From contig CAMDBB010000007.1 of the NCBI GenBank assembly GCA_945889195.1, positions 12,818 through 76,817 on the forward strand: a DNA stretch of 64,000 nucleotides. Reading direction: 5' to 3'. The stretch comes from Bifidobacterium breve (lineage in GTDB: Bacteria; Actinomycetota; Actinomycetes; Nanopelagicales; Nanopelagicaceae). The notes beneath the pieces were generated by a model. That model was given only the letters and a program-made list of their open reading frames with translations. It made no database searches and had not been told where the DNA came from. The position numbers and the translations under genes are program-made. Of the stretch, positions 1-64,000 are shown one piece after another. Every line of letters begins with the position of its first letter. Position 1 is the first letter of the stretch.

Positions 1-646
1 GAGTTGCTGATAGACCTTCATATCTCTTTGATAAATCCAACTTCTGTGTCGCCAAAATATGGCGAATAAGTGAGAAACCATTTGCATGAAAACCACTAGC
101 TGGCATCGCGATGATGAGATCTCCGCGCTTTACGCGATCGGCACCCAGTTGAAGTGGTGCATCAACTACACCTGTTGCAGCTCCTGCAATATCAAATTCA
201 TCTTCTGCCAAAAGCCCTGGGTGTTCTGCAGTTTCACCACCAACCAGCGCTGTTCCTGCCTTTTCACAACCGCGTGCGATTCCTGAAACAATATCGGCGA
301 TCCGTTCTGGAATGACTTTTCCTACTGCAATGTAATCAGTCATAAAGAGCGGCTCGGCGCCACAGACAACCAAGTCATCTACAACCATCGCCACTAGATC
401 TTCGCCGATGGTGTCGTACTTACCCATCTGGCGAGCAATCTCGGTCTTTGTGCCAACGCCATCGGTTGATGTAGCAAGTAGCGGTTGCTTCATGGATTTC
501 AGCGCAGATGCATCGAAGAGTCCTGCGAAGCCACCAATGCCACCCATTACTTCTGGGCGAGATGCCTTAGCAATCGATGCCTTCATCAATTCAACGGCGC
601 GATCACCGGCATCGATATCTACGCCTGAATCTTTATATGTTGCCAC
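1..646 (-). CDS. purM: phosphoribosylformylglycinamidine cyclo-ligase (AIR synthetase), N-terminal part; 3' end cut by window edge
   Basis: Not present as one ORF in the track. My minus-strand translation from the GTG at 646 reads [70 protein letters not shown], a PurM N-terminus. The GTG overlaps the purF stop (TAGTG). Confidence 0.85.
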
Positions 647-2133
647 TACTTATGAACCTTCTCGGTATGCACATCAGTGACTTCAAGGCGCATCTTGCCC
701 TCTGACATATCTGTTGGAATGGCGATTGGATATTTGCCTGAAAAACATGCGGTGCAGAGCTTCTCTGCCTGCACGTTCGTTGCCTCAATGAGTCCTTCTT
801 CAGAGACATAAGCCAGCGAATCTGCACCGATTGAACGGCGGATTTCTTCAACTTCTAGACCGCTAGCAATCAGTTCAGCGCGCGTTGCAAAGTCAATACC
901 GTAGAAGCAAGGCCACTTCACCGGAGGAGATGAGATGCGCACATGAATTTCAAGTGCGCCCGCTTCACGCAACATACGAACTAAGGCGCGCTGGGTATTT
1001 CCGCGGACGATTGAATCATCGACAACGATGATGCGCTTTCCTTCAATGATTTCGCGAAGTGGATTGAGCTTAAGGCGAATACCAAGTTGGCGAATGGTCT
1101 GTGATGGCTGAATAAATGTACGCCCCACATATGAGTTCTTCACAAGTCCTAGGCCATATGGAATCCCTGATTGCTTGGCATAACCAATTGCGGCAGGAGT
1201 TCCTGATTCAGGGACTGGAATCACCAAATCCGCATCGACCGGTGCTTCGATTGCTAAACGTTGTCCGATGCGCCCGCGCACTGCATGAATACTCTGCCCG
1301 GCAATGGTTGTATCAGGGCGAGCTAAGTACACATATTCAAAGATGCAGCCCTTTGGATCGGGCGTAGCCCACATCTGTGAACGAATACCATCTTCATTAA
1401 TTGCTAGGAATTCACCTGGTTCAACTTCACGAACAAAGGCTGCTCCGACAATATCCAGTGCTGCTGATTCAGAGGCGACGACCCAACCACGATCGAGCTT
1501 TCCGATAACAAGTGGGCGAACTCCGTGGCGATCGCGTGCTGCATAGAGAGTGCGCTCATCCATAAAGACCAATGAGAATGCACCTTCCAGCTTAGGTAGA
1601 ACTGCAAGCGCGCTGGCTTCTACATTCTTCTCATCTTGTAGCCCAATGAGCGCTGTCATGATTTCAGTATCCGTAGTTGCACCGCGTGCATTTTTTGGAG
1701 CATCTGCATCTAACTTCTGAACCAGCTCTGCTAAATCACCGGTATTAGTCAGGTTGCCATTATGTGCAAGCGCCAGAGTTCCGTACTTAGTCGGACGCAG
1801 AGTTGGTTGCGCATTTACCCAAGTACTCGATCCTGTAGTGCTGTAACGGCAATGGCCAATTGCCAAATTGCCAATTAGTGATGCTAAATCTGTCTCAGTA
1901 AACACCTGTGAAACAAGGCCCATATCTTTGTAAACGAGAATTCGTTCGCCATCAGATGTTGCGATTCCGGCAGATTCTTGTCCGCGATGTTGCAGCGCAT
2001 AGAGACCATAGAAAGAGAGTTTTGCTACTTCTTCACCCGGCGCCCACACACCAAAAACACCACACGCATCTTGCGGACCTTTATCTGCATCGAGCACATT
2101 GTGGTTTAACAAACCATCGGGGCGGCGGCTCAT
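646..2133 (-). CDS. purF: amidophosphoribosyltransferase
   Basis: 495-aa ORF with propeptide then CGVFGVW (N-terminal nucleophile Cys), the PRTase motif [12 protein letters not shown], and C-terminal Cys residues for the Fe-S cluster. Confidence 0.95.
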
Positions 2134-2426
2134 TGGCTCATCCTAAGCGGTAGAAGTGGCGATAAATCGGCGCGAACTCCCGATGCCACAATGAGTCCGG
2201 CGCTCATCGCTTCGCTCCAGGTAGTTTCACCACGTGCTAACGCCAGCCATGTATCTGCCTGCATCTCGATGACATTCGGTGGAGTGCCACGAGTATGCGT
2301 TGGTCCTTCACCACATTGCACCGCTGCATACGGTGGGATACGGACTTCAATTGCACGCCCTGGTGCTCGCTCAGTAAGAAGTGCCAGCGTTGCCTTTACC
2401 TCTTCCAAAACAAGTGGATCGCGCAT
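2130..2426 (-). CDS. small SCP2-like (sterol carrier family) protein embedded between purL and purF
   Basis: 98-aa ORF whose stop overlaps the purF start (ATGA). As I recall, a similarly small conserved protein sits between purL and purF in mycobacteria. The family call is from memory, not a search. Confidence 0.5.
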   Translation of the reverse strand: MRDPLVLEEVKATLALLTERAPGRAIEVRIPPYAAVQCGEGPTHTRGTPPNVIEMQADTWLALARGETTWSEAMSAGLIVASGVRADLSPLLPLRMSQ

Positions 2427-2432
2427 AGATAA

Positions 2433-4664
2433 TTACCCAAACAACTTCGGGATAGTTTCGGTATGTGCTTTACGAAGTTCTGTCAATGAAATCTTGGCAC
2501 CATTAATCACCAATGAATCTCCACCAGTTGTTCCGATTTTAGTCAGTGTGATTTTCTGCGCAGCAGCTTCTTGAGTAAGAGCGGCCGTCTGTGCTGGATC
2601 AATTGCGACAACCACACGTCCTGGAGTTTCACTCACTAACGCGATGCCTACATTCTCTAAAGTAATAGTCGCACCTACGTTATGGCGCAGAACCATTTCA
2701 GTAAGAGTCGCACTCAAACCTCCTTGGCTTAAATCATGTGCTGCGCTAAAGATCTTCTTGGTGCGTCCTGCAACCAATAGTTCAATCAATCGCATCTCGC
2801 GTTGTAGATCTGCTGTGGGTGCAATACCGCCGCGCTGGTTATGCATGTATGCCCATTCACTACCAGCAAGGTCTTCGTGGGTATCTCCAAGAAGATAGAG
2901 ATCTAGACCAGCGCAATCAAATGACATAGGTGTGCGTGTGCGCACATCATCAATCACGCCGAGCACGCCAATTACAGGCGTTGGCAGAATAGCTACAGCG
3001 CCTGTTTGGTTATAGAACGAGACGTTGCCGCCAGTCACGGGAAGCCCCATTTCAAGACATCCATCAGCTAAACCGCGTACCGATTCAGCAAATTGCCACA
3101 TCACGCCAGGATCTTCTGGAGAGCCAAAATTAAGGCAATTTGTTACCGCAAGCGGAATAGCGCCAGCTGTTGCAATATTTCGCGCAGCCTCTGCCAGCGC
3201 TAACTTCGCACCTTCATAAGGATTTAAGTATGACCAATTTGCATTGGCATCAGTTGCAACTGCAACGCCCAGATGAGTGTTCTCGTCAATACGAATCATT
3301 CCAGAGTCATCTGGTTGCGATTGAATGGTATTTCCCTGAACATAGCGATCGTATTGATCGGTAATCCATGACTTGTCGGCCAAGTTAGGTGTTGCAGCGA
3401 GCTTTAGAACAGTCTCTTTAATCTCTGCATCCGACTTTGCCAGCGGAACGTTAATGGTTTCTTTTGCAACCTGATCAATGTATGCAGGTTGGGCAAATGG
3501 ACGCTGATAGACAGGACCATCGTGTGCCACGGTACGAGGTGGAACATCAACGATGAGCTCGCCATTCCACGTAATCTCAAGGTGTTTGCCATCGGTGACT
3601 TCGCCAATCACAGTGACTGTGACATCCCACTTTTCGCATATTTCTAAGAAGCGAGCAATCTTGCTTGGTTCAACAATTGCGCACATACGCTCTTGTGATT
3701 CAGACATGAGGATTTCTTCAGGTGAAAGAGAAGGATCACGAAGTGGAACTTTGTCGAGCTGTACCTTCATGCCGCCAGAGCCACCGGATGCAAGTTCAGA
3801 AGTTGCACAAGAAAGTCCTGCGCCGCCTAAATCTTGAATACCTACAACTAAATCTTCAGCGAAGATTTCAAGAGAACATTCGATGAGAACCTTCTCAACG
3901 AAAGGATCTCCGACTTGTACTGCAGGTCGCTTTGCTGGCCCCTTTGATTCAAAGGTTTCTGATGCCAGAACTGAAACTCCACCGATTCCATCTCCACCTG
4001 TCTTTGCGCCATAGAGAACAACCAGGTTTCCGGCGCCAGCAGCCTTTGCCAGCTTGATATCGCTATGTTTCATAACCCCTACGCAAAGAGCGTTAACAAG
4101 TGGGTTTCCGAGGTAGCTCTGATCAAAGACAACTTCACCGCCGATATTTGGTAGCCCTAAACAATTTCCATAACCGCCAACGCCTGCCACGATTCCAGGA
4201 AGAACGCGACGCGTATCTGGTGCATCTGCGGGCCCAAAGCGAAGTGGATCCATAACAGCGATAGGACGAGCGCCCATCGTCAAAATATCGCGAACGATTC
4301 CACCAACGCCAGTTGCAGCGCCTTGATATGGCTCAATAAATGATGGGTGGTTGTGCGATTCAATTTTGAAAGTTACTGCATAGCCTTGTCCGACATCTAC
4401 AACGCCCGCGTTTTCGCCGATACCGACAAGAAGTGCATCAGTCTTTACTGCCTTTTCGCCAAATTGCTTGAGGTGAACCTTGGAAGATTTATAGGAGCAA
4501 TGCTCAGACCACATCACTGAATACATCGCTAGTTCTGATGAAGTTGGGCGGCGTCCCAGGATTTCCTTGATGCGCGCATATTCATCGGGCTTTAAGCCGA
4601 GTTCGGCAAACGGTTGTGTAGTCTCTGGATTTGCTTGCGCTTGTGCAACGGTATCGAGCGCCAT
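2433..4664 (-). CDS. purL: phosphoribosylformylglycinamidine synthase subunit PurL
   Basis: 743-aa ORF with typical small-PurL motifs ([23 protein letters not shown] domains). Its ATG overlaps the purQ stop (TAATG). Confidence 0.95.
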
Positions 4665-5332
4665 TACTTCACCAACGCTTTCAAGACTGAGGTAAAGAAA
4701 CCTAATCCATCGGCAGATGGACCAGTTAAAGAGTCAATCGCATGTTCTGGGTGCGGCATAAGACCGACGATATTTCCGCGCTCGTTTGTGATTCCTGCAA
4801 TTAAGTTGCGAGATCCATTTGGGTTTTCACCGACATAGCGAGCGATGATGCGACCTTCGCCTTCGAGCATCGCCAGAGTTTCATCGTCGCACATATATGC
4901 GCCTTCACCGTTCTTCAGTGGAATAACAATCTCTTCACCTTGCTTATATGAAGATGTCCAGGCGGTGTTTGTATTCTCAATCGTTATCTTCTGATCGCGG
5001 CATAAGAAGTGCAGCTCGTGGTTGCGAGTAAGTGCTCCTGGAATCAGATGCGCCTCGGCCAGGACCTGAAAGCCGTTACAGATACCTAGTAGCGGCATGC
5101 CACCTTGGGCTGCCTTAATGATCGGCTCCATTACTGGTGAGAAACGTGAGATTGCACCGCAGCGAAGGTAATCACCATATGAAAAACCGCCAGGAAGAAT
5201 CACTGCATCAACGCCATGTAAATCGGCATCGTTATGCCAGAGCGCAACCGCTTCACCGCCTGCGTGGCGAACTGCGCGAGCTGCATCTCGATCATCGAGA
5301 GTGCCCGGAAAGGTAACTACACCGATTTTCAT
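4664..5332 (-). CDS. purQ: phosphoribosylformylglycinamidine synthase glutaminase subunit PurQ
   Basis: 222 aa. Class I glutamine amidotransferase with GICNGFQ (catalytic Cys) and HPE near the C-terminus. Confidence 0.95.
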
Positions 5333-5337
5333 ATCTA

Positions 5338-5583
5338 TTACTTCTCCACTCGCACTGTGAAGTTTTCAATAACAGGGTTTGAAAGAAGTACTTCGGCAGC
5401 CTTTTCGACATCAGCTAGCTGCGCAGCAGTTGGTTCGCCATCGACTTCAATCTCAAAGCGCTTACCTTGGCGCACATCTTTAGCAAAGGCAAAGCCAAGG
5501 CGTGGCAAGGCCGCAGCAACAGCTTTACCTTGTGGGTCGAGAATTTCAGGCTTTAACATCACATCGACCACAATCTTTGCCAT
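5338..5583 (-). CDS. purS: phosphoribosylformylglycinamidine synthase subunit PurS
   Basis: 81 aa, typical PurS size, sequence (VLDPQG) and position upstream of purQ. Confidence 0.9.
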
Positions 5584-5604
5584 TTCTATCCCCTTTTGTT
5601 TGTC

Positions 5605-6486
5605 TTAGAACTTGCTGCCGGTTATACGTTCAAATGCTGCTTCATATCGCGCCGCAGTTTTCTCTACGATTTCTGCAGGCAATTCTGGAGGTGTGGATTT
5701 CTTATCCCATCCACTTGAGGTGAGCCAATCGCGTACAAATTGTTTATCAAATGATGGTTGTGACTTACCGGGCTCCCAGCCATCAGATTCCCAGAAACGT
5801 GATGAATCTGGAGTCAGAGCCTCATCACCTAAAGTGATTTCGTTAGATGCGTTTAAGCCAAATTCAAATTTGGTATCTGCCAGAATTATTCCGCGCTCTG
5901 CAGCAAATCCACTGGCTGTGTCATATAGCTTTAAAGTCAGTTCACGAAGTTCGGCCGCGTAATCTGCGCCGACAATTTTGGCAGCGCTCTCAAAATCTAT
6001 ATTGATGTCGTGATCGCCGATTTCTGCCTTTGTAGCTGGTGTAAAGATGCTCGCTGGCAGCTTTGAGCCATCTAATAACCCTGCTGGGAGTGGGTTTGCA
6101 CATACTGATTGGCTTTCTTTGTATTCAACAAGGCCGCTACCTGTGAGATAGCCGCGGGCTACACATTCAATGGCAAACATTTCAAGAGGTTGCACAATTA
6201 CTGCGCGATCGGCGACAACATCCGGCACATCATCAGAAACTATGTGGTTGGGGACGATATCTGCCAATAGTTCAAACCAGAAGAGCGAAAGCTGGGTCAA
6301 GATTGCGCCCTTATTGGGAATTGTTGTTGGTAAGACCCAATCAAAGGCAGAGATGCGATCAGATGCAACTAAGAGAATTTCGCCAGCTTCATTTTTGTAT
6401 AAGTCGCGTACTTTGCCGGTGCGCAGGTGTTGCCAACCGCTAATAGTTGGTGCTGGCGGTGCGCCAGCTGCGCCGAAGCCGCTCAC
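5605..6486 (-). CDS. purC: phosphoribosylaminoimidazole-succinocarboxamide synthase
   Basis: 293 aa with GKVRDLY..LLVASDRISAFD and ILADTKFEFG, the actinobacterial long PurC type. The start appears to be GTG. Confidence 0.93.
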   Translation of the reverse strand: MSGFGAAGAPPAPTISGWQHLRTGKVRDLYKNEAGEILLVASDRISAFDWVLPTTIPNKGAILTQLSLFWFELLADIVPNHIVSDDVPDVVADRAVIVQPLEMFAIECVARGYLTGSGLVEYKESQSVCANPLPAGLLDGSKLPASIFTPATKAEIGDHDINIDFESAAKIVGADYAAELRELTLKLYDTASGFAAERGIILADTKFEFGLNASNEITLGDEALTPDSSRFWESDGWEPGKSQPSFDKQFVRDWLTSSGWDKKSTPPELPAEIVEKTAARYEAAFERITGSKF

Positions 6487-6499
6487 CGAATCTCCAATC

Positions 6500-7921
6500 T
6501 CATCTAATAGATTGGGGTTTGTACCGCGCTGCGGCAGGATGCGCGGAAGTAATCGCGTCGATGCGAGTTACAACTCGAGCTACTTGTTGGCGAGCATCGC
6601 CAGTAAATTCAATGGGGTTACCGATTAGGGCATCTAACTCTGCGCGCTTAAATGGAATGCGATCATCTGCATCGAGGGCGGCTAGGAAATTATTGGGCTT
6701 ACCTTCGCGCATACCGAGGGCTGCAGCGACAGCGTGCTCTTTGATCACTTCATGTGCTACTTCGCGACCGACTCCAGCTTTAACTGATGCCATCAGGATC
6801 TTGGTTGTTGCAAGAAATGGCAGATAGCGCTCGAGCTCTGCTGAAATCACTGCAGGGAATGCGCCAAATTCATTGAGCACTGTAAGCATTGTTTCAAGCA
6901 AGCCATCGATTGCGTAGAAAGCATCAGGTACAGCAACGCGACGTACAACGCTGCAAGAGACATCTCCTTCATTCCATTGGTTGCCAGCAAGTTCAGAGAC
7001 CATAGATGCGTAACCACGCAGAATGACTGTAAGGCCATTTACGCGCTCACAGGAACGGGTATTCATCTTGTGTGGCATTGCAGAGGATCCAACTTGTCCT
7101 GACTTAAATCCTTCAGTAACAAGTTCGGCGCCTGCCATCAAGCGGATAGAGGTGGCAAGTGATGAAGGAGCGGTAGCGAGCTGAACCAGAGTTGTGACAA
7201 CTTCATAATCGAGTGAACGCGGATAGACCTGTCCAGTTGAATCAAGGGTGCGGTTAAATCCAAGTTCGGTGGCAATCGCAGCTTCTAATTTCTGGTGCGC
7301 CTCAGTTGAACCTAGTAAATCTATGGAATCTTGCGCAGTTCCGACGGGGCCTTTGATGCCGCGCATTGGATAGCGGCTCTGTAGCGAAGTCAGCCGTTCA
7401 TATCCGTAGAGCAGCTCTTCAGCAGCAGAGGCAAAACGTTTTCCGAGAGTTGTTATCTGTGCTGGCACATTATGTGAGCGTCCAGCGATTGCCAGATCAG
7501 AGTATTCGGCAGCCTTTGTAGCAAGGGCTGCAAGGAGCGCAACAGTCTTGTCGTGAACGATTGCAAGCCCATCGCGAATTTGTAGCGCTTCAATATTTTC
7601 CGTGAGGTCACGGCTTGTCATTCCAGCATGGATCGCTTCATGGCCCGCGAGTGCGTTAAATTCTTCGATACGTGCTTTCACATCATGGCGAGTTACTTTT
7701 TCGCGGGCATCAATAGAGGCAAGATCTACTTTGGTAACAACCTTCTCGTAATCTGCGATTACTGCATCTGAGATGGCATGCCCTAGCTTTGCTTGTGCGC
7801 GCGCAACAGCGAGCCATAACTTTCTTTCAGCGATGATCTTTTCTTCTGGCGCAAAAACTTGGCGCATCGCAGTGGATGCATAACGTTCAGCTAATACGCT
7901 CACTGGTGCATTCTCTCTCAT
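6500..7921 (-). CDS. purB: adenylosuccinate lyase
   Basis: 473 aa with the fumarate-lyase superfamily signature GSSAMPHKMN. Confidence 0.95.
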   Translation of the reverse strand: MRENAPVSVLAERYASTAMRQVFAPEEKIIAERKLWLAVARAQAKLGHAISDAVIADYEKVVTKVDLASIDAREKVTRHDVKARIEEFNALAGHEAIHAGMTSRDLTENIEALQIRDGLAIVHDKTVALLAALATKAAEYSDLAIAGRSHNVPAQITTLGKRFASAAEELLYGYERLTSLQSRYPMRGIKGPVGTAQDSIDLLGSTEAHQKLEAAIATELGFNRTLDSTGQVYPRSLDYEVVTTLVQLATAPSSLATSIRLMAGAELVTEGFKSGQVGSSAMPHKMNTRSCERVNGLTVILRGYASMVSELAGNQWNEGDVSCSVVRRVAVPDAFYAIDGLLETMLTVLNEFGAFPAVISAELERYLPFLATTKILMASVKAGVGREVAHEVIKEHAVAAALGMREGKPNNFLAALDADDRIPFKRAELDALIGNPIEFTGDARQQVARVVTRIDAITSAHPAAARYKPQSIR

Positions 7922-9166
7922 TTAATTGCCCTTCTCTGCGATAGACGCATTAAATGCGATATCTGATCGATAGAAAGAGCCAGCCAGTTCAATCTGAGAG
8001 ATTGCCCGATAAGCCACATTGCGCGCTTCGGTCAGGTCAGAACCAATCCCTGTCACTGTCAGGACTCGACCTCCACTTGAGAGCAGGGAACCTTCCTCTT
8101 CCGATGTTCCTGCATGGAAAATCTGAGCCCCTGAAATTTCAGGAATTCCCGAAACTGCTCCACCTGTCTGAGGAGATTCTGGATATCCCTGTGCTGCTAA
8201 TACAACTGTTACCGCGCTGTCATCGCGCCATTGCAAGAATTCATCATCGAGTGAATCTGTCGCGGCCTTATAGAGAATAGAAGCAAGTGGTGTAACTAGC
8301 CGCGGAATCAATACTTGAGTTTCAGGATCTCCAAAGCGGGCGTTAAATTCAATCACGCGAATTCCATCATCTGTCAGAGCAAGTCCGGCATAGAGCAGAC
8401 CAACGAAGGGAGTTCCACGCGCAGCCATTTCAGCGATGATGGGTGCAAGAACTTCTGTGTATGTTTCTTCAACGATGTCATCAGGTGCCCACGGCAGCGG
8501 TGAATATGCACCCATACCGCCAGTGTTGGGACCTTCATCGCCATCAAAGGCGCGTTTGAAATCTTGGGCTGGTTGCATCGGCAGAATATTGCGACCATCT
8601 GAAATACCAAAGAGAGAAATTTCAGGGCCGCTCAAGTATTCCTCAATAACAACGCGCGAGCATGAGAGCGCATGGTCAAGAGCTACCTGGCGATCGTTGG
8701 TAACGACAACACCTTTACCCGCTGCCAACCCATCATCTTTCACAACATAGGGCGCACCGAAGGTATCAAGCGCCTTTTCAAATTCACTCTTTTCGGTACA
8801 GGTAAAGCTGCGCGCAGTTGGAACGCCAGCATCGCGCATTACACCTTTAGCAAAATCTTTTGAGCCTTCTAGTTGCGCAGCCGCCTTTGATGGGCCGAAA
8901 ACTGGAAAGCCCGCAGCGCGCAAGACATCAGCTGCGCCATTTACAAGTGGGACTTCAGGTCCAATAACTACAAGATCTACACCCAGTTGTTGTGCCAGCG
9001 CGCAGATTGCGCCGTTATCAGTGATGACTAAAGGATGAATCTGAGCAATCGCTGCAATACCTGGATTACCAGGTGCAACATGGAGTTCGGTACAACTTTT
9101 ATCTGCTTTGAGTCCTAGTGCGAGTGCGTGTTCACGACCGCCGCTTCCAACTAGGAGGATTTTCAT
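7922..9166 (-). CDS. purD: phosphoribosylamine-glycine ligase
   Basis: 414 aa. [16 protein letters not shown]-terminus, ATP-grasp core. Abuts the purB start with no spacer. Confidence 0.95.
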
Positions 9167-9169
9167 GGC

Positions 9170-10480
<1,311 letters not shown>

Positions 10481-10485
10481 TTAAA

Positions 10486-11520
10486 TTACTTAAGGGCTGA
10501 TGTACCAGTTGAACGAAGGTCTTCGCATGCATGTGCAACGCGTGCAGCCATTCCTGCTTCTGCTGCCTTGCCCCACGCACGTGGATCGTAAGCCTTCTTA
10601 TTTCCGACTTCGCCATCAATCTTGAGGACGCCGTCGTAATTCTTAAACATATGCTCAACTACCGGACGAGTAAATGCGTATTGAGTATCAGTATCGATAT
10701 TCATCTTGATAACACCGTAATCGAGTGATTCACGAATCTCTGAAAGTAGCGAACCAGAACCACCGTGGAAGACGAGGTCCATTGGCTTGCTTCCTGCAGG
10801 AAGACCGAGCTTGGCAGAGACTGCATCTTGCAGAGTCTTCAAAATCTTTGGCTGCAAGACAACGTTTCCTGGCTTGTATACGCCGTGAACGTTTCCGAAA
10901 GTTGCTGCAACCATGTAACGAGCCTTGGCATCTGTGCCCAGTGTTTCGATAGTCATAAGAGCATCTTCAGGCGTTGAGTAGAGCTTGGCATCGTGCTTTG
11001 CTTCAACTCCATCTTCTTCGCCACCGACGACGCCGATTTCGATTTCAAGGATTGTGTTTGCAGCAACTGACTTATCGAGAAGCTCGCGCGCAACCTTCAT
11101 ATTCTCTGGCATGTCTACTGCTGAGCCGTCCCACATATGTGAGTTAAAGAGTGGCTGCTTTCCTTCTTTGATGCGCTGTGCGCCAATTTCAAGAAGTGGC
11201 CGCATGAAGCCGTCGAGCTTCTCTTTTGGACAGTGGTCGGTGTGAATTCCAATATTGACGTTGTAGTTCTTTGCCACAACGTGTGCAAACTCTGCGAGCG
11301 CAATTGCGCCATCAACCATGTTTTTCACAGTTGATCCTGATGCGTATTCAGCCCCACCCCATGAAAATTGGATGATTCCATCTGACTCAGCTTCGGCGAA
11401 TCCACGAATAGCTGCGATGACGGTCTGTGATGATGAAACGTTAATTGCCGGGTATGCGAATGATCCGGCTTTAGCGCGGTCTAACATCGCTGCATAAACT
11501 TCAGGGGTTGCTATAGGCAT
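10486..11520 (-). CDS. fbaA: class II fructose-bisphosphate aldolase
   Basis: 344 aa. The class II FBA pattern is present (HTDHC, LVFHGGSG). Confidence 0.93.
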   Translation of the reverse strand: MPIATPEVYAAMLDRAKAGSFAYPAINVSSSQTVIAAIRGFAEAESDGIIQFSWGGAEYASGSTVKNMVDGAIALAEFAHVVAKNYNVNIGIHTDHCPKEKLDGFMRPLLEIGAQRIKEGKQPLFNSHMWDGSAVDMPENMKVARELLDKSVAANTILEIEIGVVGGEEDGVEAKHDAKLYSTPEDALMTIETLGTDAKARYMVAATFGNVHGVYKPGNVVLQPKILKTLQDAVSAKLGLPAGSKPMDLVFHGGSGSLLSEIRESLDYGVIKMNIDTDTQYAFTRPVVEHMFKNYDGVLKIDGEVGNKKAYDPRAWGKAAEAGMAARVAHACEDLRSTGTSALK

Positions 11521-11668
11521 CTCGTGCTCCCAATCAAAGAGTGGTTAGAACTGGTGTAAACGCTCTGACGCACCATTGGGTCTTAAGGGCTTACGCCTAA
11601 TCCAACCACCTACCCCCGCGTATGAAAAATCGGCGCACTCAATACGCGAGGGCAACTGGCCTCCCCCG

Positions 11669-11770
11669 CTAGAGCTGGAGGTATTTCTGTAGGAAGGCGA
11701 TTAGTCCGGCTATGAGGGCTGGGCTATTGAGGACCTTGAGCAAGAGTGCAAGCAGTGCAGTTATTGTCAT
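11669..11770 (-). CDS. unannotated small ORF, 33-aa hydrophobic peptide MTITALLALLLKVLNSPALIAGLIAFLQKYLQL
   Basis: Below the ORF-track size cutoff. ATG is preceded by AAAGGAGTAAAA (strong SD, 5-nt spacer). Same strand as fba and about 150 nt upstream of it. No homology known to me. Confidence 0.35.
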   Translation of the reverse strand: MTITALLALLLKVLNSPALIAGLIAFLQKYLQL

Positions 11771-11900
11771 TTTTACTCCTTTCATCGATGAAGGTGCGCA
11801 GTATCAGTGAAAGAGAAAAGTGAGAAATATTCATATATGTGAAACTGTTGATAAATCCCGACACTTCACGGAAAGTCTTTCGAGGGGTAGCCTCATACAC

Positions 11901-13859
11901 ATGACATCAGATTCCATTGAGAACTTGTCGAGTGAGAATCGCACCTTTGCGCCGAGCGCTGACTTTGCAGCACTAGCCAATGGCAAAGCTGATCTTTATG
12001 CACAGGCGGATGCAGATCGCTTGAAATTTTGGGAAGAACAAGCTGGCGCACTCACCTGGCAAAAGAAGTGGGAGACGGTTCTAGATTGGCAGTCACCATT
12101 TGCGAAGTGGTTTGTTGGCGGAAAACTTAACGCCACTGTCTCAGCTCTTGATCGCCACATTGCCGATGGAAATGGCGAACGGATTGCCTTTCACTTTGAA
12201 GGTGAACCGGGTGACACTCGCACAATAACTTTTGCACAACTTTTACAAGATGTTTCACAAGCTGCCAATGCGCTGACTGAAATTGGAATTACTGCTGAAG
12301 ATAGAGTCGCGATTTACATGCCGCTTATTCCCGAAGCTGTTGTTGCGATGCTGGCATGTGCCCGCATTGGCGCAGTGCATTCAGTTGTCTTCGGTGGATT
12401 CTCTGCAGATGCGCTCTTGTCTCGTATCCAAGATGCTGATGCCAAGTTGGTCATCACTGCCGATGGTGGATTTAGAAAAGGGAGCGCTTTTGCGCTCAAA
12501 CCTGCTGTTGATGAAGCGTTGAAAGGTCTGACCAACGTAAAGAACGTTCTTGTTGTAAAACGCACAGGACAAGAGACAGCTTGGGTTGAAGGCCGCGATA
12601 TCTGGTGGCACGATCTAGTAGATCGACAGAGCACATCGCATACTCCTGAATCTTTCGATAGCGAGCACCCACTCTTTATCTTGTACACCTCTGGGACTAC
12701 TGCGAAACCAAAGGGAATCTTTCACACCTCTGGTGGTTATCTCACCCAAGTCGCATATACACATCGCGTTGTCTTCGATATCAAGCCAAAGACTGATATC
12801 TACTGGTGCACTGCCGATGTTGGTTGGATTACCGGCCACTCATACATGGTCTATGGCCCGCTGATTAATGGTGCTACTCAAGTTATTTATGAAGGCACTC
12901 CTGATACTCCCCATAAAGGACGGATGTTTGAAATCATCGAAAAGTACGGCGTCACTATTTTGTATACAGCTCCAACTTTGATCCGTACCTGGATGAAATG
13001 GGGAGATGAATTTCCAAACAATTGCAATCTCACATCACTTCGATTGCTGGGATCTGTCGGCGAACCAATTAACCCTGAAGCATGGATGTGGTACCGCGAA
13101 GTAATTGGTGGCAATAGATGTCCGATCGTCGACACCTGGTGGCAGACTGAAACAGGAGCAATCATGATTTCACCGCTGCCCGGTGTCACGGTAACTAAAC
13201 CTGGTTCAGCAATGCGACCACTACCTGGCATTAGCGCCAAAGTTGTTGATGATAAAGGTGTTGCAGTTGGTAATGGCCATGGTGGTTTTCTTATTCTCGA
13301 TCAACCTTGGCCATCTATGTTGCGCGGAGTATGGGGCGAAACTGAGCGCTATAAAGAGACTTACTGGTCGCGCTTTCCTGGCATCTACTTCGCAGGCGAT
13401 GGCGCAAAACTCGATGACGATGGCGCAATCTGGTTAATGGGACGCGTCGATGATGTGATGAATGTTTCTGGACATCGCATCTCAACAACAGAAGTCGAAT
13501 CTGCACTTGTCTCGCATGAAGCAGTGGCTGAAGCGGCGGTTGTAGGAGCGGCTGATGCGATTACCGGTCAAGGAATTGTCGCCTTCGTTATTTTGCGTGG
13601 AGGTATAGACCATGCCAATGGTGAAACCTTGGTGAAAGAGTTGCGTGATCACGTCGCAAAAGAGATTGGCGCTATCGCAAAACCACGTCAGATCATGGTC
13701 GTGAACGAGCTACCGAAGACGCGCAGCGGAAAGATTATGCGCCGCTTACTTAAAGATGTTGCTGAAAATCGCGCTGTCGGAGATGCCACCACACTGGCAG
13801 ATCCCAACGTCATGAAGTTAATTGCAGAAGGGCTACAGAGCGCTACGAGCGAAGATTAA
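11901..13859 (+). CDS. acs: acetyl-CoA synthetase
   Basis: AMP-forming acyl-CoA synthetase motifs (YTSGTTAKPKG, YEGTP, PKTRSGKIMRR). I prefer the ATG at 11901 (MTSDSIENL.., GAGGGG upstream) over the track GTG at 11820. Confidence 0.92.
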   Translation: MTSDSIENLSSENRTFAPSADFAALANGKADLYAQADADRLKFWEEQAGALTWQKKWETVLDWQSPFAKWFVGGKLNATVSALDRHIADGNGERIAFHFEGEPGDTRTITFAQLLQDVSQAANALTEIGITAEDRVAIYMPLIPEAVVAMLACARIGAVHSVVFGGFSADALLSRIQDADAKLVITADGGFRKGSAFALKPAVDEALKGLTNVKNVLVVKRTGQETAWVEGRDIWWHDLVDRQSTSHTPESFDSEHPLFILYTSGTTAKPKGIFHTSGGYLTQVAYTHRVVFDIKPKTDIYWCTADVGWITGHSYMVYGPLINGATQVIYEGTPDTPHKGRMFEIIEKYGVTILYTAPTLIRTWMKWGDEFPNNCNLTSLRLLGSVGEPINPEAWMWYREVIGGNRCPIVDTWWQTETGAIMISPLPGVTVTKPGSAMRPLPGISAKVVDDKGVAVGNGHGGFLILDQPWPSMLRGVWGETERYKETYWSRFPGIYFAGDGAKLDDDGAIWLMGRVDDVMNVSGHRISTTEVESALVSHEAVAEAAVVGAADAITGQGIVAFVILRGGIDHANGETLVKELRDHVAKEIGAIAKPRQIMVVNELPKTRSGKIMRRLLKDVAENRAVGDATTLADPNVMKLIAEGLQSATSED

Positions 13860-14316
13860 CTTCGAGCGCTTCTTCTACCTGCTTGCGAATCTCTGAAAAG
13901 AGCGCTGGCGCTCCTTTATTGAGTTTGGCATAGACCTTGCTCTCAGCAACTTGGCTTTTACCTGTCTGCCAAGGCGTATAAACCAGAATTGTTCCGATGA
14001 TGAAGAAGAGCAGTACATATTTGCTCACTTCAAGTGCTGCGCCAAAAAGTGAATCAGCTAAGCGAAGTGGTCCTCGCACAATTGTGAGGCGAAGGGATTT
14101 TGCCACAAGCGTTCCAACAAAAGCTCCCGCATATGCACCAGCGATAATTGCAACGATTAACCAGCCGCTCTGATTGCTTTCAACGACAAAATACATCGCA
14201 GCAATACCACCTGCAATAAAGAGCGCACCTCGCAGGATTGTTTTTATTAGACCGTTCTTGTAGCCGGTGACAAGCGCTCCGATAGCAAAGAGGGCAAAGA
14301 GCGCGTCAAAGATCAT
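13843..14316 (-). CDS. CvpA-family integral membrane protein (about 4 TM segments), no protease domain
   Basis: 157 aa, hydrophobic. It sits downstream of nth-tlpA, where mycobacteria have MarP (CvpA domain plus serine protease). The stop overlaps the acs 3' end by 17 nt. Confidence 0.6.
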   Translation of the reverse strand: MIFDALFALFAIGALVTGYKNGLIKTILRGALFIAGGIAAMYFVVESNQSGWLIVAIIAGAYAGAFVGTLVAKSLRLTIVRGPLRLADSLFGAALEVSKYVLLFFIIGTILVYTPWQTGKSQVAESKVYAKLNKGAPALFSEIRKQVEEALEVNLRS

Positions 14317-14837
14317 TACTTGCCCAGATACTTTGCAACTGCGAGCTGAACTTCTTTTGTTGAGTTAAATGGTCCGTACTTCTTATGCACCACTTTTCCA
14401 GTCTCATCGATAAACCAGGTCACCGGTACGCCCATCCCAAAGGTTGCACGAGTAGAACCGCTCTTGTCATAAAGCACTGGCCACGTCATTCCATGGCTTT
14501 CGATGAACTTTTTCACTACTGCCTGGCTCTTCTCTTCTACTGCAATTCCAATAACCTGCACGCTGCCGTCACTCTTTTGCAGGAAGTGCGCAAAATGCAG
14601 CAGCTCTCTCTTACAAGGCGCACACCACGTTCCCCACACGTTAACCAAGGCAGGGCCAACAATCGCATCAGCTGCAATTGGCGCACCTCCGCCAAGACAT
14701 TCAAGCGCCTCTGTTTTACCGCTCTTTACCTTGATCGTCTCGCAGCTCACTACTTCGCCTTTAATGGGAATCGGCTCAGTGAGTGAACATGAAGAGAGCA
14801 GTACAAGTAAGGCAGCGCCAATAAAGATTCGCTTCAT
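14316..14837 (-). CDS. TlpA/ResA-like thiol-disulfide oxidoreductase lipoprotein
   Basis: 173 aa with signal peptide and lipobox LLSSC, and the thioredoxin-fold motif WCAPCKRE. Confidence 0.8.
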
Positions 14838-15532
14838 CGGAAGTCCGCATCAGTCTTCAGCAATAACTTTGCCTTTGCTTTATCCATCTCGCCAATTCCT
14901 ACCGATGGACAGATCTTTGCTAGCGGACATGCACCACATGCTGGTTTACGAGAATGGCAGATTCTTCTGCCATGCCAGATCATTCGCTGCGACAAGTTGG
15001 TCCACTCTTTCTCTGGGATAAGTAAACCAACTTCGTGTTCTACTTTTACTGGATCCATCGAAGAGCTCCACTCGAAGCGACGTGACAGACGTCCGAAATG
15101 GGTATCGACTGTGATTCCAGGTATTCCAAATGCATGGCCCAAAACCACATTCGCTGTCTTGCGACCAACTCCCGGTAGCGTCACCAACTCCTCAATTGTT
15201 GCTGGTACTTCGCCACCGAACTCTTCTACGATCTTGCGACCCAAGCCTTTGAGATGTCGCGCCTTTGCGTGATAAAAACCAGCAGAGTAAATGAACTGCT
15301 CAATTTCAGGTAGCGGAGCTTTCGCATAATCTTTTGCAGACTTATATTTCTTAAAGAGCGCTGGGGTTATTGCATTCACACGCTTATCGGTGCATTGCGC
15401 AGAGAGAACTACTGCCACGAGTAATTGCAAAGGGTTCTTAAAATCGAGTTCACAGCGAACTTCTGGGTAGGTTTTCGTCAGAATTCGGTAGATAGCCCGA
15501 GCGTTCTTTCGGGTTTCGCTATCTACGGCCAT
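14834..15532 (-). CDS. nth: endonuclease III
   Basis: 232 aa with HhH-GPD ([12 protein letters not shown]) and the 4Fe-4S Cys cluster C-x6-C-x2-C-x5-C at the C-terminus. ATGA overlap with the downstream tlpA-like gene. Confidence 0.93.
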
Positions 15533-15549
15533 GCGAGTAAACTACCCAC

Positions 15550-16233
15550 GTGCCACAAGAAGATGAAGTCGTAAGACGAGCCCCGCTCTTTACCGCCCTC
15601 GACGATGCTCAAGCAGCATCTCTTCGCGCCTCAATGGATTCAGTGAAGATTGCTAAGGGTGGAATCCTCTTTAAAGAGGGCGACGAGGGCGAGCATGTCT
15701 ACGTCATCGTCGATGGAAAGTTAAAGCTCGGTACCTCAAGTGGCGATGGGCGCGAAAACTTGCTCTCAATCCTTGGCCCCGGCGAAATGTTTGGCGAGCT
15801 ATCTCTCTTTGATCCAGGCCCACGCACATCAACTGCCACAGCAGTCACAGATGCCAAACTCTTATCGCTTAGCCACGAGAAATTGATTCCGTGGCTTAAG
15901 GGAAATCCAGAAGTTTCACTCCACCTACTTGCTCGTCTTGCGCAGCGCCTACGCCGTACCAACGAAGCGGTAGGAGATCTCGTCTTCTCTGATGTTCCAG
16001 GTCGCGTTGCAAAAGCGCTGATGGATCTCGGTGCGCGCTTTGGTAAGAAGACTGATGAAGGTCTCTATGTTCACCACGATCTGACTCAAGAAGAGCTTGC
16101 TCAACTCGTTGGCGCATCACGCGAAACTGTAAATAAAGCTCTCGCTGATTTTGCCGGTCGCGGCTGGCTCAAGCTTGATGGTCGCGCAGTGTTAATTACT
16201 GACCTCGTACGTCTTGAGAAGCGCGGGAAGTGA
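15550..16233 (+). CDS. crp: Crp/Fnr-family cAMP-responsive transcriptional regulator
   Basis: 227 aa, near-collinear with mycobacterial Crp as I recall it (GRENLL..GP.EMFGELS.FDPGPRTS, THDLTQEE.AQLVGASRETVNKALADFA.RGW). GTG start only 17 nt from the divergent nth start. Confidence 0.93.
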   Translation: MPQEDEVVRRAPLFTALDDAQAASLRASMDSVKIAKGGILFKEGDEGEHVYVIVDGKLKLGTSSGDGRENLLSILGPGEMFGELSLFDPGPRTSTATAVTDAKLLSLSHEKLIPWLKGNPEVSLHLLARLAQRLRRTNEAVGDLVFSDVPGRVAKALMDLGARFGKKTDEGLYVHHDLTQEELAQLVGASRETVNKALADFAGRGWLKLDGRAVLITDLVRLEKRGK

Positions 16234-16238
16234 CGGGA

Positions 16239-16261
16239 CACAACTTCTTCATCAAGTTGTG
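16239..16261. terminator. 8-bp hairpin (CACAACTT-N7-AAGTTGTG) between convergent crp and ridA-like genes
   Basis: The inverted repeat is visible in the sequence. No clear U-tract on either strand, so a terminator role is uncertain. Confidence 0.3.
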
Positions 16262-16305
16262 AGAGGTTCCTCGTTAAGTTTTGACTTCAGTTATTAGTGT
16301 GAGTC

Positions 16306-16767
16306 TTAAGCAACTTCTACAGTTAACTCAACCTCAACAGGTGCGTTAAGAGGAAGTTCTGCAACACCTAGCGCGCTACGGGCCGCAATCCCAGCATCGC
16401 CCCAGATATGCATAAAGAGCTCTGATGCTCCATTTGCAACTGCAGGTTGTGCGATAAATCCTGGTGCACCGTTTACATAACAAACCACGCGGACAACTTT
16501 TACAATCGAATCGATTGGCGCAACTAGCTCGACAGCTGCCAGCGCATTAAGTGCACAAATTTCAGCAAGTGCCTTTGCCTCTTCGACTGTCAGATCAGCT
16601 CCCACTTTGCCTTCTTTTACGATCTTGCCATCAACCATCGGCAATTGACCCGCAGTAAAGACAAGGTTTCCGGTGCGAGTTGCTGGAACGTAGGCTGCAA
16701 TTGGCTTGGAAGTAATTGGAAGAGTTAAGCCCTTTTCAGCGAGCTTGGCGCGGACGTCGACTGACAT
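16306..16767 (-). CDS. RidA/YjgF-family protein
   Basis: 153 aa. The YjgF-like pattern fits (TAGQLP.., GAPGF.., ARSALGVAELPLNAPVEVE). Confidence 0.85.
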   Translation of the reverse strand: MSVDVRAKLAEKGLTLPITSKPIAAYVPATRTGNLVFTAGQLPMVDGKIVKEGKVGADLTVEEAKALAEICALNALAAVELVAPIDSIVKVVRVVCYVNGAPGFIAQPAVANGASELFMHIWGDAGIAARSALGVAELPLNAPVEVELTVEVA

Positions 16768-16919
16768 TACTTAATCTCACGCTTCATATATGCAACCAAC
16801 TGTTCTCCACCAGGTGCTGGAATAACTGTGACGAGGTCCCAACCATCAGAGCCCCAAGTGTCGAGTATCTGCTTTGTGGCATGTGAAAGAAGTGGGACCG
16901 TTGCATATTCAAACTTCAT
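16767..16919 (-). CDS. DUF4177-like small protein (50 aa)
   Basis: Not in the track (<60 aa). My translation is MKFEYATVPLLSHATKQILDTWGSDGWDLVTVIPAPGGEQLVAYMKREIK. GGAGGAAATAATG provides a strong SD. TAATG overlap with the ridA-like start. It matches my memory of DUF4177 proteins next to RidA in actinobacteria. Confidence 0.7.
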   Translation of the reverse strand: MKFEYATVPLLSHATKQILDTWGSDGWDLVTVIPAPGGEQLVAYMKREIK

Positions 16920-16940
16920 TATTTCCTCCGGGCTTATCGA

Positions 16941-17393
16941 TTAGTTGGCTAACGCTGCTTTAACGAGTGATGAAACAAGTGCTCCATCTGCTTTTCCTGC
17001 AATCTGTGGCTTGATAGCGCCCATGACTTTGCCCATGTCGCCAGGTCCTGCAGCGCCTGTTGATGCAACAGCGGCAGCAATCATCTTCTTAATGTCATCT
17101 TCAGAAAGTTGTGCAGGAAGATACTTGGCAATTACTTCGCCCTCTGCCTTTTCTTCTGCTGCCTTGTCGGGGCGATTAGCCTTGGCAAATTCTTCAGCTG
17201 CTTCGCGGCGCTTCTTGGCTTCGCGTGAGAGCACGGTGATGATCTCGTCATCAGATAGAACACGCGCCTCTTTACCTGAAACTTCTTCATTGGTAATCGC
17301 AGTCAAAACCATGCGAATGGTGCCTGAAACCACTTTGTCACTGGAGCGAATCGCTTCAGTCAGGTCACTTTTGAGTGTCTCTTTTAAACCCAC
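16941..17393 (-). CDS. GatB/YqeY-domain protein
   Basis: The C-terminal 150 aa of the 214-aa track ORF fit YqeY (LKETLKSDLTEAIRS..). I place the start at the in-frame GTG at 17393, which has GGAG 9 nt upstream. The upstream extension looks non-coding. Confidence 0.8.
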   Translation of the reverse strand: MGLKETLKSDLTEAIRSSDKVVSGTIRMVLTAITNEEVSGKEARVLSDDEIITVLSREAKKRREAAEEFAKANRPDKAAEEKAEGEVIAKYLPAQLSEDDIKKMIAAAVASTGAAGPGDMGKVMGAIKPQIAGKADGALVSSLVKAALAN

Positions 17394-17469
17394 AGGTATT
17401 GCTCCAATTCTTTGAATTGTTCGGGTGTATCTTCTCATACCTATGACATACGTTCTCCGCGAGGCAGAG

Positions 17470-18258
17470 ATGCCCATCTTGCCGGCAGGCCATGACGATA
17501 TTCGCATCCTGCATTTTTCAGACCTGCATCTGACCCCCGCGCGCAAGAAAGAGATCGCCGACATCAAATCATTTATCTCTCTCAAGCCTGATTTAGTTAT
17601 CAGTACAGGAGATTTCTTAGCCCATAAGAACGCAATCCCCGTTGTCCTCGATGCCCTCGATGATTTATTGGATATTCCAGGTCTCTATGTCTTTGGTTCA
17701 AATGATTACTACGAACCAGTTCCAAAGAACCCTTTGAAGTATCTATTACCCAATCACGGCAAACGAGTTCATGGCCCAGAACTGCCATGGCAAGATCTTG
17801 ATAAAGGTTTGCAAGCACGTGGATGGAAGAACATCAATACGTCACGAACAACTCTGACAATCAATAAGACTGTTATTGAAGCGCGCGGAACAGATGATGC
17901 ACACCTTGAATTCGATGATTACTCACTCGTTGCAGGAGAAGCAGGCAAGTGCCACACTGCAATTGGCGTTACTCATGCGCCATACCTTCGAATCCTTGAT
18001 GGTATGAAGAAAGATAACCTCGACGCCATCTTTGCGGGCCACACACATGGTGGACAAGTTCGCCTGCCTTGGCCTGGTGGTTCTAAAGCGCTCACGACAA
18101 ATTGCGATCTCCCTAATTGGAGAGCGCGTGGATTAACTGTTGTGAAAGGCGAACCGTTGCTCAATGTCTCAGCCGGTATGGGAACAGGCCCATTCTCAAG
18201 AATTAGAGTTGCTAGTCCGCCAGAAGTTTCACTGATAACGCTTACTGCAGCTTTTTAA
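17470..18258 (+). CDS. metallophosphoesterase
   Basis: Motifs ILHFSDLHL, GDF, GSNDY and GHTHGGQ. The start is uncertain: ATG 17470 has a GAGG SD, while ATG 17443 and the track GTG at 17425 are alternatives. Confidence 0.8.
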   Translation: MPILPAGHDDIRILHFSDLHLTPARKKEIADIKSFISLKPDLVISTGDFLAHKNAIPVVLDALDDLLDIPGLYVFGSNDYYEPVPKNPLKYLLPNHGKRVHGPELPWQDLDKGLQARGWKNINTSRTTLTINKTVIEARGTDDAHLEFDDYSLVAGEAGKCHTAIGVTHAPYLRILDGMKKDNLDAIFAGHTHGGQVRLPWPGGSKALTTNCDLPNWRARGLTVVKGEPLLNVSAGMGTGPFSRIRVASPPEVSLITLTAAF

Positions 18259-18259
18259 C

Positions 18260-19243
18260 TTACTTCTTCAACGCCTCAATATCGGCATCAACCATAAGTT
18301 CAGCAAGCTCTTTCCAATGCGTCTTTGCCTTCCAACCTAAAGCTTTCTCAGCCTTTGATGGATCACCGATGAGTGCATCAACTTCTGTTGGACGGATGTA
18401 CTTCTTATCTGTCTCAATATGGTCTTGCCAGTTGAGTCCAGCGCGCGTAAACGCTGCTTCTGCAAAGTCTTTAACTGTGGCACCAACACCTGTGGCCACT
18501 ACGTAATCAGATGGCTTATCTTGCTGGAGCATGAGCCACATTGATTCAACATATTCTTTGGCATAGCCCCAGTCGCGAACAGCATCAAGGTTTCCAAGGA
18601 AGAGCTTGTCTTGCTTGCCAGCTTTAATGGCAGCAACTGCGCGAGTAATTTTGCGAGTAACGAATGTTTCCCCACGACGAGGTGATTCGTGGTTAAACAA
18701 AATTCCATTGGTTGCATGCAGTCCATAACCATCGCGGTAATTGACTGTGCACCAGTAGGCCATCAACTTTGCTGCTGCATATGGTGACTGAGGGCGGAAA
18801 ACTGAAGTCTCGTTCTGTGGTGGTGGAGTTGAACCATAGAGCTCAGAAGTTGATGCCTGGTAGAAACGAATATCAAGATCTGCTGAGCGAATCGCTTCGA
18901 GCAAGCCAACTGCACCCACAGCATCAACCTGACCTGTGTACTGCGGCATGGTGAAAGAGACCTGAACGTGTGACTGCGCACCGAGGTTGTAGACCTCAGT
19001 TGGCTTAATTTCGCGGATGAGGTTGGTAAGACCTACGCCATCAATGAGATCGCCGTAGTGCAAGAAGAGCTTTGGGTTCTTATCGTGTGGATCCTGGTAA
19101 ATATGGTCGATACGAGAAGTATTAAAGGTGGAAGAGCGACGAATCAAGCCATGTACTTCATAACCTTTGGCGAGCAAGAACTCTGCAAGGTATGAACCAT
19201 CTTGGCCTGTGACACCGGTAATCAGTGCGACTTTTCTACTCAT
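18260..19243 (-). CDS. gmd: GDP-mannose 4,6-dehydratase
   Basis: 327 aa with [26 protein letters not shown] and extended-SDR catalytic YAAAK. Confidence 0.93.
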
Positions 19244-20172
19244 CGTCTCGCTACTCCCTTTGCAGATGCATCTCTATACCAAGCGATGGTTGATGCAATT
19301 CCATCGCGAAGAGAAATCTTTGGTGCCCAACCTAGCGATTTAGCCTTCGTAACATCAAGAACCTTACGCGGGGTTCCATCGGGTTTTGTTGAATCCCAAG
19401 CAATTTCGCCCTCATATCCGGCTAATTCAGCAACAAGTTCTGCCAGCGCCTTGATTGTGAGATCTTCACCGGTTCCGATATTCAAATGAAGCGGTGAGTC
19501 ATAGGTCGAACCAAGATGAACCACGGCTGCAGCTAAATCATCAACATGGAGGAATTCGCGCCTCGGTGATCCTGTCCCCCACAACGTTTCAGTAGCAACA
19601 TTATTTTGAGCAGCTTCAACAAAGCGACGAATAAATGCGGGCAAGACATGTGAGCCTTGTAGTTCGAAATTATCGTTAGGCCCGTAAAGATTGGTCGGCA
19701 TCAATGAAATCCAAGTACGTCCATACTCTTTGCGGAAAGATTTAATTAGTTCGATACCTGCAATCTTGGCAATGGCATACGCAGAGTTTGTTTCTTCAAG
19801 CGGACCAGTCAGTAAATACTCTTCTTTGATTGGCTGTGCGCAATCACGTGGATAGATACAGCTAGAACCTAAGAAGATGAACTTTTCAACATCGGCTGCG
19901 TGCGCGGCCTCCATGAGATTGCTCTGGATACGCACATTGTCGGAGAGAAATTCGACTGGAAAAGCGTTATTTGCTCCGATGCCGCCTACCTTTGCTGCAG
20001 CATCAACAACGAGCGAAGGCTTGGTCTTCTTAAGGAAAGCAGTAGTTGCATCACGATCAAGGAGATCAACAACAGACCTGTTGACTGCGATGACCTCAGC
20101 GCCCGTGGCTTGATAGGCGCGCACGATGGCAGAGCCCGCGAGGCCAGTACCGCCCGCGACCACGATTGTCAT
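19240..20172 (-). CDS. fcl: GDP-L-fucose synthase
   Basis: 310 aa, extended SDR ([14 protein letters not shown]). 4-nt overlap with gmd. Confidence 0.9.
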
Positions 20173-20181
20173 GGTTGCAGT

Positions 20182-21276
20182 CTAGTTGGTGAATTCAGCT
20201 GCAACGAGTTCTGCGATTTGTGCAGTATTTAAGGCCGCACCTTTACGCAAATTATCGCCGCAGACAAAGAGGTCAATCGCCTTTGGATTATCCAAAGATT
20301 GACGCACTCGACCAACCCAAGTTGGGTCTGTTCCCACAACATCAGCAGGTGTTGGAAATTCCTTCTTCTCAGGGTTGTCATAGAGAAGAACGCCTTCCGC
20401 CTTCTTCAACGCGCTCTGTGCTGCTTTTCGTGTAACAACCTTTGAGAATGTTGCATGGACAGTAAGTGAGTGAGTTGTAATCACTGGAACGCGAACACAT
20501 GTTGCTGAAACTTTAAGTTTTGGCATACCAAGGATCTTGCGTGATTCATTACGAACCTTAAGTTCTTCAGATGAGTAACCAGCTTCTTTAAGTGAACCCG
20601 CCCATGGGACAACATTCATGGCAAGAGGCGCTGGGAATGGACCGAGATCTGTAATGACTCCACGAACATCCTTAGCCACTGAACCAAGGTTTTTGCCTGC
20701 CACCTTTGAAATCTGATCATGAAGAGCATCGATGCCAGGTTGTCCGGCACCTGATGCAGCTTGGTAAGAAGAGACAACGAGCTCTTTCAAACCGAACTTC
20801 TTATCGAGCGCGCCCATGGCAACAATCATGGAGAGCGTTGTGCAATTTGGGTTTGAGATAATTCCCTTGGGACGCTTCTTAATATCCTTTGGATTAACTT
20901 CTGGAACAACGAGTGGAACTTTCTTATCCATGCGGAATGCACCGGAGTTATCAACAACGACTGCCCCGCGCTTTGCAGCGATTGGTGCCCACTCAGCTGA
21001 AATCTCATCTGGAACATCGAACATTGCGATATCGATACCGTCGAAGGCTTCCGGCGATAGCGCGACTACGGTGAGTTCTTCACCGCGGCACATCAACTTC
21101 TTGCCAGCACTTCGTGCAGATGCAATCAAGCGGATTTCTCCGTAAACATTCTTACGTGTGCTCAGGATGTCGAGCATCACTGTTCCAACAGCGCCAGTTG
21201 CGCCCACTACTGCAAGGGAGGGAAGTTTCTTGGCGGCTTTAACTTTCTTTACGCCTTTGGCTTTCTTCTGTGTCAT
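20182..21276 (-). CDS. asd: aspartate-semialdehyde dehydrogenase
   Basis: 364 aa with VVGATGAVG and NCTT (active-site Cys). Lys-rich 18-aa N-terminal extension. The ATG overlaps the ask stop (ATGA), which supports this start. Confidence 0.93.
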
Positions 21277-21794
21277 CGTCCTGAACCTCCATAAACAACT
21301 GCTTCGATTTGATCTGCATCAAGGCCAAAGGCGGTGTGGGCAGCCTTCGCTGCACGTTCAACATCAGCCTCGCGAACGATGACAGAGATGCGGATTTCAG
21401 AGGTTGAAATCATTTCAATATTGACGCCTGCATCAGCCATAGCTGCAAAGAATGTTGCAGTCACGCCTGGGTGTGAACGCATTCCTGCGCCAATAAGTGA
21501 AAGCTTTCCGATGGTGTCATCGTAGAGAATCGATGCAAACCCAACTTCGCCTTGAATGCGCTGCAGTACTTGGGTCGCCTTCTGGCCTTCTGCCTTTGGA
21601 AGAGTAAATGAAATATCGGTAAGGCCAGTAGCTGCGGCAGATACGTTCTGCACAATCATGTCGATATTGATGTCGTTATCTGCAATCGCCTGGAAGATGC
21701 GCGCTGCAATACCCGTGCGGTCTGGGACACCAACGATGGTGATCTTTGCCTCTGACTTGTCGTGTGCCACGCCAGAGATGATTGCTTGCTCCAT
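21273..21794 (-). CDS. lysC: aspartate kinase beta subunit from an in-frame internal start (173 aa)
   Basis: Inside the CDS the minus strand reads CCTGAAGGAGGCACCATGGAGCAAGC. This is a canonical SD 4 nt before an in-frame ATG, just ahead of the ACT domains ([22 protein letters not shown]..). It is the same position as the LysC-beta start in Corynebacterium, as I recall it. Confidence 0.6.
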
Positions 21795-22544
21795 GGTGCC
21801 TCCTTCAGGATGGTTTTCAACCACCCAGGTTCCTTCGTTAGGTGAAAAAGATGAACGGACGTGAATTGGTAGATTGAATCGGCGTGCGTATTCAACGCAA
21901 CGCAAGTGAAGAACTTTCGCACCCGCAGCTGCGAGTTCAAGCATCTCTTCATAAGTTACTGTCTTTAATTTGCGTGCAGCTGGGACAACGCGAGGATCAG
22001 CGCTAAAGACACCATCAACATCTGTGTAGATTTCACAGACATCGGCTTCAAGAGCTGCAGCGAGCGCCACCGCAGTTGTGTCAGATCCACCGCGACCTAA
22101 AGTTGTAATGTCTTTTGTATCTTGCGAAATTCCTTGGAAGCCGGCAACGATTGCAATCGCGCCAGAATCAATCGCTTCACGGATGCGACCAGGTGTCACA
22201 TCGATAATGCGCGCCTTGCCATGAACTGAATCTGTAATCACGCCAGCTTGAGATCCAGTAAAGGAGAGAGCCTCAAAACCAAGATTGTTGATGGCCATTG
22301 CAAGCAGCGCCATAGAAATTCGCTCACCGGCTGTTAGCAACATATCGAGTTCGCGACCCTGCGGAATCGGGGTCACAGCATTTGCTAGATCAATCAATTC
22401 ATCGGTGGTATCGCCCATTGCGCTCACAACGACGACGACCTGATGGCCAGCCTTCTTGGTGGCAACGATGCGGGCGGCAACGCGCTTCATGCCCTCGGCA
22501 TCAGCGACGGAGGAGCCACCAAACTTCTGAACGATAAGACCCAT
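21273..22544 (-). CDS. lysC: aspartate kinase (alpha subunit)
   Basis: [14 protein letters not shown]-terminus and two C-terminal ACT domains. I trim the track ORF (to 22625) back to the ATG at 22544. Confidence 0.93.
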
Positions 22545-22634
22545 GGCGTAAGTGTGAAGGAGGGGAAAAGATGGCGCTACCCAATAATGGGAAATTCTTA
22601 ATATGTGAGACGGAGCCCCGTCCATATAGCGAGA

Positions 22635-23240
22635 CTAAAGGGTGGTGCGACCCTCGAAGGCTCGACCGAGCGTGACTTCATCGGCATATTCAAGATCCCC
22701 GCCTACAGGCAAGCCCGATGCAAGGCGCGAGACGTTGAGCCCCATCGGCTTAATCAAACGAGCTAGGTAGGTCGCAGTCGCTTCGCCTTCAAGGTTGGGA
22801 TCGGTAGCCAAGATGATTTCAGTAATCGATGAATCTGAAAGGCGCTGCATTAATTCGCGGATGCGTAGCTGATCTGGGCCGATGCCATCGATAGGGCTGA
22901 TTGCTCCACCGAGCACGTGGTACTTGCCGCGAAATTCGCGAGTGCGCTCGATAGCGATGACATCTTTACTCTCTTCAACAACACAAATCTTTGTGCCATC
23001 TCGACGCGGATCGCGACAGATACGGCATTCAGTTTCTTCAGAGACGTTGCCACATTGCGTGCAGAACTTAACGCGCTCCTTTACGGTGCGCACTGCCTCA
23101 ACTAAGTTAGCTGCGATTTCAGAATCTGATTGCAGAATATGAAAAGCAATGCGTTGCGCAGACTTTGGTCCGATACCGGGCAAGCGACCAAGTGCATCAA
23201 TCAGGTCTTGAATTGCGCCTTCATACATTCCTGTTGACAT
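22635..23240 (-). CDS. recR: recombination protein RecR
   Basis: 201 aa with HhH N-terminus, C4 zinc finger (C-x2-C..C-x2-C) and Toprim domain. Confidence 0.95.
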
Positions 23241-24970
23241 TAGTCGTGGCTCGTTTCGCTAATGACAGTTGCGCCAAGTTCAGCGGCAAGAAGCGCTGCC
23301 CCCGATAACTGTGTTGCATCCGTTGGTGCCTCAGAGGTACGAACCGCTCGCGCCTCAGGAGTAGAAGTTGTATCGATGCTTGGATCGACGGTGCATTCAA
23401 TCTTGCGATCAAGACCAACGACTTCGATAAACGCTTGGCGCAAGATTTCATCAGATTCACTTCGAATAAATGAATCGCGCGCACCTGCATTAACAATGCC
23501 AATGGTGATGTTCTTGTCATCCACGCCCAGAATCTGTGCGCTAGCGCTGAGAAGCGACCACGTTAAACGGCGTCGCTTCTTCACATTTTCAATCACATCA
23601 GGCCAGAGTCTGCGCAGACCAGCAACATCCATGGTTCGCTCAACTGGCTGACTCATCACACTACTCGCTTCGGGCGCAGCCTCGACTACGTCACCAGTTT
23701 TCGCTTCCTTAACTGCTGCTTTTTTAGCGGGTGAAGGATTTTGATTAAGCAAAGGCTGTGAGCGCAGCGAGGGGCTTTGCGTATCAGAAATCCGAGCCGG
23801 CGAAGCGATACTTTCAACGCGCTCAAGTCGTTCGATACGAGCAAGCATCCCAGCTTCGCTGGTGTCGCCCATCGGCAACAAGATGCGGCCACAGATGAGT
23901 TCGAGCATGAGGCGAGGCGCAGTTGCTCCACGCATCTGAGTAAGGCCTTCCGCTGCAATATCTGCAGCGCGTGAAAGCGATGCTTGGCCAATCTTCTGTG
24001 CCTGTGTTCGCATCCGTTCTAGTTGATCATCTGGAAGCTCGCGCAGAATGCTCTTGGCATTTGTAGCATCGAGTGCATCAACAATCATCAAGTCGCGCAA
24101 ACGTTCAAGCAAATCTTGAGTAAAGCGTCGTGGGTCATGGCCAGATTCGATAACGCGATCTACAGTCTTAAAGAGAGTTGCTCCGTCACGTGCGGCAATC
24201 GCATCCATCGCATCATCAAGGAGTGCGCCATCGGTAAAGCCCAATAGCTGGATCGCAATTTCGTAACTGACGCCATCTTTATCAGCGCCAGCAAGCAGCT
24301 GCCCTAGCACTGAAAGAGCATCACGAACTGAACCGCCTGATGCGCGAACTACAAGTGGAATAACGCCTTTAGCTACTTTGACGCCTTCTGCAGCACAGAC
24401 CTTTTCTAGGTGTTCGCCCAATGTTCCGGGTGGTACTAAACGGAATGGGTAGTGATGAGTACGTGAACGAATAGTTGAAATCAACTTTTCAGGTTCAGTT
24501 GTTGCAAAGATAAAGATGACGTGTGCAGGTGGTTCTTCTACAACTTTAAGGAGTGCATTGGCAGCCCCCGGCCCAAGCTGGTGAGCCTCGTCGATGATGT
24601 AAATCTTGTACTTGCTCTGCACTGGTGCAAAGAATGCTTTATCGCGCAGATCGCGCGCATCATCAACTAATCCATGTGTTGCCGCATCGAGTTCGATAAC
24701 ATCGATGGAGCCAGGTCCATTCGCAACTAAATCTGTGCATGACTGGCATGTTCCACAAGGAGTAGGTGTTGGGCCTTTTTCGCAGTTAAGAGAACGCGCC
24801 ATGATGCGAGCGCTTGAAGTCTTTCCACATCCGCGAGGACCACTAAAGAGATAGGCATGATGAGTTTTGCCAGATTCAAGCGCGTTAGATAAAGGAACAG
24901 TGACATGTTCTTGCCCGATGACATCTGCAAATACAGAGGGGCGATACTTTCGATATAACGCTAGCGACAT
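23240..24970 (-). CDS. dnaX: DNA polymerase III subunit gamma/tau
   Basis: 576 aa with clamp-loader AAA+ ([15 protein letters not shown]), the Zn module C..C..C..C and SRC-like TIRSR. The stop overlaps the recR start. Confidence 0.93.
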
Positions 24971-25039
24971 TTCATCTGCTCTCTAGTAGTCGCGATTCAA
25001 TTCACTTCTAATTGGCCGCGAGTATCTAATTATTAATTT

Positions 25040-25136
25040 TTCGGGACCTCCGGTGCACCCGCCAGAGCGCACCTACCCTTGCTGTATTCCTACCCTGGGG
25101 GAGTTCAGCACGATGTCGTCGCACCGGAGATCTGCT
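25040..25136 (-). ncRNA. ffs: signal recognition particle RNA (small, 4.5S-like)
   Basis: The minus strand reads CUCCGGUGC..CCCCC-AGG-GUA-GGAA-UAC-AGCA-AGGG..GCACCGGAG. This has a 9-bp terminal helix, a GGAA tetraloop closed by GUA/UAC, and the conserved AGG/AGCA symmetric loop of SRP domain IV. It sits just upstream of dnaX, as in many Gram-positives. The ends are approximate. Confidence 0.8.
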
Positions 25137-25213
25137 CCAATCTTATGTGTCGAAGGGCCACCGCAGCACCGCTACCCTTGGGCAGTTGGTTGCTCGTATG
25201 AGCGCCCAGCGCT

Positions 25214-25298
25214 GGAGGATTCGCATAGCGGCCGAGTGCGCACGCTTGGAAAGCGTGTATAGGGAAACCTATCGAGGGTTCAAATCCCTCATCCTCCG
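25214..25298 (+). tRNA. tRNA-Ser (anticodon GGA)
   Basis: Hand fold: acceptor GGAGGAT/ATCCTCC, D stem GCA/TGC with a GG-containing loop, anticodon stem CACGC/GCGTG with loop TTGGAAA. Long variable arm ATAGG-GAAA-CCTAT, T arm GAGGG-TTCAAAT-CCCTC, discriminator G. No encoded CCA. Confidence 0.93.
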
Positions 25299-25467
25299 CT
25301 CGTTTCACTCGCTTCAGATGATTCACAAATCAACGCTTTCACGTATTTCCCTGGAACCGCTGCCTGATATAGAAACCACAAGTACGACCATCCTCCGCCA
25401 AAAATCCTGTAACTGAGGGTAACCAGAACTACTGCGGGTAACTGGGGTTTCTAACTAAATTTACGTT

Positions 25468-25809
25468 ATGAGTGTCAGTGATGAATTTGAGTTGACTCCC
25501 GATCAAACACGTCGGGAGCATGCTGTTCTTGCCAATTTTTCACACTTGATTAAAACCGAAAGATCTCGATATGGAAATCAGGCGATTCAACTTTTAGAAA
25601 AAAAGTATTTTGAATCAGAAGTTAATGGTTTTAAGCTCATTTGTCTGGTCAAACCCAATACTTATCTGTGTCGGATTCAAAATCAGGATATCTCCGGAGA
25701 TAGTTATGAGATTGAATTTCCCATTCCAGAATCCAAAGAAGAAATGCTAGAGACTCTTGTTGAGTTATTCGCACAGAGTGAAGCAAAATGCTTGATAGGA
25801 GCACACTAG
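25468..25809 (+). CDS. hypothetical protein, 113 aa, acidic, no TM segment (cassette 1, first gene)
   Basis: ORF in the track. No motif that I recognise. Its stop lies 4 nt before the next gene's GTG. Confidence 0.55.
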   Translation: MSVSDEFELTPDQTRREHAVLANFSHLIKTERSRYGNQAIQLLEKKYFESEVNGFKLICLVKPNTYLCRIQNQDISGDSYEIEFPIPESKEEMLETLVELFAQSEAKCLIGAH

Positions 25810-25813
25810 GGAC

Positions 25814-26314
25814 GTGAGTTATTTTGAAAAGTGCTTAACATCTGATGGGCTTTTTTTCCAAAAAGAAAAAAGAGCGCTTTATAAGTACTTGCTAGAAATA
25901 AACAAGTGCTTTTATGTTAATCAGGCAAACCAGCTGCTGGACAAAGGCATCATAACTCGAATTATCGCGAATGGTGAAGCTACTTATTTTCTTAAAGATA
26001 GGAAAGTGAATTACTCCGCAAGAAAGTTAAATTCTGATGAGATTTACCTTAATCTTCGAGATGTCAAATTAAATCGTAATAGAAGATACAGCATTCGGAA
26101 ACTCGAAAAGTTCTTTGCACAATGTGATGTCGACGTAGTCTCCAACTTTCCTATCCCTGGACGATTTCCGAAAGAAGAGTCAGGATATGGCTTTAATGCA
26201 TACCCATTTTACACTCTTGCTTACTACGCCAACGGAAGGAACTACCTAAAAGGAATAGTCAAAAAACTTCGTACTAAAGACAAAGAAATGCTTACAAAAC
26301 TTCGAAATCTATAA
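25814..26314 (+). CDS. hypothetical protein, 166 aa, basic (cassette 1, second gene); paralogue of 26934..27434
   Basis: Coding status is supported by gapless paralogy, about 74/166 identical by my hand alignment, with conserved blocks EKxALYKYLLE, ANGE, LExFFAQxxVDxxSNFPxPG, NAxPFYxLxYYxNGR and LTKLRxL. Confidence 0.7.
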   Translation: MSYFEKCLTSDGLFFQKEKRALYKYLLEINKCFYVNQANQLLDKGIITRIIANGEATYFLKDRKVNYSARKLNSDEIYLNLRDVKLNRNRRYSIRKLEKFFAQCDVDVVSNFPIPGRFPKEESGYGFNAYPFYTLAYYANGRNYLKGIVKKLRTKDKEMLTKLRNL

Positions 26315-26349
26315 CACCTCTCTTGGTCACGCGTGCACGAAAGTTTCAA

Positions 26350-26372
26350 GGGTTCAAATCCATCATCTTCCG
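26350..26372 (+). repeat. degenerate direct copy of the tRNA-Ser 3' end (att-like)
   Basis: GGGTTCAAATCCATCATCTTCCG versus tRNA 25276..25298 GGGTTCAAATCCCTCATCCTCCG, 21/23 identical. Weaker similarity (CACGC..GAAAG) may extend about 20 nt further 5'. Confidence 0.7.
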
Positions 26373-26431
26373 TAAGGAACTCTGTGGATAACCCTATCCA
26401 GAAAGTGGGCGGTTGAGATTAATTTGGGTTC

Positions 26432-26929
26432 ATGTCAATATCGCTACCACTAAAACAAGTCTTTAAATTCAAGGTTCCCGGAGTGCTTGCCTTGGCTATC
26501 TTTGCTGGACAATTTTTAGTAAATGAACTTCCCAAAGTGAAGGAGCCACTTTGCAAGATTGATGTTGAGCGGCCACATACTTCGACATATTTAAAACAAC
26601 GCAAAAATCTTGAGATTCTCAAATTGAATGTCACAACGGAATGCACGGTGCCTCAGGAATTCACAATTCTCAATGCAGACATTCAAGCAATAGTCGATAA
26701 CGTTCAAATTTCGGTACAACGTTTCGACAATGAATTGCGAGTACCTGATGAGAAAGGCAGATTCAAAGCGAAATATCGGGATCTTCAGGTTGATTGTGAC
26801 TCCCTTGAGCCAACCATGTACTTTGGGCAAGCTCAGGCAGAAATACATCTCAAAAATGGTGAGGTGGAGAAGCTGTCCGGCGATTCACAATATTTCGTTA
26901 GCCAAGATTGCAAAATTGATGCAAAATAG
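26432..26929 (+). CDS. hypothetical protein, 165 aa, N-terminal hydrophobic anchor or signal, four Cys (cassette 2, first gene)
   Basis: ORF in the track with the hydrophobic stretch VPGVLALAIFAGQFLV near the N-terminus. I see no similarity to the first gene of cassette 1. Confidence 0.55.
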   Translation: MSISLPLKQVFKFKVPGVLALAIFAGQFLVNELPKVKEPLCKIDVERPHTSTYLKQRKNLEILKLNVTTECTVPQEFTILNADIQAIVDNVQISVQRFDNELRVPDEKGRFKAKYRDLQVDCDSLEPTMYFGQAQAEIHLKNGEVEKLSGDSQYFVSQDCKIDAK

Positions 26930-26933
26930 GAAA

Positions 26934-27434
26934 GTGACCTTCTACGAAGAATGTTTAACTCTCGGACGATTCCTGAGCCGTGCCGAAAAAGAGGCACTTT
27001 ACAAGTATCTTTTAGAAACTAAGCGAAATACATATAGAGCTGGGGCTAAAACCCTACTTCAAGATGATTTCCTAACAGTTTATGTTGCAAATGGTGAGAT
27101 TCAATATGGAATTGAAGATAAGCATGTTCACTATGTTGCAAGAGAAATTAACTCAGCAGAATTCTGTCCTGCTATCCGAAAGTTGAGTTTACATGTGCCA
27201 AAATTTTTGAAAGTTATTAGATTAGAGCGATTCTTTGCACAAGCTGAAGTCGATATTTTGAGTAATTTCCCCTTACCTGGAGATAATCAACAACCTGAAG
27301 GTGGTTTTGGGATAAATGCGATTCCTTTCTATGATTTAAAGTACTACTCGAATGGGCGCGGAATGTTGCGCGGGTTTTTGAAGAAATTTGAAAATTCAAA
27401 TTCAGAAATTCTTACAAAACTGAGGACTCTTTAG
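26934..27434 (+). CDS. hypothetical protein, 166 aa (cassette 2, second gene); paralogue of 25814..26314
   Basis: The track ORF starts at 26730, but the homology begins at GTG 26934 (VTFYEECLT versus VSYFEKCLT). That gives the same 166-aa length and the same TAG-N4-GTG junction as cassette 1. ATG 26919 is an alternative start. Confidence 0.7.
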   Translation: MTFYEECLTLGRFLSRAEKEALYKYLLETKRNTYRAGAKTLLQDDFLTVYVANGEIQYGIEDKHVHYVAREINSAEFCPAIRKLSLHVPKFLKVIRLERFFAQAEVDILSNFPLPGDNQQPEGGFGINAIPFYDLKYYSNGRGMLRGFLKKFENSNSEILTKLRTL

Positions 27435-27435
27435 G

Positions 27436-28854
27436 TTAAATCTCGACGCCGATGTACTTAGTCTGCAAGAACTCGTGAACACCGTCGAATCCGCCTTCGC
27501 GACCAAGGCCTGATTGCTTCACGCCACCAAAAGGCGCTGCAGGATCTGAGAGCAAGCCGCGATTGATTCCCACCATGCCTGCTTCAAGTCCTTCCGCAAA
27601 TCGAATAGCGCGCTTGAGATCTTCTGAATACACATAACTAATAAGTCCGTATTCAGTGTCGTTAGCGAGCTTGAGAGCTTCTTCATCTGTATCAAAGAGA
27701 ACAATCGGCGCAACTGGTCCAAAGACTTCATTGGCCAAGATTTCATCATCTTTAGAGACTTCAAGAACTGTTGCTGGATAGAAAGCACCAGCGCCATCTG
27801 GAGTAGTTCCACCAAGATGAACCTTTGCTCCGCGGGCCTTTGATGCATCTACTAACTCTGCAATCTTGTTACGTTCTTTCACAGAAACGCTTGCACCTAA
27901 CTGAGTTCCTGCTTCGCGGCCAACGCCCATCTTGAGAGCTGCCATAGCTTTTGCAAATTCAGCGATGAACTTGTCGCCAACAGAGCGAGCGACATAGATG
28001 CGATTTGCTGCTGTGCAGGCCGCTCCACCGTTGCGCATCTTTGCCATCATCAAGCCCTTTACCGCTTCTTCAACGTTTGCATCATCGAGAACAACAAATG
28101 GTGCATTGCCACCAAGTTCCATAGAACAACGGATAACTTGATCAGCAGCTTCTTTGAGAAGAATCTTTCCGACTTGAGTAGAGCCAGTAAAAGATAAATT
28201 CTTAACTCGTGAATCATGCAAAACTTTGCTAATTGCTGGACCTGACTGTGGTGGCAGAATGACATTGAGAACGCCTTTAGGAAGACCGCAGCGTTCGAGG
28301 ATGTCGACGATGGCGAGCGCTGTCAGTGGAGTTTCACCTGCTGGCTTCAAAATCATTGTGCAGCCAGCTGCAACTGCTGGGCCAATCTTGCGCGTTGCCA
28401 TTCCTGCAGGAAAGTTCCAGGGAGTAATGAGAAGAGATACACCGATTGGTTGATGAGTAACCAAGATGCGCTTGTCACCAGCGGGTGCCATGCGGAAGTC
28501 GCCAGAGATGCGAACTGTTTCTTCAGCAAACCAACGGAAGAATTCGGCGGCGTAATTTACTTCTGCGCGAGCATCGGGAAGCGCCTTGCCATTCTCTTTT
28601 GAGATTAGCTCTGCCAAATAATCCGCTTCAGCAATCATCATTTCAAAGGCTTTACGTAAGATTTCGCTGCGGGCTCGTGGCGCAGTCTTTGCCCAACTTG
28701 TTGCGGCGCGGTCCGCGGCATCTACGGCAGCGAGGTTCTGTTCATCACTTGAAGTGGCGACTTTGGCGATTACCGAGCCATCGCTTGGATCGATGACATC
28801 TACAGTCCCAGAACCATCTACCCACTGGCCATCGATATATAACTGAGTACGCAT
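27436..28854 (-). CDS. gabD: NAD(P)-dependent succinate-semialdehyde / aldehyde dehydrogenase
   Basis: 472 aa. ALDH superfamily (ELGGNAP, catalytic Cys in GGAACTAANR, PFGG.K.SG.GREG). Substrate assignment rests on overall similarity only. Confidence 0.75.
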   Translation of the reverse strand: MRTQLYIDGQWVDGSGTVDVIDPSDGSVIAKVATSSDEQNLAAVDAADRAATSWAKTAPRARSEILRKAFEMMIAEADYLAELISKENGKALPDARAEVNYAAEFFRWFAEETVRISGDFRMAPAGDKRILVTHQPIGVSLLITPWNFPAGMATRKIGPAVAAGCTMILKPAGETPLTALAIVDILERCGLPKGVLNVILPPQSGPAISKVLHDSRVKNLSFTGSTQVGKILLKEAADQVIRCSMELGGNAPFVVLDDANVEEAVKGLMMAKMRNGGAACTAANRIYVARSVGDKFIAEFAKAMAALKMGVGREAGTQLGASVSVKERNKIAELVDASKARGAKVHLGGTTPDGAGAFYPATVLEVSKDDEILANEVFGPVAPIVLFDTDEEALKLANDTEYGLISYVYSEDLKRAIRFAEGLEAGMVGINRGLLSDPAAPFGGVKQSGLGREGGFDGVHEFLQTKYIGVEI

Positions 28855-28880
28855 AAGATAAGCATACTTACGGGCAGGGG

Positions 28881-31223
28881 GTGGTTGTGGCTAAGTCTTG
28901 GACTGATGATGCACCTCAACCTGTGGCGCTCAAAGATACGACGCATGTAAAAGATTCTTTTTCATACCGAGTAAAGCGCTTCTTCTTGGGCGGCGCACTT
29001 AACCGCCACACCTTGAGCCATCAGCGCCTAAGCAAGCGATATGCCCTCGGAATTCTTTCATCTGACTGCATCTCATCTTCTGCTTATGGTTCAGAACAGA
29101 TTTTGATTGCCCTCCTTCCAGCATTCGGATTAGCAGCATTCACCATCTTGATGCCGATGACGGGTGTTGTTCTGATTATCTTAATCATCATCACTCTTTC
29201 TTATCGCCATGTGATTCAGGTGTATACCAAAACTGGTGGCGCCTATATCGTCTCGCGCGATAACTTCGGCCCAGTAGTTGCACAAATCGCAGCTGTTGCC
29301 TTGATGCTTGATTACATCGTTACTCTTGCAATTCAATCTGCAGCAGGCGTTGCTGCAATCATCTCCACTTTCCCGTCTCTTGAGCCATACAAGATGCCGA
29401 TGATCTTTTCTGTCATCGTTCTCTTAACCTACGGAAACCTGCGCGGAGTTAAAGAGGCAGGAAAGGCTTTTGCATTCCCTACCTACTTCTTCGTGGGCTG
29501 CATGTTCATCGTCTTCGGAATGGGCCTATGGCGTCTTGCAAATGACACCTTGCCACTTCTTGAGACAGATCTGCCTGGAGCGATTCCACTCGGTGAAGAA
29601 CAAGGCTTACTAACATTTGCGGCGGTCTTTATTCTCTTGCGCGCATTTGCAAATGGTGGCTCTTCCCTTACAGGTCTTGAGGCAATCTCTGATGGCGTTG
29701 CTCTCTTCAAGGCGCCTGAACACGTTAATGCCAAGCGCACCTTGGTCATCATGAGCACCTTGCTCGGAACATTGGTTCTTGGTGTTTCTTACTTCGCGCA
29801 CCACATTCACGCAATGCCGTATGAAAATGGCGTGCCAACAGTTATCTCGCAGATTGCTAAAGCGACCGTGGGCGATAGCGGTTTCGGCACCTTTATGTTC
29901 ATCATGGTTCAGCTAGCAACGATGCTTATCTTGTTTGCTGGCGCCAACACCACCTACAGCGCATTCCCACTACTTGTTAACTTTGTGGCAGCCGATGGCT
30001 ATCTTCCACGCCAGCTCACAAAGCGTGGCCACCGTTTAGCTTTCTCTAACGGAATTCTCCTTCTTGCAGGTGGCGGCGCCTTCCTTGTATTGATTACACG
30101 AGGATCCGTTGAACACCTTGTTGCCTTCTATGCGCTTGGCGTATTTACCGGATTCACCTTGGCTGGATTTGGAATGACCAAATACTTCTTGCGCACCAAG
30201 CCAGAGAAGTGGAAGGTAAAGGTATTTGTAAACGGTCTTGCTGGAAGCGTTTCACTTCTCATAGTTCTTATTTTCTCTGTCGTGAAATTTACACAAGGTG
30301 CTTGGTTAGTTCTTGTGACTGCGCCGATTATGGTCTTTTCTCTCCTGCGTCTGCGCCGCCAATACTCCCGTGAACAAGGCGCCCTCTCTGTTAAATCACA
30401 TCAAGAGCGAGCAACTTCGATGTCACGCCACAACGTCACAATCTTTATTGACAGCGTTGATATTGCAACTGTGGGTGCGGTTCGTTATGCAAGAAGTTTG
30501 AAGCCACACAAGTTAAAGGCTGTTCACTTTGTTATCGATGACCGTCGCGCTGAAGAGATTCAAAAGGCTTGGGCTGAATCAGAAGCTCTTGAAGATGTTC
30601 AATTAGATTTGATTGACTGCCCAGATCGCCGAATCGCTAATTCAGCGCTCGACTACGCAATACGTAAGACTGAGAAGCCAGATGTTGAGCTAACGATTCT
30701 CTTGCCGCGACGTTCATATTCTCGCTTCTTAGGAAGATTGCTCCACGATCAAACTGCTGAAGAGATTGCAGCGCCAATTTCTCAGCTTGAACGTGTAGTT
30801 GCAACGATTGTTCCTTTTGATGTCAACAGAATTACTTCTGGAAAGAACCAGCTCGTTAGTCGTCCGGTAGCGAGTTCACCTGTTGCAAAACCTGAGGTTG
30901 CTAAGCCAGTACAGATCGCTCCTAAAGAGTTTGCACCAGTGACTCACCACGCTGACGATGTAACCCCAATCGGTTCTATCGAATGGCGTAAGCGCTCAAA
31001 GGTGCATGGACGAGTGACCTCTATTTCAACTGCTCCACGTGGTTCTGCACCGATGCTGCAGGTCGAAGTCTGGGATGAGACCGGTGGAATCACTCTTAAC
31101 TTCCTCGGACGTCGTGAAATAGCTGGCCTAGAAGTTGGCCTAGAAATGCGCGCTGAAGGTATGGTCGGAGAAGAAGAGGGTCAATTGACTATCTTGAATC
31201 CATCGTACGAGCTACTTATCTGA
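28881..31223 (+). CDS. APC-family permease fused to a cytoplasmic USP-like region and a C-terminal OB-fold domain
   Basis: 780 aa with about 12 TM segments (LSSDCISSSAYGSEQIL..). The middle region is soluble. The last roughly 90 aa (VHGRVTSISTAPRGSAPMLQVEVWDETGGITLNFLGRREIAGLEVG..LNPSYELL) match the small actinobacterial OB-fold protein pattern I remember. Confidence 0.8.
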   Translation: MVVAKSWTDDAPQPVALKDTTHVKDSFSYRVKRFFLGGALNRHTLSHQRLSKRYALGILSSDCISSSAYGSEQILIALLPAFGLAAFTILMPMTGVVLIILIIITLSYRHVIQVYTKTGGAYIVSRDNFGPVVAQIAAVALMLDYIVTLAIQSAAGVAAIISTFPSLEPYKMPMIFSVIVLLTYGNLRGVKEAGKAFAFPTYFFVGCMFIVFGMGLWRLANDTLPLLETDLPGAIPLGEEQGLLTFAAVFILLRAFANGGSSLTGLEAISDGVALFKAPEHVNAKRTLVIMSTLLGTLVLGVSYFAHHIHAMPYENGVPTVISQIAKATVGDSGFGTFMFIMVQLATMLILFAGANTTYSAFPLLVNFVAADGYLPRQLTKRGHRLAFSNGILLLAGGGAFLVLITRGSVEHLVAFYALGVFTGFTLAGFGMTKYFLRTKPEKWKVKVFVNGLAGSVSLLIVLIFSVVKFTQGAWLVLVTAPIMVFSLLRLRRQYSREQGALSVKSHQERATSMSRHNVTIFIDSVDIATVGAVRYARSLKPHKLKAVHFVIDDRRAEEIQKAWAESEALEDVQLDLIDCPDRRIANSALDYAIRKTEKPDVELTILLPRRSYSRFLGRLLHDQTAEEIAAPISQLERVVATIVPFDVNRITSGKNQLVSRPVASSPVAKPEVAKPVQIAPKEFAPVTHHADDVTPIGSIEWRKRSKVHGRVTSISTAPRGSAPMLQVEVWDETGGITLNFLGRREIAGLEVGLEMRAEGMVGEEEGQLTILNPSYELLI

Positions 31224-31703
31224 GAAGAAATCTTTCAGTAGCGCAGCGCATTCTTTCTCGAGTACTCCAGCTGTTACCTCCACCTTAAATATCGATCGTG
31301 GGTCCCGTAGAACATCCCAGATTGAACCAACAGCGCCAGCCTTTTCATCCCATGCCCCAAAGATCACTCGTGAGATGCGAGATTGAGCAATCGCACCAGC
31401 ACACATGGCGCAGGGCTCTAGAGTCACAATCAGCGTGCAACCGTCGAGCCGAGAATTTTGTAATCTGCTGGCAGCGTTGCGAATCGCCACAATCTCAGCG
31501 TGCGCAGTCGGATCGTTATTTGCTTCACGTTCGTTGGAACCTTTACCGATGACAATTCCATCTTTATTGATAACTAGCGCACCGACAGGGACATCGCCGC
31601 TTGAAGTTGCAGATGAGGCGATTGCAATTGCATCTCGCATCAGTTCTTCGGGTGTGCGTAGAGAAATTTTATGACTCCAAGACTTCGGTGAGTTGATCCC
31701 CAA
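31212..31703 (-). CDS. tadA: tRNA adenosine(34) deaminase
   Basis: HAE..PCAMCAGA deaminase zinc motifs. The start is uncertain: TTG 31703 overlaps the upstream gene by 35 nt, and ATG 31640 is the alternative. Confidence 0.88.
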   Translation of the reverse strand: MGINSPKSWSHKISLRTPEELMRDAIAIASSATSSGDVPVGALVINKDGIVIGKGSNEREANNDPTAHAEIVAIRNAASRLQNSRLDGCTLIVTLEPCAMCAGAIAQSRISRVIFGAWDEKAGAVGSIWDVLRDPRSIFKVEVTAGVLEKECAALLKDFFSDK

Positions 31704-32154
31704 ACCCTAACCGGACAGCGATTGCTTCGATAAATTCATCGGGATATAAATCTGCATCATCACAGAGCGTTGAAAGTTCCATGCCGTTAAGTCCAAGGTC
31801 TGCAAAAATATCTAAATCGCCAGCTGGTAGCGGTTCGTCATCTTCTTCTGGTCCATCAATATCGGCGAGCTCTAGAAATTCTGCAGCAACTTCATAATCC
31901 ATTGCGCATGTAACATCGCTAATAAAATATTTAATGTGAGTTCCAAGAACGCGGATTGCAAGAAGAAATTCATCATCAATTGCAACCAGCGCGATGGCGC
32001 CACCATTTGTCTGTTGCTTCTTAAGTCGGTCGATGATGTGAGTTAGGTCATCTGGCTCAGGAAGGCGCGCAACGGTCCAGCGGCCATCTTCATGCCACGC
32101 CTCAATCGCAAAGTCTTGGGTTACATCTGACACATCTCCCATATTGGCACTCAT
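31669..32154 (-). CDS. tRNA adenosine deaminase-associated protein (acidic)
   Basis: Acidic protein immediately upstream of tadA (EAWHEDGRWTV..DDEF..DIFADLG..). It fits the actinobacterial family of that name as I recall it. I trim the start to ATG 32154 to avoid an overlap with the divergent upp start. Confidence 0.65.
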   Translation of the reverse strand: MSANMGDVSDVTQDFAIEAWHEDGRWTVARLPEPDDLTHIIDRLKKQQTNGGAIALVAIDDEFLLAIRVLGTHIKYFISDVTCAMDYEVAAEFLELADIDGPEEDDEPLPAGDLDIFADLGLNGMELSTLCDDADLYPDEFIEAIAVRLGFGDQLTEVLES

Positions 32155-32188
32155 TGAGTGGGATTGAAAGCCCTGTAAGGTAGGTGAC

Positions 32189-32827
32189 ATGAAAGTTCAC
32201 GTTGCTAATCACCCGCTGATCTCTCACAAATTGACTGTTCTGCGCGACGAAAGAACCGATTCTCCGACTTTCCGCCTACTTGTCTCTGAGCTAGTAACTC
32301 TTCTTGCATATGAAGCCACTCGCGATGTGCGCACCAAGACAGTTTCAATCAAAACTCCAGTTACCGAAACAACTGGACTTGTCATGGCGGATCCGCGCCC
32401 AGTTGTAGTCCCAATCCTGCGCGCAGGTCTTGGAATGCTCGACGGCATGACGAAACTTCTTCCAACGGCGCAAGTTGGATTCCTTGGCATGGTTCGCGAT
32501 GAAGAAACTTTGCAGGCAAGCACATATGCCAATCGACTTCCTGAAGATTTATCAGGTCGCCAGGTATTTGTCCTAGATCCAATGTTGGCAACTGGTGGCA
32601 CGTTAGTTGCAGCATTTGAATATCTGATTGAACGCGGCGCCAACGAGATCACTGCCATCTGTTTGCTGGCAGCACCTGAAGGCATCAAAGTATTAGAAGA
32701 TGCATTTAAGAACTCTGGTGTTCCAATTACTCTCGTTACAGGTTCTTTAGATGAGAAGCTCAATGAAAAGGGCTACATCGTTCCAGGTCTAGGAGATGCT
32801 GGCGATCGACTTTACGGTGTCGTATAA
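32189..32827 (+). CDS. upp: uracil phosphoribosyltransferase
   Basis: 212 aa with [15 protein letters not shown] motif and [13 protein letters not shown]-terminus. Confidence 0.93.
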
Positions 32828-34204
32828 ATGGCATCAACATCCCCCGGATACGGAATCACGATTCGCGTTGAAGGATCCCCTGAACTTCAGCCTGTAGCTC
32901 TGATTACAACAACAATTACAAATGCTGGTGCAACAATTACCGCCCTCGACGTTGTTGAATCTCTATTAGAGAAAGTTGTTATCGACGTAACCTGCGACAC
33001 CATTGATGCTGAGCATGCTCAGAACATCCATAACGCGCTCTCTGCACATGATGGGCTGACAGTTCGCAAGGTCAGTGATCGAACATTCTTGCTTCACCTC
33101 GGTGGAAAGATTGAAGTTACTTCAAAGGTTCCGCTTAAAACTCGTGATGATTTATCTCGTGCCTACACACCTGGCGTTGCTCGTATCTCACAAGCGATCG
33201 TTGATGATCCATCTGACGTTCGCCGCCTGACGATGAAGCGCAATACCGTCGCTGTAGTCACCGATGGTTCAGCGGTACTGGGGCTTGGAAATATCGGGCC
33301 ATCGGCAGCTCTGCCCGTGATGGAAGGTAAGGCTGCGCTCTTTAAGAGATTCGCCAACGTTGATGCATGGCCGGTCTGCCTTGATACCCAAGATGTAGAT
33401 GAAATCGTTCGCACAGTGCAGTTGATTGCACCTGTATACGGCGGAATCAATTTAGAAGATATCTCAGCTCCGCGCTGCTTTGAAGTAGAACGACGACTAC
33501 GCGAACTTTTGGATATTCCTGTCTTTCATGACGATCAACATGGAACTGCAATTGTGGTTCTGGCAGCGTTACGCAACGCGCTGAAGTTGGTCAAGAAAGA
33601 TATTTCTAAGGTGAAGATCATTATGAGCGGTGCGGGCGCTGCTGGAACTGCGATAGCTCGTCTACTAGTTTTAAGTGGTGCGACCAACATCATCGCCTTC
33701 GATATAGATGGCGTGATTAGCAAAGATTCACCTTCTGAAGATTCCATGCGTGACTGGTTTATTGAGAACTCAAATAAGGAGAACTTCAAGGGCGATATCC
33801 ATCAGGCGATGAACGGTGCAGATATCTTCATCGGCGTAAGCGCCCCTAAGGTCCTTAATGAAGCTGATGTGAAATCAATGGCTGCTGGTTCTATTGTCTT
33901 TGCCTTAGCTAACCCAGACCCAGAGATTGACCCTGTCATTGCACGTAAATATGCAGCTGTAGTTGCAACAGGGCGAAGCGATCACCCAAATCAGATTAAT
34001 AACGTACTGGCATTTCCTGGAATCTTCCGCGGATTACTTGATGCACACGCGCATAAGATCACAGATAAGTTACTTGTTGCCGCCGCAGAGGCAATTGCTG
34101 ATTGTGTGAGTGAAGCGCAACTCAACACATCATTTATCGTTCCCAGCGTCTTCGATCCAAATGTGGTGACAAAGGTTGCTGCTGCAGTCAAGAAGTCGGT
34201 GTAA
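32828..34204 (+). CDS. NAD(P)-dependent malic enzyme with N-terminal ACT-like segment
   Basis: 458 aa with YTPGVA, VVTDGSAVLGLGNIGP.AALPVMEGKA and GAGAAG Rossmann motifs. Confidence 0.9.
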   Translation: MASTSPGYGITIRVEGSPELQPVALITTTITNAGATITALDVVESLLEKVVIDVTCDTIDAEHAQNIHNALSAHDGLTVRKVSDRTFLLHLGGKIEVTSKVPLKTRDDLSRAYTPGVARISQAIVDDPSDVRRLTMKRNTVAVVTDGSAVLGLGNIGPSAALPVMEGKAALFKRFANVDAWPVCLDTQDVDEIVRTVQLIAPVYGGINLEDISAPRCFEVERRLRELLDIPVFHDDQHGTAIVVLAALRNALKLVKKDISKVKIIMSGAGAAGTAIARLLVLSGATNIIAFDIDGVISKDSPSEDSMRDWFIENSNKENFKGDIHQAMNGADIFIGVSAPKVLNEADVKSMAAGSIVFALANPDPEIDPVIARKYAAVVATGRSDHPNQINNVLAFPGIFRGLLDAHAHKITDKLLVAAAEAIADCVSEAQLNTSFIVPSVFDPNVVTKVAAAVKKSV

Positions 34205-34824
34205 TGGAACTCTTCACTTCGATTGATTCGCAATTTGCAGATATCGGGCCGCTTCTTCTCTACTTAATTGTTGGCGCTATCGTCTTCTTCGAATCTGCAG
34301 TGCTCATTGGCATATTTCTACCTGGCAGCTCAATCCTCTTTAGCGCAGGCTTAGTTGCGGCCTCTGAAGATAATGTCAGTATTTCAGCGCTTCTCACCCT
34401 GATTTTTATAGCTGCCTTCTTCGGCAATCAGGTGGGCTTTGTTCTAGGACGCACATTTGGTCGCTCCTACCTCAATAAGAGAAAGTCGCCCAAACTTCAG
34501 AAAGTTATCCTTAAGTGCGAACGTTTCTATGAAAAATCAGGTTGGTGGTCAGTTGTTGCAGCTCGCTTTATTCCTTGGGTGAGAACTCTTGTGCCACCGA
34601 TTGCAGGTGCATCCAAGATGCCTTACTACGAATTTCTCGCCGCTAATGTTGTTGGGGCGCTAGCTTGGGGCGTTGGTATTACCTTAGCCGGTTACTACAC
34701 AGCTTCAATTCCAGGAGTTAAAACATTTACCTACGCAATTGCAGGCTTCTTTATTCTTGGCTCAATCGTCTCCGCGATTGTTGATTATTTACGCCGCCGA
34801 CGATCACCCCAAGATAAGTCATAG
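34204..34824 (+). CDS. DedA-family membrane protein
   Basis: 206 aa, multi-TM. The DedA/VTT pattern is present (FFES.. PGSS). Confidence 0.8.
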   Translation: MELFTSIDSQFADIGPLLLYLIVGAIVFFESAVLIGIFLPGSSILFSAGLVAASEDNVSISALLTLIFIAAFFGNQVGFVLGRTFGRSYLNKRKSPKLQKVILKCERFYEKSGWWSVVAARFIPWVRTLVPPIAGASKMPYYEFLAANVVGALAWGVGITLAGYYTASIPGVKTFTYAIAGFFILGSIVSAIVDYLRRRRSPQDKS

Positions 34825-35710
34825 CAATTCCAGTAACAAGATAAGCGCTTACTTGTACGCCTTGAGTTGGTGAATAGATATCAATTAAGAGTGAGCCCAC
34901 TAATTGGCCTCCAACGCTATAAAGCGTAAATGTCAGAACTCCTAGGTGCTGCACAATCAATGAAGTAAATGCAATGTAGATAACGCCGATAACTCCACCT
35001 GTGTAGATCCACCAAGGTCCAGCGGGTAGAGGTGCAATTTCGGTGTTACCTAGAGCAACAGCAATCGCTAAAAAGATGACAAGGAAAGAAGTTCCCATGA
35101 TGAAGTTAAGAAATGAGGTAGTAAAGCTCTGATGTGAATGTTCATTAATTTGACCATTAAGAGCGCGCTGCACGCCAACAATTGCTCCAGCCACACAACC
35201 CATGAAAACGGCAAAGAGTGAGAGGTTGCTGGCATCGATACGGTCGACGACAGAGATAAAGACTGCAAAGACTGTAAAGAAGGCAGCAGCAATACGTCGT
35301 GGGGTGATGTGCTTCTTTCCCCCGCCAGTAAGTCCTATGCGATCGACAATCAGAGATGCTGCTGTCTGGCCCGCAATTGATGCAACCGAATAGATAGCAA
35401 CACCAATGAGTGGAACGATATGAGTCTGTACCGCTACAAAACTGCCGCCGAGCGCTCCGGCAAAGAGAGTCCAGGTAGGGATTTCTTTTCGGGCTACTGC
35501 ACCGCGTAAATTGCGCGCACCTTCTTTAATGGCAGGGCTAAAGGCTGCGATAACCGCGATGATGATGAGGCCTGAACCAAAGGAGACAAGGGCAGCTTGC
35601 ACGCCATTGCCGAGTAGATGTGAAAGTTCGCCATTAGCGCGCGCTTGTACAGCAATCATCAGCCCTGAGAGAGCGGCGAGAAAATCTAGGCGCTGCGTCT
35701 TTCTCAACAT
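34751..35710 (-). CDS. DMT-superfamily transporter (two DUF606-like halves)
   Basis: 319 aa with about 10 TM segments and internal duplication. The 3' end overlaps the convergent dedA-like gene by 74 nt. Confidence 0.6.
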   Translation of the reverse strand: MLRKTQRLDFLAALSGLMIAVQARANGELSHLLGNGVQAALVSFGSGLIIIAVIAAFSPAIKEGARNLRGAVARKEIPTWTLFAGALGGSFVAVQTHIVPLIGVAIYSVASIAGQTAASLIVDRIGLTGGGKKHITPRRIAAAFFTVFAVFISVVDRIDASNLSLFAVFMGCVAGAIVGVQRALNGQINEHSHQSFTTSFLNFIMGTSFLVIFLAIAVALGNTEIAPLPAGPWWIYTGGVIGVIYIAFTSLIVQHLGVLTFTLYSVGGQLVGSLLIDIYSPTQGVQVSAYLVTGIAMTYLGVIVGGVNNQQSRRRLSQE

Positions 35711-35722
35711 CGAGCCATTCTA

Positions 35723-37495
35723 TTAACTTTCGAGAGCCAGCGTTATCTCTAGCCACTCTTCTTCTCGTGCGACTAGGTCACTCTCAACGGTGGCAATCTC
35801 TGCACTTAGTTCAAGTAACTTATCAGGGCTAAAGGCTGCTGCCTCAAGTTCAGATTTCAACTGCGCCAAACGTTCTTTACCTTTTGCTACTTGACGCTCC
35901 ACTCGCGTTAAATCCTTCTTAAGCTGACGTTGTTGTGCAGCGTTTGAGACCGAACCTTCCTTTGAAGAGGAATCTGTCGAAGGTGCACTGCTTGCTGCTC
36001 TCTGTTCTAGGTACTGATCTACTCCGCGAGGTAAGTCACGCAAGACTTTATCGCCGAGCAATCCATAGAAGCGATCGCAGACTCGTTCCAGGAAGTATCT
36101 ATCGTGCGAAATAACAATCAAAGTTCCGCCATAACTATCCAGCAGATCTTCTAGTTCAGTCAGGGTTTCGATATCGAAATCATTCGTTGGCTCATCAAGA
36201 AGCAAGACATTTGGTGAATCCATCAAGAGTCGCGTTAACTGCAGACGGCGGCGTTCTCCACCGGATAGATCGCCTACAGGCGTCCACTGTGCATCGCGAT
36301 CAAAGCCAAGTCGTTCACAGAGCTGAGAAGCCGAAAGCGTCTTACCTTTGCCAATTTCAACATGTGTTGCCACTTTCTCAACTGCTTCAAGCAGGCGCCA
36401 CTTCGGGTCCAACTCATCCAAGTGCTGGGTAAGAAATGCAATCTTTACAGTAATTCCAGTAACGAGCTTTCCGGAAGTTGGCTTAAGTTGGCCAGCTAAA
36501 GTGCGCATCAGAGTTGTCTTTCCGGCGCCGTTAATGCCGACAATTCCTATGCGATCTCCTGGACCTACATTCCACGTGAGGTCGTGAATTAACTCTTTTT
36601 CACCAGCTTGAATCTGCGCGTGATGGAGTTCAAAGACTGTGTTTCCAAGTCGGTTAAGTGCAAACTTCAAGAGTTCAGTTGAATCACGTGGGGCTGGCTC
36701 TGCCGAAATCAATTCATTGGCAGCATCAACACGGAACTTCGGCTTTGTAGTACGCGCAGGTGCGCCACGACGTAACCAAGCCAGCTCTTTACGAATCAGA
36801 TTATTACGTCTGGCATCCATCGCATTTGCTTGTCTGGCACGTTCAGCTTTTGCAAGCACAAATGCAGAGTAGCCACCGTCATACTCTTCAACTTTTCCGA
36901 GCACAACTTCCCAGGTGCGATCTGTAACTGCATCGAGAAACCAACGATCGTGCGTAACAACTAAGACTGCTAAATCTTTACGTGCATTGAGATGCTCAGC
37001 CAACCAAGCCACACCTTCGACATCAAGATGGTTTGTTGGCTCATCAAGAAGGATGAGATCTAGTTCATCAATAAGTAGTTTTGCCAAACCTACGCGACGT
37101 TTTTCTCCACCGGATAAAGATGCAAAAGTTCTTTCAAAGAGGTGATCATCAAAGCCACCAAAGAGGCCGGTAAATATCTCGCGGATTCGTGCATCACTTG
37201 CCCATTCATGTTTCTCGCGATTTCCAATGACAACATCCCCAACGGTTGCATCTTTGGAAGCAGTATCTACTTGAGAGAGAATTCCAATACGCGAACTATT
37301 GGATTTTGTGACTCTTCCTGCATCAGGGTCTTCAACTCCTGCAATGATCTTCATCAAAGTGCTCTTGCCAGAGCCGTTTCGACCCACAATTCCAATGCGA
37401 TCGCCCTCAGAAACACCTAAGGAAACTTGATCCAATAATGGGCGAATATCAAAGGCTTTAGAGACCTCTTCGATATTCACAACGTTGCGCGCCAC
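35723..37495 (-). CDS. ABC-F family ATPase (two NBDs, C-terminal coiled coil)
   Basis: 590 aa. Two Walker A motifs (GRNGSGKST, GINGAGKTT), two LSGGE signatures, no TM domain. Confidence 0.9.
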   Translation of the reverse strand: MARNVVNIEEVSKAFDIRPLLDQVSLGVSEGDRIGIVGRNGSGKSTLMKIIAGVEDPDAGRVTKSNSSRIGILSQVDTASKDATVGDVVIGNREKHEWASDARIREIFTGLFGGFDDHLFERTFASLSGGEKRRVGLAKLLIDELDLILLDEPTNHLDVEGVAWLAEHLNARKDLAVLVVTHDRWFLDAVTDRTWEVVLGKVEEYDGGYSAFVLAKAERARQANAMDARRNNLIRKELAWLRRGAPARTTKPKFRVDAANELISAEPAPRDSTELLKFALNRLGNTVFELHHAQIQAGEKELIHDLTWNVGPGDRIGIVGINGAGKTTLMRTLAGQLKPTSGKLVTGITVKIAFLTQHLDELDPKWRLLEAVEKVATHVEIGKGKTLSASQLCERLGFDRDAQWTPVGDLSGGERRRLQLTRLLMDSPNVLLLDEPTNDFDIETLTELEDLLDSYGGTLIVISHDRYFLERVCDRFYGLLGDKVLRDLPRGVDQYLEQRAASSAPSTDSSSKEGSVSNAAQQRQLKKDLTRVERQVAKGKERLAQLKSELEAAAFSPDKLLELSAEIATVESDLVAREEEWLEITLALES

Positions 37496-37519
37496 GGTAG
37501 GAGAGCGTACCTTTGAACT

Positions 37520-38794
37520 ATGAAGGTCACTGACCGCGAATACGCGCTAGAGCTAGATCAGAACGATCCATTGGCGGGATATAGAAGTAAATTTGTTATT
37601 ACCGACCCCAATCTCTGTTACCTCGATGGCAATTCATTGGGTCGTCTCCCCCATGCAACCGTCAAGGCTGTGAGTGATTTCCTTTCGCAGGAATGGGGCA
37701 ATGAGGTTGTCACCGGCTGGTCTCACTGGATTGATGAGGCGCAGGTTGCTGGCGATTTATTGGGGCGTGCCGTCTTAGGTGCAGCTCCTGGGCAAGTTCT
37801 GGTCTGCGATACAACATCGGTAAATTTCTATCAGCTCTGTGTGGCTGCAATCAAAGCGCGTCCAGGGCGCAAGACGGTTATTACCGATGCTGCCAACTTT
37901 CCAACAGATAGATACATACTTAAAGGAATTGCAGAGCAATTTGGTCTCAACTTGGTCATCATCGATAACGAAGATCCCGCTATCGCTGAAAATGAATTGA
38001 TTACTGCAGAACTTCTCGAGAAATACATGTCTGAAGATGTAGCGATGGTTACTTTTGAGGTTATCCAATACCGCTCTGGTGCAAGAACTGATATTCAATC
38101 TGTAACAGATTTGGCACGTTCTTACGGTGCTCTTGTCGTATGGGATGCCAGCCATGCAGCCGGTGCCATTGAAATGAACTTTGATGCATGTGGTGTAGAT
38201 CTGGCAGTTGGTTGCACCTACAAGTACGGCAACTCTGGCCCCGGTTCACCTGCCTGGCTCTATGTAAATAAGAAGATTCAGAAAGAGCTACAGGTCCCAA
38301 TTCTTGGATGGTTCGGAAATGAAGATCAATTCGGGATGGGCCCTGACTTTGTGAAGGCAGAAGGCATTCGTGGTTTCCAGATTGCCAGCCCCTCGATTAT
38401 TGGAATTCGTGGAGTACAAGTTGCCTTTGCCATGATTGAAGAAGCTGGCATCGATGTCATTGCTAGCAAGGCGGCAATTGGTACTCAGATGATGATTGAT
38501 CTCTACGATGAATGGTTGGCACCGCTTGGCTACACACTCTTAACTTCACGAAATCCAAAAGAGCGCGGTGGGCATATCTCAATCGGGCATCCAGATGCTG
38601 CGCGCATCTGTGTAGCGCTTCGTAAATTTGCCAACGTGATTCCTGATTACCGCACTCCCAATGCAATTCGCTTAGCGATAGCACCGCTGCCGACTTCATA
38701 CGTTGAAATCTGGGATGGCTTCCAACGTATTCGCGACCTTACGCAAACCCGTCAATATGAGAAGGTAGAAGGATCGGATTCCCGAGTCACATGA
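37520..38794 (+). CDS. kynU: kynureninase
   Basis: 424 aa with YLDGNSLG, DTTS.N, NFPTD and GCTYKYGNSGPG (PLP Lys), as in bacterial KynU. Confidence 0.88.
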   Translation: MKVTDREYALELDQNDPLAGYRSKFVITDPNLCYLDGNSLGRLPHATVKAVSDFLSQEWGNEVVTGWSHWIDEAQVAGDLLGRAVLGAAPGQVLVCDTTSVNFYQLCVAAIKARPGRKTVITDAANFPTDRYILKGIAEQFGLNLVIIDNEDPAIAENELITAELLEKYMSEDVAMVTFEVIQYRSGARTDIQSVTDLARSYGALVVWDASHAAGAIEMNFDACGVDLAVGCTYKYGNSGPGSPAWLYVNKKIQKELQVPILGWFGNEDQFGMGPDFVKAEGIRGFQIASPSIIGIRGVQVAFAMIEEAGIDVIASKAAIGTQMMIDLYDEWLAPLGYTLLTSRNPKERGGHISIGHPDAARICVALRKFANVIPDYRTPNAIRLAIAPLPTSYVEIWDGFQRIRDLTQTRQYEKVEGSDSRVT

Positions 38795-39585
38795 GCGAAA
38801 ACTTTGATTCAGCCCTCACCTACACCTCTTACCTTGCAGTTGATGAGCTACTCAAGCTGCAGAAGCCACTTTCTGATGGCCCCGAACATGATGAGATGCT
38901 CTTCATCATTATTCACCAGACCTATGAGCTCTGGTTTAAGCAGTTAATTCACGAGTTCACACAAGCTCAGCGCGCACTTGAATCAGGCGACACCCATTAC
39001 GCGCTCTCGATTCTTGGTCGTATTCGCACCATCATGAAGGTCTGCGTAGCTCAGGTCGATATCCTCGAAACGATGACGCCGCTGCAATTTAACGCCTTCC
39101 GTGGATACCTCGCATCATCGAGTGGCTTCCAATCAGCGCAATTTAGAAAGGTAGAAGCCATTCTTGGACGTCGCGATAGCCGTATGGCTGGCCACCTACC
39201 GCCTGATGTACAAAGCGAGATAGCTGCAATCACTTCACAGAATTCGATCTGGGATTCATTCCTTGAATACCTTGGCAAGCGCGGGCATGTACTCCCTAGT
39301 GAAGTTATCAACCGAGATAAATCAATTGCATACGTTTCTAGCGCACAAGTACAAGATGTACTTTTAGCAGTTCATAAGACTGACCCAGAGAGCGCGATGG
39401 TGTCAGAGCGATTAGTGGATATTGATGAAGGTATTCAAGAGTGGCGCTATCGCCATGTAAAGATGGTTGAACGCACTATCGGACACAAGATGGGATCTGG
39501 TGGTTCAAGCGGTGTTGATTACCTTGCGAGCACCTTATTTAACCCAGTCTTTAAAGATCTCTGGGAGATCCGCTCAAGGTTCTAA
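38791..39585 (+). CDS. kynA: tryptophan 2,3-dioxygenase
   Basis: 264 aa with YTSYL..L..LQ, HDEMLFII.HQ.YELWFKQ and SSGFQS. 4-nt overlap with kynU. Confidence 0.9.
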   Translation: MSENFDSALTYTSYLAVDELLKLQKPLSDGPEHDEMLFIIIHQTYELWFKQLIHEFTQAQRALESGDTHYALSILGRIRTIMKVCVAQVDILETMTPLQFNAFRGYLASSSGFQSAQFRKVEAILGRRDSRMAGHLPPDVQSEIAAITSQNSIWDSFLEYLGKRGHVLPSEVINRDKSIAYVSSAQVQDVLLAVHKTDPESAMVSERLVDIDEGIQEWRYRHVKMVERTIGHKMGSGGSSGVDYLASTLFNPVFKDLWEIRSRF

Positions 39586-41006
39586 CTCTGCTTCTTGGTG
39601 TTGATAACTTTCTTCTGGCGAATATAGGCTACTTCAGCAATTGCTTCACGTCGCTTGCGATAGTTATCAGATGCTCCAGTAATCATATGTTCAAAGCGAT
39701 GTTCGCCCTTAATCAGCGGGTGTAGCTCATGTGCAGTTGTCTGCGATCCCCAGATTGGCGCATCCTGAATTACTTCTTGCGTCACGATATGTGGATTGAT
39801 TAATCTATAGACAAGTGCAAGGCGGCGCAGAGCTAGATATGCAACATGTCGCATGCCACGATTGACGTGATCTTGTACGCGTAGTTGGTAGTAACGAATT
39901 GTTGACGGGCGAATTACTTCATCTTTCACAGCTAAATCAAAGAGAATACGTGCGATTTCAGCGCCCCCTGTAGGTTCAGGAAGTTCTGCACATTTACGTG
40001 AAAGTCGCTCAAGTGTTTTGGGCTCTTGTAACTTACGAACCGTTGCGGTGATATCTGCTAAATCTGCTTGGTTGGCACGGAGCGCAAAGCCCATGTCGTG
40101 GCTCCACTGCGCGCGTGCTTCTTGGTCATCTGTGCCGCGAATATTTGAGACAAAGACAGTCGGGATTGACGCTGGCAAGAGTTCGTGAGCTCCGTTGTAT
40201 CCAGTGGCGCAGACGCTGGCATCGAAGGCGTGGAGAACTTCAGCAAGCGGGAAGTGGCGCTTGATGCGGATATCGAGCCCAGCAGGCGCCAATGAGTTGC
40301 CATTCTTATCAAGGGGTTGCTTGGTCAATATGACTTGGAGATCCTTCCAACCAAGCAAACCTGAGAGAGCAGCGGTCATCTTCTCGTTGACATCGCTATC
40401 GCCTGTGCCGAGTTGAACAAGTACAGCAGGCTTATCAAGGTCGAGTCCCAGCACCTTGCGGGCTTCTTCACGGCTGAGTGCGCGCTCTCTCTGAAAGAGT
40501 GAGACCGCTGAAGTAAGTCGCGCATCATTTCGTTCTGCAGTTGGACCAAAGTCATAAGCGCGGGCAAAGTCACCTGGTTCGATAATCAGGTCCATCATCT
40601 TTGATTGCAGACCAAGTACAAATCGCTGTGGCTTCTTCTGCCACAAACCACGGCGAACCCACACTAATGAAAGTTTTGGATGTGAAAACTTGGCAGCGAT
40701 AACACCAGGGTATGGAACAACGCCATCAAAGGAGAGAACTTGCGCATTTGTTTCATCAACAAGTGCAAGCAATCTATCGCGCAGGTAAACATCCCAATTT
40801 TCGCGAGTCATCCACATGCGATCGCGGCCTGGAATGTATTCACAACGAATACCTAAGTGATCTGGAATTTCAGCAATTCCACCGGCCATAGAAACAATAA
40901 TTGGATTGGCATACTCTTTTAGCGCAGTTGCGATAGCCGTTGCGCGGACAAGGTGCCCCATCCCTACGCCATTGCTGGTCGCAAGAATTATTGTTGGTTT
41001 TTCCAT
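39582..41006 (-). CDS. GT-B-fold glycosyltransferase-like protein with about 110-aa C-terminal extension
   Basis: The N-terminus (ILATSNGVGMGHLVR) resembles the MurG/GT28-GT1 type. I prefer ATG 41006 over the track TTG at 41015. Specificity is unknown. Confidence 0.5.
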   Translation of the reverse strand: MEKPTIILATSNGVGMGHLVRATAIATALKEYANPIIVSMAGGIAEIPDHLGIRCEYIPGRDRMWMTRENWDVYLRDRLLALVDETNAQVLSFDGVVPYPGVIAAKFSHPKLSLVWVRRGLWQKKPQRFVLGLQSKMMDLIIEPGDFARAYDFGPTAERNDARLTSAVSLFQRERALSREEARKVLGLDLDKPAVLVQLGTGDSDVNEKMTAALSGLLGWKDLQVILTKQPLDKNGNSLAPAGLDIRIKRHFPLAEVLHAFDASVCATGYNGAHELLPASIPTVFVSNIRGTDDQEARAQWSHDMGFALRANQADLADITATVRKLQEPKTLERLSRKCAELPEPTGGAEIARILFDLAVKDEVIRPSTIRYYQLRVQDHVNRGMRHVAYLALRRLALVYRLINPHIVTQEVIQDAPIWGSQTTAHELHPLIKGEHRFEHMITGASDNYRKRREAIAEVAYIRQKKVINTKKQS

Positions 41007-41175
41007 AAGGCTCAAAGGCTATCAACGTTTTATGCGTAAACCACGCGGGAAAAACCTATCTCTTGCAAACTTTTTTACTATCGGAGATACTTGGGGGGCG
41101 TTAATTCGCAAACAACAAAGGAGAGTACTTCTCAAACCGTTTCTAAATCAGAAACATTTGCCGTACAGCTTTACA

Positions 41176-42582
41176 ATGAACACAAAAACCGCGATCCAAT
41201 CGCAACACGCAGCAACACATCGTTATGTACCAACATCATCTAAGCCGATATCGCCTGAGAAAGTAGCTTCAGTACTTTCTGCCGAATGGGAACTCTTTTC
41301 AAAGAACACCAAGGGATCAGCCTCTGAGAGCGCTCGTGCCCACCAATCACTCCCTCTAGGCGTGACTTCAAGCTTCCAGCACTGGGATCCATACCCAATC
41401 TCGATTGTCTCCGCCAAGGGCGCCTACATGACAGATGTTGATGGTCGCCAACTCCTCGATCTCTCGATGGGCTTCGGCGCAATGCTTGCTGGCCACCTCA
41501 ACCCAGTCGTCATCGAAGAGGTTCAGGCACAGATGCAACAAGGAATGCTTTTTGTAACTCCTTCTCCAACTTCTACCGATGCTGCAGAACGAATCTGTAA
41601 GCGCTTCGGAATTGATCAGGTTCGCTTCACCAACTCAGGTACAGAGTCAACAATGTACGCAGTTCGCGTTGCTCGTTCTGCCACTGAGAAGATGGGCATC
41701 CTCAAGATTGAAGGCGGTTACCACGGTAGCTACGATCCATTTGTTGTCTCTGCCAAGCCTCCTCTGAATAAGGCAGGCAAAGCTGATAAGCCGATTCCAT
41801 ATATCGAACCAAACTTGGTTCCAGGAGATATTTATGTTGTTCCCTATAACAACATCCCTGCTCTTGAAAAAATGTTTAAGAAGAACGCAAAGAAGATTGC
41901 TTGCTTTATCGTTGAACCAGTCCTAGAAAACATTGCGATTGTTCTTCCTGATGCAGGCTACCTCGAGCGCGTTCGTGAACTTTGTGATCAGTACAACGTC
42001 GTCCTTATCTTTGACGAGGTAAAGACCGGTCTTACAGCCGGTGCACATGGAGCTGCTATGCGTCTTGGTGTGAAGCCAGACCTTATTACCCTTGCAAAAT
42101 CAATTGGTGGTGGACTTCCACTTGCTGCCTTCGGCGGTAAGAAGAAGTACATGGACTTCGTTACCAACGGCAAGATGGCCCACTTCGGTACCTTTAACGG
42201 TAATCCCCTTGCAATGGCGGGCGTTCGCGCAATCGATCGCATCTGTTCAGATGAAGCACTTGCAACGGCTGAAGATTTCAACTTGCAGGCTCTTATTCGC
42301 ATCGGTGACATCATCGATGAGTATGAGCTGCCTGCACACACAGTTGGATTTGGCGTAAAGGGCTGTGTTACATGGTCAACAAAGCCTGTTCGCAACTATC
42401 GCGATTACAAGGCGACTGATTTCGGTGTTGCAGAAGCCCATTGGCTCTTTGCAATTAACCGCGGAATCATTACGCCGCCAGGACTTGATGAGCAGTGGTT
42501 AATCTCCTTGGCACATGGCCAAACTGAGATTGATATCTTGGTTGAAGACTTCCGCGATTTCGCGCAAGCAATCAGAAGCTAA
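41176..42582 (+). CDS. class III (GSA-aminomutase-like) PLP aminotransferase
   Basis: Motifs GFGAMLAGH, FTNSGTESTM, FDEVKTG and KSIGGG (PLP Lys). The start is set at MNTKT (41176). The upstream 90 codons of the track ORF overlap the divergent gene and look non-coding. Confidence 0.8.
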   Translation: MNTKTAIQSQHAATHRYVPTSSKPISPEKVASVLSAEWELFSKNTKGSASESARAHQSLPLGVTSSFQHWDPYPISIVSAKGAYMTDVDGRQLLDLSMGFGAMLAGHLNPVVIEEVQAQMQQGMLFVTPSPTSTDAAERICKRFGIDQVRFTNSGTESTMYAVRVARSATEKMGILKIEGGYHGSYDPFVVSAKPPLNKAGKADKPIPYIEPNLVPGDIYVVPYNNIPALEKMFKKNAKKIACFIVEPVLENIAIVLPDAGYLERVRELCDQYNVVLIFDEVKTGLTAGAHGAAMRLGVKPDLITLAKSIGGGLPLAAFGGKKKYMDFVTNGKMAHFGTFNGNPLAMAGVRAIDRICSDEALATAEDFNLQALIRIGDIIDEYELPAHTVGFGVKGCVTWSTKPVRNYRDYKATDFGVAEAHWLFAINRGIITPPGLDEQWLISLAHGQTEIDILVEDFRDFAQAIRS

Positions 42583-43329
42583 CTACAGCTGCCACGCTCT
42601 TACTCCGCCGGCAACGCCTGCAGAGTTAGGGACAATCACAACATCGTCACCCATCAACGCTAAGTCGCGTTGCTGGATGCTGTGTGAATTTCCACCACCA
42701 ATGTAGAGACGATCCCACAAAAATACTGGGCGAAGCTCTGAGACCATCAAACGCACGCGACGTGACCAGAAGGTATTTCCCATACGGCCTCGTTCGCGAT
42801 CGCCAATCCATGTGTCATAGGTTGTATTACGACGTACTGTGGCATGAGACATTTCAAAGTGTGGAGAGAGCTTTCCGCCGTGGAAGACAGAGAAGCCAAG
42901 TCCGGTACCCAAGGTAATAACAATCTCTAAGCCCGAACCAGTTACTACTCCAGCGCCGTGTACTTCAGCATCATTAAGAACTTTCGCGGGAATACCTAAA
43001 CGCTCTGCAATGGCAGCTTCAGCATCAAAACCCCACCACTGTTCTTTAAGTTCTGGGTTCATGCGAGTGTGAGGGCCGGCATCATTGATGTAATGAGGCG
43101 TTGCAACAACTACACCGTTACGGATCATTCCTGGAAGACCAACAGTGACGCGCTGTGCTTTAGGGAGTGATTTGGCAATCTTTTCAACGGTATCGAGAAA
43201 ACGCTTGGTTGTCAGCGGATACGGAGTCTCAACACGTGTGGGCGCTGCATGCATAGTTCCGGATTCATCAAGAACACAGCTTTTAATAAAGAGACCACCG
43301 CAATCGATGGAGAGCGTCATTGAACTCAT
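42583..43329 (-). CDS. ROK-family kinase (polyphosphate/ATP glucokinase-like)
   Basis: 248 aa with IDCGG..IK N-terminal ATPase motif and NDAEVHG. Confidence 0.7.
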   Translation of the reverse strand: MSSMTLSIDCGGLFIKSCVLDESGTMHAAPTRVETPYPLTTKRFLDTVEKIAKSLPKAQRVTVGLPGMIRNGVVVATPHYINDAGPHTRMNPELKEQWWGFDAEAAIAERLGIPAKVLNDAEVHGAGVVTGSGLEIVITLGTGLGFSVFHGGKLSPHFEMSHATVRRNTTYDTWIGDRERGRMGNTFWSRRVRLMVSELRPVFLWDRLYIGGGNSHSIQQRDLALMGDDVVIVPNSAGVAGGVRAWQL

Positions 43330-43616
43330 GAAAGGGCATCCATAACTGTAATTGTTTCGCCGAAGACCAAGTCAGAGGCAACTGATTGCCACTTCTTGCT
43401 GTTCTCATTGACCATATGAGCATCCCACGAAGGACGATCAGTCCAGATTTCCCAGACGTTAACGACGTTCTCTTTCTGGGTATCGCGGTAAATCTCTAGG
43501 AACTCGCATCCAGCTTCGGTACGGATTACTGCTGCGTGCTGGCTGAGTTTCGACACGAATTCGTCGAACTTACCTGGCTGCACATCAATAGCCACGAAGA
43601 GGAAGACTTTGCTCAC
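43326..43616 (-). CDS. ABM-domain (antibiotic biosynthesis monooxygenase-like) protein
   Basis: 96 aa with ferredoxin-like ABM pattern (E.GC..... W.......H). Confidence 0.7.
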   Translation of the reverse strand: MSKVFLFVAIDVQPGKFDEFVSKLSQHAAVIRTEAGCEFLEIYRDTQKENVVNVWEIWTDRPSWDAHMVNENSKKWQSVASDLVFGETITVMDALS

Positions 43617-43633
43617 TGGATAAAGATACCTGC

Positions 43634-45901
43634 TTATCCAAGCACTGGTAAATGCACGTCTGGAACTCTATGTTCACGATGCGCGACAACTGATGCGCTG
43701 TGATATTTCTCAATCTCTGCCAAGAAATTAGGATCGAGATATGGACGGCCGTCAACGATTGAGCCTTGAACTCCTTCGATGACCGCAGCAACATCTTCTC
43801 CAGACATTGTTTTATAGGTCTCTAGAGCATGCGCTAATGCGAGTACTTGGTTCCGGTTTTCGCGCAAGATTTCTTCAGCTTGAATAAGCAATTTGCCTAA
43901 GTTCTCTTCGATACGATCGCTGAGAGCCATTCTCATCTGCTTCTCTGTATCGTCTTTTCCTTTTGGACCACCAGGTGCGCCCATTTCAAAGCGACGATTG
44001 CTGACATGTGAAGAGATAGTTGAACCCATTCCCCAATGGCCTTCCATCAAGGATGCAATGGTGGTTGCACTCTCAAGGTCACCTGAAACACCAGATGAGT
44101 TATCTCCTTCAAAGAACATTCTTTCACCTGCAAGGGATGCAAGAGATACCAAAATATCTGATTGGTATTCGCTCTTCCAACGAGTGAATTGATCATCTGG
44201 CGGAATACTTGCCACCATACCTAAGTAATCTGAACCCTTTTCAATCGTAGCTAAATCAATAGACATATGTTGGCGAGTGCGATGCGCCATTACTGCGTGG
44301 CACGCTTCGTGAACTGCAACAGCATGGCGTTCGCGCTCAATGTATTCAACATCCTCAGATGGTCCAAGCTCTTTCTGTTGCTTAGCTTTGATGATGTCAG
44401 ACCATTCAATAGAGGTACGACCATTACGAATCGCCATAATCAACGCTTCGTTGATGGTGTCTTTAATTGTCGCACCCGTTGCATACGGAGTAATCGTTGC
44501 AATCTTGTCGATCTCTTCTGCAGAAAGTGAGTGTGATACCTTTGATAGATAGCCTTCATAGGTGCGAATACGTCCAGCCTTGCTTGGGTAACCAACGCGA
44601 TACATACGATCAATACGTCCAGGACGAAGGAGCGCTTCGTCGAGAGATTCCGGCATATTGGTAGCCATTACAACAAGGATTCGATACTTTGGTGGATTCT
44701 TTGGGCGCATACCTAAGGTGCGTCGCACAATACGATTGAAGAAGCCGCGCGGCTTCTTAAGCCCAGAAAGTTCAGTCAGTAACGCTTGTAGAGTTCCCAT
44801 TCCGCCGCCACCACCTGCAGCGCCACCCATAACAAACTTTTCGCGGGTAATAGCCGAGACTGCAGATTCAGACAAGTAAGTGCCGCCATGGCAGTTACTT
44901 TCAAAGATCTGTGACTTGTTCATAGTGGAAGTCCGCTGTGGCCCACCTTGAGTAATAATCCCGCGATTGCCAAGTGCATCTGCTTCGTCAAAGAAGACAA
45001 CAACGCCACCGTAGCGCAGCGCTAACTTACGCAACTTACGGAAGAGGCTCTTTACTTTGAGCACACCGATGCCAAGGAACATATTTGTAAATGCACCTGG
45101 ATCAACAAAGACGAATGGCTTTCCGGTTTCGCCCGCCATTGATTCAGCCATCAAAGTCTTACCTGTACCAGGAGGGCCCCACAAAAGAATTCCGCCTGGC
45201 ACATATCCACCATGCTTTTCGATCTCTTCTGGAGTCTCGAGGAAGAGCAAGTTTTCGCGGATGCGATTGAGAACATGGTCTTGTCCCCACACATCGCTAA
45301 AGCGGGTGCGAATGTCATCGGGGAAATATGTATCAATTCCGCCACGACTTAAGAACCAAAAAAGCGCTGCAAATTGAATAACGATAAAGACGACAGCAAA
45401 CATGAGCTGTGCCAAAAATGGCAGAGCAGAGAGGAAAGCCTTCGGCGCTAAGAAGAGCGCCTTGATCGGTGGTTCGTCATAAATTGCACCGAGAATGATT
45501 GCAAGGAGGAAGATAACCAGTGCCCATTTAATGGCACGGGAAAGGCGAAAACGAGTCCAATCACTTAAGCGATGGATCTGGCGATCAACAAAGTCAAAGT
45601 AGCGCTTCCAAATTCCGTGATACGGCGCTAAAACTTCGGCCAAAATAAAGTGAACCTGTCGGATGACTTCAATAACGGCTAGAACAATCAGCCAAGACTT
45701 TGAACTAGCAGTGTTTCTCAGCCCATCTTCAACGCTGAGAATCGGATTTTCAGCTAGGCTCGACCAGGTAAGTACGAGAAAGGTGATTGCAAAGAGGAGT
45801 AAGAACTTGATGCGGTCATAGAAAGAGAGATGAATACGTGTCTTTCTATCGGTATCGCGTGGCCTGCTCGGGCGGTTCTCTAATTGGCTAACCTGGCTCA
45901 T
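43634..45901 (-). CDS. FtsH-like membrane AAA+ / M41 metalloprotease paralogue
   Basis: 755 aa with about 4 N-terminal TM segments, Walker A GPPGTGKT, Walker B VVFFDEAD, SRH ..RPGRIDR and zinc motif HEACH. Confidence 0.85.
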   Translation of the reverse strand: MSQVSQLENRPSRPRDTDRKTRIHLSFYDRIKFLLLFAITFLVLTWSSLAENPILSVEDGLRNTASSKSWLIVLAVIEVIRQVHFILAEVLAPYHGIWKRYFDFVDRQIHRLSDWTRFRLSRAIKWALVIFLLAIILGAIYDEPPIKALFLAPKAFLSALPFLAQLMFAVVFIVIQFAALFWFLSRGGIDTYFPDDIRTRFSDVWGQDHVLNRIRENLLFLETPEEIEKHGGYVPGGILLWGPPGTGKTLMAESMAGETGKPFVFVDPGAFTNMFLGIGVLKVKSLFRKLRKLALRYGGVVVFFDEADALGNRGIITQGGPQRTSTMNKSQIFESNCHGGTYLSESAVSAITREKFVMGGAAGGGGGMGTLQALLTELSGLKKPRGFFNRIVRRTLGMRPKNPPKYRILVVMATNMPESLDEALLRPGRIDRMYRVGYPSKAGRIRTYEGYLSKVSHSLSAEEIDKIATITPYATGATIKDTINEALIMAIRNGRTSIEWSDIIKAKQQKELGPSEDVEYIERERHAVAVHEACHAVMAHRTRQHMSIDLATIEKGSDYLGMVASIPPDDQFTRWKSEYQSDILVSLASLAGERMFFEGDNSSGVSGDLESATTIASLMEGHWGMGSTISSHVSNRRFEMGAPGGPKGKDDTEKQMRMALSDRIEENLGKLLIQAEEILRENRNQVLALAHALETYKTMSGEDVAAVIEGVQGSIVDGRPYLDPNFLAEIEKYHSASVVAHREHRVPDVHLPVLG

Positions 45902-46545
45902 CGCGCTCCTTCTACTGTGAATGAAGAAACAATCTCTTCAATTTTCTTCGTATTCTTGGCATAACACTCGGTGGTGCATCGAACAACGAAGATATACATC
46001 GTTGTTCGGTCAGTAGACATCAGCGATGTCTGGTTGATGGTCTGCTCTCTATCGTCAATCGAGAAGCTATAGACAGTTTGAACTCCGCGAGCGCCTTTCT
46101 GCACAACTTCCTGATCTACCAATATTTGAAAATCTGGAGCGCTAGGGTCATCGCCATTAATAATGCTGGTAACTGGAACAATCACATCTCTTAAGGTGTT
46201 ATATGAGACAGAATTAATCTCAGAGCTTTCCAAATCACGTACTCGCGCAAAAACTAGTGGTTGTGAAGGCGCTGTTAAGTTAAATACCTCAGAGACCTTT
46301 AACTTCTTATTAGTTGTATATGCAATCTGCCATTTGACCAGAGCTTGGCGTGCTGCACCTTCAGGCTCGGTCGATTCTTTCTCATACTTATTCAGCGAAG
46401 CAGTTGATAACGCTTTCCAACTAGTCGGAACAGAGAAGAAGACTCCTTCACTCTTGGACGCTGGATATAACTTTGAACTTTCGCCACATCCTGTGAGCCC
46501 AAGCACTAGAGCTATACCCAGAAGGGCAACCATGGGGCGTCTCAT
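45898..46545 (-). CDS. lipoprotein of unknown function
   Basis: 215 aa with signal peptide and lipobox LGLTGC. The stop overlaps the FtsH-like start by 4 nt. Confidence 0.6.
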   Translation of the reverse strand: MRRPMVALLGIALVLGLTGCGESSKLYPASKSEGVFFSVPTSWKALSTASLNKYEKESTEPEGAARQALVKWQIAYTTNKKLKVSEVFNLTAPSQPLVFARVRDLESSEINSVSYNTLRDVIVPVTSIINGDDPSAPDFQILVDQEVVQKGARGVQTVYSFSIDDREQTINQTSLMSTDRTTMYIFVVRCTTECYAKNTKKIEEIVSSFTVEGAR

Positions 46546-46592
46546 CTAGAAATTCTCCCCGATTTTAGGAAAGTCCGCTAGATGAAGGTCAC

Positions 46593-47330
46593 TTACGGGT
46601 TGGGTTGGTGTATCGACCAGAGCGTCCAGATATGGGTGCGCACAGTTCTAGGTTGGCGCAATATCTGAACTATTTGGAATGCCACATCATCTGGGCGAAG
46701 AAAAGTAGCCTGACGCGGCTCTCCTGCGATACGTCCTACATTGAGAGCGAACTCGGTCTCTGTAGCAGCTGGGCACACTAACGCGACTCGAACGCCCTTC
46801 TCTCGAAGCTCTCGATCTAAAGATCCAGCAAAACCAACTTGGGCATGTTTTGTTCCGGCATAGACAGCTTCAGTGGGGCCTCCTCGAAAGCCCGCTGCAG
46901 ATGCAACGATAATGATGTCGCCTGCCTCTTTTTCAAGCATAGCTGGAAGTGTGGCGCGAACAATGTGCACAGTGCCTTCATAGTTAGTTCGCATCATTCG
47001 AGTTATCTCGTCATCGCTGTAATCTAAAACAGATCCATACATACCTACGCCAGCATTTGGAACAACACAATCGATTGTTCCAAAAGTATCAATTGCCTTC
47101 TTTGCCACTGCTCTCGAAACATCAGGGATAGATGAATCACCCGCAACGTAGGTGGCATTTTCAGCTCCGAGTTCAGCGACCATCTCTTGAAGTCTGCTCT
47201 CGTTGCGCGCATTCAAGACAACCTTGCAACCTAGTTCAACAAGTTGCCTTGCAGCTGCAGCACCAATTCCAGAAGTTGCACCAGTAATTACTACTACGGA
47301 ATCCTTGAGATCTCTTAGTTGATAAGTCAT
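46593..47330 (-). CDS. SDR-family oxidoreductase
   Basis: 245 aa with TGATSGIG and YAGTKHA (YxxxK). Confidence 0.88.
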   Translation of the reverse strand: MTYQLRDLKDSVVVITGATSGIGAAAARQLVELGCKVVLNARNESRLQEMVAELGAENATYVAGDSSIPDVSRAVAKKAIDTFGTIDCVVPNAGVGMYGSVLDYSDDEITRMMRTNYEGTVHIVRATLPAMLEKEAGDIIIVASAAGFRGGPTEAVYAGTKHAQVGFAGSLDRELREKGVRVALVCPAATETEFALNVGRIAGEPRQATFLRPDDVAFQIVQILRQPRTVRTHIWTLWSIHQPNP

Positions 47331-47396
47331 TGCACGAGAGTAAATCCATGGGTCTACTTTGACAATACATTTCTATTGGTTATGAGCCAAGTCTCT

Positions 47397-47432
47397 AGAA
47401 AAAGAAAAGCCCCCGGTGTGAAAGGCACCGAG
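47397..47432 (-). terminator. intrinsic terminator downstream of tRNA-Arg
   Basis: The minus strand reads CTCGGTG-CCTTTCA-CACCGGG followed by GGCTTTTCTTTTTC. Confidence 0.5.
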
Positions 47433-47443
47433 AGCTTAACTTG

Positions 47444-47516
47444 TGCGCGCGAAGGGATTCGAACCCCTAACCTTCTGATCCGTAGTCAGATGCTCTATCC
47501 GTTGAGCTACGCACGC
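47444..47516 (-). tRNA. tRNA-Arg (anticodon ACG)
   Basis: Hand fold: acceptor GCGTGCG/CGCGCGC (one G-U), D arm GCTC-AACGGATA-GAGC, anticodon arm TCTGA-CTACGGA-TCAGA. T arm AGGGG-TTCGAAT-CCCTT. Confidence 0.93.
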
Positions 47517-47599
47517 TTATTGAATTTTGTATTGCGAATGCGAATACTACAGGCTTTTCAAGAGGGTGAAAAACTCACTATTTCAAGCCTATTTTCTTC

Positions 47600-49039
<1,440 letters not shown>

Positions 49040-49078
49040 CTAAAGCCTACCTCGCGAAGCGGCCCTACCTCATCGGGG

Positions 49079-49109
49079 CAAAGCAAAGGCGCCTAGTTGC
49101 CCAGGCGCC
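49079..49109 (-). terminator. intrinsic terminator after the 5'-nucleotidase gene
   Basis: The minus strand reads GGCGCCT-GGGCAACT-AGGCGCC followed by TTTGCTTTG. Confidence 0.55.
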
Positions 49110-49139
49110 TCTGCTCTTGATTCCCCTCGAATCAACGAT

Positions 49140-51167
49140 CTATGCCACCTTCTTGATGCGCCCATCTGGTGCTGGAACTTGGGTGACTTTCCCAGCAGCC
49201 AAATCAGCCTTCAGCGCATCAACAAAGAGATCAAGGAGTGCACCTTGAACCTTGGCACGATCAGGTGAGAAAACATTCACATAACCATCTCCGCCATAGA
49301 TAACGAAGTCGAGAGTTGTGATTGTGTATTGAGTTCCATCCTCTGGAATTGCAGTTCCATCTAGCTTTGTTACTTCAACAATGCGGCTACCAACCGGCTT
49401 TGTTGAGTCAAAGCTAAATTTGAAACCAGAGATTTGTGGGAAACGACCATCGCCTGGATAGTTTCCGCCAACTCCATTTTCAAGTGCTTTCCATAGGTTT
49501 TCACCAGTTACTACAGAGGTAGCAATCTGATTTCCAAATGGGAAGACGCTGAATGCATCTCCTAGCGTCACATCGAGCGCCCCTGTCCCAGAACGTACGA
49601 GTGAACTATTTGCAGGAAGGTAGGTCTTTGCAGGGAAGGTATCGCGGATTCCCCCACCATTTTGAACCGCGAAATCTGTCTTGTATTTAGCGCGCATGAG
49701 ATCTGCAATGTAATTACCCATTGGAGTTTCGCCAGAACGCTCTACTGCAGGTGATCCGCCTCGAGGAAATACTCCTGAGACAGTTCCAATCTTGACATCA
49801 AGCTTTGCAGTGAGTTGATCCTTATAGGTCTTCACCATTGCAGCTGCTGCAGCATCTTGTGTTGTTACTGTGCTGACTACACCAGTAGTGATTGTTGGAG
49901 CAGCTGACTTCAATACATGTTGAATCGACTGTCCCACAACTTTTCCACGCTTGATGCAGATCTGAGTACGCGTGTACTCAACTCCTGAGTTTCTTGTCTG
50001 ACCAAGTACGACAGGGTTTGTACGGATCGTTCCTGGAATGAGTGATGCAAAAGTCTGGTGGCTATGTCCACCGTAGATTGCGACAGCGCCTTTAATATCT
50101 GCAGCTAACTCATTGAGTTGGCCCTTGGCGGTTCCATCTGCATTCTGCAACCAACCTTGGTGAAGAAGTGCAATAACAATCTCAGCTCCTGCAGCCTTAG
50201 CTTCAGTGATTGCCTTGTTTACGCCTTCGACTCCTGGGTTAATGGTGATGGTCTTCTTTGCACCTGTTGCACTCTTGTAATCAAGGTTGCCAGGAAAGAC
50301 CTGCTCGATAGTTTCTGGTGTATTTGAGCCTACAACGCCGATTTTGACTCCACCACGATCGATAATCGTGAAGTTCTTCATCTGCTTCTCGCCAGACTTA
50401 AGCACCGCAAGTGACTCTGCATCGTAGTTTGAGACAACCCACTGGAAATTAGAAAGACCAATCATCTTATTGAGGTGATCAAGGTTGCGGTCATGCTCGT
50501 GATTTCCGGGAATTGAGACATCGAGCTTTGCAGAGTTAAGTGTTTCAATAGTTGGAATTTCTTCAAATTCAGTAGAGATTGGAGGCGCTGCACCAAAGTT
50601 ATCTCCAGAGGAGAGAGCTACGGTTGCAGTATTTGCTTTACGGTCTGCATCCCAGTTGCTTGCCAATAAAGCGGCGCCAAAGGAGTTTCCTACTTCTACA
50701 GCACCATGCAAGTCACTCAGTTGTAAAACCTGAACGGCCTTGTTAACACTTGAAGAGACTGTTGCTAGTTGTGCTGCTGTGTATGACTTCGTCGAAGCTT
50801 TTGGCTGTGAAAATCCATATTCATTTACTGCCTGAACAACTGGTGTTCCAGCTGGTTGGCCAACTACGACTGGAAGAGTGACTACGTTGCTGTTCTTCAC
50901 TGGTACAAAGATTGGGCATGAACCCGCGCCAGCTGAGACAACATATCCAGTAACTCCAGGGCTAACGTCTGCGCCAGGAACCCAGCGCACTACAACTCCA
51001 CCGGATCCTAAGTAAGAGGTCACGCTTGTCGGCGCATTAGGAAGTGAGTATGTATTGGCGGTCGCAACTGGCGACATGACAGAGATGAGTAGCGCGGATG
51101 CTAATCCGAGCGCTCCACCTAAAGATTTAATTTTTGAAGTTTTCTGAGTTTTCATGGCGGCACTCAA
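49140..51167 (-). CDS. secreted bifunctional metallophosphatase/5'-nucleotidase with N-terminal FN3-like segment
   Basis: 675 aa with signal peptide, the motifs LSDLHG, GDNFG, GNHEHD and GGHSH, and a C-terminal 5'-nucleotidase domain. Confidence 0.88.
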   Translation of the reverse strand: MSAAMKTQKTSKIKSLGGALGLASALLISVMSPVATANTYSLPNAPTSVTSYLGSGGVVVRWVPGADVSPGVTGYVVSAGAGSCPIFVPVKNSNVVTLPVVVGQPAGTPVVQAVNEYGFSQPKASTKSYTAAQLATVSSSVNKAVQVLQLSDLHGAVEVGNSFGAALLASNWDADRKANTATVALSSGDNFGAAPPISTEFEEIPTIETLNSAKLDVSIPGNHEHDRNLDHLNKMIGLSNFQWVVSNYDAESLAVLKSGEKQMKNFTIIDRGGVKIGVVGSNTPETIEQVFPGNLDYKSATGAKKTITINPGVEGVNKAITEAKAAGAEIVIALLHQGWLQNADGTAKGQLNELAADIKGAVAIYGGHSHQTFASLIPGTIRTNPVVLGQTRNSGVEYTRTQICIKRGKVVGQSIQHVLKSAAPTITTGVVSTVTTQDAAAAAMVKTYKDQLTAKLDVKIGTVSGVFPRGGSPAVERSGETPMGNYIADLMRAKYKTDFAVQNGGGIRDTFPAKTYLPANSSLVRSGTGALDVTLGDAFSVFPFGNQIATSVVTGENLWKALENGVGGNYPGDGRFPQISGFKFSFDSTKPVGSRIVEVTKLDGTAIPEDGTQYTITTLDFVIYGGDGYVNVFSPDRAKVQGALLDLFVDALKADLAAGKVTQVPAPDGRIKKVA

Positions 51168-51232
51168 TCAGTGAAGTGCAAAAGTGGAGTGACGCCAAGA
51201 TGAATGTAGTGCGACCTAACGGTTAAGCCTTG

Positions 51233-52507
51233 CTATAGCCCCGCATGCTTGAAGAGCTCTTCGCGAGTTACCGCCTTGCGGCGAGGTTTGCCGACAGGCT
51301 CACCTGCAGCAATCTCAGCCTCATTAATGGCCTGCCAATGCATCTGAGTAACAACCTTATTGTGGGCGATGATCTCTGCGACATCGCCGGCGTTCTTAGG
51401 GGCCTTTAGATCTTCAACCAGCAACTTCATCACATCTGCAGCATCTGATTTATTGGTGCCAATAACTCCAGATGGTCCGCGCTTTGCCCAGCCAACAACA
51501 TAGATGTTCTCTTTAACGCGACCTTCGACGTTAACAACTTTGCCCTTTTCATAGGGAATACCTTCAAGAGGCGCTGCCTCATAACCAATGGCAGTAATGA
51601 CTAGGCCACACTTGATGGAAAAAGTCTCGTCGGTGCCAGTCTTCTTAAAGACCACTTCTTCAACGCGGTTGGCGCCCTTGATTTCTACTGGGGTTGCGAG
51701 GAATTGAAACTTCATGGTGCGGGCGTGGTTGGTTGGCTCTTGCTCGGCAATCAACAACATGGCATCTAAGTTGCTCTTCACATCTTTTTCAGGTGCATCG
51801 CCAACGCGAGATAGAGCAGCTGCAATATCTGACTTCTCGATAATGACAATTGTATGTTCAAGTTTTGGCAGCTCGCGCAATTCAGGAGAAGTAAAGGCGG
51901 CATGTTCTGGCCCACGGCGAGCGCTGATGACTACATTGCGAATTGCGCTCTCTTTAAAGGCGTCAATCGCATGGTCTGCGGTATCTGTTGGATCTAGCTC
52001 ACTTGGTTCAAGTGCCAACATGCGAGCCACATCCATCGCCACATTTCCGGCGCCGATAACTACGGCTGTATCGCAACTTAAATCTATCTCTTCATCTTTA
52101 AAGTCTGGGTGTGAGTTGTACCAAGGAACGAATGCGGCAGCCGACATAGAGCCAGGCATATCTTCGCCAGGGATACCAAGTCGCTTGCCTAAAGCTGATC
52201 CGGTAGCAATAACAACGGCGTCATACATATCTTTCAGCTGCTCAATTGTTAAATCAGAGCCGAGTTCAACGTTGGCAAAAAGTCTGAAGTTTGGCTCATT
52301 TGCAACCTTCTCAAAAACCTTTGCCACAGTTTTAATCTTGGGATGATCCGGTGCAACGCCACTTCTTACCAAGCCCCATGGTGTTGGCAGACGCTCAATC
52401 ATGTCGATAGAGAACTTCAACTCCTCTGTCTGCAGGTTATTGAGTGCGAGGGTGGCAAAGTAGCCGGCAGGACCAGCACCGACGATTGCTACTTTGTATT
52501 GAGGCAC
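51233..52507 (-). CDS. fprA: ferredoxin-NADP+ reductase, FprA (adrenodoxin-reductase) type
   Basis: 424 aa with IVGAGPAG, MIERLPTPWGLVRSGVAPDHPKIK and VGW.KRGP.GVIGTNK, collinear with mycobacterial FprA as I recall it. Confidence 0.85.
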   Translation of the reverse strand: MPQYKVAIVGAGPAGYFATLALNNLQTEELKFSIDMIERLPTPWGLVRSGVAPDHPKIKTVAKVFEKVANEPNFRLFANVELGSDLTIEQLKDMYDAVVIATGSALGKRLGIPGEDMPGSMSAAAFVPWYNSHPDFKDEEIDLSCDTAVVIGAGNVAMDVARMLALEPSELDPTDTADHAIDAFKESAIRNVVISARRGPEHAAFTSPELRELPKLEHTIVIIEKSDIAAALSRVGDAPEKDVKSNLDAMLLIAEQEPTNHARTMKFQFLATPVEIKGANRVEEVVFKKTGTDETFSIKCGLVITAIGYEAAPLEGIPYEKGKVVNVEGRVKENIYVVGWAKRGPSGVIGTNKSDAADVMKLLVEDLKAPKNAGDVAEIIAHNKVVTQMHWQAINEAEIAAGEPVGKPRRKAVTREELFKHAGL

Positions 52508-52525
52508 TGCCCAAGGTTACCGCGC

Positions 52526-53161
52526 TTAATCGAGGGTAATCACGGCGTGAGCGCGCGACCTGCCTGCAGCGATGGTGTGGGCATTTACTTCATCGCTGCC
52601 ACGAGACCAGCTTTCGGCAGCTTCTGGGCTTTTGCCATAAGCGATGTGTCTAGCGATGAGGCGTTCTAACCGTTTCTCATCATCGACATCAATGAACCAG
52701 ATTTCATCAAGTAAATCCGCGATTGCTTCCCATCCGCCTGTGTCATGAAGTAAGTAATTGCCTTCAACGATAACTACTTTGGTCTCTTGTGTGACAACCC
52801 CTTGAGCTGCAATAGATTCTTCAATAGAGCGATCAAAGACTGGAAAGTAAATATCAACTGATTTTTCAGCGCGGATTCGTTGTAATAGAGATGCAAAACC
52901 AGCAACATCGAAGGTATCTGGGGCTCCCTTACGATCTGCACGGTCGATTTCTTGTAGAACAGCGTTGCTGAGGTGGTAGCCATCCATAGGAACGACCGTT
53001 ACTTCAGAGCTCTGCAACTCTTGCAGCAGATACGCCGACAAGGTCGATTTACCGGCGCCTGGTTTTCCAACTATTCCGACAAGAGCGCGATCAGTTGAGC
53101 GATTCAATAACTCTCTGATTCGCAGCAGGGCTCCTTCTTTGCCGCTGATTACACCTGTCAT
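52526..53161 (-). CDS. nucleoside/nucleotide kinase family P-loop protein
   Basis: 211 aa with GKPGAGKST Walker A. Uridine-kinase/PRK-like fold. The substrate is unknown. Confidence 0.65.
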   Translation of the reverse strand: MTGVISGKEGALLRIRELLNRSTDRALVGIVGKPGAGKSTLSAYLLQELQSSEVTVVPMDGYHLSNAVLQEIDRADRKGAPDTFDVAGFASLLQRIRAEKSVDIYFPVFDRSIEESIAAQGVVTQETKVVIVEGNYLLHDTGGWEAIADLLDEIWFIDVDDEKRLERLIARHIAYGKSPEAAESWSRGSDEVNAHTIAAGRSRAHAVITLD

Positions 53162-53190
53162 TGTGAAATATTAACGGCTATTCTTTTGCT

Positions 53191-54225
53191 ATGTCACAGA
53201 GTTCAGCAGTCCCAGCGAAGTTACCTTCTAATCAATTCGATCACTTTTACCGTGGAGGCAATCGCATCGGCGCACTGCGCCATGGCCCTGGTGGACCTAT
53301 GCGTCCCGAAGAGTGGATTGGTTCAGTCACGACTCGATTTGGCGAAGCAGAACAAGGGCTATCAAAGCTCAGCGATGGAACGTTACTTAAAGATGCCATC
53401 AAGAACGACTCTGATGCGTGGTTGGGTGCAGACCATGTAAAGAACTTTGGTTTGAGTACCGAGATTCTTATCAAGCTACTCGATCCTGATCAGCGCCTTC
53501 CAGTTCACTATCACCCAAATAAAGCTTTCGCTAAGCAACACTTAGGGTTAGATCACGGCAAGACAGAAGCGTGGATCATCCTCGAAGCACCTGCTGGAAG
53601 TGGCGTAGGGCTTGGCTTTAAAGAGATTCAGAATAAAGAAGATTTATTGAAGTTAGTTCGTAGCCAAGATTCTGCAGCGCTGCTCGCATCCCTGCGTCGC
53701 TCTGAAGTTTCTGTTGGAGATGCGATCTTGGTTCCAGCTGGTGTTGCGCATGCCATCGATGCCGGAATCTTTTTACTTGAGTTGCAGGAGCCAACAGATT
53801 TATCTGCCCTTCTTGAATGGGAAGGCTTTGCAGTTGATGGAATTAAAGATGGCCACCTAGGCCTTGGCTTTGAGACTGTGACAGATGCTCTCAAGCTTGA
53901 TCCGCTGACAGATAGCGAATTCGAATCGTTGATCACACGTAACGCCTTAACCGGTGGTGCGCTTCGTTCGATTCTGCCGCTTAAGGCAGATGGTTACTTT
54001 AGAGCGCATTTAGCGCCACAGGCCGGTGACTTTGAGGCGGGCTTTGCTATCGCCCTTGTGCTCAACGGTTCTGGTTCTGTGACATTTGCAAACGCACCTG
54101 CCATGGAGATTACCCAGGGTGATGCCCTTGTGATTCCACATGCAGCAGGTAACTACTCAATAAGTGGCGCAAATGTGATTGTCTGCCGTCCACCATTGGC
54201 AGAGCTAGCGCGCGTTGCTATTTAG
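53191..54225 (+). CDS. manA: class I mannose-6-phosphate isomerase
   Basis: 344 aa. Cupin metal ligands are present (HYHPNK, TEAWIILE, VPAGVAHAI). Confidence 0.8.
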   Translation: MSQSSAVPAKLPSNQFDHFYRGGNRIGALRHGPGGPMRPEEWIGSVTTRFGEAEQGLSKLSDGTLLKDAIKNDSDAWLGADHVKNFGLSTEILIKLLDPDQRLPVHYHPNKAFAKQHLGLDHGKTEAWIILEAPAGSGVGLGFKEIQNKEDLLKLVRSQDSAALLASLRRSEVSVGDAILVPAGVAHAIDAGIFLLELQEPTDLSALLEWEGFAVDGIKDGHLGLGFETVTDALKLDPLTDSEFESLITRNALTGGALRSILPLKADGYFRAHLAPQAGDFEAGFAIALVLNGSGSVTFANAPAMEITQGDALVIPHAAGNYSISGANVIVCRPPLAELARVAI

Positions 54226-54886
54226 TTGAACCTGGTTGTCCATAAACATTTTGGTAGCGATCAAATAACTTATCGATATCAGCTGGGCTAATTATCTGCA
54301 GAGTTCCCATTGTTTTGGCAATCCAGGTTGTCTTAGCAACGTCTTCACACATCACCGCTGATTTAACCGCAGCCGTTGCGCTTTTCCCGATGGTAAAGAC
54401 CCCGTGGTTCTTCATCAGTACTGCAGTTGAGCGATGACCGGTAAGGGATTCAACAACTCCTTTACCAATTTCATCATTGCCAATGAGCGCAAATGGACCT
54501 AGCGGAATCTCTCCACCAAATTCATCTGCCATTGCAGTAAGTGCACAAGGAATAGCGCTATGGATAGCTGCCCAAGCAGCTGCGTAATTAGAGTGGGTAT
54601 GAACCACGCCATTGACGTGGCTCATGTGGCGATAGATATAAGCATGCGTTTGAGTGTCACTTGATGGTGCAAGTTCTCCCTCAAGAACATTTCCATCAAG
54701 GTCACAGATAATCATCTGTGACGGCTTAAGTTCTTCATACATCACACCGCTTGGCTTGATCATAAAGCTCTTGCCATCTTCCATGCGTTCAGAGACGTTG
54801 CCGGAGGTCCATGCGACTAAGCCATAGCGTTGTAGATCAATATTGAGTTTGCAGATCTTCTCTCGAAGTTGGCTATGGGTTGTCAT
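54218..54886 (-). CDS. araD: L-ribulose-5-phosphate 4-epimerase
   Basis: 222 aa, class II aldolase/adducin fold with the HTHS metal motif. Confidence 0.9.
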   Translation of the reverse strand: MTTHSQLREKICKLNIDLQRYGLVAWTSGNVSERMEDGKSFMIKPSGVMYEELKPSQMIICDLDGNVLEGELAPSSDTQTHAYIYRHMSHVNGVVHTHSNYAAAWAAIHSAIPCALTAMADEFGGEIPLGPFALIGNDEIGKGVVESLTGHRSTAVLMKNHGVFTIGKSATAAVKSAVMCEDVAKTTWIAKTMGTLQIISPADIDKLFDRYQNVYGQPGSTK

Positions 54887-56553
54887 TACGCTCCCCCTAA
54901 GAGTGCACGATCGCGAATAGCGCGCAGTGAATGCATTGCGCCGTTATGTCCAAAATCTTCATAGAGCTCGTTGTAGTGGCGATAGAGCTGGTCATAGACC
55001 TTGGCGTTGGCAGCGTTTGGTTGATATGACTCTTGCGCAACGCCTCCCATAGCAGCACCTGCTGTCACAACATCTGGGTAAGCACCTGCGGCAACAGCCG
55101 CGTGAATCGCAGAACCGAGCGCTGGACCTTGGGCAGAGGCGATGATGGTGATGGGCATATTGAGAACATCGGCATAGATCTGCATAACAAAACTATTCTT
55201 AATTAACCCACCTGCTGCAATGAATTCCTTAACTGGAACACCTGATTCATTAAAGGTCTGAACAATCTTGCGAGCACCGTAAGCAGTTGATTCAACAATT
55301 GCGCGATAGATCTCTTCTGGTTTTGTTGCAAGAGTCATTCCTACAATCAGCCCAGATAGTTGGTGATCAACCAAGGTAGAACGATTGCCACTCTGCCAAT
55401 CGAGTGCAACTAGACCGTGTGCACCTACAGGTTGCTTGCTTGCGAGCTGCGACAAGTAGGTGTGAATATCAACGCCAACACTTTGTGCTGCAGCTGTATA
55501 TGTAGCTGGCGCATAGTTATTGGCAAACCAACCGAAGATGTCGCCAACGCCTGATTGGCCTGCTTCATAACCAAGTTTTCCGCTGATAATTCCGCCATCA
55601 ACGACTCCACACATTCCAGGAACTTCAGCAAATTTTTCAGAGACCATCACGTGGCAGGTTGATGTGCCCATGATTGCAACCATCTGTCCTGGATTCACAG
55701 CGTTGGCGGCAGCGGATGTGACATGTGCATCGACATTGCCAACAGCAACTGCTATTCCTTCAGGTAGACCGGTCCAGCTGGCAGCTTCTGCCGTTAGCGT
55801 TCCAGCGAGCGCACCTAACTGCCCAATCTCGTGTTCTAGCTTTTCAGAGATGAAGTTTTCAAACTTTGGATTAAGCGCAGCTAAATACTCGCGGCTGGGA
55901 TAGGCGCCATCTTGCAACATACCTTTGTAACCTGCTGTGCAGATATTGCGAACATACTTGCCACAGAGCTGCCAGATAATCCAGTCAGCAGCTTCTACCC
56001 ATTTATCCATGGCGCTATAAATTTCAGGCGCTTCTTCTAGAAGTTGTAGCGCTTTGGCGAACTCCCATTCAGATGAAATCTTTCCGCCATAACGTGCAAT
56101 CCATGGCTCTTTCCGTGAGTGAGCTAAATCTGTAATGCGATCTGCATGTGGTTGCGCCGCATGGTGCTTCCATAACTTCACAAAGGCATGTGGGTTCTTG
56201 GAAAATTCAGCGAGCTCTGAAAGTGGAGTTCCATCTTCTTTCACTGGCAAGACAGTGCAGGCGGTGAAATCTGTGGCGATGCCGATTACTTGTGCTGGAT
56301 TGATGCCTGATGTCTTAAGAACTTCTGGGACAGTTTTCTTGAGAACATCGACAAAATCAGATGGAACTTGTAGCGCCCAATCGGGTGGCAGTTTGGCGCC
56401 TGATGTTGGAAGAACTTCTTCAATAACTGCATGTGGATATTCAAAGACTGCAGTTGCGATTTCTGCGCCATCGGAGACTCGCACGAGCAACGCGCGCCCG
56501 GAAAGGGTTCCGTAATCAACGCCAATGACATATATTTCATCAGAAGATGGCAT
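54886..56553 (-). CDS. araB: ribulokinase
   Basis: FGGY kinase. I start it at ATG 56553 (MPSSDEIYVIGVDYGT..). The 21-codon extension in the track (to 56616) runs through a tRNA-like element. Confidence 0.9.
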   Translation of the reverse strand: MPSSDEIYVIGVDYGTLSGRALLVRVSDGAEIATAVFEYPHAVIEEVLPTSGAKLPPDWALQVPSDFVDVLKKTVPEVLKTSGINPAQVIGIATDFTACTVLPVKEDGTPLSELAEFSKNPHAFVKLWKHHAAQPHADRITDLAHSRKEPWIARYGGKISSEWEFAKALQLLEEAPEIYSAMDKWVEAADWIIWQLCGKYVRNICTAGYKGMLQDGAYPSREYLAALNPKFENFISEKLEHEIGQLGALAGTLTAEAASWTGLPEGIAVAVGNVDAHVTSAAANAVNPGQMVAIMGTSTCHVMVSEKFAEVPGMCGVVDGGIISGKLGYEAGQSGVGDIFGWFANNYAPATYTAAAQSVGVDIHTYLSQLASKQPVGAHGLVALDWQSGNRSTLVDHQLSGLIVGMTLATKPEEIYRAIVESTAYGARKIVQTFNESGVPVKEFIAAGGLIKNSFVMQIYADVLNMPITIIASAQGPALGSAIHAAVAAGAYPDVVTAGAAMGGVAQESYQPNAANAKVYDQLYRHYNELYEDFGHNGAMHSLRAIRDRALLGGA

Positions 56554-56577
56554 ACGCGAAAGCCTATCTTTAATCTG

Positions 56578-56661
56578 CGGAGACGAGGAGATTTGAACTC
56601 CTGAAGGCTTTAACACCTTACCTCGTTAGCAGTGAGGACTGCAGGGTTATCCCATCTCTCA
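56578..56661 (-). pseudogene. degenerate tRNA-Ser(GCU)-like element
   Basis: Minus strand: perfect T arm AGGAG-TTCAAAT-CTCCT, long variable arm AAGG-N8-CCTT, anticodon arm CCTC(A)-CTGCTAA-(C)GAGG. The acceptor pairs at only 4/7 positions. The D arm is reduced to GGG-ATAA-CCC and lacks the GG dinucleotide. Confidence 0.5.
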
Positions 56662-56889
56662 TCTACGCTTATTTAACCAGTTTACAGTGCAATTATTTAG
56701 TTCAAATATGCCTATCTGAACCTAATTCCTGGGCAAAACATGGGCAAAAAAGAAGAGTCGCCCTATAAGCCGGATTAGATATCTTGCTCACGCCACGCCA
56801 AGACCATGGATGGCATAGAGGCAAAAGCGAATATGACTGCAATTGCCATATAGCTTCCGTCGTTTCCTTCAGGTTCAAGCTTCATCTTC

Positions 56890-57021
56890 ATGTCGAGCTG
56901 CCACGCAACAGAACATCGGGCTCAGATTGCAGGCATCTTTGCTAATCACGGGTTAAAGGTAATTGACCTAGATGCGATCGATATGTGGGAATTTGCTAAC
57001 TACGAAGGACTTGGGGATTAA
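56890..57021 (+). pseudogene. rhodanese-like C-terminal fragment (43-codon ORF)
   Basis: The translation MSSCHATEHRAQIAGIFANHGLKVIDLDAIDMWEF.. fits the rhodanese active-site loop (C-x5-R) and following helix/strand pattern. The upstream in-frame sequence is broken by TAG codons at 56775 and 56850. Confidence 0.35.
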
Positions 57022-57046
57022 TTAAAGAATTGCTTGCAAGAATTAT

Positions 57047-58090
57047 CTAGAAAGTTGAGCAATCGATAACAAAGCGGTATCTAACATCACTTGCAACGGT
57101 TCTATCGTAAGCCTCATTGATATAATCAGCGCTGATCACCTCTACTTCGCTGACTATGTTGTTAGCCCCACAGAAATCAAGCATCTCTTGTGTTTCAGGG
57201 ATTCCACCAATCAAAGAGCCTGAAACAGAGCGCCGGCCATCCAGCAGAGATCCTGCGCCCATGCTGAAGGGCTCGCTAGGAACGCCAATCACTATTAGCG
57301 AGCCATCTGTTGCAAGTGTTGATAGATAGGGCTCTAGGTCTAAATGGGCGGATACGGTATTTAAAATGAGATCAAAACTTTTTTGGTATCCAAGATGCCA
57401 ATCAGCTTTTCCAGTGTCAATGAAATCAATTGCACCGAAAGCTCTTGCATCCTTTTCTTTAGCATCAGAGTGGGATAAAACAGTTACGTTGGCACCAAGG
57501 GCTATGGCAAATTTAACTGCCATATGTCCCAAACCGCCGAGTCCGGCAACTGCAACGTTGCTCCCTGGGCCGACCTTCCATTTCTTTAGCGGGGAGTAGG
57601 TAGTGATTCCAGCGCAGAGTAAGGGAGCCATCGCTGCCATATCAAGATTTGCCGGAAGTTTATAAGCATAACTCTCTGGAATTACGAAGTAATTTGAATA
57701 ACCACCATAGGCAATCTGCTTGGTATTTCTCTCATAGGCGTTGTAAGTGTCGGTATATCCTTCTAAACAATACTGCTGCAAACCATTTAAACAGTTCTTA
57801 CAATTTCTGCAGGAATCAATAAATACTCCTACGCCAATCCGATCGCCAGTTTTAAATTTTGATACGCCGCTTCCAACTGAAGTTACAGTGCCAACAAACT
57901 CGTGGCCCGGAACCATAGGGAAATTTGCTTCTCCCCATTCTTCTCTGGCCTGATGGATATCAGTGTGGCAGATACCAGAAAAGTCAATGCGGAATCCAAC
58001 GTCATCACTTCTGAGATCTCGTCTTTCAAAGGTGTATGGTTCTAATTTACCCTTTGCCGACATAGCTGCGAAGGCTTTAGTTGCAGTCAT
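57047..58090 (-). CDS. zinc-dependent NAD(P) alcohol dehydrogenase (CAD family)
   Basis: 347 aa with GICHTD, GHEFVG, structural-zinc Cys cluster C..C..C......C, and GLGGLGH. Confidence 0.9.
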   Translation of the reverse strand: MTATKAFAAMSAKGKLEPYTFERRDLRSDDVGFRIDFSGICHTDIHQAREEWGEANFPMVPGHEFVGTVTSVGSGVSKFKTGDRIGVGVFIDSCRNCKNCLNGLQQYCLEGYTDTYNAYERNTKQIAYGGYSNYFVIPESYAYKLPANLDMAAMAPLLCAGITTYSPLKKWKVGPGSNVAVAGLGGLGHMAVKFAIALGANVTVLSHSDAKEKDARAFGAIDFIDTGKADWHLGYQKSFDLILNTVSAHLDLEPYLSTLATDGSLIVIGVPSEPFSMGAGSLLDGRRSVSGSLIGGIPETQEMLDFCGANNIVSEVEVISADYINEAYDRTVASDVRYRFVIDCSTF

Positions 58091-58171
58091 TATTTTCCCC
58101 TCTAGTTTGATGGTTTAGTTAAATGGTTTGGCATTGCATTAAATTGTAAGTGGGTTGTAGGGAACATGCAA

Positions 58172-59377
58172 TCAAATCTTGATAAGAACTCGCCAATGTT
58201 TGCGATAAGGGAAAAGGGAAAGAACTGATATTAGAAGTGCAATTACTGGAACGATGAAAGATTTACCTGCACCATAGTTATCGATGATGTATCCCGAAAT
58301 TGGACCCGGAAGTGCGTTTCCGATCTGCAGACCTGCGAGTATCCAGGCGAAAGTTTCCGTAATCTTTGCGGGAGAAACGGATTTTTCAACGATTGCATAA
58401 CCAGAAATGAGTATTGGTGCGACACCGAGGCCGCTAAAGAAAAGCACTATGCCAAGGAGTAATATGGATTTTACGAAAAGAAGTGGAATTGTTAAGAAAA
58501 ACATCGCAATCATCAAATAGATAAATTTCTGACCATTGGTTATCTTGAGTCTAATTGCCCCATTTATGAGTGCGGCAACAGCACTACCAGCTGACCAAAT
58601 TGCTAAAAGTATTCCAGTCGAACCCTTAGCATCGAGTTGATCTGCAAACGCAATTGTGCTTAATGTTGCGGATGCGAAGAATACTCCAAGGAAAATGTAG
58701 GGTAAGAAAACCGCCTGAACATAGGGAATCGCAAGAACTGCGGTCCTCTTCTCGCTTTTAACTTTTGGATGAGGTGGTGGTTCGCTTCTCTTCTGCAAAA
58801 TGTATAGCCCGGTACCTACGCTCATAAATGAAAACGCAAAATACATTCCAGCTTGTGGTGCAATTGAAATTGCTGCAGCAGATGCTATTAAGGGACCAAT
58901 AATAAACACTATTTCATCAACAAGTGCTTCAAAGGAGTACGCAGTGTTGATGAGTTGACGACCATCTTCTTTGTCTTCCAGTGTATGCAGCCAACGTCGC
59001 CGTACCAGTCCACCGATATTGGGCAAGAATGCCTCGGCAATGAAAATGCAGCCCATCCAAATTATTATGGGGAAGTTGTGAGTGATTGTATATATAAAAA
59101 GTAGACCGAAAATTATGTATGGAGGAATTGTGAAACGTAAAACCTTAGCTTGGCCAAGCTGATCAGCTTTTCGGGACCAGACTGGGGAAAAAGCGGCGTT
59201 AGTTAACGCTGCCCCAGTCGAGATTACCCCCGCCAATGTATATGAGTCCGTTTCGTAAAGCACAATAAAAGTGACTGATAAGAAAGTCATGGAGATAGGT
59301 AAACGTGCCACTAATCCAGGAATCGAGAATGCGAGTCCGCCTGGCGTTGCAAAAAGTTCACGATACGGAGTCAGCAT
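58172..59377 (-). CDS. MFS transporter
   Basis: 401 aa with about 12 TM segments. Confidence 0.85.
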   Translation of the reverse strand: MLTPYRELFATPGGLAFSIPGLVARLPISMTFLSVTFIVLYETDSYTLAGVISTGAALTNAAFSPVWSRKADQLGQAKVLRFTIPPYIIFGLLFIYTITHNFPIIIWMGCIFIAEAFLPNIGGLVRRRWLHTLEDKEDGRQLINTAYSFEALVDEIVFIIGPLIASAAAISIAPQAGMYFAFSFMSVGTGLYILQKRSEPPPHPKVKSEKRTAVLAIPYVQAVFLPYIFLGVFFASATLSTIAFADQLDAKGSTGILLAIWSAGSAVAALINGAIRLKITNGQKFIYLMIAMFFLTIPLLFVKSILLLGIVLFFSGLGVAPILISGYAIVEKSVSPAKITETFAWILAGLQIGNALPGPISGYIIDNYGAGKSFIVPVIALLISVLSLFPYRKHWRVLIKI

Positions 59378-59498
59378 GGGGAAACTGTAATGGTATTGGA
59401 GTCATAAAAGGTTTAATTCTCTGAACAATTAGTCTAAAATCAAATATGACTGAGTTACTCCGATTTTTTGTAAACACTGATCCCGTTCAGGAAAGAGC

Positions 59499-60464
59499 AT
59501 GATGCAAAGTACTAAGCAAGACGTTAAATTGTATTTACTAGTTGACGGTGGAAAAACTAAGACCGAAGCAGTAATTGTCGATTCAAATGGATCAGAAATT
59601 GCGAAAAGTCGTGGGCCTGGTTTAGAAATAATTGGAAGCGTCGATGGCTACGAGCGTGTTGTTGATAGTTTGCGCACAACATTTGACCAACTTCCACAAA
59701 CCACACGATTTGCTGGGGTTGCATTTGGCTTAAACGGTGCTCAGGCAGCACCGTCTTATCATCTTGCCGCTAAAGCAATCTCATCATTGGTAAAAGCTGA
59801 TCAATTTACGATTGCCAGTGATGTCGTAATGAATTATCTAGGCGCACTTGGAAATCAACCTGGCGTAGTCGTTGCGGCAGGAACTGGCGCTGTGGTGATG
59901 GCAATTTCAAGAGAAGGCGTTGCGTATCGAATTGATGGCGATGGCCCACTAATTGCAGATCGTGGAAGCGGACACGACATTGGTCGACAAGGGTTAAAGA
60001 TCGCAGCAATGGTTGATGATGGGCTACCCGGGTCAGCTGCACTTCATAAAGCGATGATTGAACGTTTCGGCACGCTGGAAAACACTGCAGCTAGCGTTTA
60101 TGGAGCACCAAACCCCATCGAGGTAGTTGCCTCTTTCAGTAAGAGTGTTGTAGATGCCGCACAAGAGGGCGATGAAATGTCTATCGAGATTCTGCGCTGT
60201 GCCGCTCAAGATCTAGCCATGAATGTGCAAGCTGCCGCTCGACGTTCCAAGCTGGCAGGAGCGCCATTTTCCTATTCTACGGCCGGCGGAGTCTTTAACA
60301 TCGGGCCACTTATAGAAAAACCGTTCCACGATTTTGTAGCTCAATTTCTTCCCGAGGCCAAGTTTCAAAAACCTATAGGTGGGGCTATTGCAGGTGCCCA
60401 AATCATGGCTATGAATCAAGCGCCAGGGTTAGAGCAGGTAACCACTCGAATTGGCGCAAACTAG
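59499..60464 (+). CDS. BadF/BadG/BcrA/BcrD-type ATPase (N-acetylglucosamine-kinase-like)
   Basis: 321 aa with LLVDGGKTKT N-terminal phosphate motif and GTGA. ASKHA fold. Confidence 0.8.
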   Translation: MMQSTKQDVKLYLLVDGGKTKTEAVIVDSNGSEIAKSRGPGLEIIGSVDGYERVVDSLRTTFDQLPQTTRFAGVAFGLNGAQAAPSYHLAAKAISSLVKADQFTIASDVVMNYLGALGNQPGVVVAAGTGAVVMAISREGVAYRIDGDGPLIADRGSGHDIGRQGLKIAAMVDDGLPGSAALHKAMIERFGTLENTAASVYGAPNPIEVVASFSKSVVDAAQEGDEMSIEILRCAAQDLAMNVQAAARRSKLAGAPFSYSTAGGVFNIGPLIEKPFHDFVAQFLPEAKFQKPIGGAIAGAQIMAMNQAPGLEQVTTRIGAN

Positions 60465-60467
60465 TTA

Positions 60468-60495
60468 GGTATACCAGTTTCATATATGGTCTAGA
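60468..60495 (+). promoter_or_regulatory. candidate GntR/HutC (DasR/NagR-like) operator pair upstream of the sugar ABC operon
   Basis: The sequence is GGTATACCAGT-N8-TGGTCTAGA. It contains the perfect palindrome GGTATACC, and TGGTCTAGA equals the first 9 nt of the TGGTCTAGACCA dre core as I recall it. Confidence 0.3.
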
Positions 60496-60606
60496 AAAAC
60501 GTTAGTGCTTTGTAACTATAAATGATTGACTTTAGTGAAGCCCAATGGAAGATTTCATTTTGCAAAAGTTTTGGAAGTTCCGACAAACTACTGTGATTGG
60601 GTGAAA

Positions 60607-61887
60607 ATGAAAATTAGAAGTAAAAGTTTAGTTTTTGCACTGAGTGTTTCTTTACTTGTTCCTGCATCACTGATTACAACATCAGCTATGGCAGCAACAA
60701 CAACTCTAACAATTGATTCATGGCGTACGGATGATGCGAAGATTTGGAAAGATGTTTTGATTCCAATTTACGAAAAAGCTAATCCAAACGTAAAACTTGT
60801 ATTCGCACCAACCCCTTCAAACGAATATGACTCTGCGCTTTCTTTGCGGATGAAGAGCAAGACTGCGGCCGATGTAGTTATGTGCCGTCCATATGGTTTG
60901 ACTAAGGCTCTCATAAAGGACAAGCATTTAACTCCTATAACTGGCTTACCTGGGCTACAAAATTTCACAAAGCAATCGCAGCAATCTTGGGCAGACGCTA
61001 AGGGTGTTCCATATTGCATGCCAGTAGCCTCAGTAGGTGCAGGCTTCTACTACAATAAAAATATCTTTAAGGAATTGAATTTAACTGTTCCTAAGACGCA
61101 GAAAGAATTTATTGCAGTACTTAAGAAGATCAAGAAAAATGGAAAGTACACACCGCTTGTGGCGACTGGTTTATCAGCAGATTCTTGGGCACTGGATCAA
61201 TTGGGTCTTCAATTAGTGGGACCTTATTACTGGAAAGGTGATGCCGGTGGAGTTGCTCTTGACAACGGCACAAGAAAAGTTACTGATCCAGAGTACGTTG
61301 CTGCATTTGAAGCACTAGCTTCATGGAAGCCATATCTCCCTAAAGCATTCTCATCTGTTTCCTACTCAGATGCTGAGCAGCTATTCATTCTTGGTCGTGC
61401 TGCAGTTGCAGTTGACGGCTCATGGAGTGTAAAAGAAATGGCCCCACCAGGATCAAATGTTGGCGTGTTTGGTGCTCCAGTAGCTAAAGCCGGTGACAAG
61501 CCATATGTTCAGGTTCTTGCCGACTTCGGCTTTGGAATCAACTCTGCAAGCCCACATCAAGTCGAAGCTAAAAAACTTCTAACTTGGTTTTCAACTAAGG
61601 AGTTTGGACAGGCACTTGCCAATAACTTACCTGGATTCTTCCCATTGAGTAAGGAGAAGATTTCAATTGACAACAAAACAGCACAGGCCTGGCTTAACTT
61701 GCGTGATGGAGCGATCGTTACAGCTCCAATCGGCATGGATAAGATGAATACCGGTACACCTAACTGGTTCTCAGTCACAACTAATCTTTTGAATGTGATG
61801 ATGACTACGAAGATGACCGGAAAACAGGCAGCGGCTGAACTACAAAAGTCGTTGGAATCCTGGTATCCACCACAGAAAAAGAAGTAA
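60607..61887 (+). CDS. ABC transporter sugar-binding protein (family 1 SBP)
   Basis: I start it at ATG 60607 (MKIRSKSLVFALSVSLLVPASLITTSAMA signal peptide). The remainder is typical of carbohydrate SBPs. Confidence 0.88.
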   Translation: MKIRSKSLVFALSVSLLVPASLITTSAMAATTTLTIDSWRTDDAKIWKDVLIPIYEKANPNVKLVFAPTPSNEYDSALSLRMKSKTAADVVMCRPYGLTKALIKDKHLTPITGLPGLQNFTKQSQQSWADAKGVPYCMPVASVGAGFYYNKNIFKELNLTVPKTQKEFIAVLKKIKKNGKYTPLVATGLSADSWALDQLGLQLVGPYYWKGDAGGVALDNGTRKVTDPEYVAAFEALASWKPYLPKAFSSVSYSDAEQLFILGRAAVAVDGSWSVKEMAPPGSNVGVFGAPVAKAGDKPYVQVLADFGFGINSASPHQVEAKKLLTWFSTKEFGQALANNLPGFFPLSKEKISIDNKTAQAWLNLRDGAIVTAPIGMDKMNTGTPNWFSVTTNLLNVMMTTKMTGKQAAAELQKSLESWYPPQKKK

Positions 61888-61895
61888 GTGATGTC

Positions 61896-61940
61896 GGTGC
61901 TCAGACCCATAGTGGGTCTGAGCACCTTCACCTTTCGATT
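61896..61940 (+). terminator. strong hairpin (13-bp perfect stem) plus T-rich tail after the SBP gene
   Basis: GGTGCTCAGACCC-ATAGT-GGGTCTGAGCACC followed by TTCACCTTTCGATTT. It is probably a partial terminator or mRNA stabiliser between the SBP and permease genes. Confidence 0.65.
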
Positions 61941-61966
61941 TATTGCTAATTTAACTGGGGGAGTAC

Positions 61967-62848
61967 TTGAAATCTAAAACATTAGTGCGTAGGCGCCGCC
62001 GGCAACTGTTGCTGTTTACTGCCCCGGCCCTTGCCTTTTTTCTGCTTTTTGCAGTTTTTCCATTACTCTCAACGATCTACATCAGTTTCTACCAAGAAGA
62101 TGTATTTGTTGGTCTAAAAAACTTTGTTTTCCTGTTTACGGATGATGAAGCAAGCGAAAGACTCCTTTTCGCATTTCTGCATAACTGTCAATTTTTCTTG
62201 ATTGCCGCATCGGTACAACTTCCAACGGCTCTATTAATGGCAGCCCTCTTGACCTCGGGTCGAGTTAGGCGAATGACCAGTTTTTATCGCACATTGCTAT
62301 TTATCCCAACGACCCTGTCTGTTGTAATTGTTGGTTTCATTTGGCGAATAATCATTAGCCCACTGTGGGGGATAGTTGACTATCCATTGTTGGGTGAAAA
62401 ACTTACTGCACTTCCGACAATCACCCTGATGTCGGTCTGGCAATATCTTGGAATCCCGATGGTTTTTCTATACAGCGCGCTACTTTCAATTCCAAGCAAT
62501 ATCATCGAAGCTGCTCAAGTGGATGGTGCATCAGATATCAGAATTTTCTTTCGAATTAAAATGCCACTAATTGCTCCACAAATTGGGATTATTACAATTT
62601 TAACTTTTATCTGGGTCTTTAATGCTTTTGACATCATTTATGCCTTAAATGGTGGAATGCCTGGTCCGGACTATGCAACTGATGTCCTGGGCACAATGTT
62701 CTACCGGACTTTCTTTGGCTGGGGTGCTGACCTAGGAAACCAGAATCTAGGCGCTGCAACAGCGACTGTTATATTCTTCATTATTCTGTTGGGCACAGCA
62801 GCATATTTTGCGGTTGTGCAACGCCGTTTGAAAGTGAGTCAGTTATGA
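61967..62848 (+). CDS. carbohydrate ABC transporter permease (MalF-like)
   Basis: 293 aa with 6 TM segments and the EAA-type loop (IEAAQVDGAS). TTG start with GGGGGAG SD. Confidence 0.9.
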   Translation: MKSKTLVRRRRRQLLLFTAPALAFFLLFAVFPLLSTIYISFYQEDVFVGLKNFVFLFTDDEASERLLFAFLHNCQFFLIAASVQLPTALLMAALLTSGRVRRMTSFYRTLLFIPTTLSVVIVGFIWRIIISPLWGIVDYPLLGEKLTALPTITLMSVWQYLGIPMVFLYSALLSIPSNIIEAAQVDGASDIRIFFRIKMPLIAPQIGIITILTFIWVFNAFDIIYALNGGMPGPDYATDVLGTMFYRTFFGWGADLGNQNLGAATATVIFFIILLGTAAYFAVVQRRLKVSQL

Positions 62849-63690
62849 TGAACAAAGATGGCAGAGTTCAAACTCAATCAAAAAATCTCGTAGTCCATGT
62901 ATCTTTGCTATTTTTTGTGTTACTTGCAATTGGTCCAATATTTGTAATGGTCATAAATTCATTTAAAACTATGGAAGGTATTTTTACTGGACCACTAAAG
63001 CTTCCGAGTTCTGAGACCTTGACCTTAGATGGATTTAAACGTGCGATCACACAAGGAAACTTTCTTAGAAATTATGCAAATAGCACTATTGTCACCTTAG
63101 GAGCTACGTTATTAACGGTTATTTGCTCCTGCTTGGCCGCTTATGGAATAACTGAATACACCACAAAACTTTCAAAAATGATTGCTGGTCTATTTACCAT
63201 AGGCATCATGTTGCCAGTTTCGCTAGGAACTATTGTAATTATTAAGATGATGGTATGGCTTAATATTTTAAATACTCATATATCACTCATTCTTGTTTAT
63301 GTAGGAATCTTTGTACCGCTAGGTGTAATTTTAATGGTTACCAATTTTCGAACAGTTTCTAATGATCTAAAGGAAGCAGCACGCATTGATGGCGCAAATG
63401 AGTTCAAGACCTTCCTGATAGTTGTTCCACTGGTTATGCCAGGTGTTGCTGCGGTGGCTGCGATCACAATGCTGCCTGTTTGGAATGACTTATGGTTCCC
63501 ACTAGTCCTCACTGCGGGACCAAAAACTCAGACATTAACGTTGGGCATCCAGCAATTTGTTGGTACTTACAACAATGATTGGCAGGCGCTGATTGCCTCC
63601 TTAGTGCTTGGCGCAATTCCGCTGATTCTGTTATTTACTCTTTTCTCAAAGCAATTTATAAAAGGTCTTTCAGATGGGTACGGCAAGTAA
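62845..63690 (+). CDS. carbohydrate ABC transporter permease (MalG-like)
   Basis: 281 aa with the EAA loop (EAARIDGANEF). 4-nt overlap with the upstream permease. Confidence 0.9.
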   Translation: MMNKDGRVQTQSKNLVVHVSLLFFVLLAIGPIFVMVINSFKTMEGIFTGPLKLPSSETLTLDGFKRAITQGNFLRNYANSTIVTLGATLLTVICSCLAAYGITEYTTKLSKMIAGLFTIGIMLPVSLGTIVIIKMMVWLNILNTHISLILVYVGIFVPLGVILMVTNFRTVSNDLKEAARIDGANEFKTFLIVVPLVMPGVAAVAAITMLPVWNDLWFPLVLTAGPKTQTLTLGIQQFVGTYNNDWQALIASLVLGAIPLILLFTLFSKQFIKGLSDGYGK

Positions 63691-63725
63691 GGATTTCGGG
63701 TTACCAATCTAATAAGGGAGTACAC

Positions 63726-64000
63726 ATGAAGGTCGATAGAGTTGAAGATATTGATTCAGTTTTGATAGCTGAATTAATTGCCCATCTTGGATTAGATGCC
63801 GTGAATCGACAAGTCCCCGAGATTAAAATGGCAGCGAAGCTGATTTTTGATGCCGTTAACGGTGGCGGAAATGTTTTTACTTTTGGCGCCGGCCATGCAC
63901 AAGCTCTGGCAATGGAGTTTTCAAGTCGAGCGGGTGGTTTGGCTATATTTCAATCAATGCATCTACAGGATATCCGCCAAGAGCCCCGAGATGCATTCTG
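63726..64000 (+). CDS. SIS-domain (UPF0309-type sugar isomerase-like) protein, N-terminal part; cut by window edge
   Basis: My translation from ATG 63726 (AAGGGAG SD) is MKVDRVEDIDS..AAKLIFDAVNGGGNVFTFGAGHAQALAMEFSSRAGGLA. Confidence 0.7.
   Translation, partial: MKVDRVEDIDSVLIAELIAHLGLDAVNRQVPEIKMAAKLIFDAVNGGGNVFTFGAGHAQALAMEFSSRAGGLAIFQSMHLQDIRQEPRDAF

What the first reader, a model, noticed from the sequence alone, without database searches (positions are those of the whole stretch)
25299..27434. AT-rich 2.1-kb islet at tRNA-Ser(GGA), split by a degenerate copy of the tRNA 3' end, with no integrase
Base composition drops immediately after tRNA-Ser (25214..25298). My hand counts of single 60-nt lines give about 30-42% GC in the islet and about 50% in dnaX and other flanking genes. 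The drop persists until the islet ends 1 nt from the convergent gabD-like stop.

The 23-mer at 26350..26372 (GGGTTCAAATCCATCATCTTCCG) matches the T-arm/acceptor end of the tRNA (25276..25298) at 21/23 positions. That is the classical attL/attR footprint of integration into a tRNA gene. It divides the islet into two segments, 25299..26372 and 26373..27434, each carrying one two-gene cassette. This suggests tandem accretion at one hotspot.

No integrase, excisionase, transposase or replication gene is present. None of the four ORFs matches a family I recognise. This is the only clearly accessory-looking DNA in the window and the best place for an undescribed system.
Basis: partly seen in the sequence, partly recalled or inferred. 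Interest (0 to 1): 0.75.

Follow-up and report, generated by a model that had tools for sequence, protein, structure and literature searches.

The report
Variable gene-cassette hotspot beside tRNA-Ser
The AT-rich stretch is a real strain-variable hotspot next to a serine tRNA gene in an abundant freshwater actinobacterium (Planktophila, acI lineage); it holds one intact "exported protein plus intracellular partner" gene pair and two leftover partner genes, with no integrase, which is an ordinary kind of genomic island carrying undescribed gene families.

Summary
GC falls from 0.48 to 0.39 over 25299..27434, and the 23-mer at 26350..26372 matches the tRNA end at 21/23, with 0 such matches in 100 shuffles.

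- The genome is a Planktophila/Nanopelagicaceae (acI) genome. The interval between tRNA-Ser(GGA) and gabD is a hypervariable hotspot across this family. It ranges from 8 nt (empty) to more than 5.7 kb, and cargo differs even among the closest relatives.
- The tRNA-like piece is 52 nt long. It matches a second tRNA-Ser gene ("CGA-prime") that sits inside this interval in other genomes better than it matches the resident tRNA. I read it as a 5'-truncated pseudogene marking a slot boundary.
- The four ORFs are not two equivalent cassettes. B and D are paralogs (45% identity), and A is a remote homolog of their N-terminal domain. C+D is the canonical lineage-specific pair: an exported four-cysteine Ig-like protein plus a cytoplasmic partner. 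A and B are orphan partners whose exported mates were deleted.
- No integrase appears in about 45 related loci, and no viral relatives were found.

Turnover is best explained by recombination between homologous loci plus deletions. The function of the cassettes is unknown. A toxin-immunity-like logic is possible but unproven.

The parts
25214..25298 (+). tRNA-Ser(GGA), the conserved left anchor of the hotspot. It is followed by CTC rather than an encoded CCA.
   Evidence: ARAGORN and Rfam RF00005 at 53.9 bits. The 3' 23-mer is identical in all related loci.
25299..25388 (+). 90-nt gene-free spacer that is homologous in three lineages (window, L004, L018). Its origin is unknown; it may be the residue of an older insert.
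   Evidence: Alignment A5. The pattern TATTTNCCTGGAAC is shared only with L004 and L018.
25389..25400 (+). 12-nt remnant of the tRNA-Ser 3' end plus CCA (CATCCTCCGCCA). It heads the leader sequence upstream of A.
   Evidence: Unique in the window, with 0 matches in 100 shuffles. It continues into a spacer homologous to the tRNA-proximal spacer of L085 and L004.
25413..25425 (+). Decayed copy (CTGAGGGTAACCA) of the cassette leader motif CTGTGGATAACCA. It marks where the exported mate of A used to begin.
   Evidence: Aligns with the TGTGGATAA motif of L004 and L018 in A5.
25468..25809 (+). ORF A, 113 aa, acidic (pI 4.9). It is an orphan short-type partner gene and a remote homolog of the N-domain of B and D.
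   Evidence: hhalign of A4 against A1 gives probability 96.7% and E 4.7e-10, aligning wA 19-110 with wB 18-110. It is 81% identical by tblastn to the L102 partner, which sits behind an exported C-like gene. dN/dS is 0.25 against L102.
25788..25809 (+). Chimeric 3' end of A. These are the last 22 nt of a deleted type-2 exported-protein gene (...CLIGA*), fused in frame to A; this is a deletion scar.
   Evidence: Matches the end of the gene fragment upstream of B in L004 at 20/22. The L102 homolog ends ...SEAGRIN instead.
25814..26314 (+). ORF B, 166 aa, basic (pI 9.7), GTG start. It is an orphan long-type partner gene and a paralog of D.
   Evidence: 45% identical to D with no gaps, E 3e-51. 78% identical to the gabD-adjacent gene of L001 and L004. 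The family has 357 metagenomic proteins. dN/dS is 0.13-0.15. The AF2 N-domain fold is alpha-alpha-beta4-alpha.
26321..26372 (+). 5'-truncated pseudogene of a second tRNA-Ser ('CGA-prime' type), running from the anticodon loop to the acceptor end. It forms the boundary between slot 1 and slot 2.
   Evidence: 42/52 gapless to the CGA-prime tRNA of L022 and L026, better than to the resident tRNA. blastn-short gives 39/45, E 7.7e-6, against 22/24, E 0.008. Intact copies occupy the same position in L022, L026, L088, L099 and L113.
26373..26431 (+). Cassette leader. It contains the DnaA-box-like 9-mer TGTGGATAA (26383..26391) inside the palindrome TGGATA-ACCC-TATCCA (26385..26400), ending 40 nt before the C start codon. 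It is a candidate promoter or operator.
   Evidence: Homologous to the spacer that follows the genuine tRNA in L085-L087. The motif occurs only once in the window. It is present with at most 1 mismatch upstream of 18/24 C-like genes, against a background of 0.011 per 120 nt.
26432..26929 (+). ORF C, 165 aa. It has an N-terminal hydrophobic signal or anchor followed by an all-beta Ig-like domain with 4 invariant Cys and invariant His49, Ser51 and Lys64. It is the exported member of the cassette.
   Evidence: Family alignments A2 and A3. 138 homologs, none with an annotation. AF2 pLDDT is 84. The best PDB folds are adhesin Ig-like repeats and ApaG, E about 1e-3, TM about 0.4.
26934..27434 (+). 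ORF D, 166 aa from the GTG start (171 aa if the ATG at 26919 is used). It is the cognate long-type partner of C and ends 1 nt before the gabD stop.
   Evidence: Paralog of B. 75% identical to the D gene of L085, which has the same C+D arrangement directly after the tRNA.
27436..28854 (-). gabD-like aldehyde dehydrogenase, the conserved right anchor of the hotspot.
   Evidence: ORF list. 97% identical to the gene of Actinobacterium SCGC AAA278-O22. Pfam Aldedh in syntenic loci.

Best explanation
Region 25299..27434 is the occupied state of a strain-variable hotspot that Planktophila/Nanopelagicaceae (acI Actinobacteria) keep between tRNA-Ser(GGA) and gabD.

The characteristic cargo of the hotspot is a lineage-specific two-gene cassette:
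- a leader carrying a TGTGGATAA motif;
- a gene for an exported, disulfide-bonded Ig-like protein (C-like);
- a tightly coupled gene for a cytoplasmic partner. Partners come in three types: short A-like, long B/D-like, and a third type of 125-136 aa.

The window carries one intact cassette, C+D, in the gabD-proximal slot. The tRNA-proximal slot holds two orphan partner genes, A and B. Their exported mates were removed by deletions, and one deletion left a 22-nt scar fused to A. The two slots are separated by the decayed, 5'-truncated copy of a second tRNA-Ser gene that heads the inner slot in other genomes.

Inferred: cassettes of different types are trans-specific alleles. They are shuffled among related strains by recombination anchored in the invariant tRNA and gabD flanks, with imprecise (illegitimate) joins that leave flank fragments. 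A resident integrase is not involved.

Inferred with low confidence: the exported protein and its partner form a cognate pair in which the partner is useful on its own. That would explain the retained orphans and is the logic of a toxin-immunity or exclusion module.
For: Hotspot:
- 21 complete intervals from GTDB genomes range from 8-9 nt (L031, L038) to 5.7 kb, with unrelated cargo.
- 15 further metagenomic loci with 85-98% gabD identity carry at least 6 different cargoes.
- Planktophila is reported to have additive genomic islands flanked by tRNAs (PMC12817590).

Cassette:
- 18 loci have a complete C-like gene immediately followed by a partner.
- 0 loci have a complete C-like gene without a partner.
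- There are at least 6 orphan partners and 3 loci with a degraded C-like gene plus an intact partner.
- More intact pairs were seen.

Paralogy and origin:
- B and D are 45% identical. A is related to the B N-domain at hhalign probability 96.7%.
- B is closer to L001 and L004 (78%), and D to L085 (75%), than B is to D. The two therefore came together by lateral transfer, not by local duplication.

Slot boundary:
- The remnant matches the CGA-prime tRNA at 42/52. Intact CGA-prime genes occupy the same position elsewhere.
- The spacer after the remnant is homologous to the spacer after the genuine tRNA in the single-cassette relatives L085-L087.

Imprecise recombination between loci:
- L088 carries an internal 50-nt gabD 3' fragment that is 92% identical to the window's gabD, while its own gabD end is only 81% identical.
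- L117 carries an internal tRNA fragment (positions 23-64) that lacks the 3' end.
- A has a chimeric 3' end.

No integrase:
- None by Pfam on ambiguous cargo or in precomputed Pfam annotations of neighbours.
- No B-family relative in IMG/VR, and no viral attP-like match to the tRNA end.

Real genes: dN/dS is 0.11-0.25. The same A-B-remnant-C-D arrangement, 99.7% identical, occurs in an independent run (L090).
Against: - No same-species genome with alternative cargo was available; the closest relative, L102, has gabD dS 0.41. Individual recombination events could therefore not be traced.
- The remnant starts in the anticodon loop and runs to the 3' end. That is also what an integrase attR scar would look like.
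- A 9-12-nt duplication (CATCCTCCG...) flanks the 90-nt spacer. Five other species share a remnant with a conserved 70-nt arm. Both are suggestive of site-specific elements.
- The asymmetry of orphans could be a by-product of insertions and deletions always entering from the tRNA side.
- No toxin, immunity or any other known domain was detected, and structural matches are generic or absent.
- Large integrase-bearing elements would break short-read assemblies and so could have been missed.
Confidence: 0.6

Rival explanations
1. Integrase-mediated tandem accretion. Segment 1 (A+B) is the eroded body of a tRNA-targeting integrative element, comparable to a cis-mobilisable element or a tycheposon remnant. 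It would have integrated into a tRNA-Ser by site-specific recombination catalysed by an integrase supplied in trans or later lost. The 52-nt fragment would be its attR scar.
For: - The partial tRNA copy ends exactly at the acceptor end and begins in the anticodon loop.
- It lies 6 nt after the B stop, at a cargo boundary.
- A 9-12-nt repeat, CATCCTCCG(CCA), brackets the 90-nt spacer.
- Remnants with a conserved upstream arm occur next to gabD or between cargoes in L015, L017, L020, L021 and L024.
- Prochlorococcus islands show the same picture of partial tRNAs left by successive integrations (10.1101/2020.12.28.424599).
Against: - No integrase or integrase fragment was found in about 45 occupied loci.
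- No viral contig carries the tRNA end as an attP, and none carries the B family.
- The remnant's variable arm is that of another tRNA-Ser paralog, which exists as a full gene at this position elsewhere.
- The L117 remnant lacks the 3' end where crossover would occur.
- A gabD fragment is also duplicated inside an island.
- The cargo consists of locus-resident gene families, not element-type genes.
Confidence: 0.25
2. Local tandem duplication. A single ancestral cassette, together with the tRNA 3' part, duplicated in place, and the copies then diverged into A+B and C+D.
For: B and D are the same length and align without gaps. A tRNA-derived fragment separates the two halves.
Against: - B is 78% identical to genes in other lineages but only 45% identical to D. 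D is 75% identical to the L085 gene. The B/D split therefore predates the divergence of these lineages.
- A and C are unrelated.
- A's nearest relative (81%) is the partner in a different cassette type in L102.
- An unconstrained tRNA fragment would not stay 81% identical while the proteins fell to 45%.
Confidence: 0.05
3. Not accessory at all. The four genes are ordinary lineage-specific core genes that are AT-rich because they evolve fast, and the tRNA-like fragment is incidental.
For: The cassette families are confined to this lineage and to this locus. They are present in 13 of 21 GTDB intervals and are under purifying selection.
Against: - Empty sites and unrelated cargo occur at the same position.
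- The closest relatives carry different cassette types (L102, L005, L006, L007).
- Contigs frequently break here.
Confidence: 0.05

Closest known systems
Additive, tRNA-flanked flexible genomic islands of Planktophila (GI2-GI4 in PMC12817590) and of Alteromonas (PMC3698932)
   Same: They have the same host genus and a syntenic position next to a tRNA. Gene content differs between close relatives, cargo is small, composition is low in GC, and many genes are hypothetical.
   Different: This locus is much smaller than the reported islands: 4 genes, where the paper listed islands of at least 10 genes. It is dominated by one recurring two-gene cassette family, and I could not tell whether it corresponds to any numbered island. 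No integrase was found.
Prochlorococcus genomic islands built by tycheposons (10.1101/2020.12.28.424599)
   Same: Both involve a streamlined planktonic genome. Islands lie at tRNA genes, and partial tRNA copies separate successive cargo blocks, with older cargo pushed inward.
   Different: Tycheposons carry tyrosine recombinases, and fragmented integrases are seen in the islands. Neither was found here. Here some 'partial tRNAs' are decayed copies of a second full tRNA gene, and a fragment of the opposite flank (gabD) is also duplicated.
Cis-mobilisable elements and tandem accretion at tRNA or fda sites (ICESt1 family, Streptococcus thermophilus). This comparison is from my own knowledge and was not checked here.
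   Same: These are integrase-less segments bounded by att-like repeats that lie in tandem at one site.
   Different: Cis-mobilisable elements have true att repeats recognised by a known integrative conjugative element's integrase. No such partner element is known or was found for acI.
Polymorphic toxin-immunity loci with orphan immunity genes (contact-dependent inhibition and Rhs orphan modules, acquired interbacterial defence islands). This comparison is from my own knowledge.
   Same: The two genes are tightly coupled and co-vary. Many divergent types occur at one locus. Arrays combine different types. Partner genes occur alone, whereas the exported gene was never seen complete without a partner.
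   Different: No recognisable toxin or immunity domain is present. The exported protein is a small Sec-type Ig-like protein without a delivery domain. The partner is cytoplasmic. No activity has been shown.

Membership tests
tRNA-linked additive flexible genomic island | Lies directly next to a tRNA gene at a position that is syntenic across relatives | tested here: met
   The order dnaX - SRP RNA - tRNA-Ser(GGA) - cargo - gabD is found in the window and in more than 40 loci.
tRNA-linked additive flexible genomic island | Gene content differs between close relatives, and empty sites exist | tested here: met
   L031 and L038 are empty, with 8-9 nt between the tRNA and gabD. L005, L006, L007 and L102 have 94-98% gabD identity and all carry different cargo.
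tRNA-linked additive flexible genomic island | Repeated tRNA pieces delimit successive cargo blocks | tested here: met
   Seen in the window at 26321..26372 and 25389..25400, and in L022, L026, L088, L099, L113, L117, L021 and L024.
tRNA-linked additive flexible genomic island | Atypical base composition | tested here: met
   GC is 0.391 against 0.481 in the window. It is 0.39-0.46 against 0.44-0.53 in relatives.
Integrase-mobilised integrative element (prophage, integrative conjugative or mobilisable element, cis-mobilisable element, tycheposon) | A tyrosine or serine recombinase in the element or in related occupants of the same site | tested here: not met
   There are no recombinase domains in the window ORFs, in ambiguous cargo of relatives, or in precomputed Pfam annotations of neighbours.
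Integrase-mobilised integrative element (prophage, integrative conjugative or mobilisable element, cis-mobilisable element, tycheposon) | Direct repeats that are copies of the target tRNA 3' end (attL and attR) | tested here: inconclusive
   The copy is 21/23 to the resident end. However, the 52-nt remnant fits another tRNA-Ser paralog better, and the L117 remnant lacks the 3' end.
Integrase-mobilised integrative element (prophage, integrative conjugative or mobilisable element, cis-mobilisable element, tycheposon) | Excision to a circular form, or read-level presence/absence polymorphism | not testable with these tools
   This needs raw reads or PCR.
Prophage remnant | Homology of the genes to phage proteins or to viral contigs | tested here: not met
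   No PHROG hit has an E-value below 0.1. The IMG/VR scan found no B-family relative. The BFVD fold search gave nothing at E <= 0.001.
Toxin-immunity (polymorphic toxin) cassette | A tightly linked gene pair, many divergent co-varying types, and orphan immunity genes without orphan toxins | tested here: met
   18 pairs, 0 complete C-like genes alone, at least 6 orphan partners, and 3 degraded C-like genes with an intact partner. C subtypes track partner types.
Toxin-immunity (polymorphic toxin) cassette | A recognisable toxin or immunity domain or fold | tested here: not met
   No library hit was found. C has a generic Ig-like fold. The B fold is unmatched.
Toxin-immunity (polymorphic toxin) cassette | The exported protein inhibits growth, and the cognate partner protects | not testable with these tools
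   This needs an experiment.
Known anti-phage defence systems | A match to a PADLOC model | tested here: not met
   0 families matched any of the four proteins.

The most novel reading that the evidence does not exclude
The C-like/partner cassettes are an undescribed polymorphic toxin-immunity (or exclusion) system of acI Actinobacteria. The exported Ig-like protein, with four cysteines and invariant His, Ser and Lys, would harm non-kin Planktophila cells. The cytoplasmic alpha-alpha-beta4-alpha partner would neutralise its cognate type. Strains such as this one would then collect orphan partners (A, B) as extra immunities at a recombination hotspot whose leader is controlled through a DnaA-box-like operator.
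Probability: 0.2. Interest if true: 0.75.

Novelty: new member of a known kind. Interest (0 to 1): 0.45.

Why it matters
acI/Planktophila are among the most abundant freshwater bacteria. They have tiny genomes with almost no classical mobile elements, so how they generate strain diversity is an open question. This locus gives a compact, well-delimited example with three useful features:
- an integrase-free hotspot whose boundaries are a tRNA gene, a decaying second tRNA gene and gabD;
- internal fragments of both flanks, which show that cargo is exchanged between related lineages;
- a recurring exported-protein/partner cassette with retained orphan partners.

If that cassette mediates strain-strain antagonism or phage exclusion, it would be a first handle on such interactions in this group. 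If not, the locus is simply one more small flexible island.

Tried and rejected
- Domain and family searches of all four proteins found nothing. I searched Pfam, PHROGs, PADLOC and NCBIfam, and used profiles of the B and C families (A1, A3) against PDB sequences.
- Structure prediction plus Foldseek was not informative. B has no match below E 0.1 in PDB and none at E <= 0.001 in BFVD; weak resemblances to Whirly/PUR-like folds were not pursued as evidence. C has only generic Ig-like matches.
- I suspected from the sequence pattern that B was a winged-helix DNA-binding protein. The AF2 topology does not support this.
- Viral origin was rejected. No B relative is in IMG/VR. The scan with the C alignment could not run. 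The 17-mer of the tRNA end hit only unrelated phage tRNAs or chance sites.
- Rfam found nothing beyond the tRNA and SRP RNA, in the islet at a relaxed threshold or at the conserved remnants of other loci. Folding of the conserved remnant arm was not significant, z = -1.7.
- The promoter and terminator consensus scan of the islet gave no more sites than shuffles.
- I tried to detect a recombination tract in gabD or dnaX by sliding identity against L005-L013. The relatives are too divergent, at about 85% nucleotide identity.
- I first read the C-terminus of A as possibly native to the A family. Nucleotide comparison showed it is a fusion to the end of a C-like gene.
- A MITE-like origin of the 90-nt spacer was rejected by eye, because it has no terminal inverted repeats.
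Full report
**1. The observation**

- tRNA-Ser(GGA) is at 25214..25298. The SRP RNA is just upstream on the other strand.
- GC falls to 0.35-0.43 between about 25400 and 27430 and is about 0.50 on either side. The islet as a whole is at 0.391 against 0.481 for the rest of the window.
- Third-position GC of the four ORFs is 0.30-0.39, against 0.413 +/- 0.031 for 37 long ORFs of the window.
- The 23-mer at 26350..26372 matches the tRNA end at 21/23. No such match appears in 100 shuffles of the window.
- The last ORF ends at 27434, and the convergent aldehyde dehydrogenase (gabD-like) occupies 27436..28854.
- One claim does not hold. The islet is not the only AT-rich stretch, because window 57-64 kb is at 0.39-0.42 GC and encodes a dehydrogenase, an MFS protein and a sugar ABC transporter.

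**2. The organism and the locus**

The gabD protein is 97% identical to that of Actinobacterium SCGC AAA278-O22. The next best matches are Candidatus Planktophila and Nanopelagicaceae genomes. The order dnaX - SRP RNA - tRNA-Ser(GGA) - X - gabD - amino-acid permease is conserved in these genomes.

I retrieved the locus through gabD, which does not depend on the cargo.
- Among 21 GTDB genomes in which the whole interval is present, its length runs from 8-9 nt (L031 and L038, empty sites) to 5.7 kb (L005).
- The three relatives with the highest gabD identity in that set carry three different cargoes. L005 (97%) has an A-like gene and four phosphoesterase-type genes. L006 (95%) has a C-like plus D-like pair. 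L007 (94%) has another pair type.
- A metagenome scan with a 26-mer from the gabD end gave 15 further loci with 85-98% gabD identity and at least six different cargoes.
- Many contigs end at this point, as expected for a hypervariable site.
- A 2025 study of Planktophila isolates reports that genomic islands GI2-GI4 of the genus are "additive and flanked by tRNAs" (PMC12817590). I could not tell whether this small locus is one of them.

**3. The four ORFs**

B (25814..26314) and D (26934..27434) are paralogs. Both are 166 aa, they align without gaps, and they are 45% identical, E 3e-51.

The B family has these properties.
- It comprises 357 metagenomic proteins of 166-171 aa, all unannotated.
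- An exhaustive profile search of 1.84 billion representative proteins finds only 49 clusters, so the family is lineage-restricted.
- Wherever context was available, the gene lies at this same locus.

A (25468..25809) is a remote homolog of the N-terminal domain of B and D. Profile-profile comparison gives probability 96.7% and E 4.7e-10 over 92 columns. One database protein, P0154, fuses a B-type and an A-type domain.

C (26432..26929) is unrelated to the other three. Its family has an N-terminal signal or anchor, four invariant cysteines, and invariant His49, Ser51 and Lys64.

Structure predictions gave the following.
- C is a confident all-beta Ig-like sandwich (pLDDT 84). Its nearest solved folds are adhesin repeat domains and ApaG, at E about 1e-3 and TM about 0.4.
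- B has a confident alpha-alpha-beta4-alpha N-domain and an unmodelled C-terminal part. It has no structural match.

No domain library recognises any of the four proteins. dN/dS values of 0.11-0.25 show that they are real genes, though less constrained than gabD at 0.02-0.03.

**4. The cassette**

Across loci the recurring unit has three components.
- A leader with the 9-mer TGTGGATAA. This is the reverse complement of the classical DnaA box TTATCCACA (the DnaA-box identity is from my own knowledge).
- A C-like gene.
- A partner gene that starts within a few bases of the C-like stop or overlaps it.

Three partner types go with distinct C subtypes.
- Short A-like partners of about 110 aa go with C proteins ending ...CGT.
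- Long B/D-like partners of 166 aa go with C proteins ending ...C-x-I-G/D-A-K/Q.
- A third type of 125-136 aa also occurs.

The motif occurs once in the 64-kb window, at 26383..26391. It lies inside the palindrome TGGATA-ACCC-TATCCA. With at most one mismatch it is found within 120 nt upstream of 18 of 24 C-like genes, against a background of 0.011 per 120 nt. In six of the seven B/D-type cassettes examined it ends 40 nt before the start codon (44 nt in the seventh). The proteins themselves have diverged to 20-35% identity, so this is a selected cis-element. Which protein binds it is unknown.

**5. The true content of the islet**

Segment 2 (C+D) is a complete cassette. In L085-L087 the C protein is 79% identical to the window's. 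There, the same leader and pair follow the genuine tRNA-Ser(GGA) directly and run up to gabD, which is the single-cassette state.

Segment 1 is different.
- A's closest relative is 81% identical by tblastn. It lies in L102, the locus with the highest gabD identity (98%), and is the partner behind a complete C-like gene.
- In the window that C-like gene is gone. Only a 12-nt tRNA-end remnant (25389..25400) and a mutated leader motif (25413..25425) remain upstream of A.
- The last 22 nt of A (25788..25809) are not A-family sequence. They are the end of a B/D-type C-like gene, matching at 20/22 the gene fragment upstream of B in L004. The L102 homolog ends differently.

A and B are therefore two orphan partner genes, joined by a deletion that removed B's exported mate. 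The identical arrangement, 99.7% identical over 1651 nt, is present in an unrelated sequencing run (L090). It is therefore not an assembly artefact.

**6. The tRNA-like fragment**

Extended leftwards, the fragment is 52 nt long (26321..26372).
- It aligns without gaps at 42/52 to a second tRNA-Ser gene. ARAGORN calls this gene Ser(CGA). Its first 28 and last 28 nt are identical to tRNA-Ser(GGA), but its anticodon arm and variable arm differ.
- The resident tRNA fits less well and needs gaps. blastn-short gives 39/45, E 7.7e-6, for the second gene against 22/24, E 0.008, for the resident one.
- That second gene is intact inside the interval in L022, L026, L088, L099 and L113, always at the head of an inner cargo block.

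The simplest reading is that the window fragment is the decayed, 5'-truncated ortholog of that gene. The interval then has two slots, with the boundary at this gene.

tRNA-derived pieces at cargo boundaries are common.
- L117 has positions 23-64 of the tRNA 10 nt after the first of two cassettes.
- L004 and L018 share with the window a 90-nt spacer followed by the 12-nt end remnant.
- L015, L017, L020, L021 and L024 share a shortened remnant with a conserved upstream arm.

That test is clearly not met.

**7. How cargo turns over**

I found no recombinase in any occupied locus. I found no relative of the B family in viral contigs, and no viral contig uses this tRNA end as an attachment site.

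Three observations point to recombination between homologous loci of different lineages with imprecise joins.
- L088 contains a 50-nt copy of the gabD 3' end between an imported cargo block and its own cassette. That copy is 92% identical to the window's gabD, whereas L088's own gabD end is only 81% identical.
- The L117 remnant lacks the tRNA 3' end, so it cannot be an att duplication.
- B and D are each much closer to genes in other lineages than to each other. The alleles are therefore old and were brought together laterally.

I consider this the best explanation (confidence about 0.6).

The integrase model remains open at about 0.25, with an enzyme supplied in trans or since lost, as in tycheposon-built Prochlorococcus islands (10.1101/2020.12.28.424599). 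Three points keep it open.
- The window remnant runs from the anticodon loop to the 3' end.
- A 9-12-nt repeat brackets the 90-nt spacer.
- Large elements would be lost from short-read assemblies.

**8. What the cassette does**

This is inference. The census gave the following counts.
- 18 loci have a complete C-like gene immediately followed by a partner.
- No locus has a complete C-like gene without a partner.
- There are at least six orphan partners: window A and B, L004 B, L005, L010 and L019.
- Three loci have a degraded C-like gene with an intact partner.
- Further intact pairs were seen.

In the four multi-cassette arrays I examined (window, L004, L088, L117), each combines different partner types or very divergent alleles. 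An exported protein that is never kept without its cytoplasmic partner, while partners are kept alone, fits the logic of toxin-immunity or exclusion modules.

There are reasons for caution. The asymmetry could also follow from deletions entering from the tRNA side. No toxin-like feature is recognisable, and nothing was tested. I give this reading about 0.2.

**9. Verdict**

The hotspot is a known kind of feature, a small additive flexible island in a streamlined planktonic bacterium. The "att footprint" is more likely a decaying second tRNA gene.

The new elements are:
- the anatomy of the locus: two slots, and flank fragments of both kinds inside islands;
- a previously undescribed, lineage-restricted cassette family with a conserved DnaA-box-like leader and retained orphan partners.

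Interest is moderate.

Noticed in passing
window 26383..26400; also upstream of C-like genes in L001-L117: A DnaA-box-like 9-mer, TGTGGATAA, lies within the palindrome TGGATA-ACCC-TATCCA in the window. It is conserved upstream of 18/24 exported-protein genes and ends 40 nt before the start codon in six of the seven B/D-type cassettes examined. It occurs only once in the 64-kb window.
   Followed up: partly
L022 2158..2241, L026 6902..6987 (both in flipped coordinates), L088 2907..2990, L113 4798..4881, L099 2372..2457: A second tRNA-Ser gene has its 5' 28 nt and 3' 28 nt identical to tRNA-Ser(GGA) but a CGA anticodon arm and a different variable arm. Other genomes instead carry an unrelated tRNA-Ser(CGA) (GGTGGCG...) a few kb beyond gabD. 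This looks like duplication of a tRNA gene followed by an anticodon switch.
   Followed up: partly
L015, L017, L020, L021, L024 (flipped coordinates as): A shortened tRNA-like remnant, GAGGATAAATCCCTCATCCTCCG, joins the acceptor 5' strand directly to the T-loop and 3' end. It is preceded by a roughly 70-nt arm conserved across five species. It has no Rfam match, and its predicted fold is not significant.
   Followed up: partly
window 25299..25400; L004 2738..2845; L018: A 90-nt gene-free spacer is conserved in three lineages. It lies between the tRNA and a 12-nt repeat of the tRNA end, and it is bracketed by the 9-nt repeat CATCCTCCG. The tRNA in these genomes has lost its encoded CCA.
   Followed up: partly
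L088 4811..4860: A 50-nt duplicate of the gabD 3' end lies inside the island. It is more similar to the window's gabD (92%) than to the gabD of the same contig (81%).
   Followed up: yes
L120-L127: This lineage lacks gabD. The C-like/B-like cassette is followed directly by the amino-acid permease gene.
   Followed up: no
L113-L116 4008..4769: A heliorhodopsin gene and a PGPGW-domain gene are cargo of the outer slot of the same hotspot in one lineage.
   Followed up: no
window 57000..64000: A second AT-rich stretch (GC 0.39-0.42) encodes a Zn-dependent dehydrogenase, an MFS transporter, a BadF-type ATPase and a sugar ABC transporter. It is possibly another flexible region.
   Followed up: partly
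protein P0154 (276 aa, metagenomic): This is a natural fusion of a B-type N-domain with an A-type domain. It supports the view that the two partner families share one fold.
   Followed up: no

Follow-up and report, generated by a model that had tools for sequence, protein, structure and literature searches.

The window analyzed in this study is a stretch of 64,000 nucleotides, in which a compact variable site lies between a tRNA gene and an aldehyde dehydrogenase gene. The left anchor of the site is a tRNA-Ser(GGA) gene (25214..25299, + strand) called by both ARAGORN and Rfam, and the right anchor is a conserved, convergent gene for an NAD-dependent aldehyde dehydrogenase (aldDH; 27436..28854, - strand), which matches the Pfam family Aldedh in related loci. 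Four protein-coding genes were found between these anchors, all on the + strand: p113 (25468..25809), a first copy of the gene referred to here as f166 (copy A, 25814..26314), p165 (26432..26929), and a second f166 copy (copy B, 26934..27434). A relic of a tRNA-Ser(CGA) 3'-half (26328..26372, + strand) separates p113 and copy A (cassette 1) from p165 and copy B (cassette 2).

Both f166 copies start with GTG and encode 166 amino acids followed by a stop codon, in agreement with a first-pass annotation of the DNA that had placed two 166-codon reading frames here. In a BLASTP comparison, A and B shared 74 of 166 identical residues (45%) and 106 of 166 positives with no gaps (E = 3e-51). This is far beyond chance and exactly the count that the annotation had obtained by hand. 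The conserved motifs it had listed were all found (E-x-C-L-T, ALYKYLLE, ANGE, Y-x-AR, FFAQxxVD..SNFPxPG, G-x-G-x-NA-x-PFY, and LTKLRxL), and both proteins were basic as described (pI 9.7 and 8.8 for A and B, respectively; family median 9.2). The deep divergence of 45% identity likewise supports its argument against a recent duplication. An alternative start of copy B at ATG 26919 would give 171 amino acids and an 11-nt overlap with p165, stop codon included, and many homologues are annotated with the equivalent start. Copy B occupies the resident slot and abuts the aldDH stop codon, and B-like copies also adjoin aldDH in the loci L024 and L026-L031 and in the context of the sequence P0107. Copy A is 99% identical to the metagenomic cluster P0001. 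Given the within-type dN/dS of 0.10-0.27, the hundreds of homologues, and a confident structure model, A and B are real genes, and they represent divergent types of one family, f166, that is specific to acI Actinobacteria.

The p113 gene, which replaces p165 in cassette 1, encodes an acidic protein of 113 amino acids (pI 4.9). The first-pass annotation had treated this protein as a partner of copy A, but an alignment of the p113 and f166 families with hhalign (probability 97%, E = 1.1e-10, 116 aligned columns) indicated that it is itself a truncated member of the f166 superfamily, an N-domain-only paralogue that extends through the FAQxE motif. Homologues of p113 adjoin aldDH in L044, L048, L059, and L079. 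As a possible Rosetta-stone protein that joins f166 to p113, P0147 was considered and set aside, as its C-terminal half was only weakly p113-like (E = 0.007, probability 6%).

The 45-nt tRNA 3'-half that follows cassette 1 is 5'-truncated and carries a CGA-type variable arm. Its source is a tRNA-Ser(CGA) gene that is intact at this site in relatives, with an identity of about 87% to the intact copies of L013, L024, and L059, and intact tRNA-Ser GGA and CGA genes occur in tandem in L024 and L042. The relic was called by neither ARAGORN nor Rfam, where a permissive Rfam threshold returned only noise, and by its sequence it appears to be decayed and not functional. The 27-nt repeat of the tRNA 3' end is thus probably not an att duplication of tRNA-Ser(GGA), as its variable arm is of the CGA type; the direct repeat between the cassettes is best read as a decayed resident tRNA-Ser(CGA). 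No repeat was found bounding cassette 2.

The window therefore presents an uncommon double state, where a complete B-type cassette is resident and p113 with an A-type f166 is situated upstream of it, between tRNA-Ser(GGA) and the decayed tRNA-Ser(CGA) half. Other arrays join an aldDH-side B-like copy with quite different upstream types, which argues that A and B were derived separately. Of the earlier proposal of two independently acquired cassettes, separate derivation remains the best reading. Ancient paralogues specific to each slot, with A between the tRNAs and B next to aldDH, were also considered, and the arrays L028, L044, L059, and L070 disagreed with this arrangement.

The f166 family comprises 651 metagenomic clusters at 90% identity. 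An exhaustive HMMER search of 1.84 billion representatives identified only 49 clusters at 50% identity and no distant named relatives. The named genomes with f166 loci were all MAGs of Planktophila or acI, apart from the isolate IMCC19121. The claim that f166 constitutes an unrecognised family was borne out by the profile searches: none of the four island proteins matched a family in Pfam or NCBIfam or an entry in PADLOC at E <= 1, and matches to PHROGs were at noise level (E >= 0.12). When 20 diverse f166 members were searched individually against Pfam at E <= 10, no recurrent family emerged, and a sequence profile search of the PDB gave only a chance discoidin match (E = 1.2). No relatives were found on the viral contigs of IMG/VR. 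The single long match of the HMMER search, P0169, is a repeat protein (E = 1e-4) and was judged spurious.

The f166 protein is basic and cytoplasmic, contains no signal peptide, and has a predicted alpha/beta fold. In the AlphaFold model of copy A (pLDDT 88.9, pTM 0.86), an N-terminal helical hairpin is followed by a four-stranded antiparallel meander (residues 46-85), a long helix (90-111), and a conserved C-terminal extension of 55 residues with the pattern NFPxPG..GYGxN..PFY..YYxNG..LTKLR. Polar residues invariant across the family are N53, R70, R82, Q103, and N111. The N-terminal third had been loosely likened to a winged helix, which the model, with its hairpin, meander, and long helix, does not support. 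No HTH family was found in Pfam or NCBIfam with the paralogues at E <= 1 or with the 20 diverse members at E <= 10, and no wHTH structure was among the 50 Foldseek PDB matches listed. Foldseek searches against the PDB and BFVD gave nothing significant, and the top BFVD matches were uncharacterised jumbo-phage proteins with a TM of at most 0.39. A PD-(D/E)xK nuclease was considered and rejected, as the model has a four-strand meander followed by a helix, with no acidic ExK and no such Foldseek matches.

The canonical cassette partner p165 (165 amino acids) belongs to a family of 299 clusters and is a single-pass membrane protein with a predicted disulfide-bonded beta-sandwich ectodomain. A short N-terminal tail and one transmembrane helix precede an all-β sandwich of about 125 residues, where residues 40-165 were modeled by AlphaFold with a pLDDT above 90, and four cysteines (C41, C71, C122, and C160) were invariant in the family alignments. 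Foldseek returned only generic Ig-like, LEA-2, ApaG, and TRAP-β matches (TM 0.33-0.46, best E-value 4.8e-4). Individual Pfam searches of 37 members at E <= 10 revealed no recurrent family and no LEA_2, and no pore, nuclease, NTPase, or recognisable toxin domain was found in p165. The f166 start overlaps or abuts the p165 stop codon. The first-pass annotation had anticipated freely variable partner genes, but p165, a single conserved family, was present in nearly all loci. Orphan f166 copies occur in the window under study, L052, L053, L045, and L059, and orphan p165-like ORFs in L064, L072, and L076; hence, the pair is not obligatory.

A shared gene order of dnaX, SRP RNA, tRNA-Ser(GGA), p165 and f166, aldDH, and kup was observed in about 90 loci, and wherever the recovered sequence extended far enough, tRNA-Ser(GGA) preceded the module in essentially all cases. 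All of the roughly 90 recovered loci were at this one chromosomal site in acI Actinobacteria, a single bacterial order; they were retrieved through f166 itself, so the counts cover acI genomes that carry it. Exactly one p165 and one f166 were present in about 30 of 40 complete loci. In these single-pair loci, the distance from the tRNA to aldDH was about 1.1-2.6 kb, with 1.03-1.10 kb in the most compact ones. Normally, f166 occurs once per genome and follows p165 in a two-gene operon, p165-f166, which occupies the space from tRNA-Ser(GGA) to the convergent aldDH gene. The GC content of the cassette genes was 36-41% compared with 48-51% in the flanks. Extra cargo was occasionally present at the site, including SulP transporters, Doc/Fic proteins, and hydrolases. 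In L044 the cassette lies between two full copies of tRNA-Ser(GGA), and L059 retains a scar in the form of a tRNA 5' fragment.

The site is thus tRNA-proximal, low in GC, and variable, as first proposed. In contrast, the fixed syntenic position of about 90 loci, the lack of an integrase, and the lack of relatives on viral contigs argue against roaming islands. Within the window, none of the ORFs that separate the tRNA from aldDH encodes a tyrosine or serine recombinase, and no integrase or transposase was found among the ORFs of the additive segments in 17 related loci. The first-pass annotation had counted homologues that are core genes unlinked to variable partners as evidence against its view, and this applied by half: the position is core-like, yet its content is hypervariable.

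Comparisons among loci revealed that the cassette has been exchanged independently of its surroundings. Among pairs with aldDH at least 97% identical, the median identity was 50% for f166 (range 35-100) and 43% for p165. Divergence of f166 and p165 was correlated (Spearman 0.72), whereas that of the cassette and aldDH was hardly so (Spearman rho 0.05-0.22). For example, the nucleotide identity of L039 and L050 is 93-100% as far as the tRNA 3' end, collapses right after it to 36-59% across the cassette, and recovers to 89-94% beginning with the final ~50 nt of f166. Several pairs had a cassette dS far below the flank dS, such as 0.047 versus 0.69, and some cassette alleles were common to more diverged backgrounds. 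As in replacement-type flexible islands, an identity cliff is set between conserved flanks, and the alleles are independent of genomic background as judged from rho and dS. Among 95 sequences, single-linkage grouping at 60% identity gave 22 types. Hence, p165-f166 is a sharply bounded two-gene replacement cassette of 1.05 kb with at least 20 deep types. Values of dN/dS were 0.10-0.27 for f166, 0.05-0.29 for p165, and 0.01-0.06 for aldDH, which indicates that the cassette genes are functional and less constrained than aldDH; as whole-gene values, the range of 0.05-0.29 speaks of purifying selection within types only.

Two kinds of conserved elements were identified upstream of the cassette genes. 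Of 53 distinct regions upstream of p165, 43 contained a -10-like hexamer of the form TAnnnT at -12..-7 from the ATG, and this hexamer was essentially absent at neighboring offsets. In the window, this hexamer is TAATTT (26420..26425, + strand) and predicts a leaderless p165 transcript beginning at the ATG. The hexamer TAAATT (25456..25461, + strand), at the same offset of -12..-7 from the p113 ATG, suggests a leaderless-type promoter for p113 as well. A scan of the island for sigma-70 promoters and terminators gave results at the level of shuffled sequence. The second element, TGTGGATAACCCTATC (26383..26398, + strand), lies further upstream of p165, and its core TG[GT]GGATAACC begins at -49 from the ATG. 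It is a near-palindrome, with GGGATAWCCC in some types. In 29 loci, the exact core was present a single time, always at -49, conservation was also apparent from the column frequencies of the 53 distinct upstream regions, and the 64-kb window contains a single copy at <=1 mismatch. The element may act as an operator or as an upstream element of the promoter; alternatively, it could be bound by a host factor or belong to the promoter itself.

We consider it probable, with some reservation, that p165 and f166 form an exchangeable cassette that encodes a surface recognition target and its cognate intracellular partner. Exchange would proceed through homologous recombination between conserved flanking sequences, with dnaX and the tRNA-Ser genes as the left anchor and the conserved f166 C-terminus plus aldDH as the right anchor. 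Strain-specific biotic recognition, for which phages are the most plausible agents, would be directed at the exposed p165 ectodomain, and frequency-dependent selection would keep this domain polymorphic. As the cognate partner, f166 would contact the p165 tail or transmembrane segment; a physical contact is suggested by co-divergence, a pattern that linkage inside the swapped block gives as well. Potentially, f166 also binds nucleic acid, perhaps the near-palindromic upstream element (candidate duplex TGGGGATAACCCGATT), which would couple both. A more elaborate and so far undescribed system of strain specificity in the dominant freshwater bacterioplankton is conceivable but doubtful, in which p165 is a surface receptor or exclusion protein coupled to a nucleic-acid-binding f166, with modulating orphans and more than 20 interchangeable types maintained through frequency-dependent selection by phages. 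There, a serotype-like p165 would be coupled via its short cytoplasmic tail to f166, f166 would have a new nucleic-acid-binding fold that acts on the operator-like element of the cassette, and extra orphan copies of f166 or p113 would modulate or broaden the specificity.

Other explanations draw on part of the same evidence. In an anti-phage defense or exclusion system, f166 would be a cytoplasmic sensor, p165 would either act as the effector in the membrane or block DNA injection in the manner of Sie proteins, and the many types would stem from an arms race against phage proteins. The pairing of a membrane protein with a cytoplasmic one is compatible with this scenario, as is a hypervariable, low-GC, tRNA-adjacent locus that is occasionally stacked into arrays. 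Lactococcal Sie proteins are small and consist of an N-terminal anchor plus an external domain, an architecture that p165 may share by analogy. PMC12817590 describes acI bacteria as free of CRISPR and prophages, yet under heavy phage pressure. However, neither PADLOC nor PHROG produced a match, relatives were absent from viral contigs, and p165 consists of one transmembrane helix and a β-sandwich with no pore, nuclease, or NTPase domain. The locus is also near-universal and fixed in position, whereas known defense genes are usually either present or absent, and we regard a defense function as unlikely. We give still less credence to an interbacterial effector-immunity pair, with p165 as the exported effector, f166 as the immunity protein, and the extra A-type f166 of the window, which has no p165, as an acquired orphan immunity gene. 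While such pairs could account for co-varying genes with many deep types, for orphan f166 copies and arrays, and for rapid allele turnover, p165 apparently stays anchored in the membrane and has no recognisable toxin domain, and f166, having no signal peptide, would not share a compartment with the p165 ectodomain. Moreover, the locus has no linked secretion system, orphan p165-like ORFs are present too, and the invariant polar residues of f166 are more in line with a conserved biochemical activity than with immunity binding alone.

It is very improbable that the cassettes are tandem miniature mobile elements that target tRNA genes, with f166 as a novel small site-specific recombinase. The constant adjacency of the f166 family to tRNA-Ser genes, the tRNA 3'-half between the cassettes, the doubled tRNA-Ser(GGA) of L044, the scar of L059, and the lack of a conventional integrase could be read in this way. 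In contrast, about 90 loci share one site in one order, and none was found at a different tRNA, in another taxon, or on a viral contig; the relic appears to be what is left of a resident tRNA-Ser(CGA) gene, which forms a tandem with tRNA-Ser(GGA) in L024 and L042; the right boundary falls inside the f166 C-terminus next to aldDH with no repeat; and f166 shows neither a recombinase motif nor a fold match. Finally, an ordinary fast-evolving, lineage-specific pair that arose by ancient tandem duplication and differential loss, with vertical divergence only, hardly merits credence. It would agree with the fixed syntenic position, purifying selection, and the coexistence of A and B in the window, but it is already disfavored by the present data, where flanks at least 97% identical enclose cassettes 35-50% identical, the divergences of the two are uncorrelated, some pairs have a much lower dS in the cassette than in the flanks, identity drops in sharp cliffs at the boundaries, and arrays elsewhere combine other types and form no slot-specific clades.

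The acI bacteria, or Nanopelagicales ('Candidatus Planktophila'), are the most abundant lake bacteria and have tiny genomes, and how their coexisting strains differ visibly to phages or grazers is a question on which the cassette may bear. With one fixed site in every recovered locus, sharp bounds, and more than 20 exchangeable types, it offers a compact marker for typing strain diversity in metagenomes. The cassette is likewise a tangible candidate determinant of phage interaction or self-recognition, as it combines a predicted surface-exposed protein and a partner, both with no known relatives, in exchangeable types at one site; cultures and phages of Planktophila exist. Additionally, two protein families are added with confident predicted folds and nothing significant in the PDB, nor, for f166, in BFVD.

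In its pattern of co-diverging types, the cassette resembles the staphylococcal agr groups and the Bacillus comQXP pherotypes, where adjacent genes co-vary in deep allelic types within near-identical flanks and alleles are common to several lineages. This likeness would be an evolutionary analogy only, and unlike these loci the cassette has no histidine kinase, no peptide precursor, no known role in signalling, and no relation to them in sequence or fold. On the structural level, the four-strand meander followed by a helix in f166 recalls the ββββα domains of PUR/Whirly-like proteins, namely MRP1/MRP2 (2gje/2gia), PURA (8chv), and p32 (1p32), which were among the top weak Foldseek matches of this basic protein and non-significant (E 0.25-1.1, TM <= 0.26); the N-terminal helical hairpin and the 55-residue C-terminal extension of f166 have no counterpart there. 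Similarly, the predicted β-sandwich of p165 recalls the Ig-like/LEA-2-like domains of TMEM106B (luminal domain, 8b7d), LEA-2 (1yyc), ApaG (1xvs), and TRAP-β, and the N-terminal transmembrane anchor of p165 followed by a sandwich of about 125 residues is as in small single-pass proteins of this kind. In contrast to these proteins, p165 has four invariant cysteines of its own, and the TM was only 0.33-0.46.

A further comparison is with the flexible genomic islands of genome-streamlined aquatic bacteria such as Planktophila. The genomic study of this genus reports additive islands flanked by tRNA genes as well as replacement islands, finds neither CRISPR systems nor complete prophages in the isolate genomes surveyed, and invokes a constant-diversity model (PMC12817590). 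No description of the p165-f166 locus was found in the available portion of that study (PMC12817590) or through literature searches. The islands and the cassette are alike in their low GC, tRNA adjacency, and lack of an integrase, in the swapping of content between close relatives by recombination in the flanks, and in the occasional addition of extra cargo at the site (PMC12817590). The cassette differs in spanning about 1 kb with two genes, whereas the catalogued islands contain at least 10 genes (PMC12817590). Instead of different gene content, it comprises an allelic series of one homologous pair, and, set against the islands described there, it carries a conserved promoter and an operator-like element of its own.

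Four open reading frames (ORFs) on the forward strand occupied the interval between tRNA-Ser(GGA) (25214..25299, forward strand) and a convergent aldehyde dehydrogenase gene, aldDH (27436..28854, reverse strand). They encode a 113-aa protein (p113, 25468..25809), copy A of a 166-aa family named f166 (25814..26314), a 165-aa protein (p165, 26432..26929), and copy B of f166 (26934..27434). The GC content of these genes was 36-41%, compared with 48-51% in dnaX, aldDH, and kup. A bacterial small SRP RNA (25039-25135, reverse strand), located between dnaX and the tRNA, belongs to the conserved left flank. The two f166 copies shared 74 of 166 residues in a gapless alignment (E = 3e-51), the same count as in the first-pass annotation, and both were basic as it had stated (pI 9.7 for A and 8.8 for B). 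Copy B may start at ATG 26919 instead of 26934, giving a 171-aa product that overlaps the p165 stop codon; many of its homologues were called from such an overlapping start. A second low-GC stretch (57000-64000; 41-44% versus about 49% elsewhere) holds genes for a zinc alcohol dehydrogenase, an MFS transporter, a BadF/BadG-type kinase-like ATPase, and a sugar ABC transporter, and could likewise be a flexible region.

None of the four island proteins matched Pfam, NCBIfam, PHROGs, or PADLOC, and no recurrent family emerged when 20 diverse f166 members were scanned singly. A profile of copies A and B retrieved 651 clusters (90% identity) from a collection of 5.8 billion proteins, all annotated as unnamed or 'hypothetical'. 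When 1.84 billion representatives were searched exhaustively with HMMER, f166 yielded only 49 clusters at 50% identity, and none of the distant matches was a named protein. The family is real, and new to the annotation libraries searched. All 18 f166 loci from species-representative genomes were in acI Actinobacteria, namely 'Candidatus Planktophila' MAGs, unclassified Actinomycetota MAGs, and the complete genome IMCC19121, and no relative was found in IMG/VR viral contigs.

An AlphaFold2 model of copy A, built from a 23-sequence alignment, was confident (pLDDT 88.9, pTM 0.86). In the model, a short helix precedes a helical hairpin (16-29, 31-44) and a four-stranded antiparallel meander (46-85); the FAQxEVD motif lies on the long helix that follows (90-111), and the chain ends with a conserved loop (NFPxPG, GYGxN, PFY) and three short C-terminal helices. 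Residues Y23, L41, A52, N53, R70, R82, F101, A102, Q103, N111, and P113 were invariant or at least 90% conserved in the family. As modeled, the fold had no significant match in the structure libraries searched: the best Foldseek hits reached E = 0.25 with TM ≤ 0.26 in the PDB, and E = 0.02 with TM ≤ 0.39 in BFVD, where all matches were uncharacterised proteins. A sequence profile search of the PDB was also empty. The N-terminal third had been described as loosely winged-helix, a suggestion not borne out by the model: the 50 PDB matches listed by Foldseek contained neither winged-helix nor HTH proteins. Several ββββα nucleic-acid binders (MRP1/2, PURA, p32) appeared in the weak, non-significant PDB list and, together with the basic pI, offer a lead, not a result, toward possible nucleic-acid binding by f166.

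In other genomes, the gene 5' of f166 was a homologue of p165 and not of p113. Alignments of the p165 family (299 clusters) show four invariant cysteines, a single hydrophobic helix, and, at the N-terminus, a short conserved tail. Residues 40-165 were predicted as an all-β sandwich (pLDDT above 90), whose only likeness was to generic Ig-like, LEA-2, ApaG, and TRAP-β domains (TM 0.33-0.46). With an f166 start that overlaps or adjoins the stop of p165, the two genes form an operon. The p113 family is small, with members in the window and four related loci (L044, L048, L059, L079), and it aligned with the first ~107 residues of f166 in hhalign (probability 97%, E = 1.1e-10). By this comparison, p113 is an acidic (pI 4.9) N-domain-only f166 paralogue and not an unrelated partner, which places three members of one superfamily in the window.

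The gene order dnaX, (SRP RNA), tRNA-Ser(GGA), p165, f166, aldDH (convergent), kup was found in about 90 loci, comprising 18 genome loci, 65 metagenome contigs, and seven loci located through exact protein look-up. Of about 40 loci spanning tRNA to aldDH, about 30 had a single p165 and a single f166, and the distance between these flanks was only 1.03-1.10 kb in the most compact of the single-pair loci. Directly 5' of cassettes resembling copy B, an unannotated 190-aa ORF occurred in L026 (3019-3591), L028 (3301-3873), and L070 (2782-3354), as well as in the context of the protein homologue P0107; it is missing from the window and could be a third component of cassettes of that type.

The divergence of the cassette is uncoupled from its flanks. 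In locus pairs with aldDH at least 97% identical, the median identity was 50% for f166 (range 35-100) and 43% for p165, compared with 94% for kup. For example, f166 was only 50% identical between L083 and L085 despite an aldDH identity of 100%, and L039 and L050 shared 98% in aldDH, 94% in kup, and 95% in dnaX versus 46% in f166 and 34% in p165. Divergence of f166 correlated strongly with that of p165 (Spearman 0.72), and cassette versus aldDH divergence gave a rho of 0.05-0.22. Nucleotide identity between L039 and L050 was 93-100% up to the tRNA 3' end, 36-59% across the cassette, and back at 89-94% over the final ~50 nt of f166 and on into aldDH. The right-hand recombination boundary is inside these ~50 nt, which encode the conserved ..EILTKLRTL end (window 27385-27434); hence, conservation of this motif may partly reflect a role as homology anchor rather than protein function. 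Some cassette alleles were far closer than their flanks, with f166 and aldDH dS values of 0.047 versus 0.69 in L036/L038 and 0.23 versus 1.0 in L003/L008, which indicates transfer of alleles between lineages. Single-linkage clustering of 95 sequences at 60% identity yielded 22 f166 types. Within-type dN/dS was 0.10-0.27 for f166, 0.05-0.29 for p165, and 0.01-0.06 for aldDH; by these ratios, f166 and p165 are functional and under less constraint than their housekeeping neighbor.

After copy A, 27 nt repeat the 3' end of the tRNA; the similarity extends to about 45 nt and includes a short variable arm of the tRNA-Ser(CGA) and not the GGA type. Lacking the 5' half, this stretch matched intact tRNA-Ser(CGA) genes at about 87% identity, and no tRNA was detected there; the feature (26328-26372) is a 5'-truncated, mutated tRNA-Ser(CGA) relic. 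If the genome has no other copy, tRNA-Ser(CGA) has been lost in this lineage, and UCG must be read by wobble. The two tRNA-Ser genes have about 28 nt in common at each end. They stood in tandem before the cassette in L024 and L042, and the order in L059 was tRNA(GGA), f166, tRNA(CGA), p165, f166, with a tRNA fragment scar visible. In L013 (5986-6498) and L018 (5884-6352), the f166 copy flanked by tRNA-Ser(GGA) and an intact tRNA-Ser(CGA) was a pseudogene, with an in-frame stop in one locus and a frameshift in the other; the same interval of L013 also contained an ORF resembling DUF952 and a distantly p165-like one. L044 carried three f166 copies along with two tRNA-Ser(GGA) genes; its array, the largest seen (2142-6233), reads tRNA-Ser(GGA), p165, f166, a second full tRNA-Ser(GGA), f166, p165 fragment, f166, p113-like ORF, aldDH.

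The arrangement of the window was also seen in the metagenome contigs L019-L021 and L032. It is best explained by a resident B-type cassette and an A-type unit (p113 and f166) that would have been inserted between two tRNA-Ser genes, with decay of tRNA-Ser(CGA) after its placement. In L028 and L070, a B-like copy near aldDH was combined with different upstream types, and thus separate acquisition is favored over one ancient duplication. The earlier proposal of independently acquired cassettes holds in this respect. As to mechanism, however, the pattern resembles homologous recombination between conserved anchors more than site-specific integration.

A core element, TG[GT]GGATAACC, occurred once per locus in 29 loci. 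Its start lay 49 nt before the p165 ATG in every case, whether the cassette directly followed the tRNA or not. At 26383-26393 in the window (conserved element to 26398), it was the sole copy in 64 kb at ≤1 mismatch. It is near-palindromic, since variants such as GGGATATCCC or GGGATTCCC were found in other cassette types. Additionally, of 53 distinct upstream regions, 43 had TAnnnT at exactly -12..-7 of the p165 ATG (TAATTT, 26420-26425 in the window); the hexamer almost never occupied neighboring offsets, and p113 is preceded by TAAATT at the same offset. In actinobacterial promoters, TAnnnT at such an offset characteristically marks a leaderless transcript, one that begins at the ATG itself. 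Both elements were retained at the same offsets across very divergent cassette types of the loci L001-L090, suggesting a leaderless promoter with an operator-like site; we infer a separate promoter and a putative operator-like site for every cassette.

The observations fit best with p165/f166 as a module for strain-specific surface recognition or exclusion. Biotic selection would maintain its diversity, and f166 would be the cognate intracellular partner of p165. This reading is favored because the pair is universally placed yet hypervariable, combines a predicted exposed, disulfide-bonded ectodomain with a co-varying basic cytoplasmic partner bearing invariant polar residues, has its own conserved promoter and near-palindrome, and occurs occasionally as orphan or stacked copies, and because the host lineage is under strong pressure from phages and without CRISPR or prophages, neither of which was found in a Planktophila study (PMC12817590). 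That the pair, with no PADLOC match, constitutes a dedicated Abi/Sie-type defense system seems unlikely, and an effector-immunity relationship between the two co-varying proteins is less probable still. A novel tRNA-targeting mini-element, for all the tRNA copies in the arrays, is the least credible of these.

The site also carried other cargo in some loci, including a SulP transporter with a small PGPGW membrane protein, Doc/Fic-like proteins, hydrolases, and secreted proteins, as well as a two-component system in IMCC19121. A recurrent insert between f166 and aldDH (L055 1221-2744, L059 1985-3489, L064 3752-5278, L078 1255-2760) encoded a two-transmembrane protein of 85 aa together with a SulP-like permease of ~415 aa. 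Within additive segments of the same tRNA-Ser site, 124-aa ORFs with a Doc/Fic-type motif (H-x-x-x-DGNKR), identified by eye, were present in L045 (4369-4743) and L052 (3642-4016). No integrase or transposase was found alongside such cargo, in agreement with the tRNA-flanked additive islands and replacement islands described in Planktophila (PMC12817590). The p165/f166 pair is a compact replacement cassette, in kind typical of flexible genomic islands, but unusual among them as an allelic series of two genes that keeps to one site throughout a whole order.
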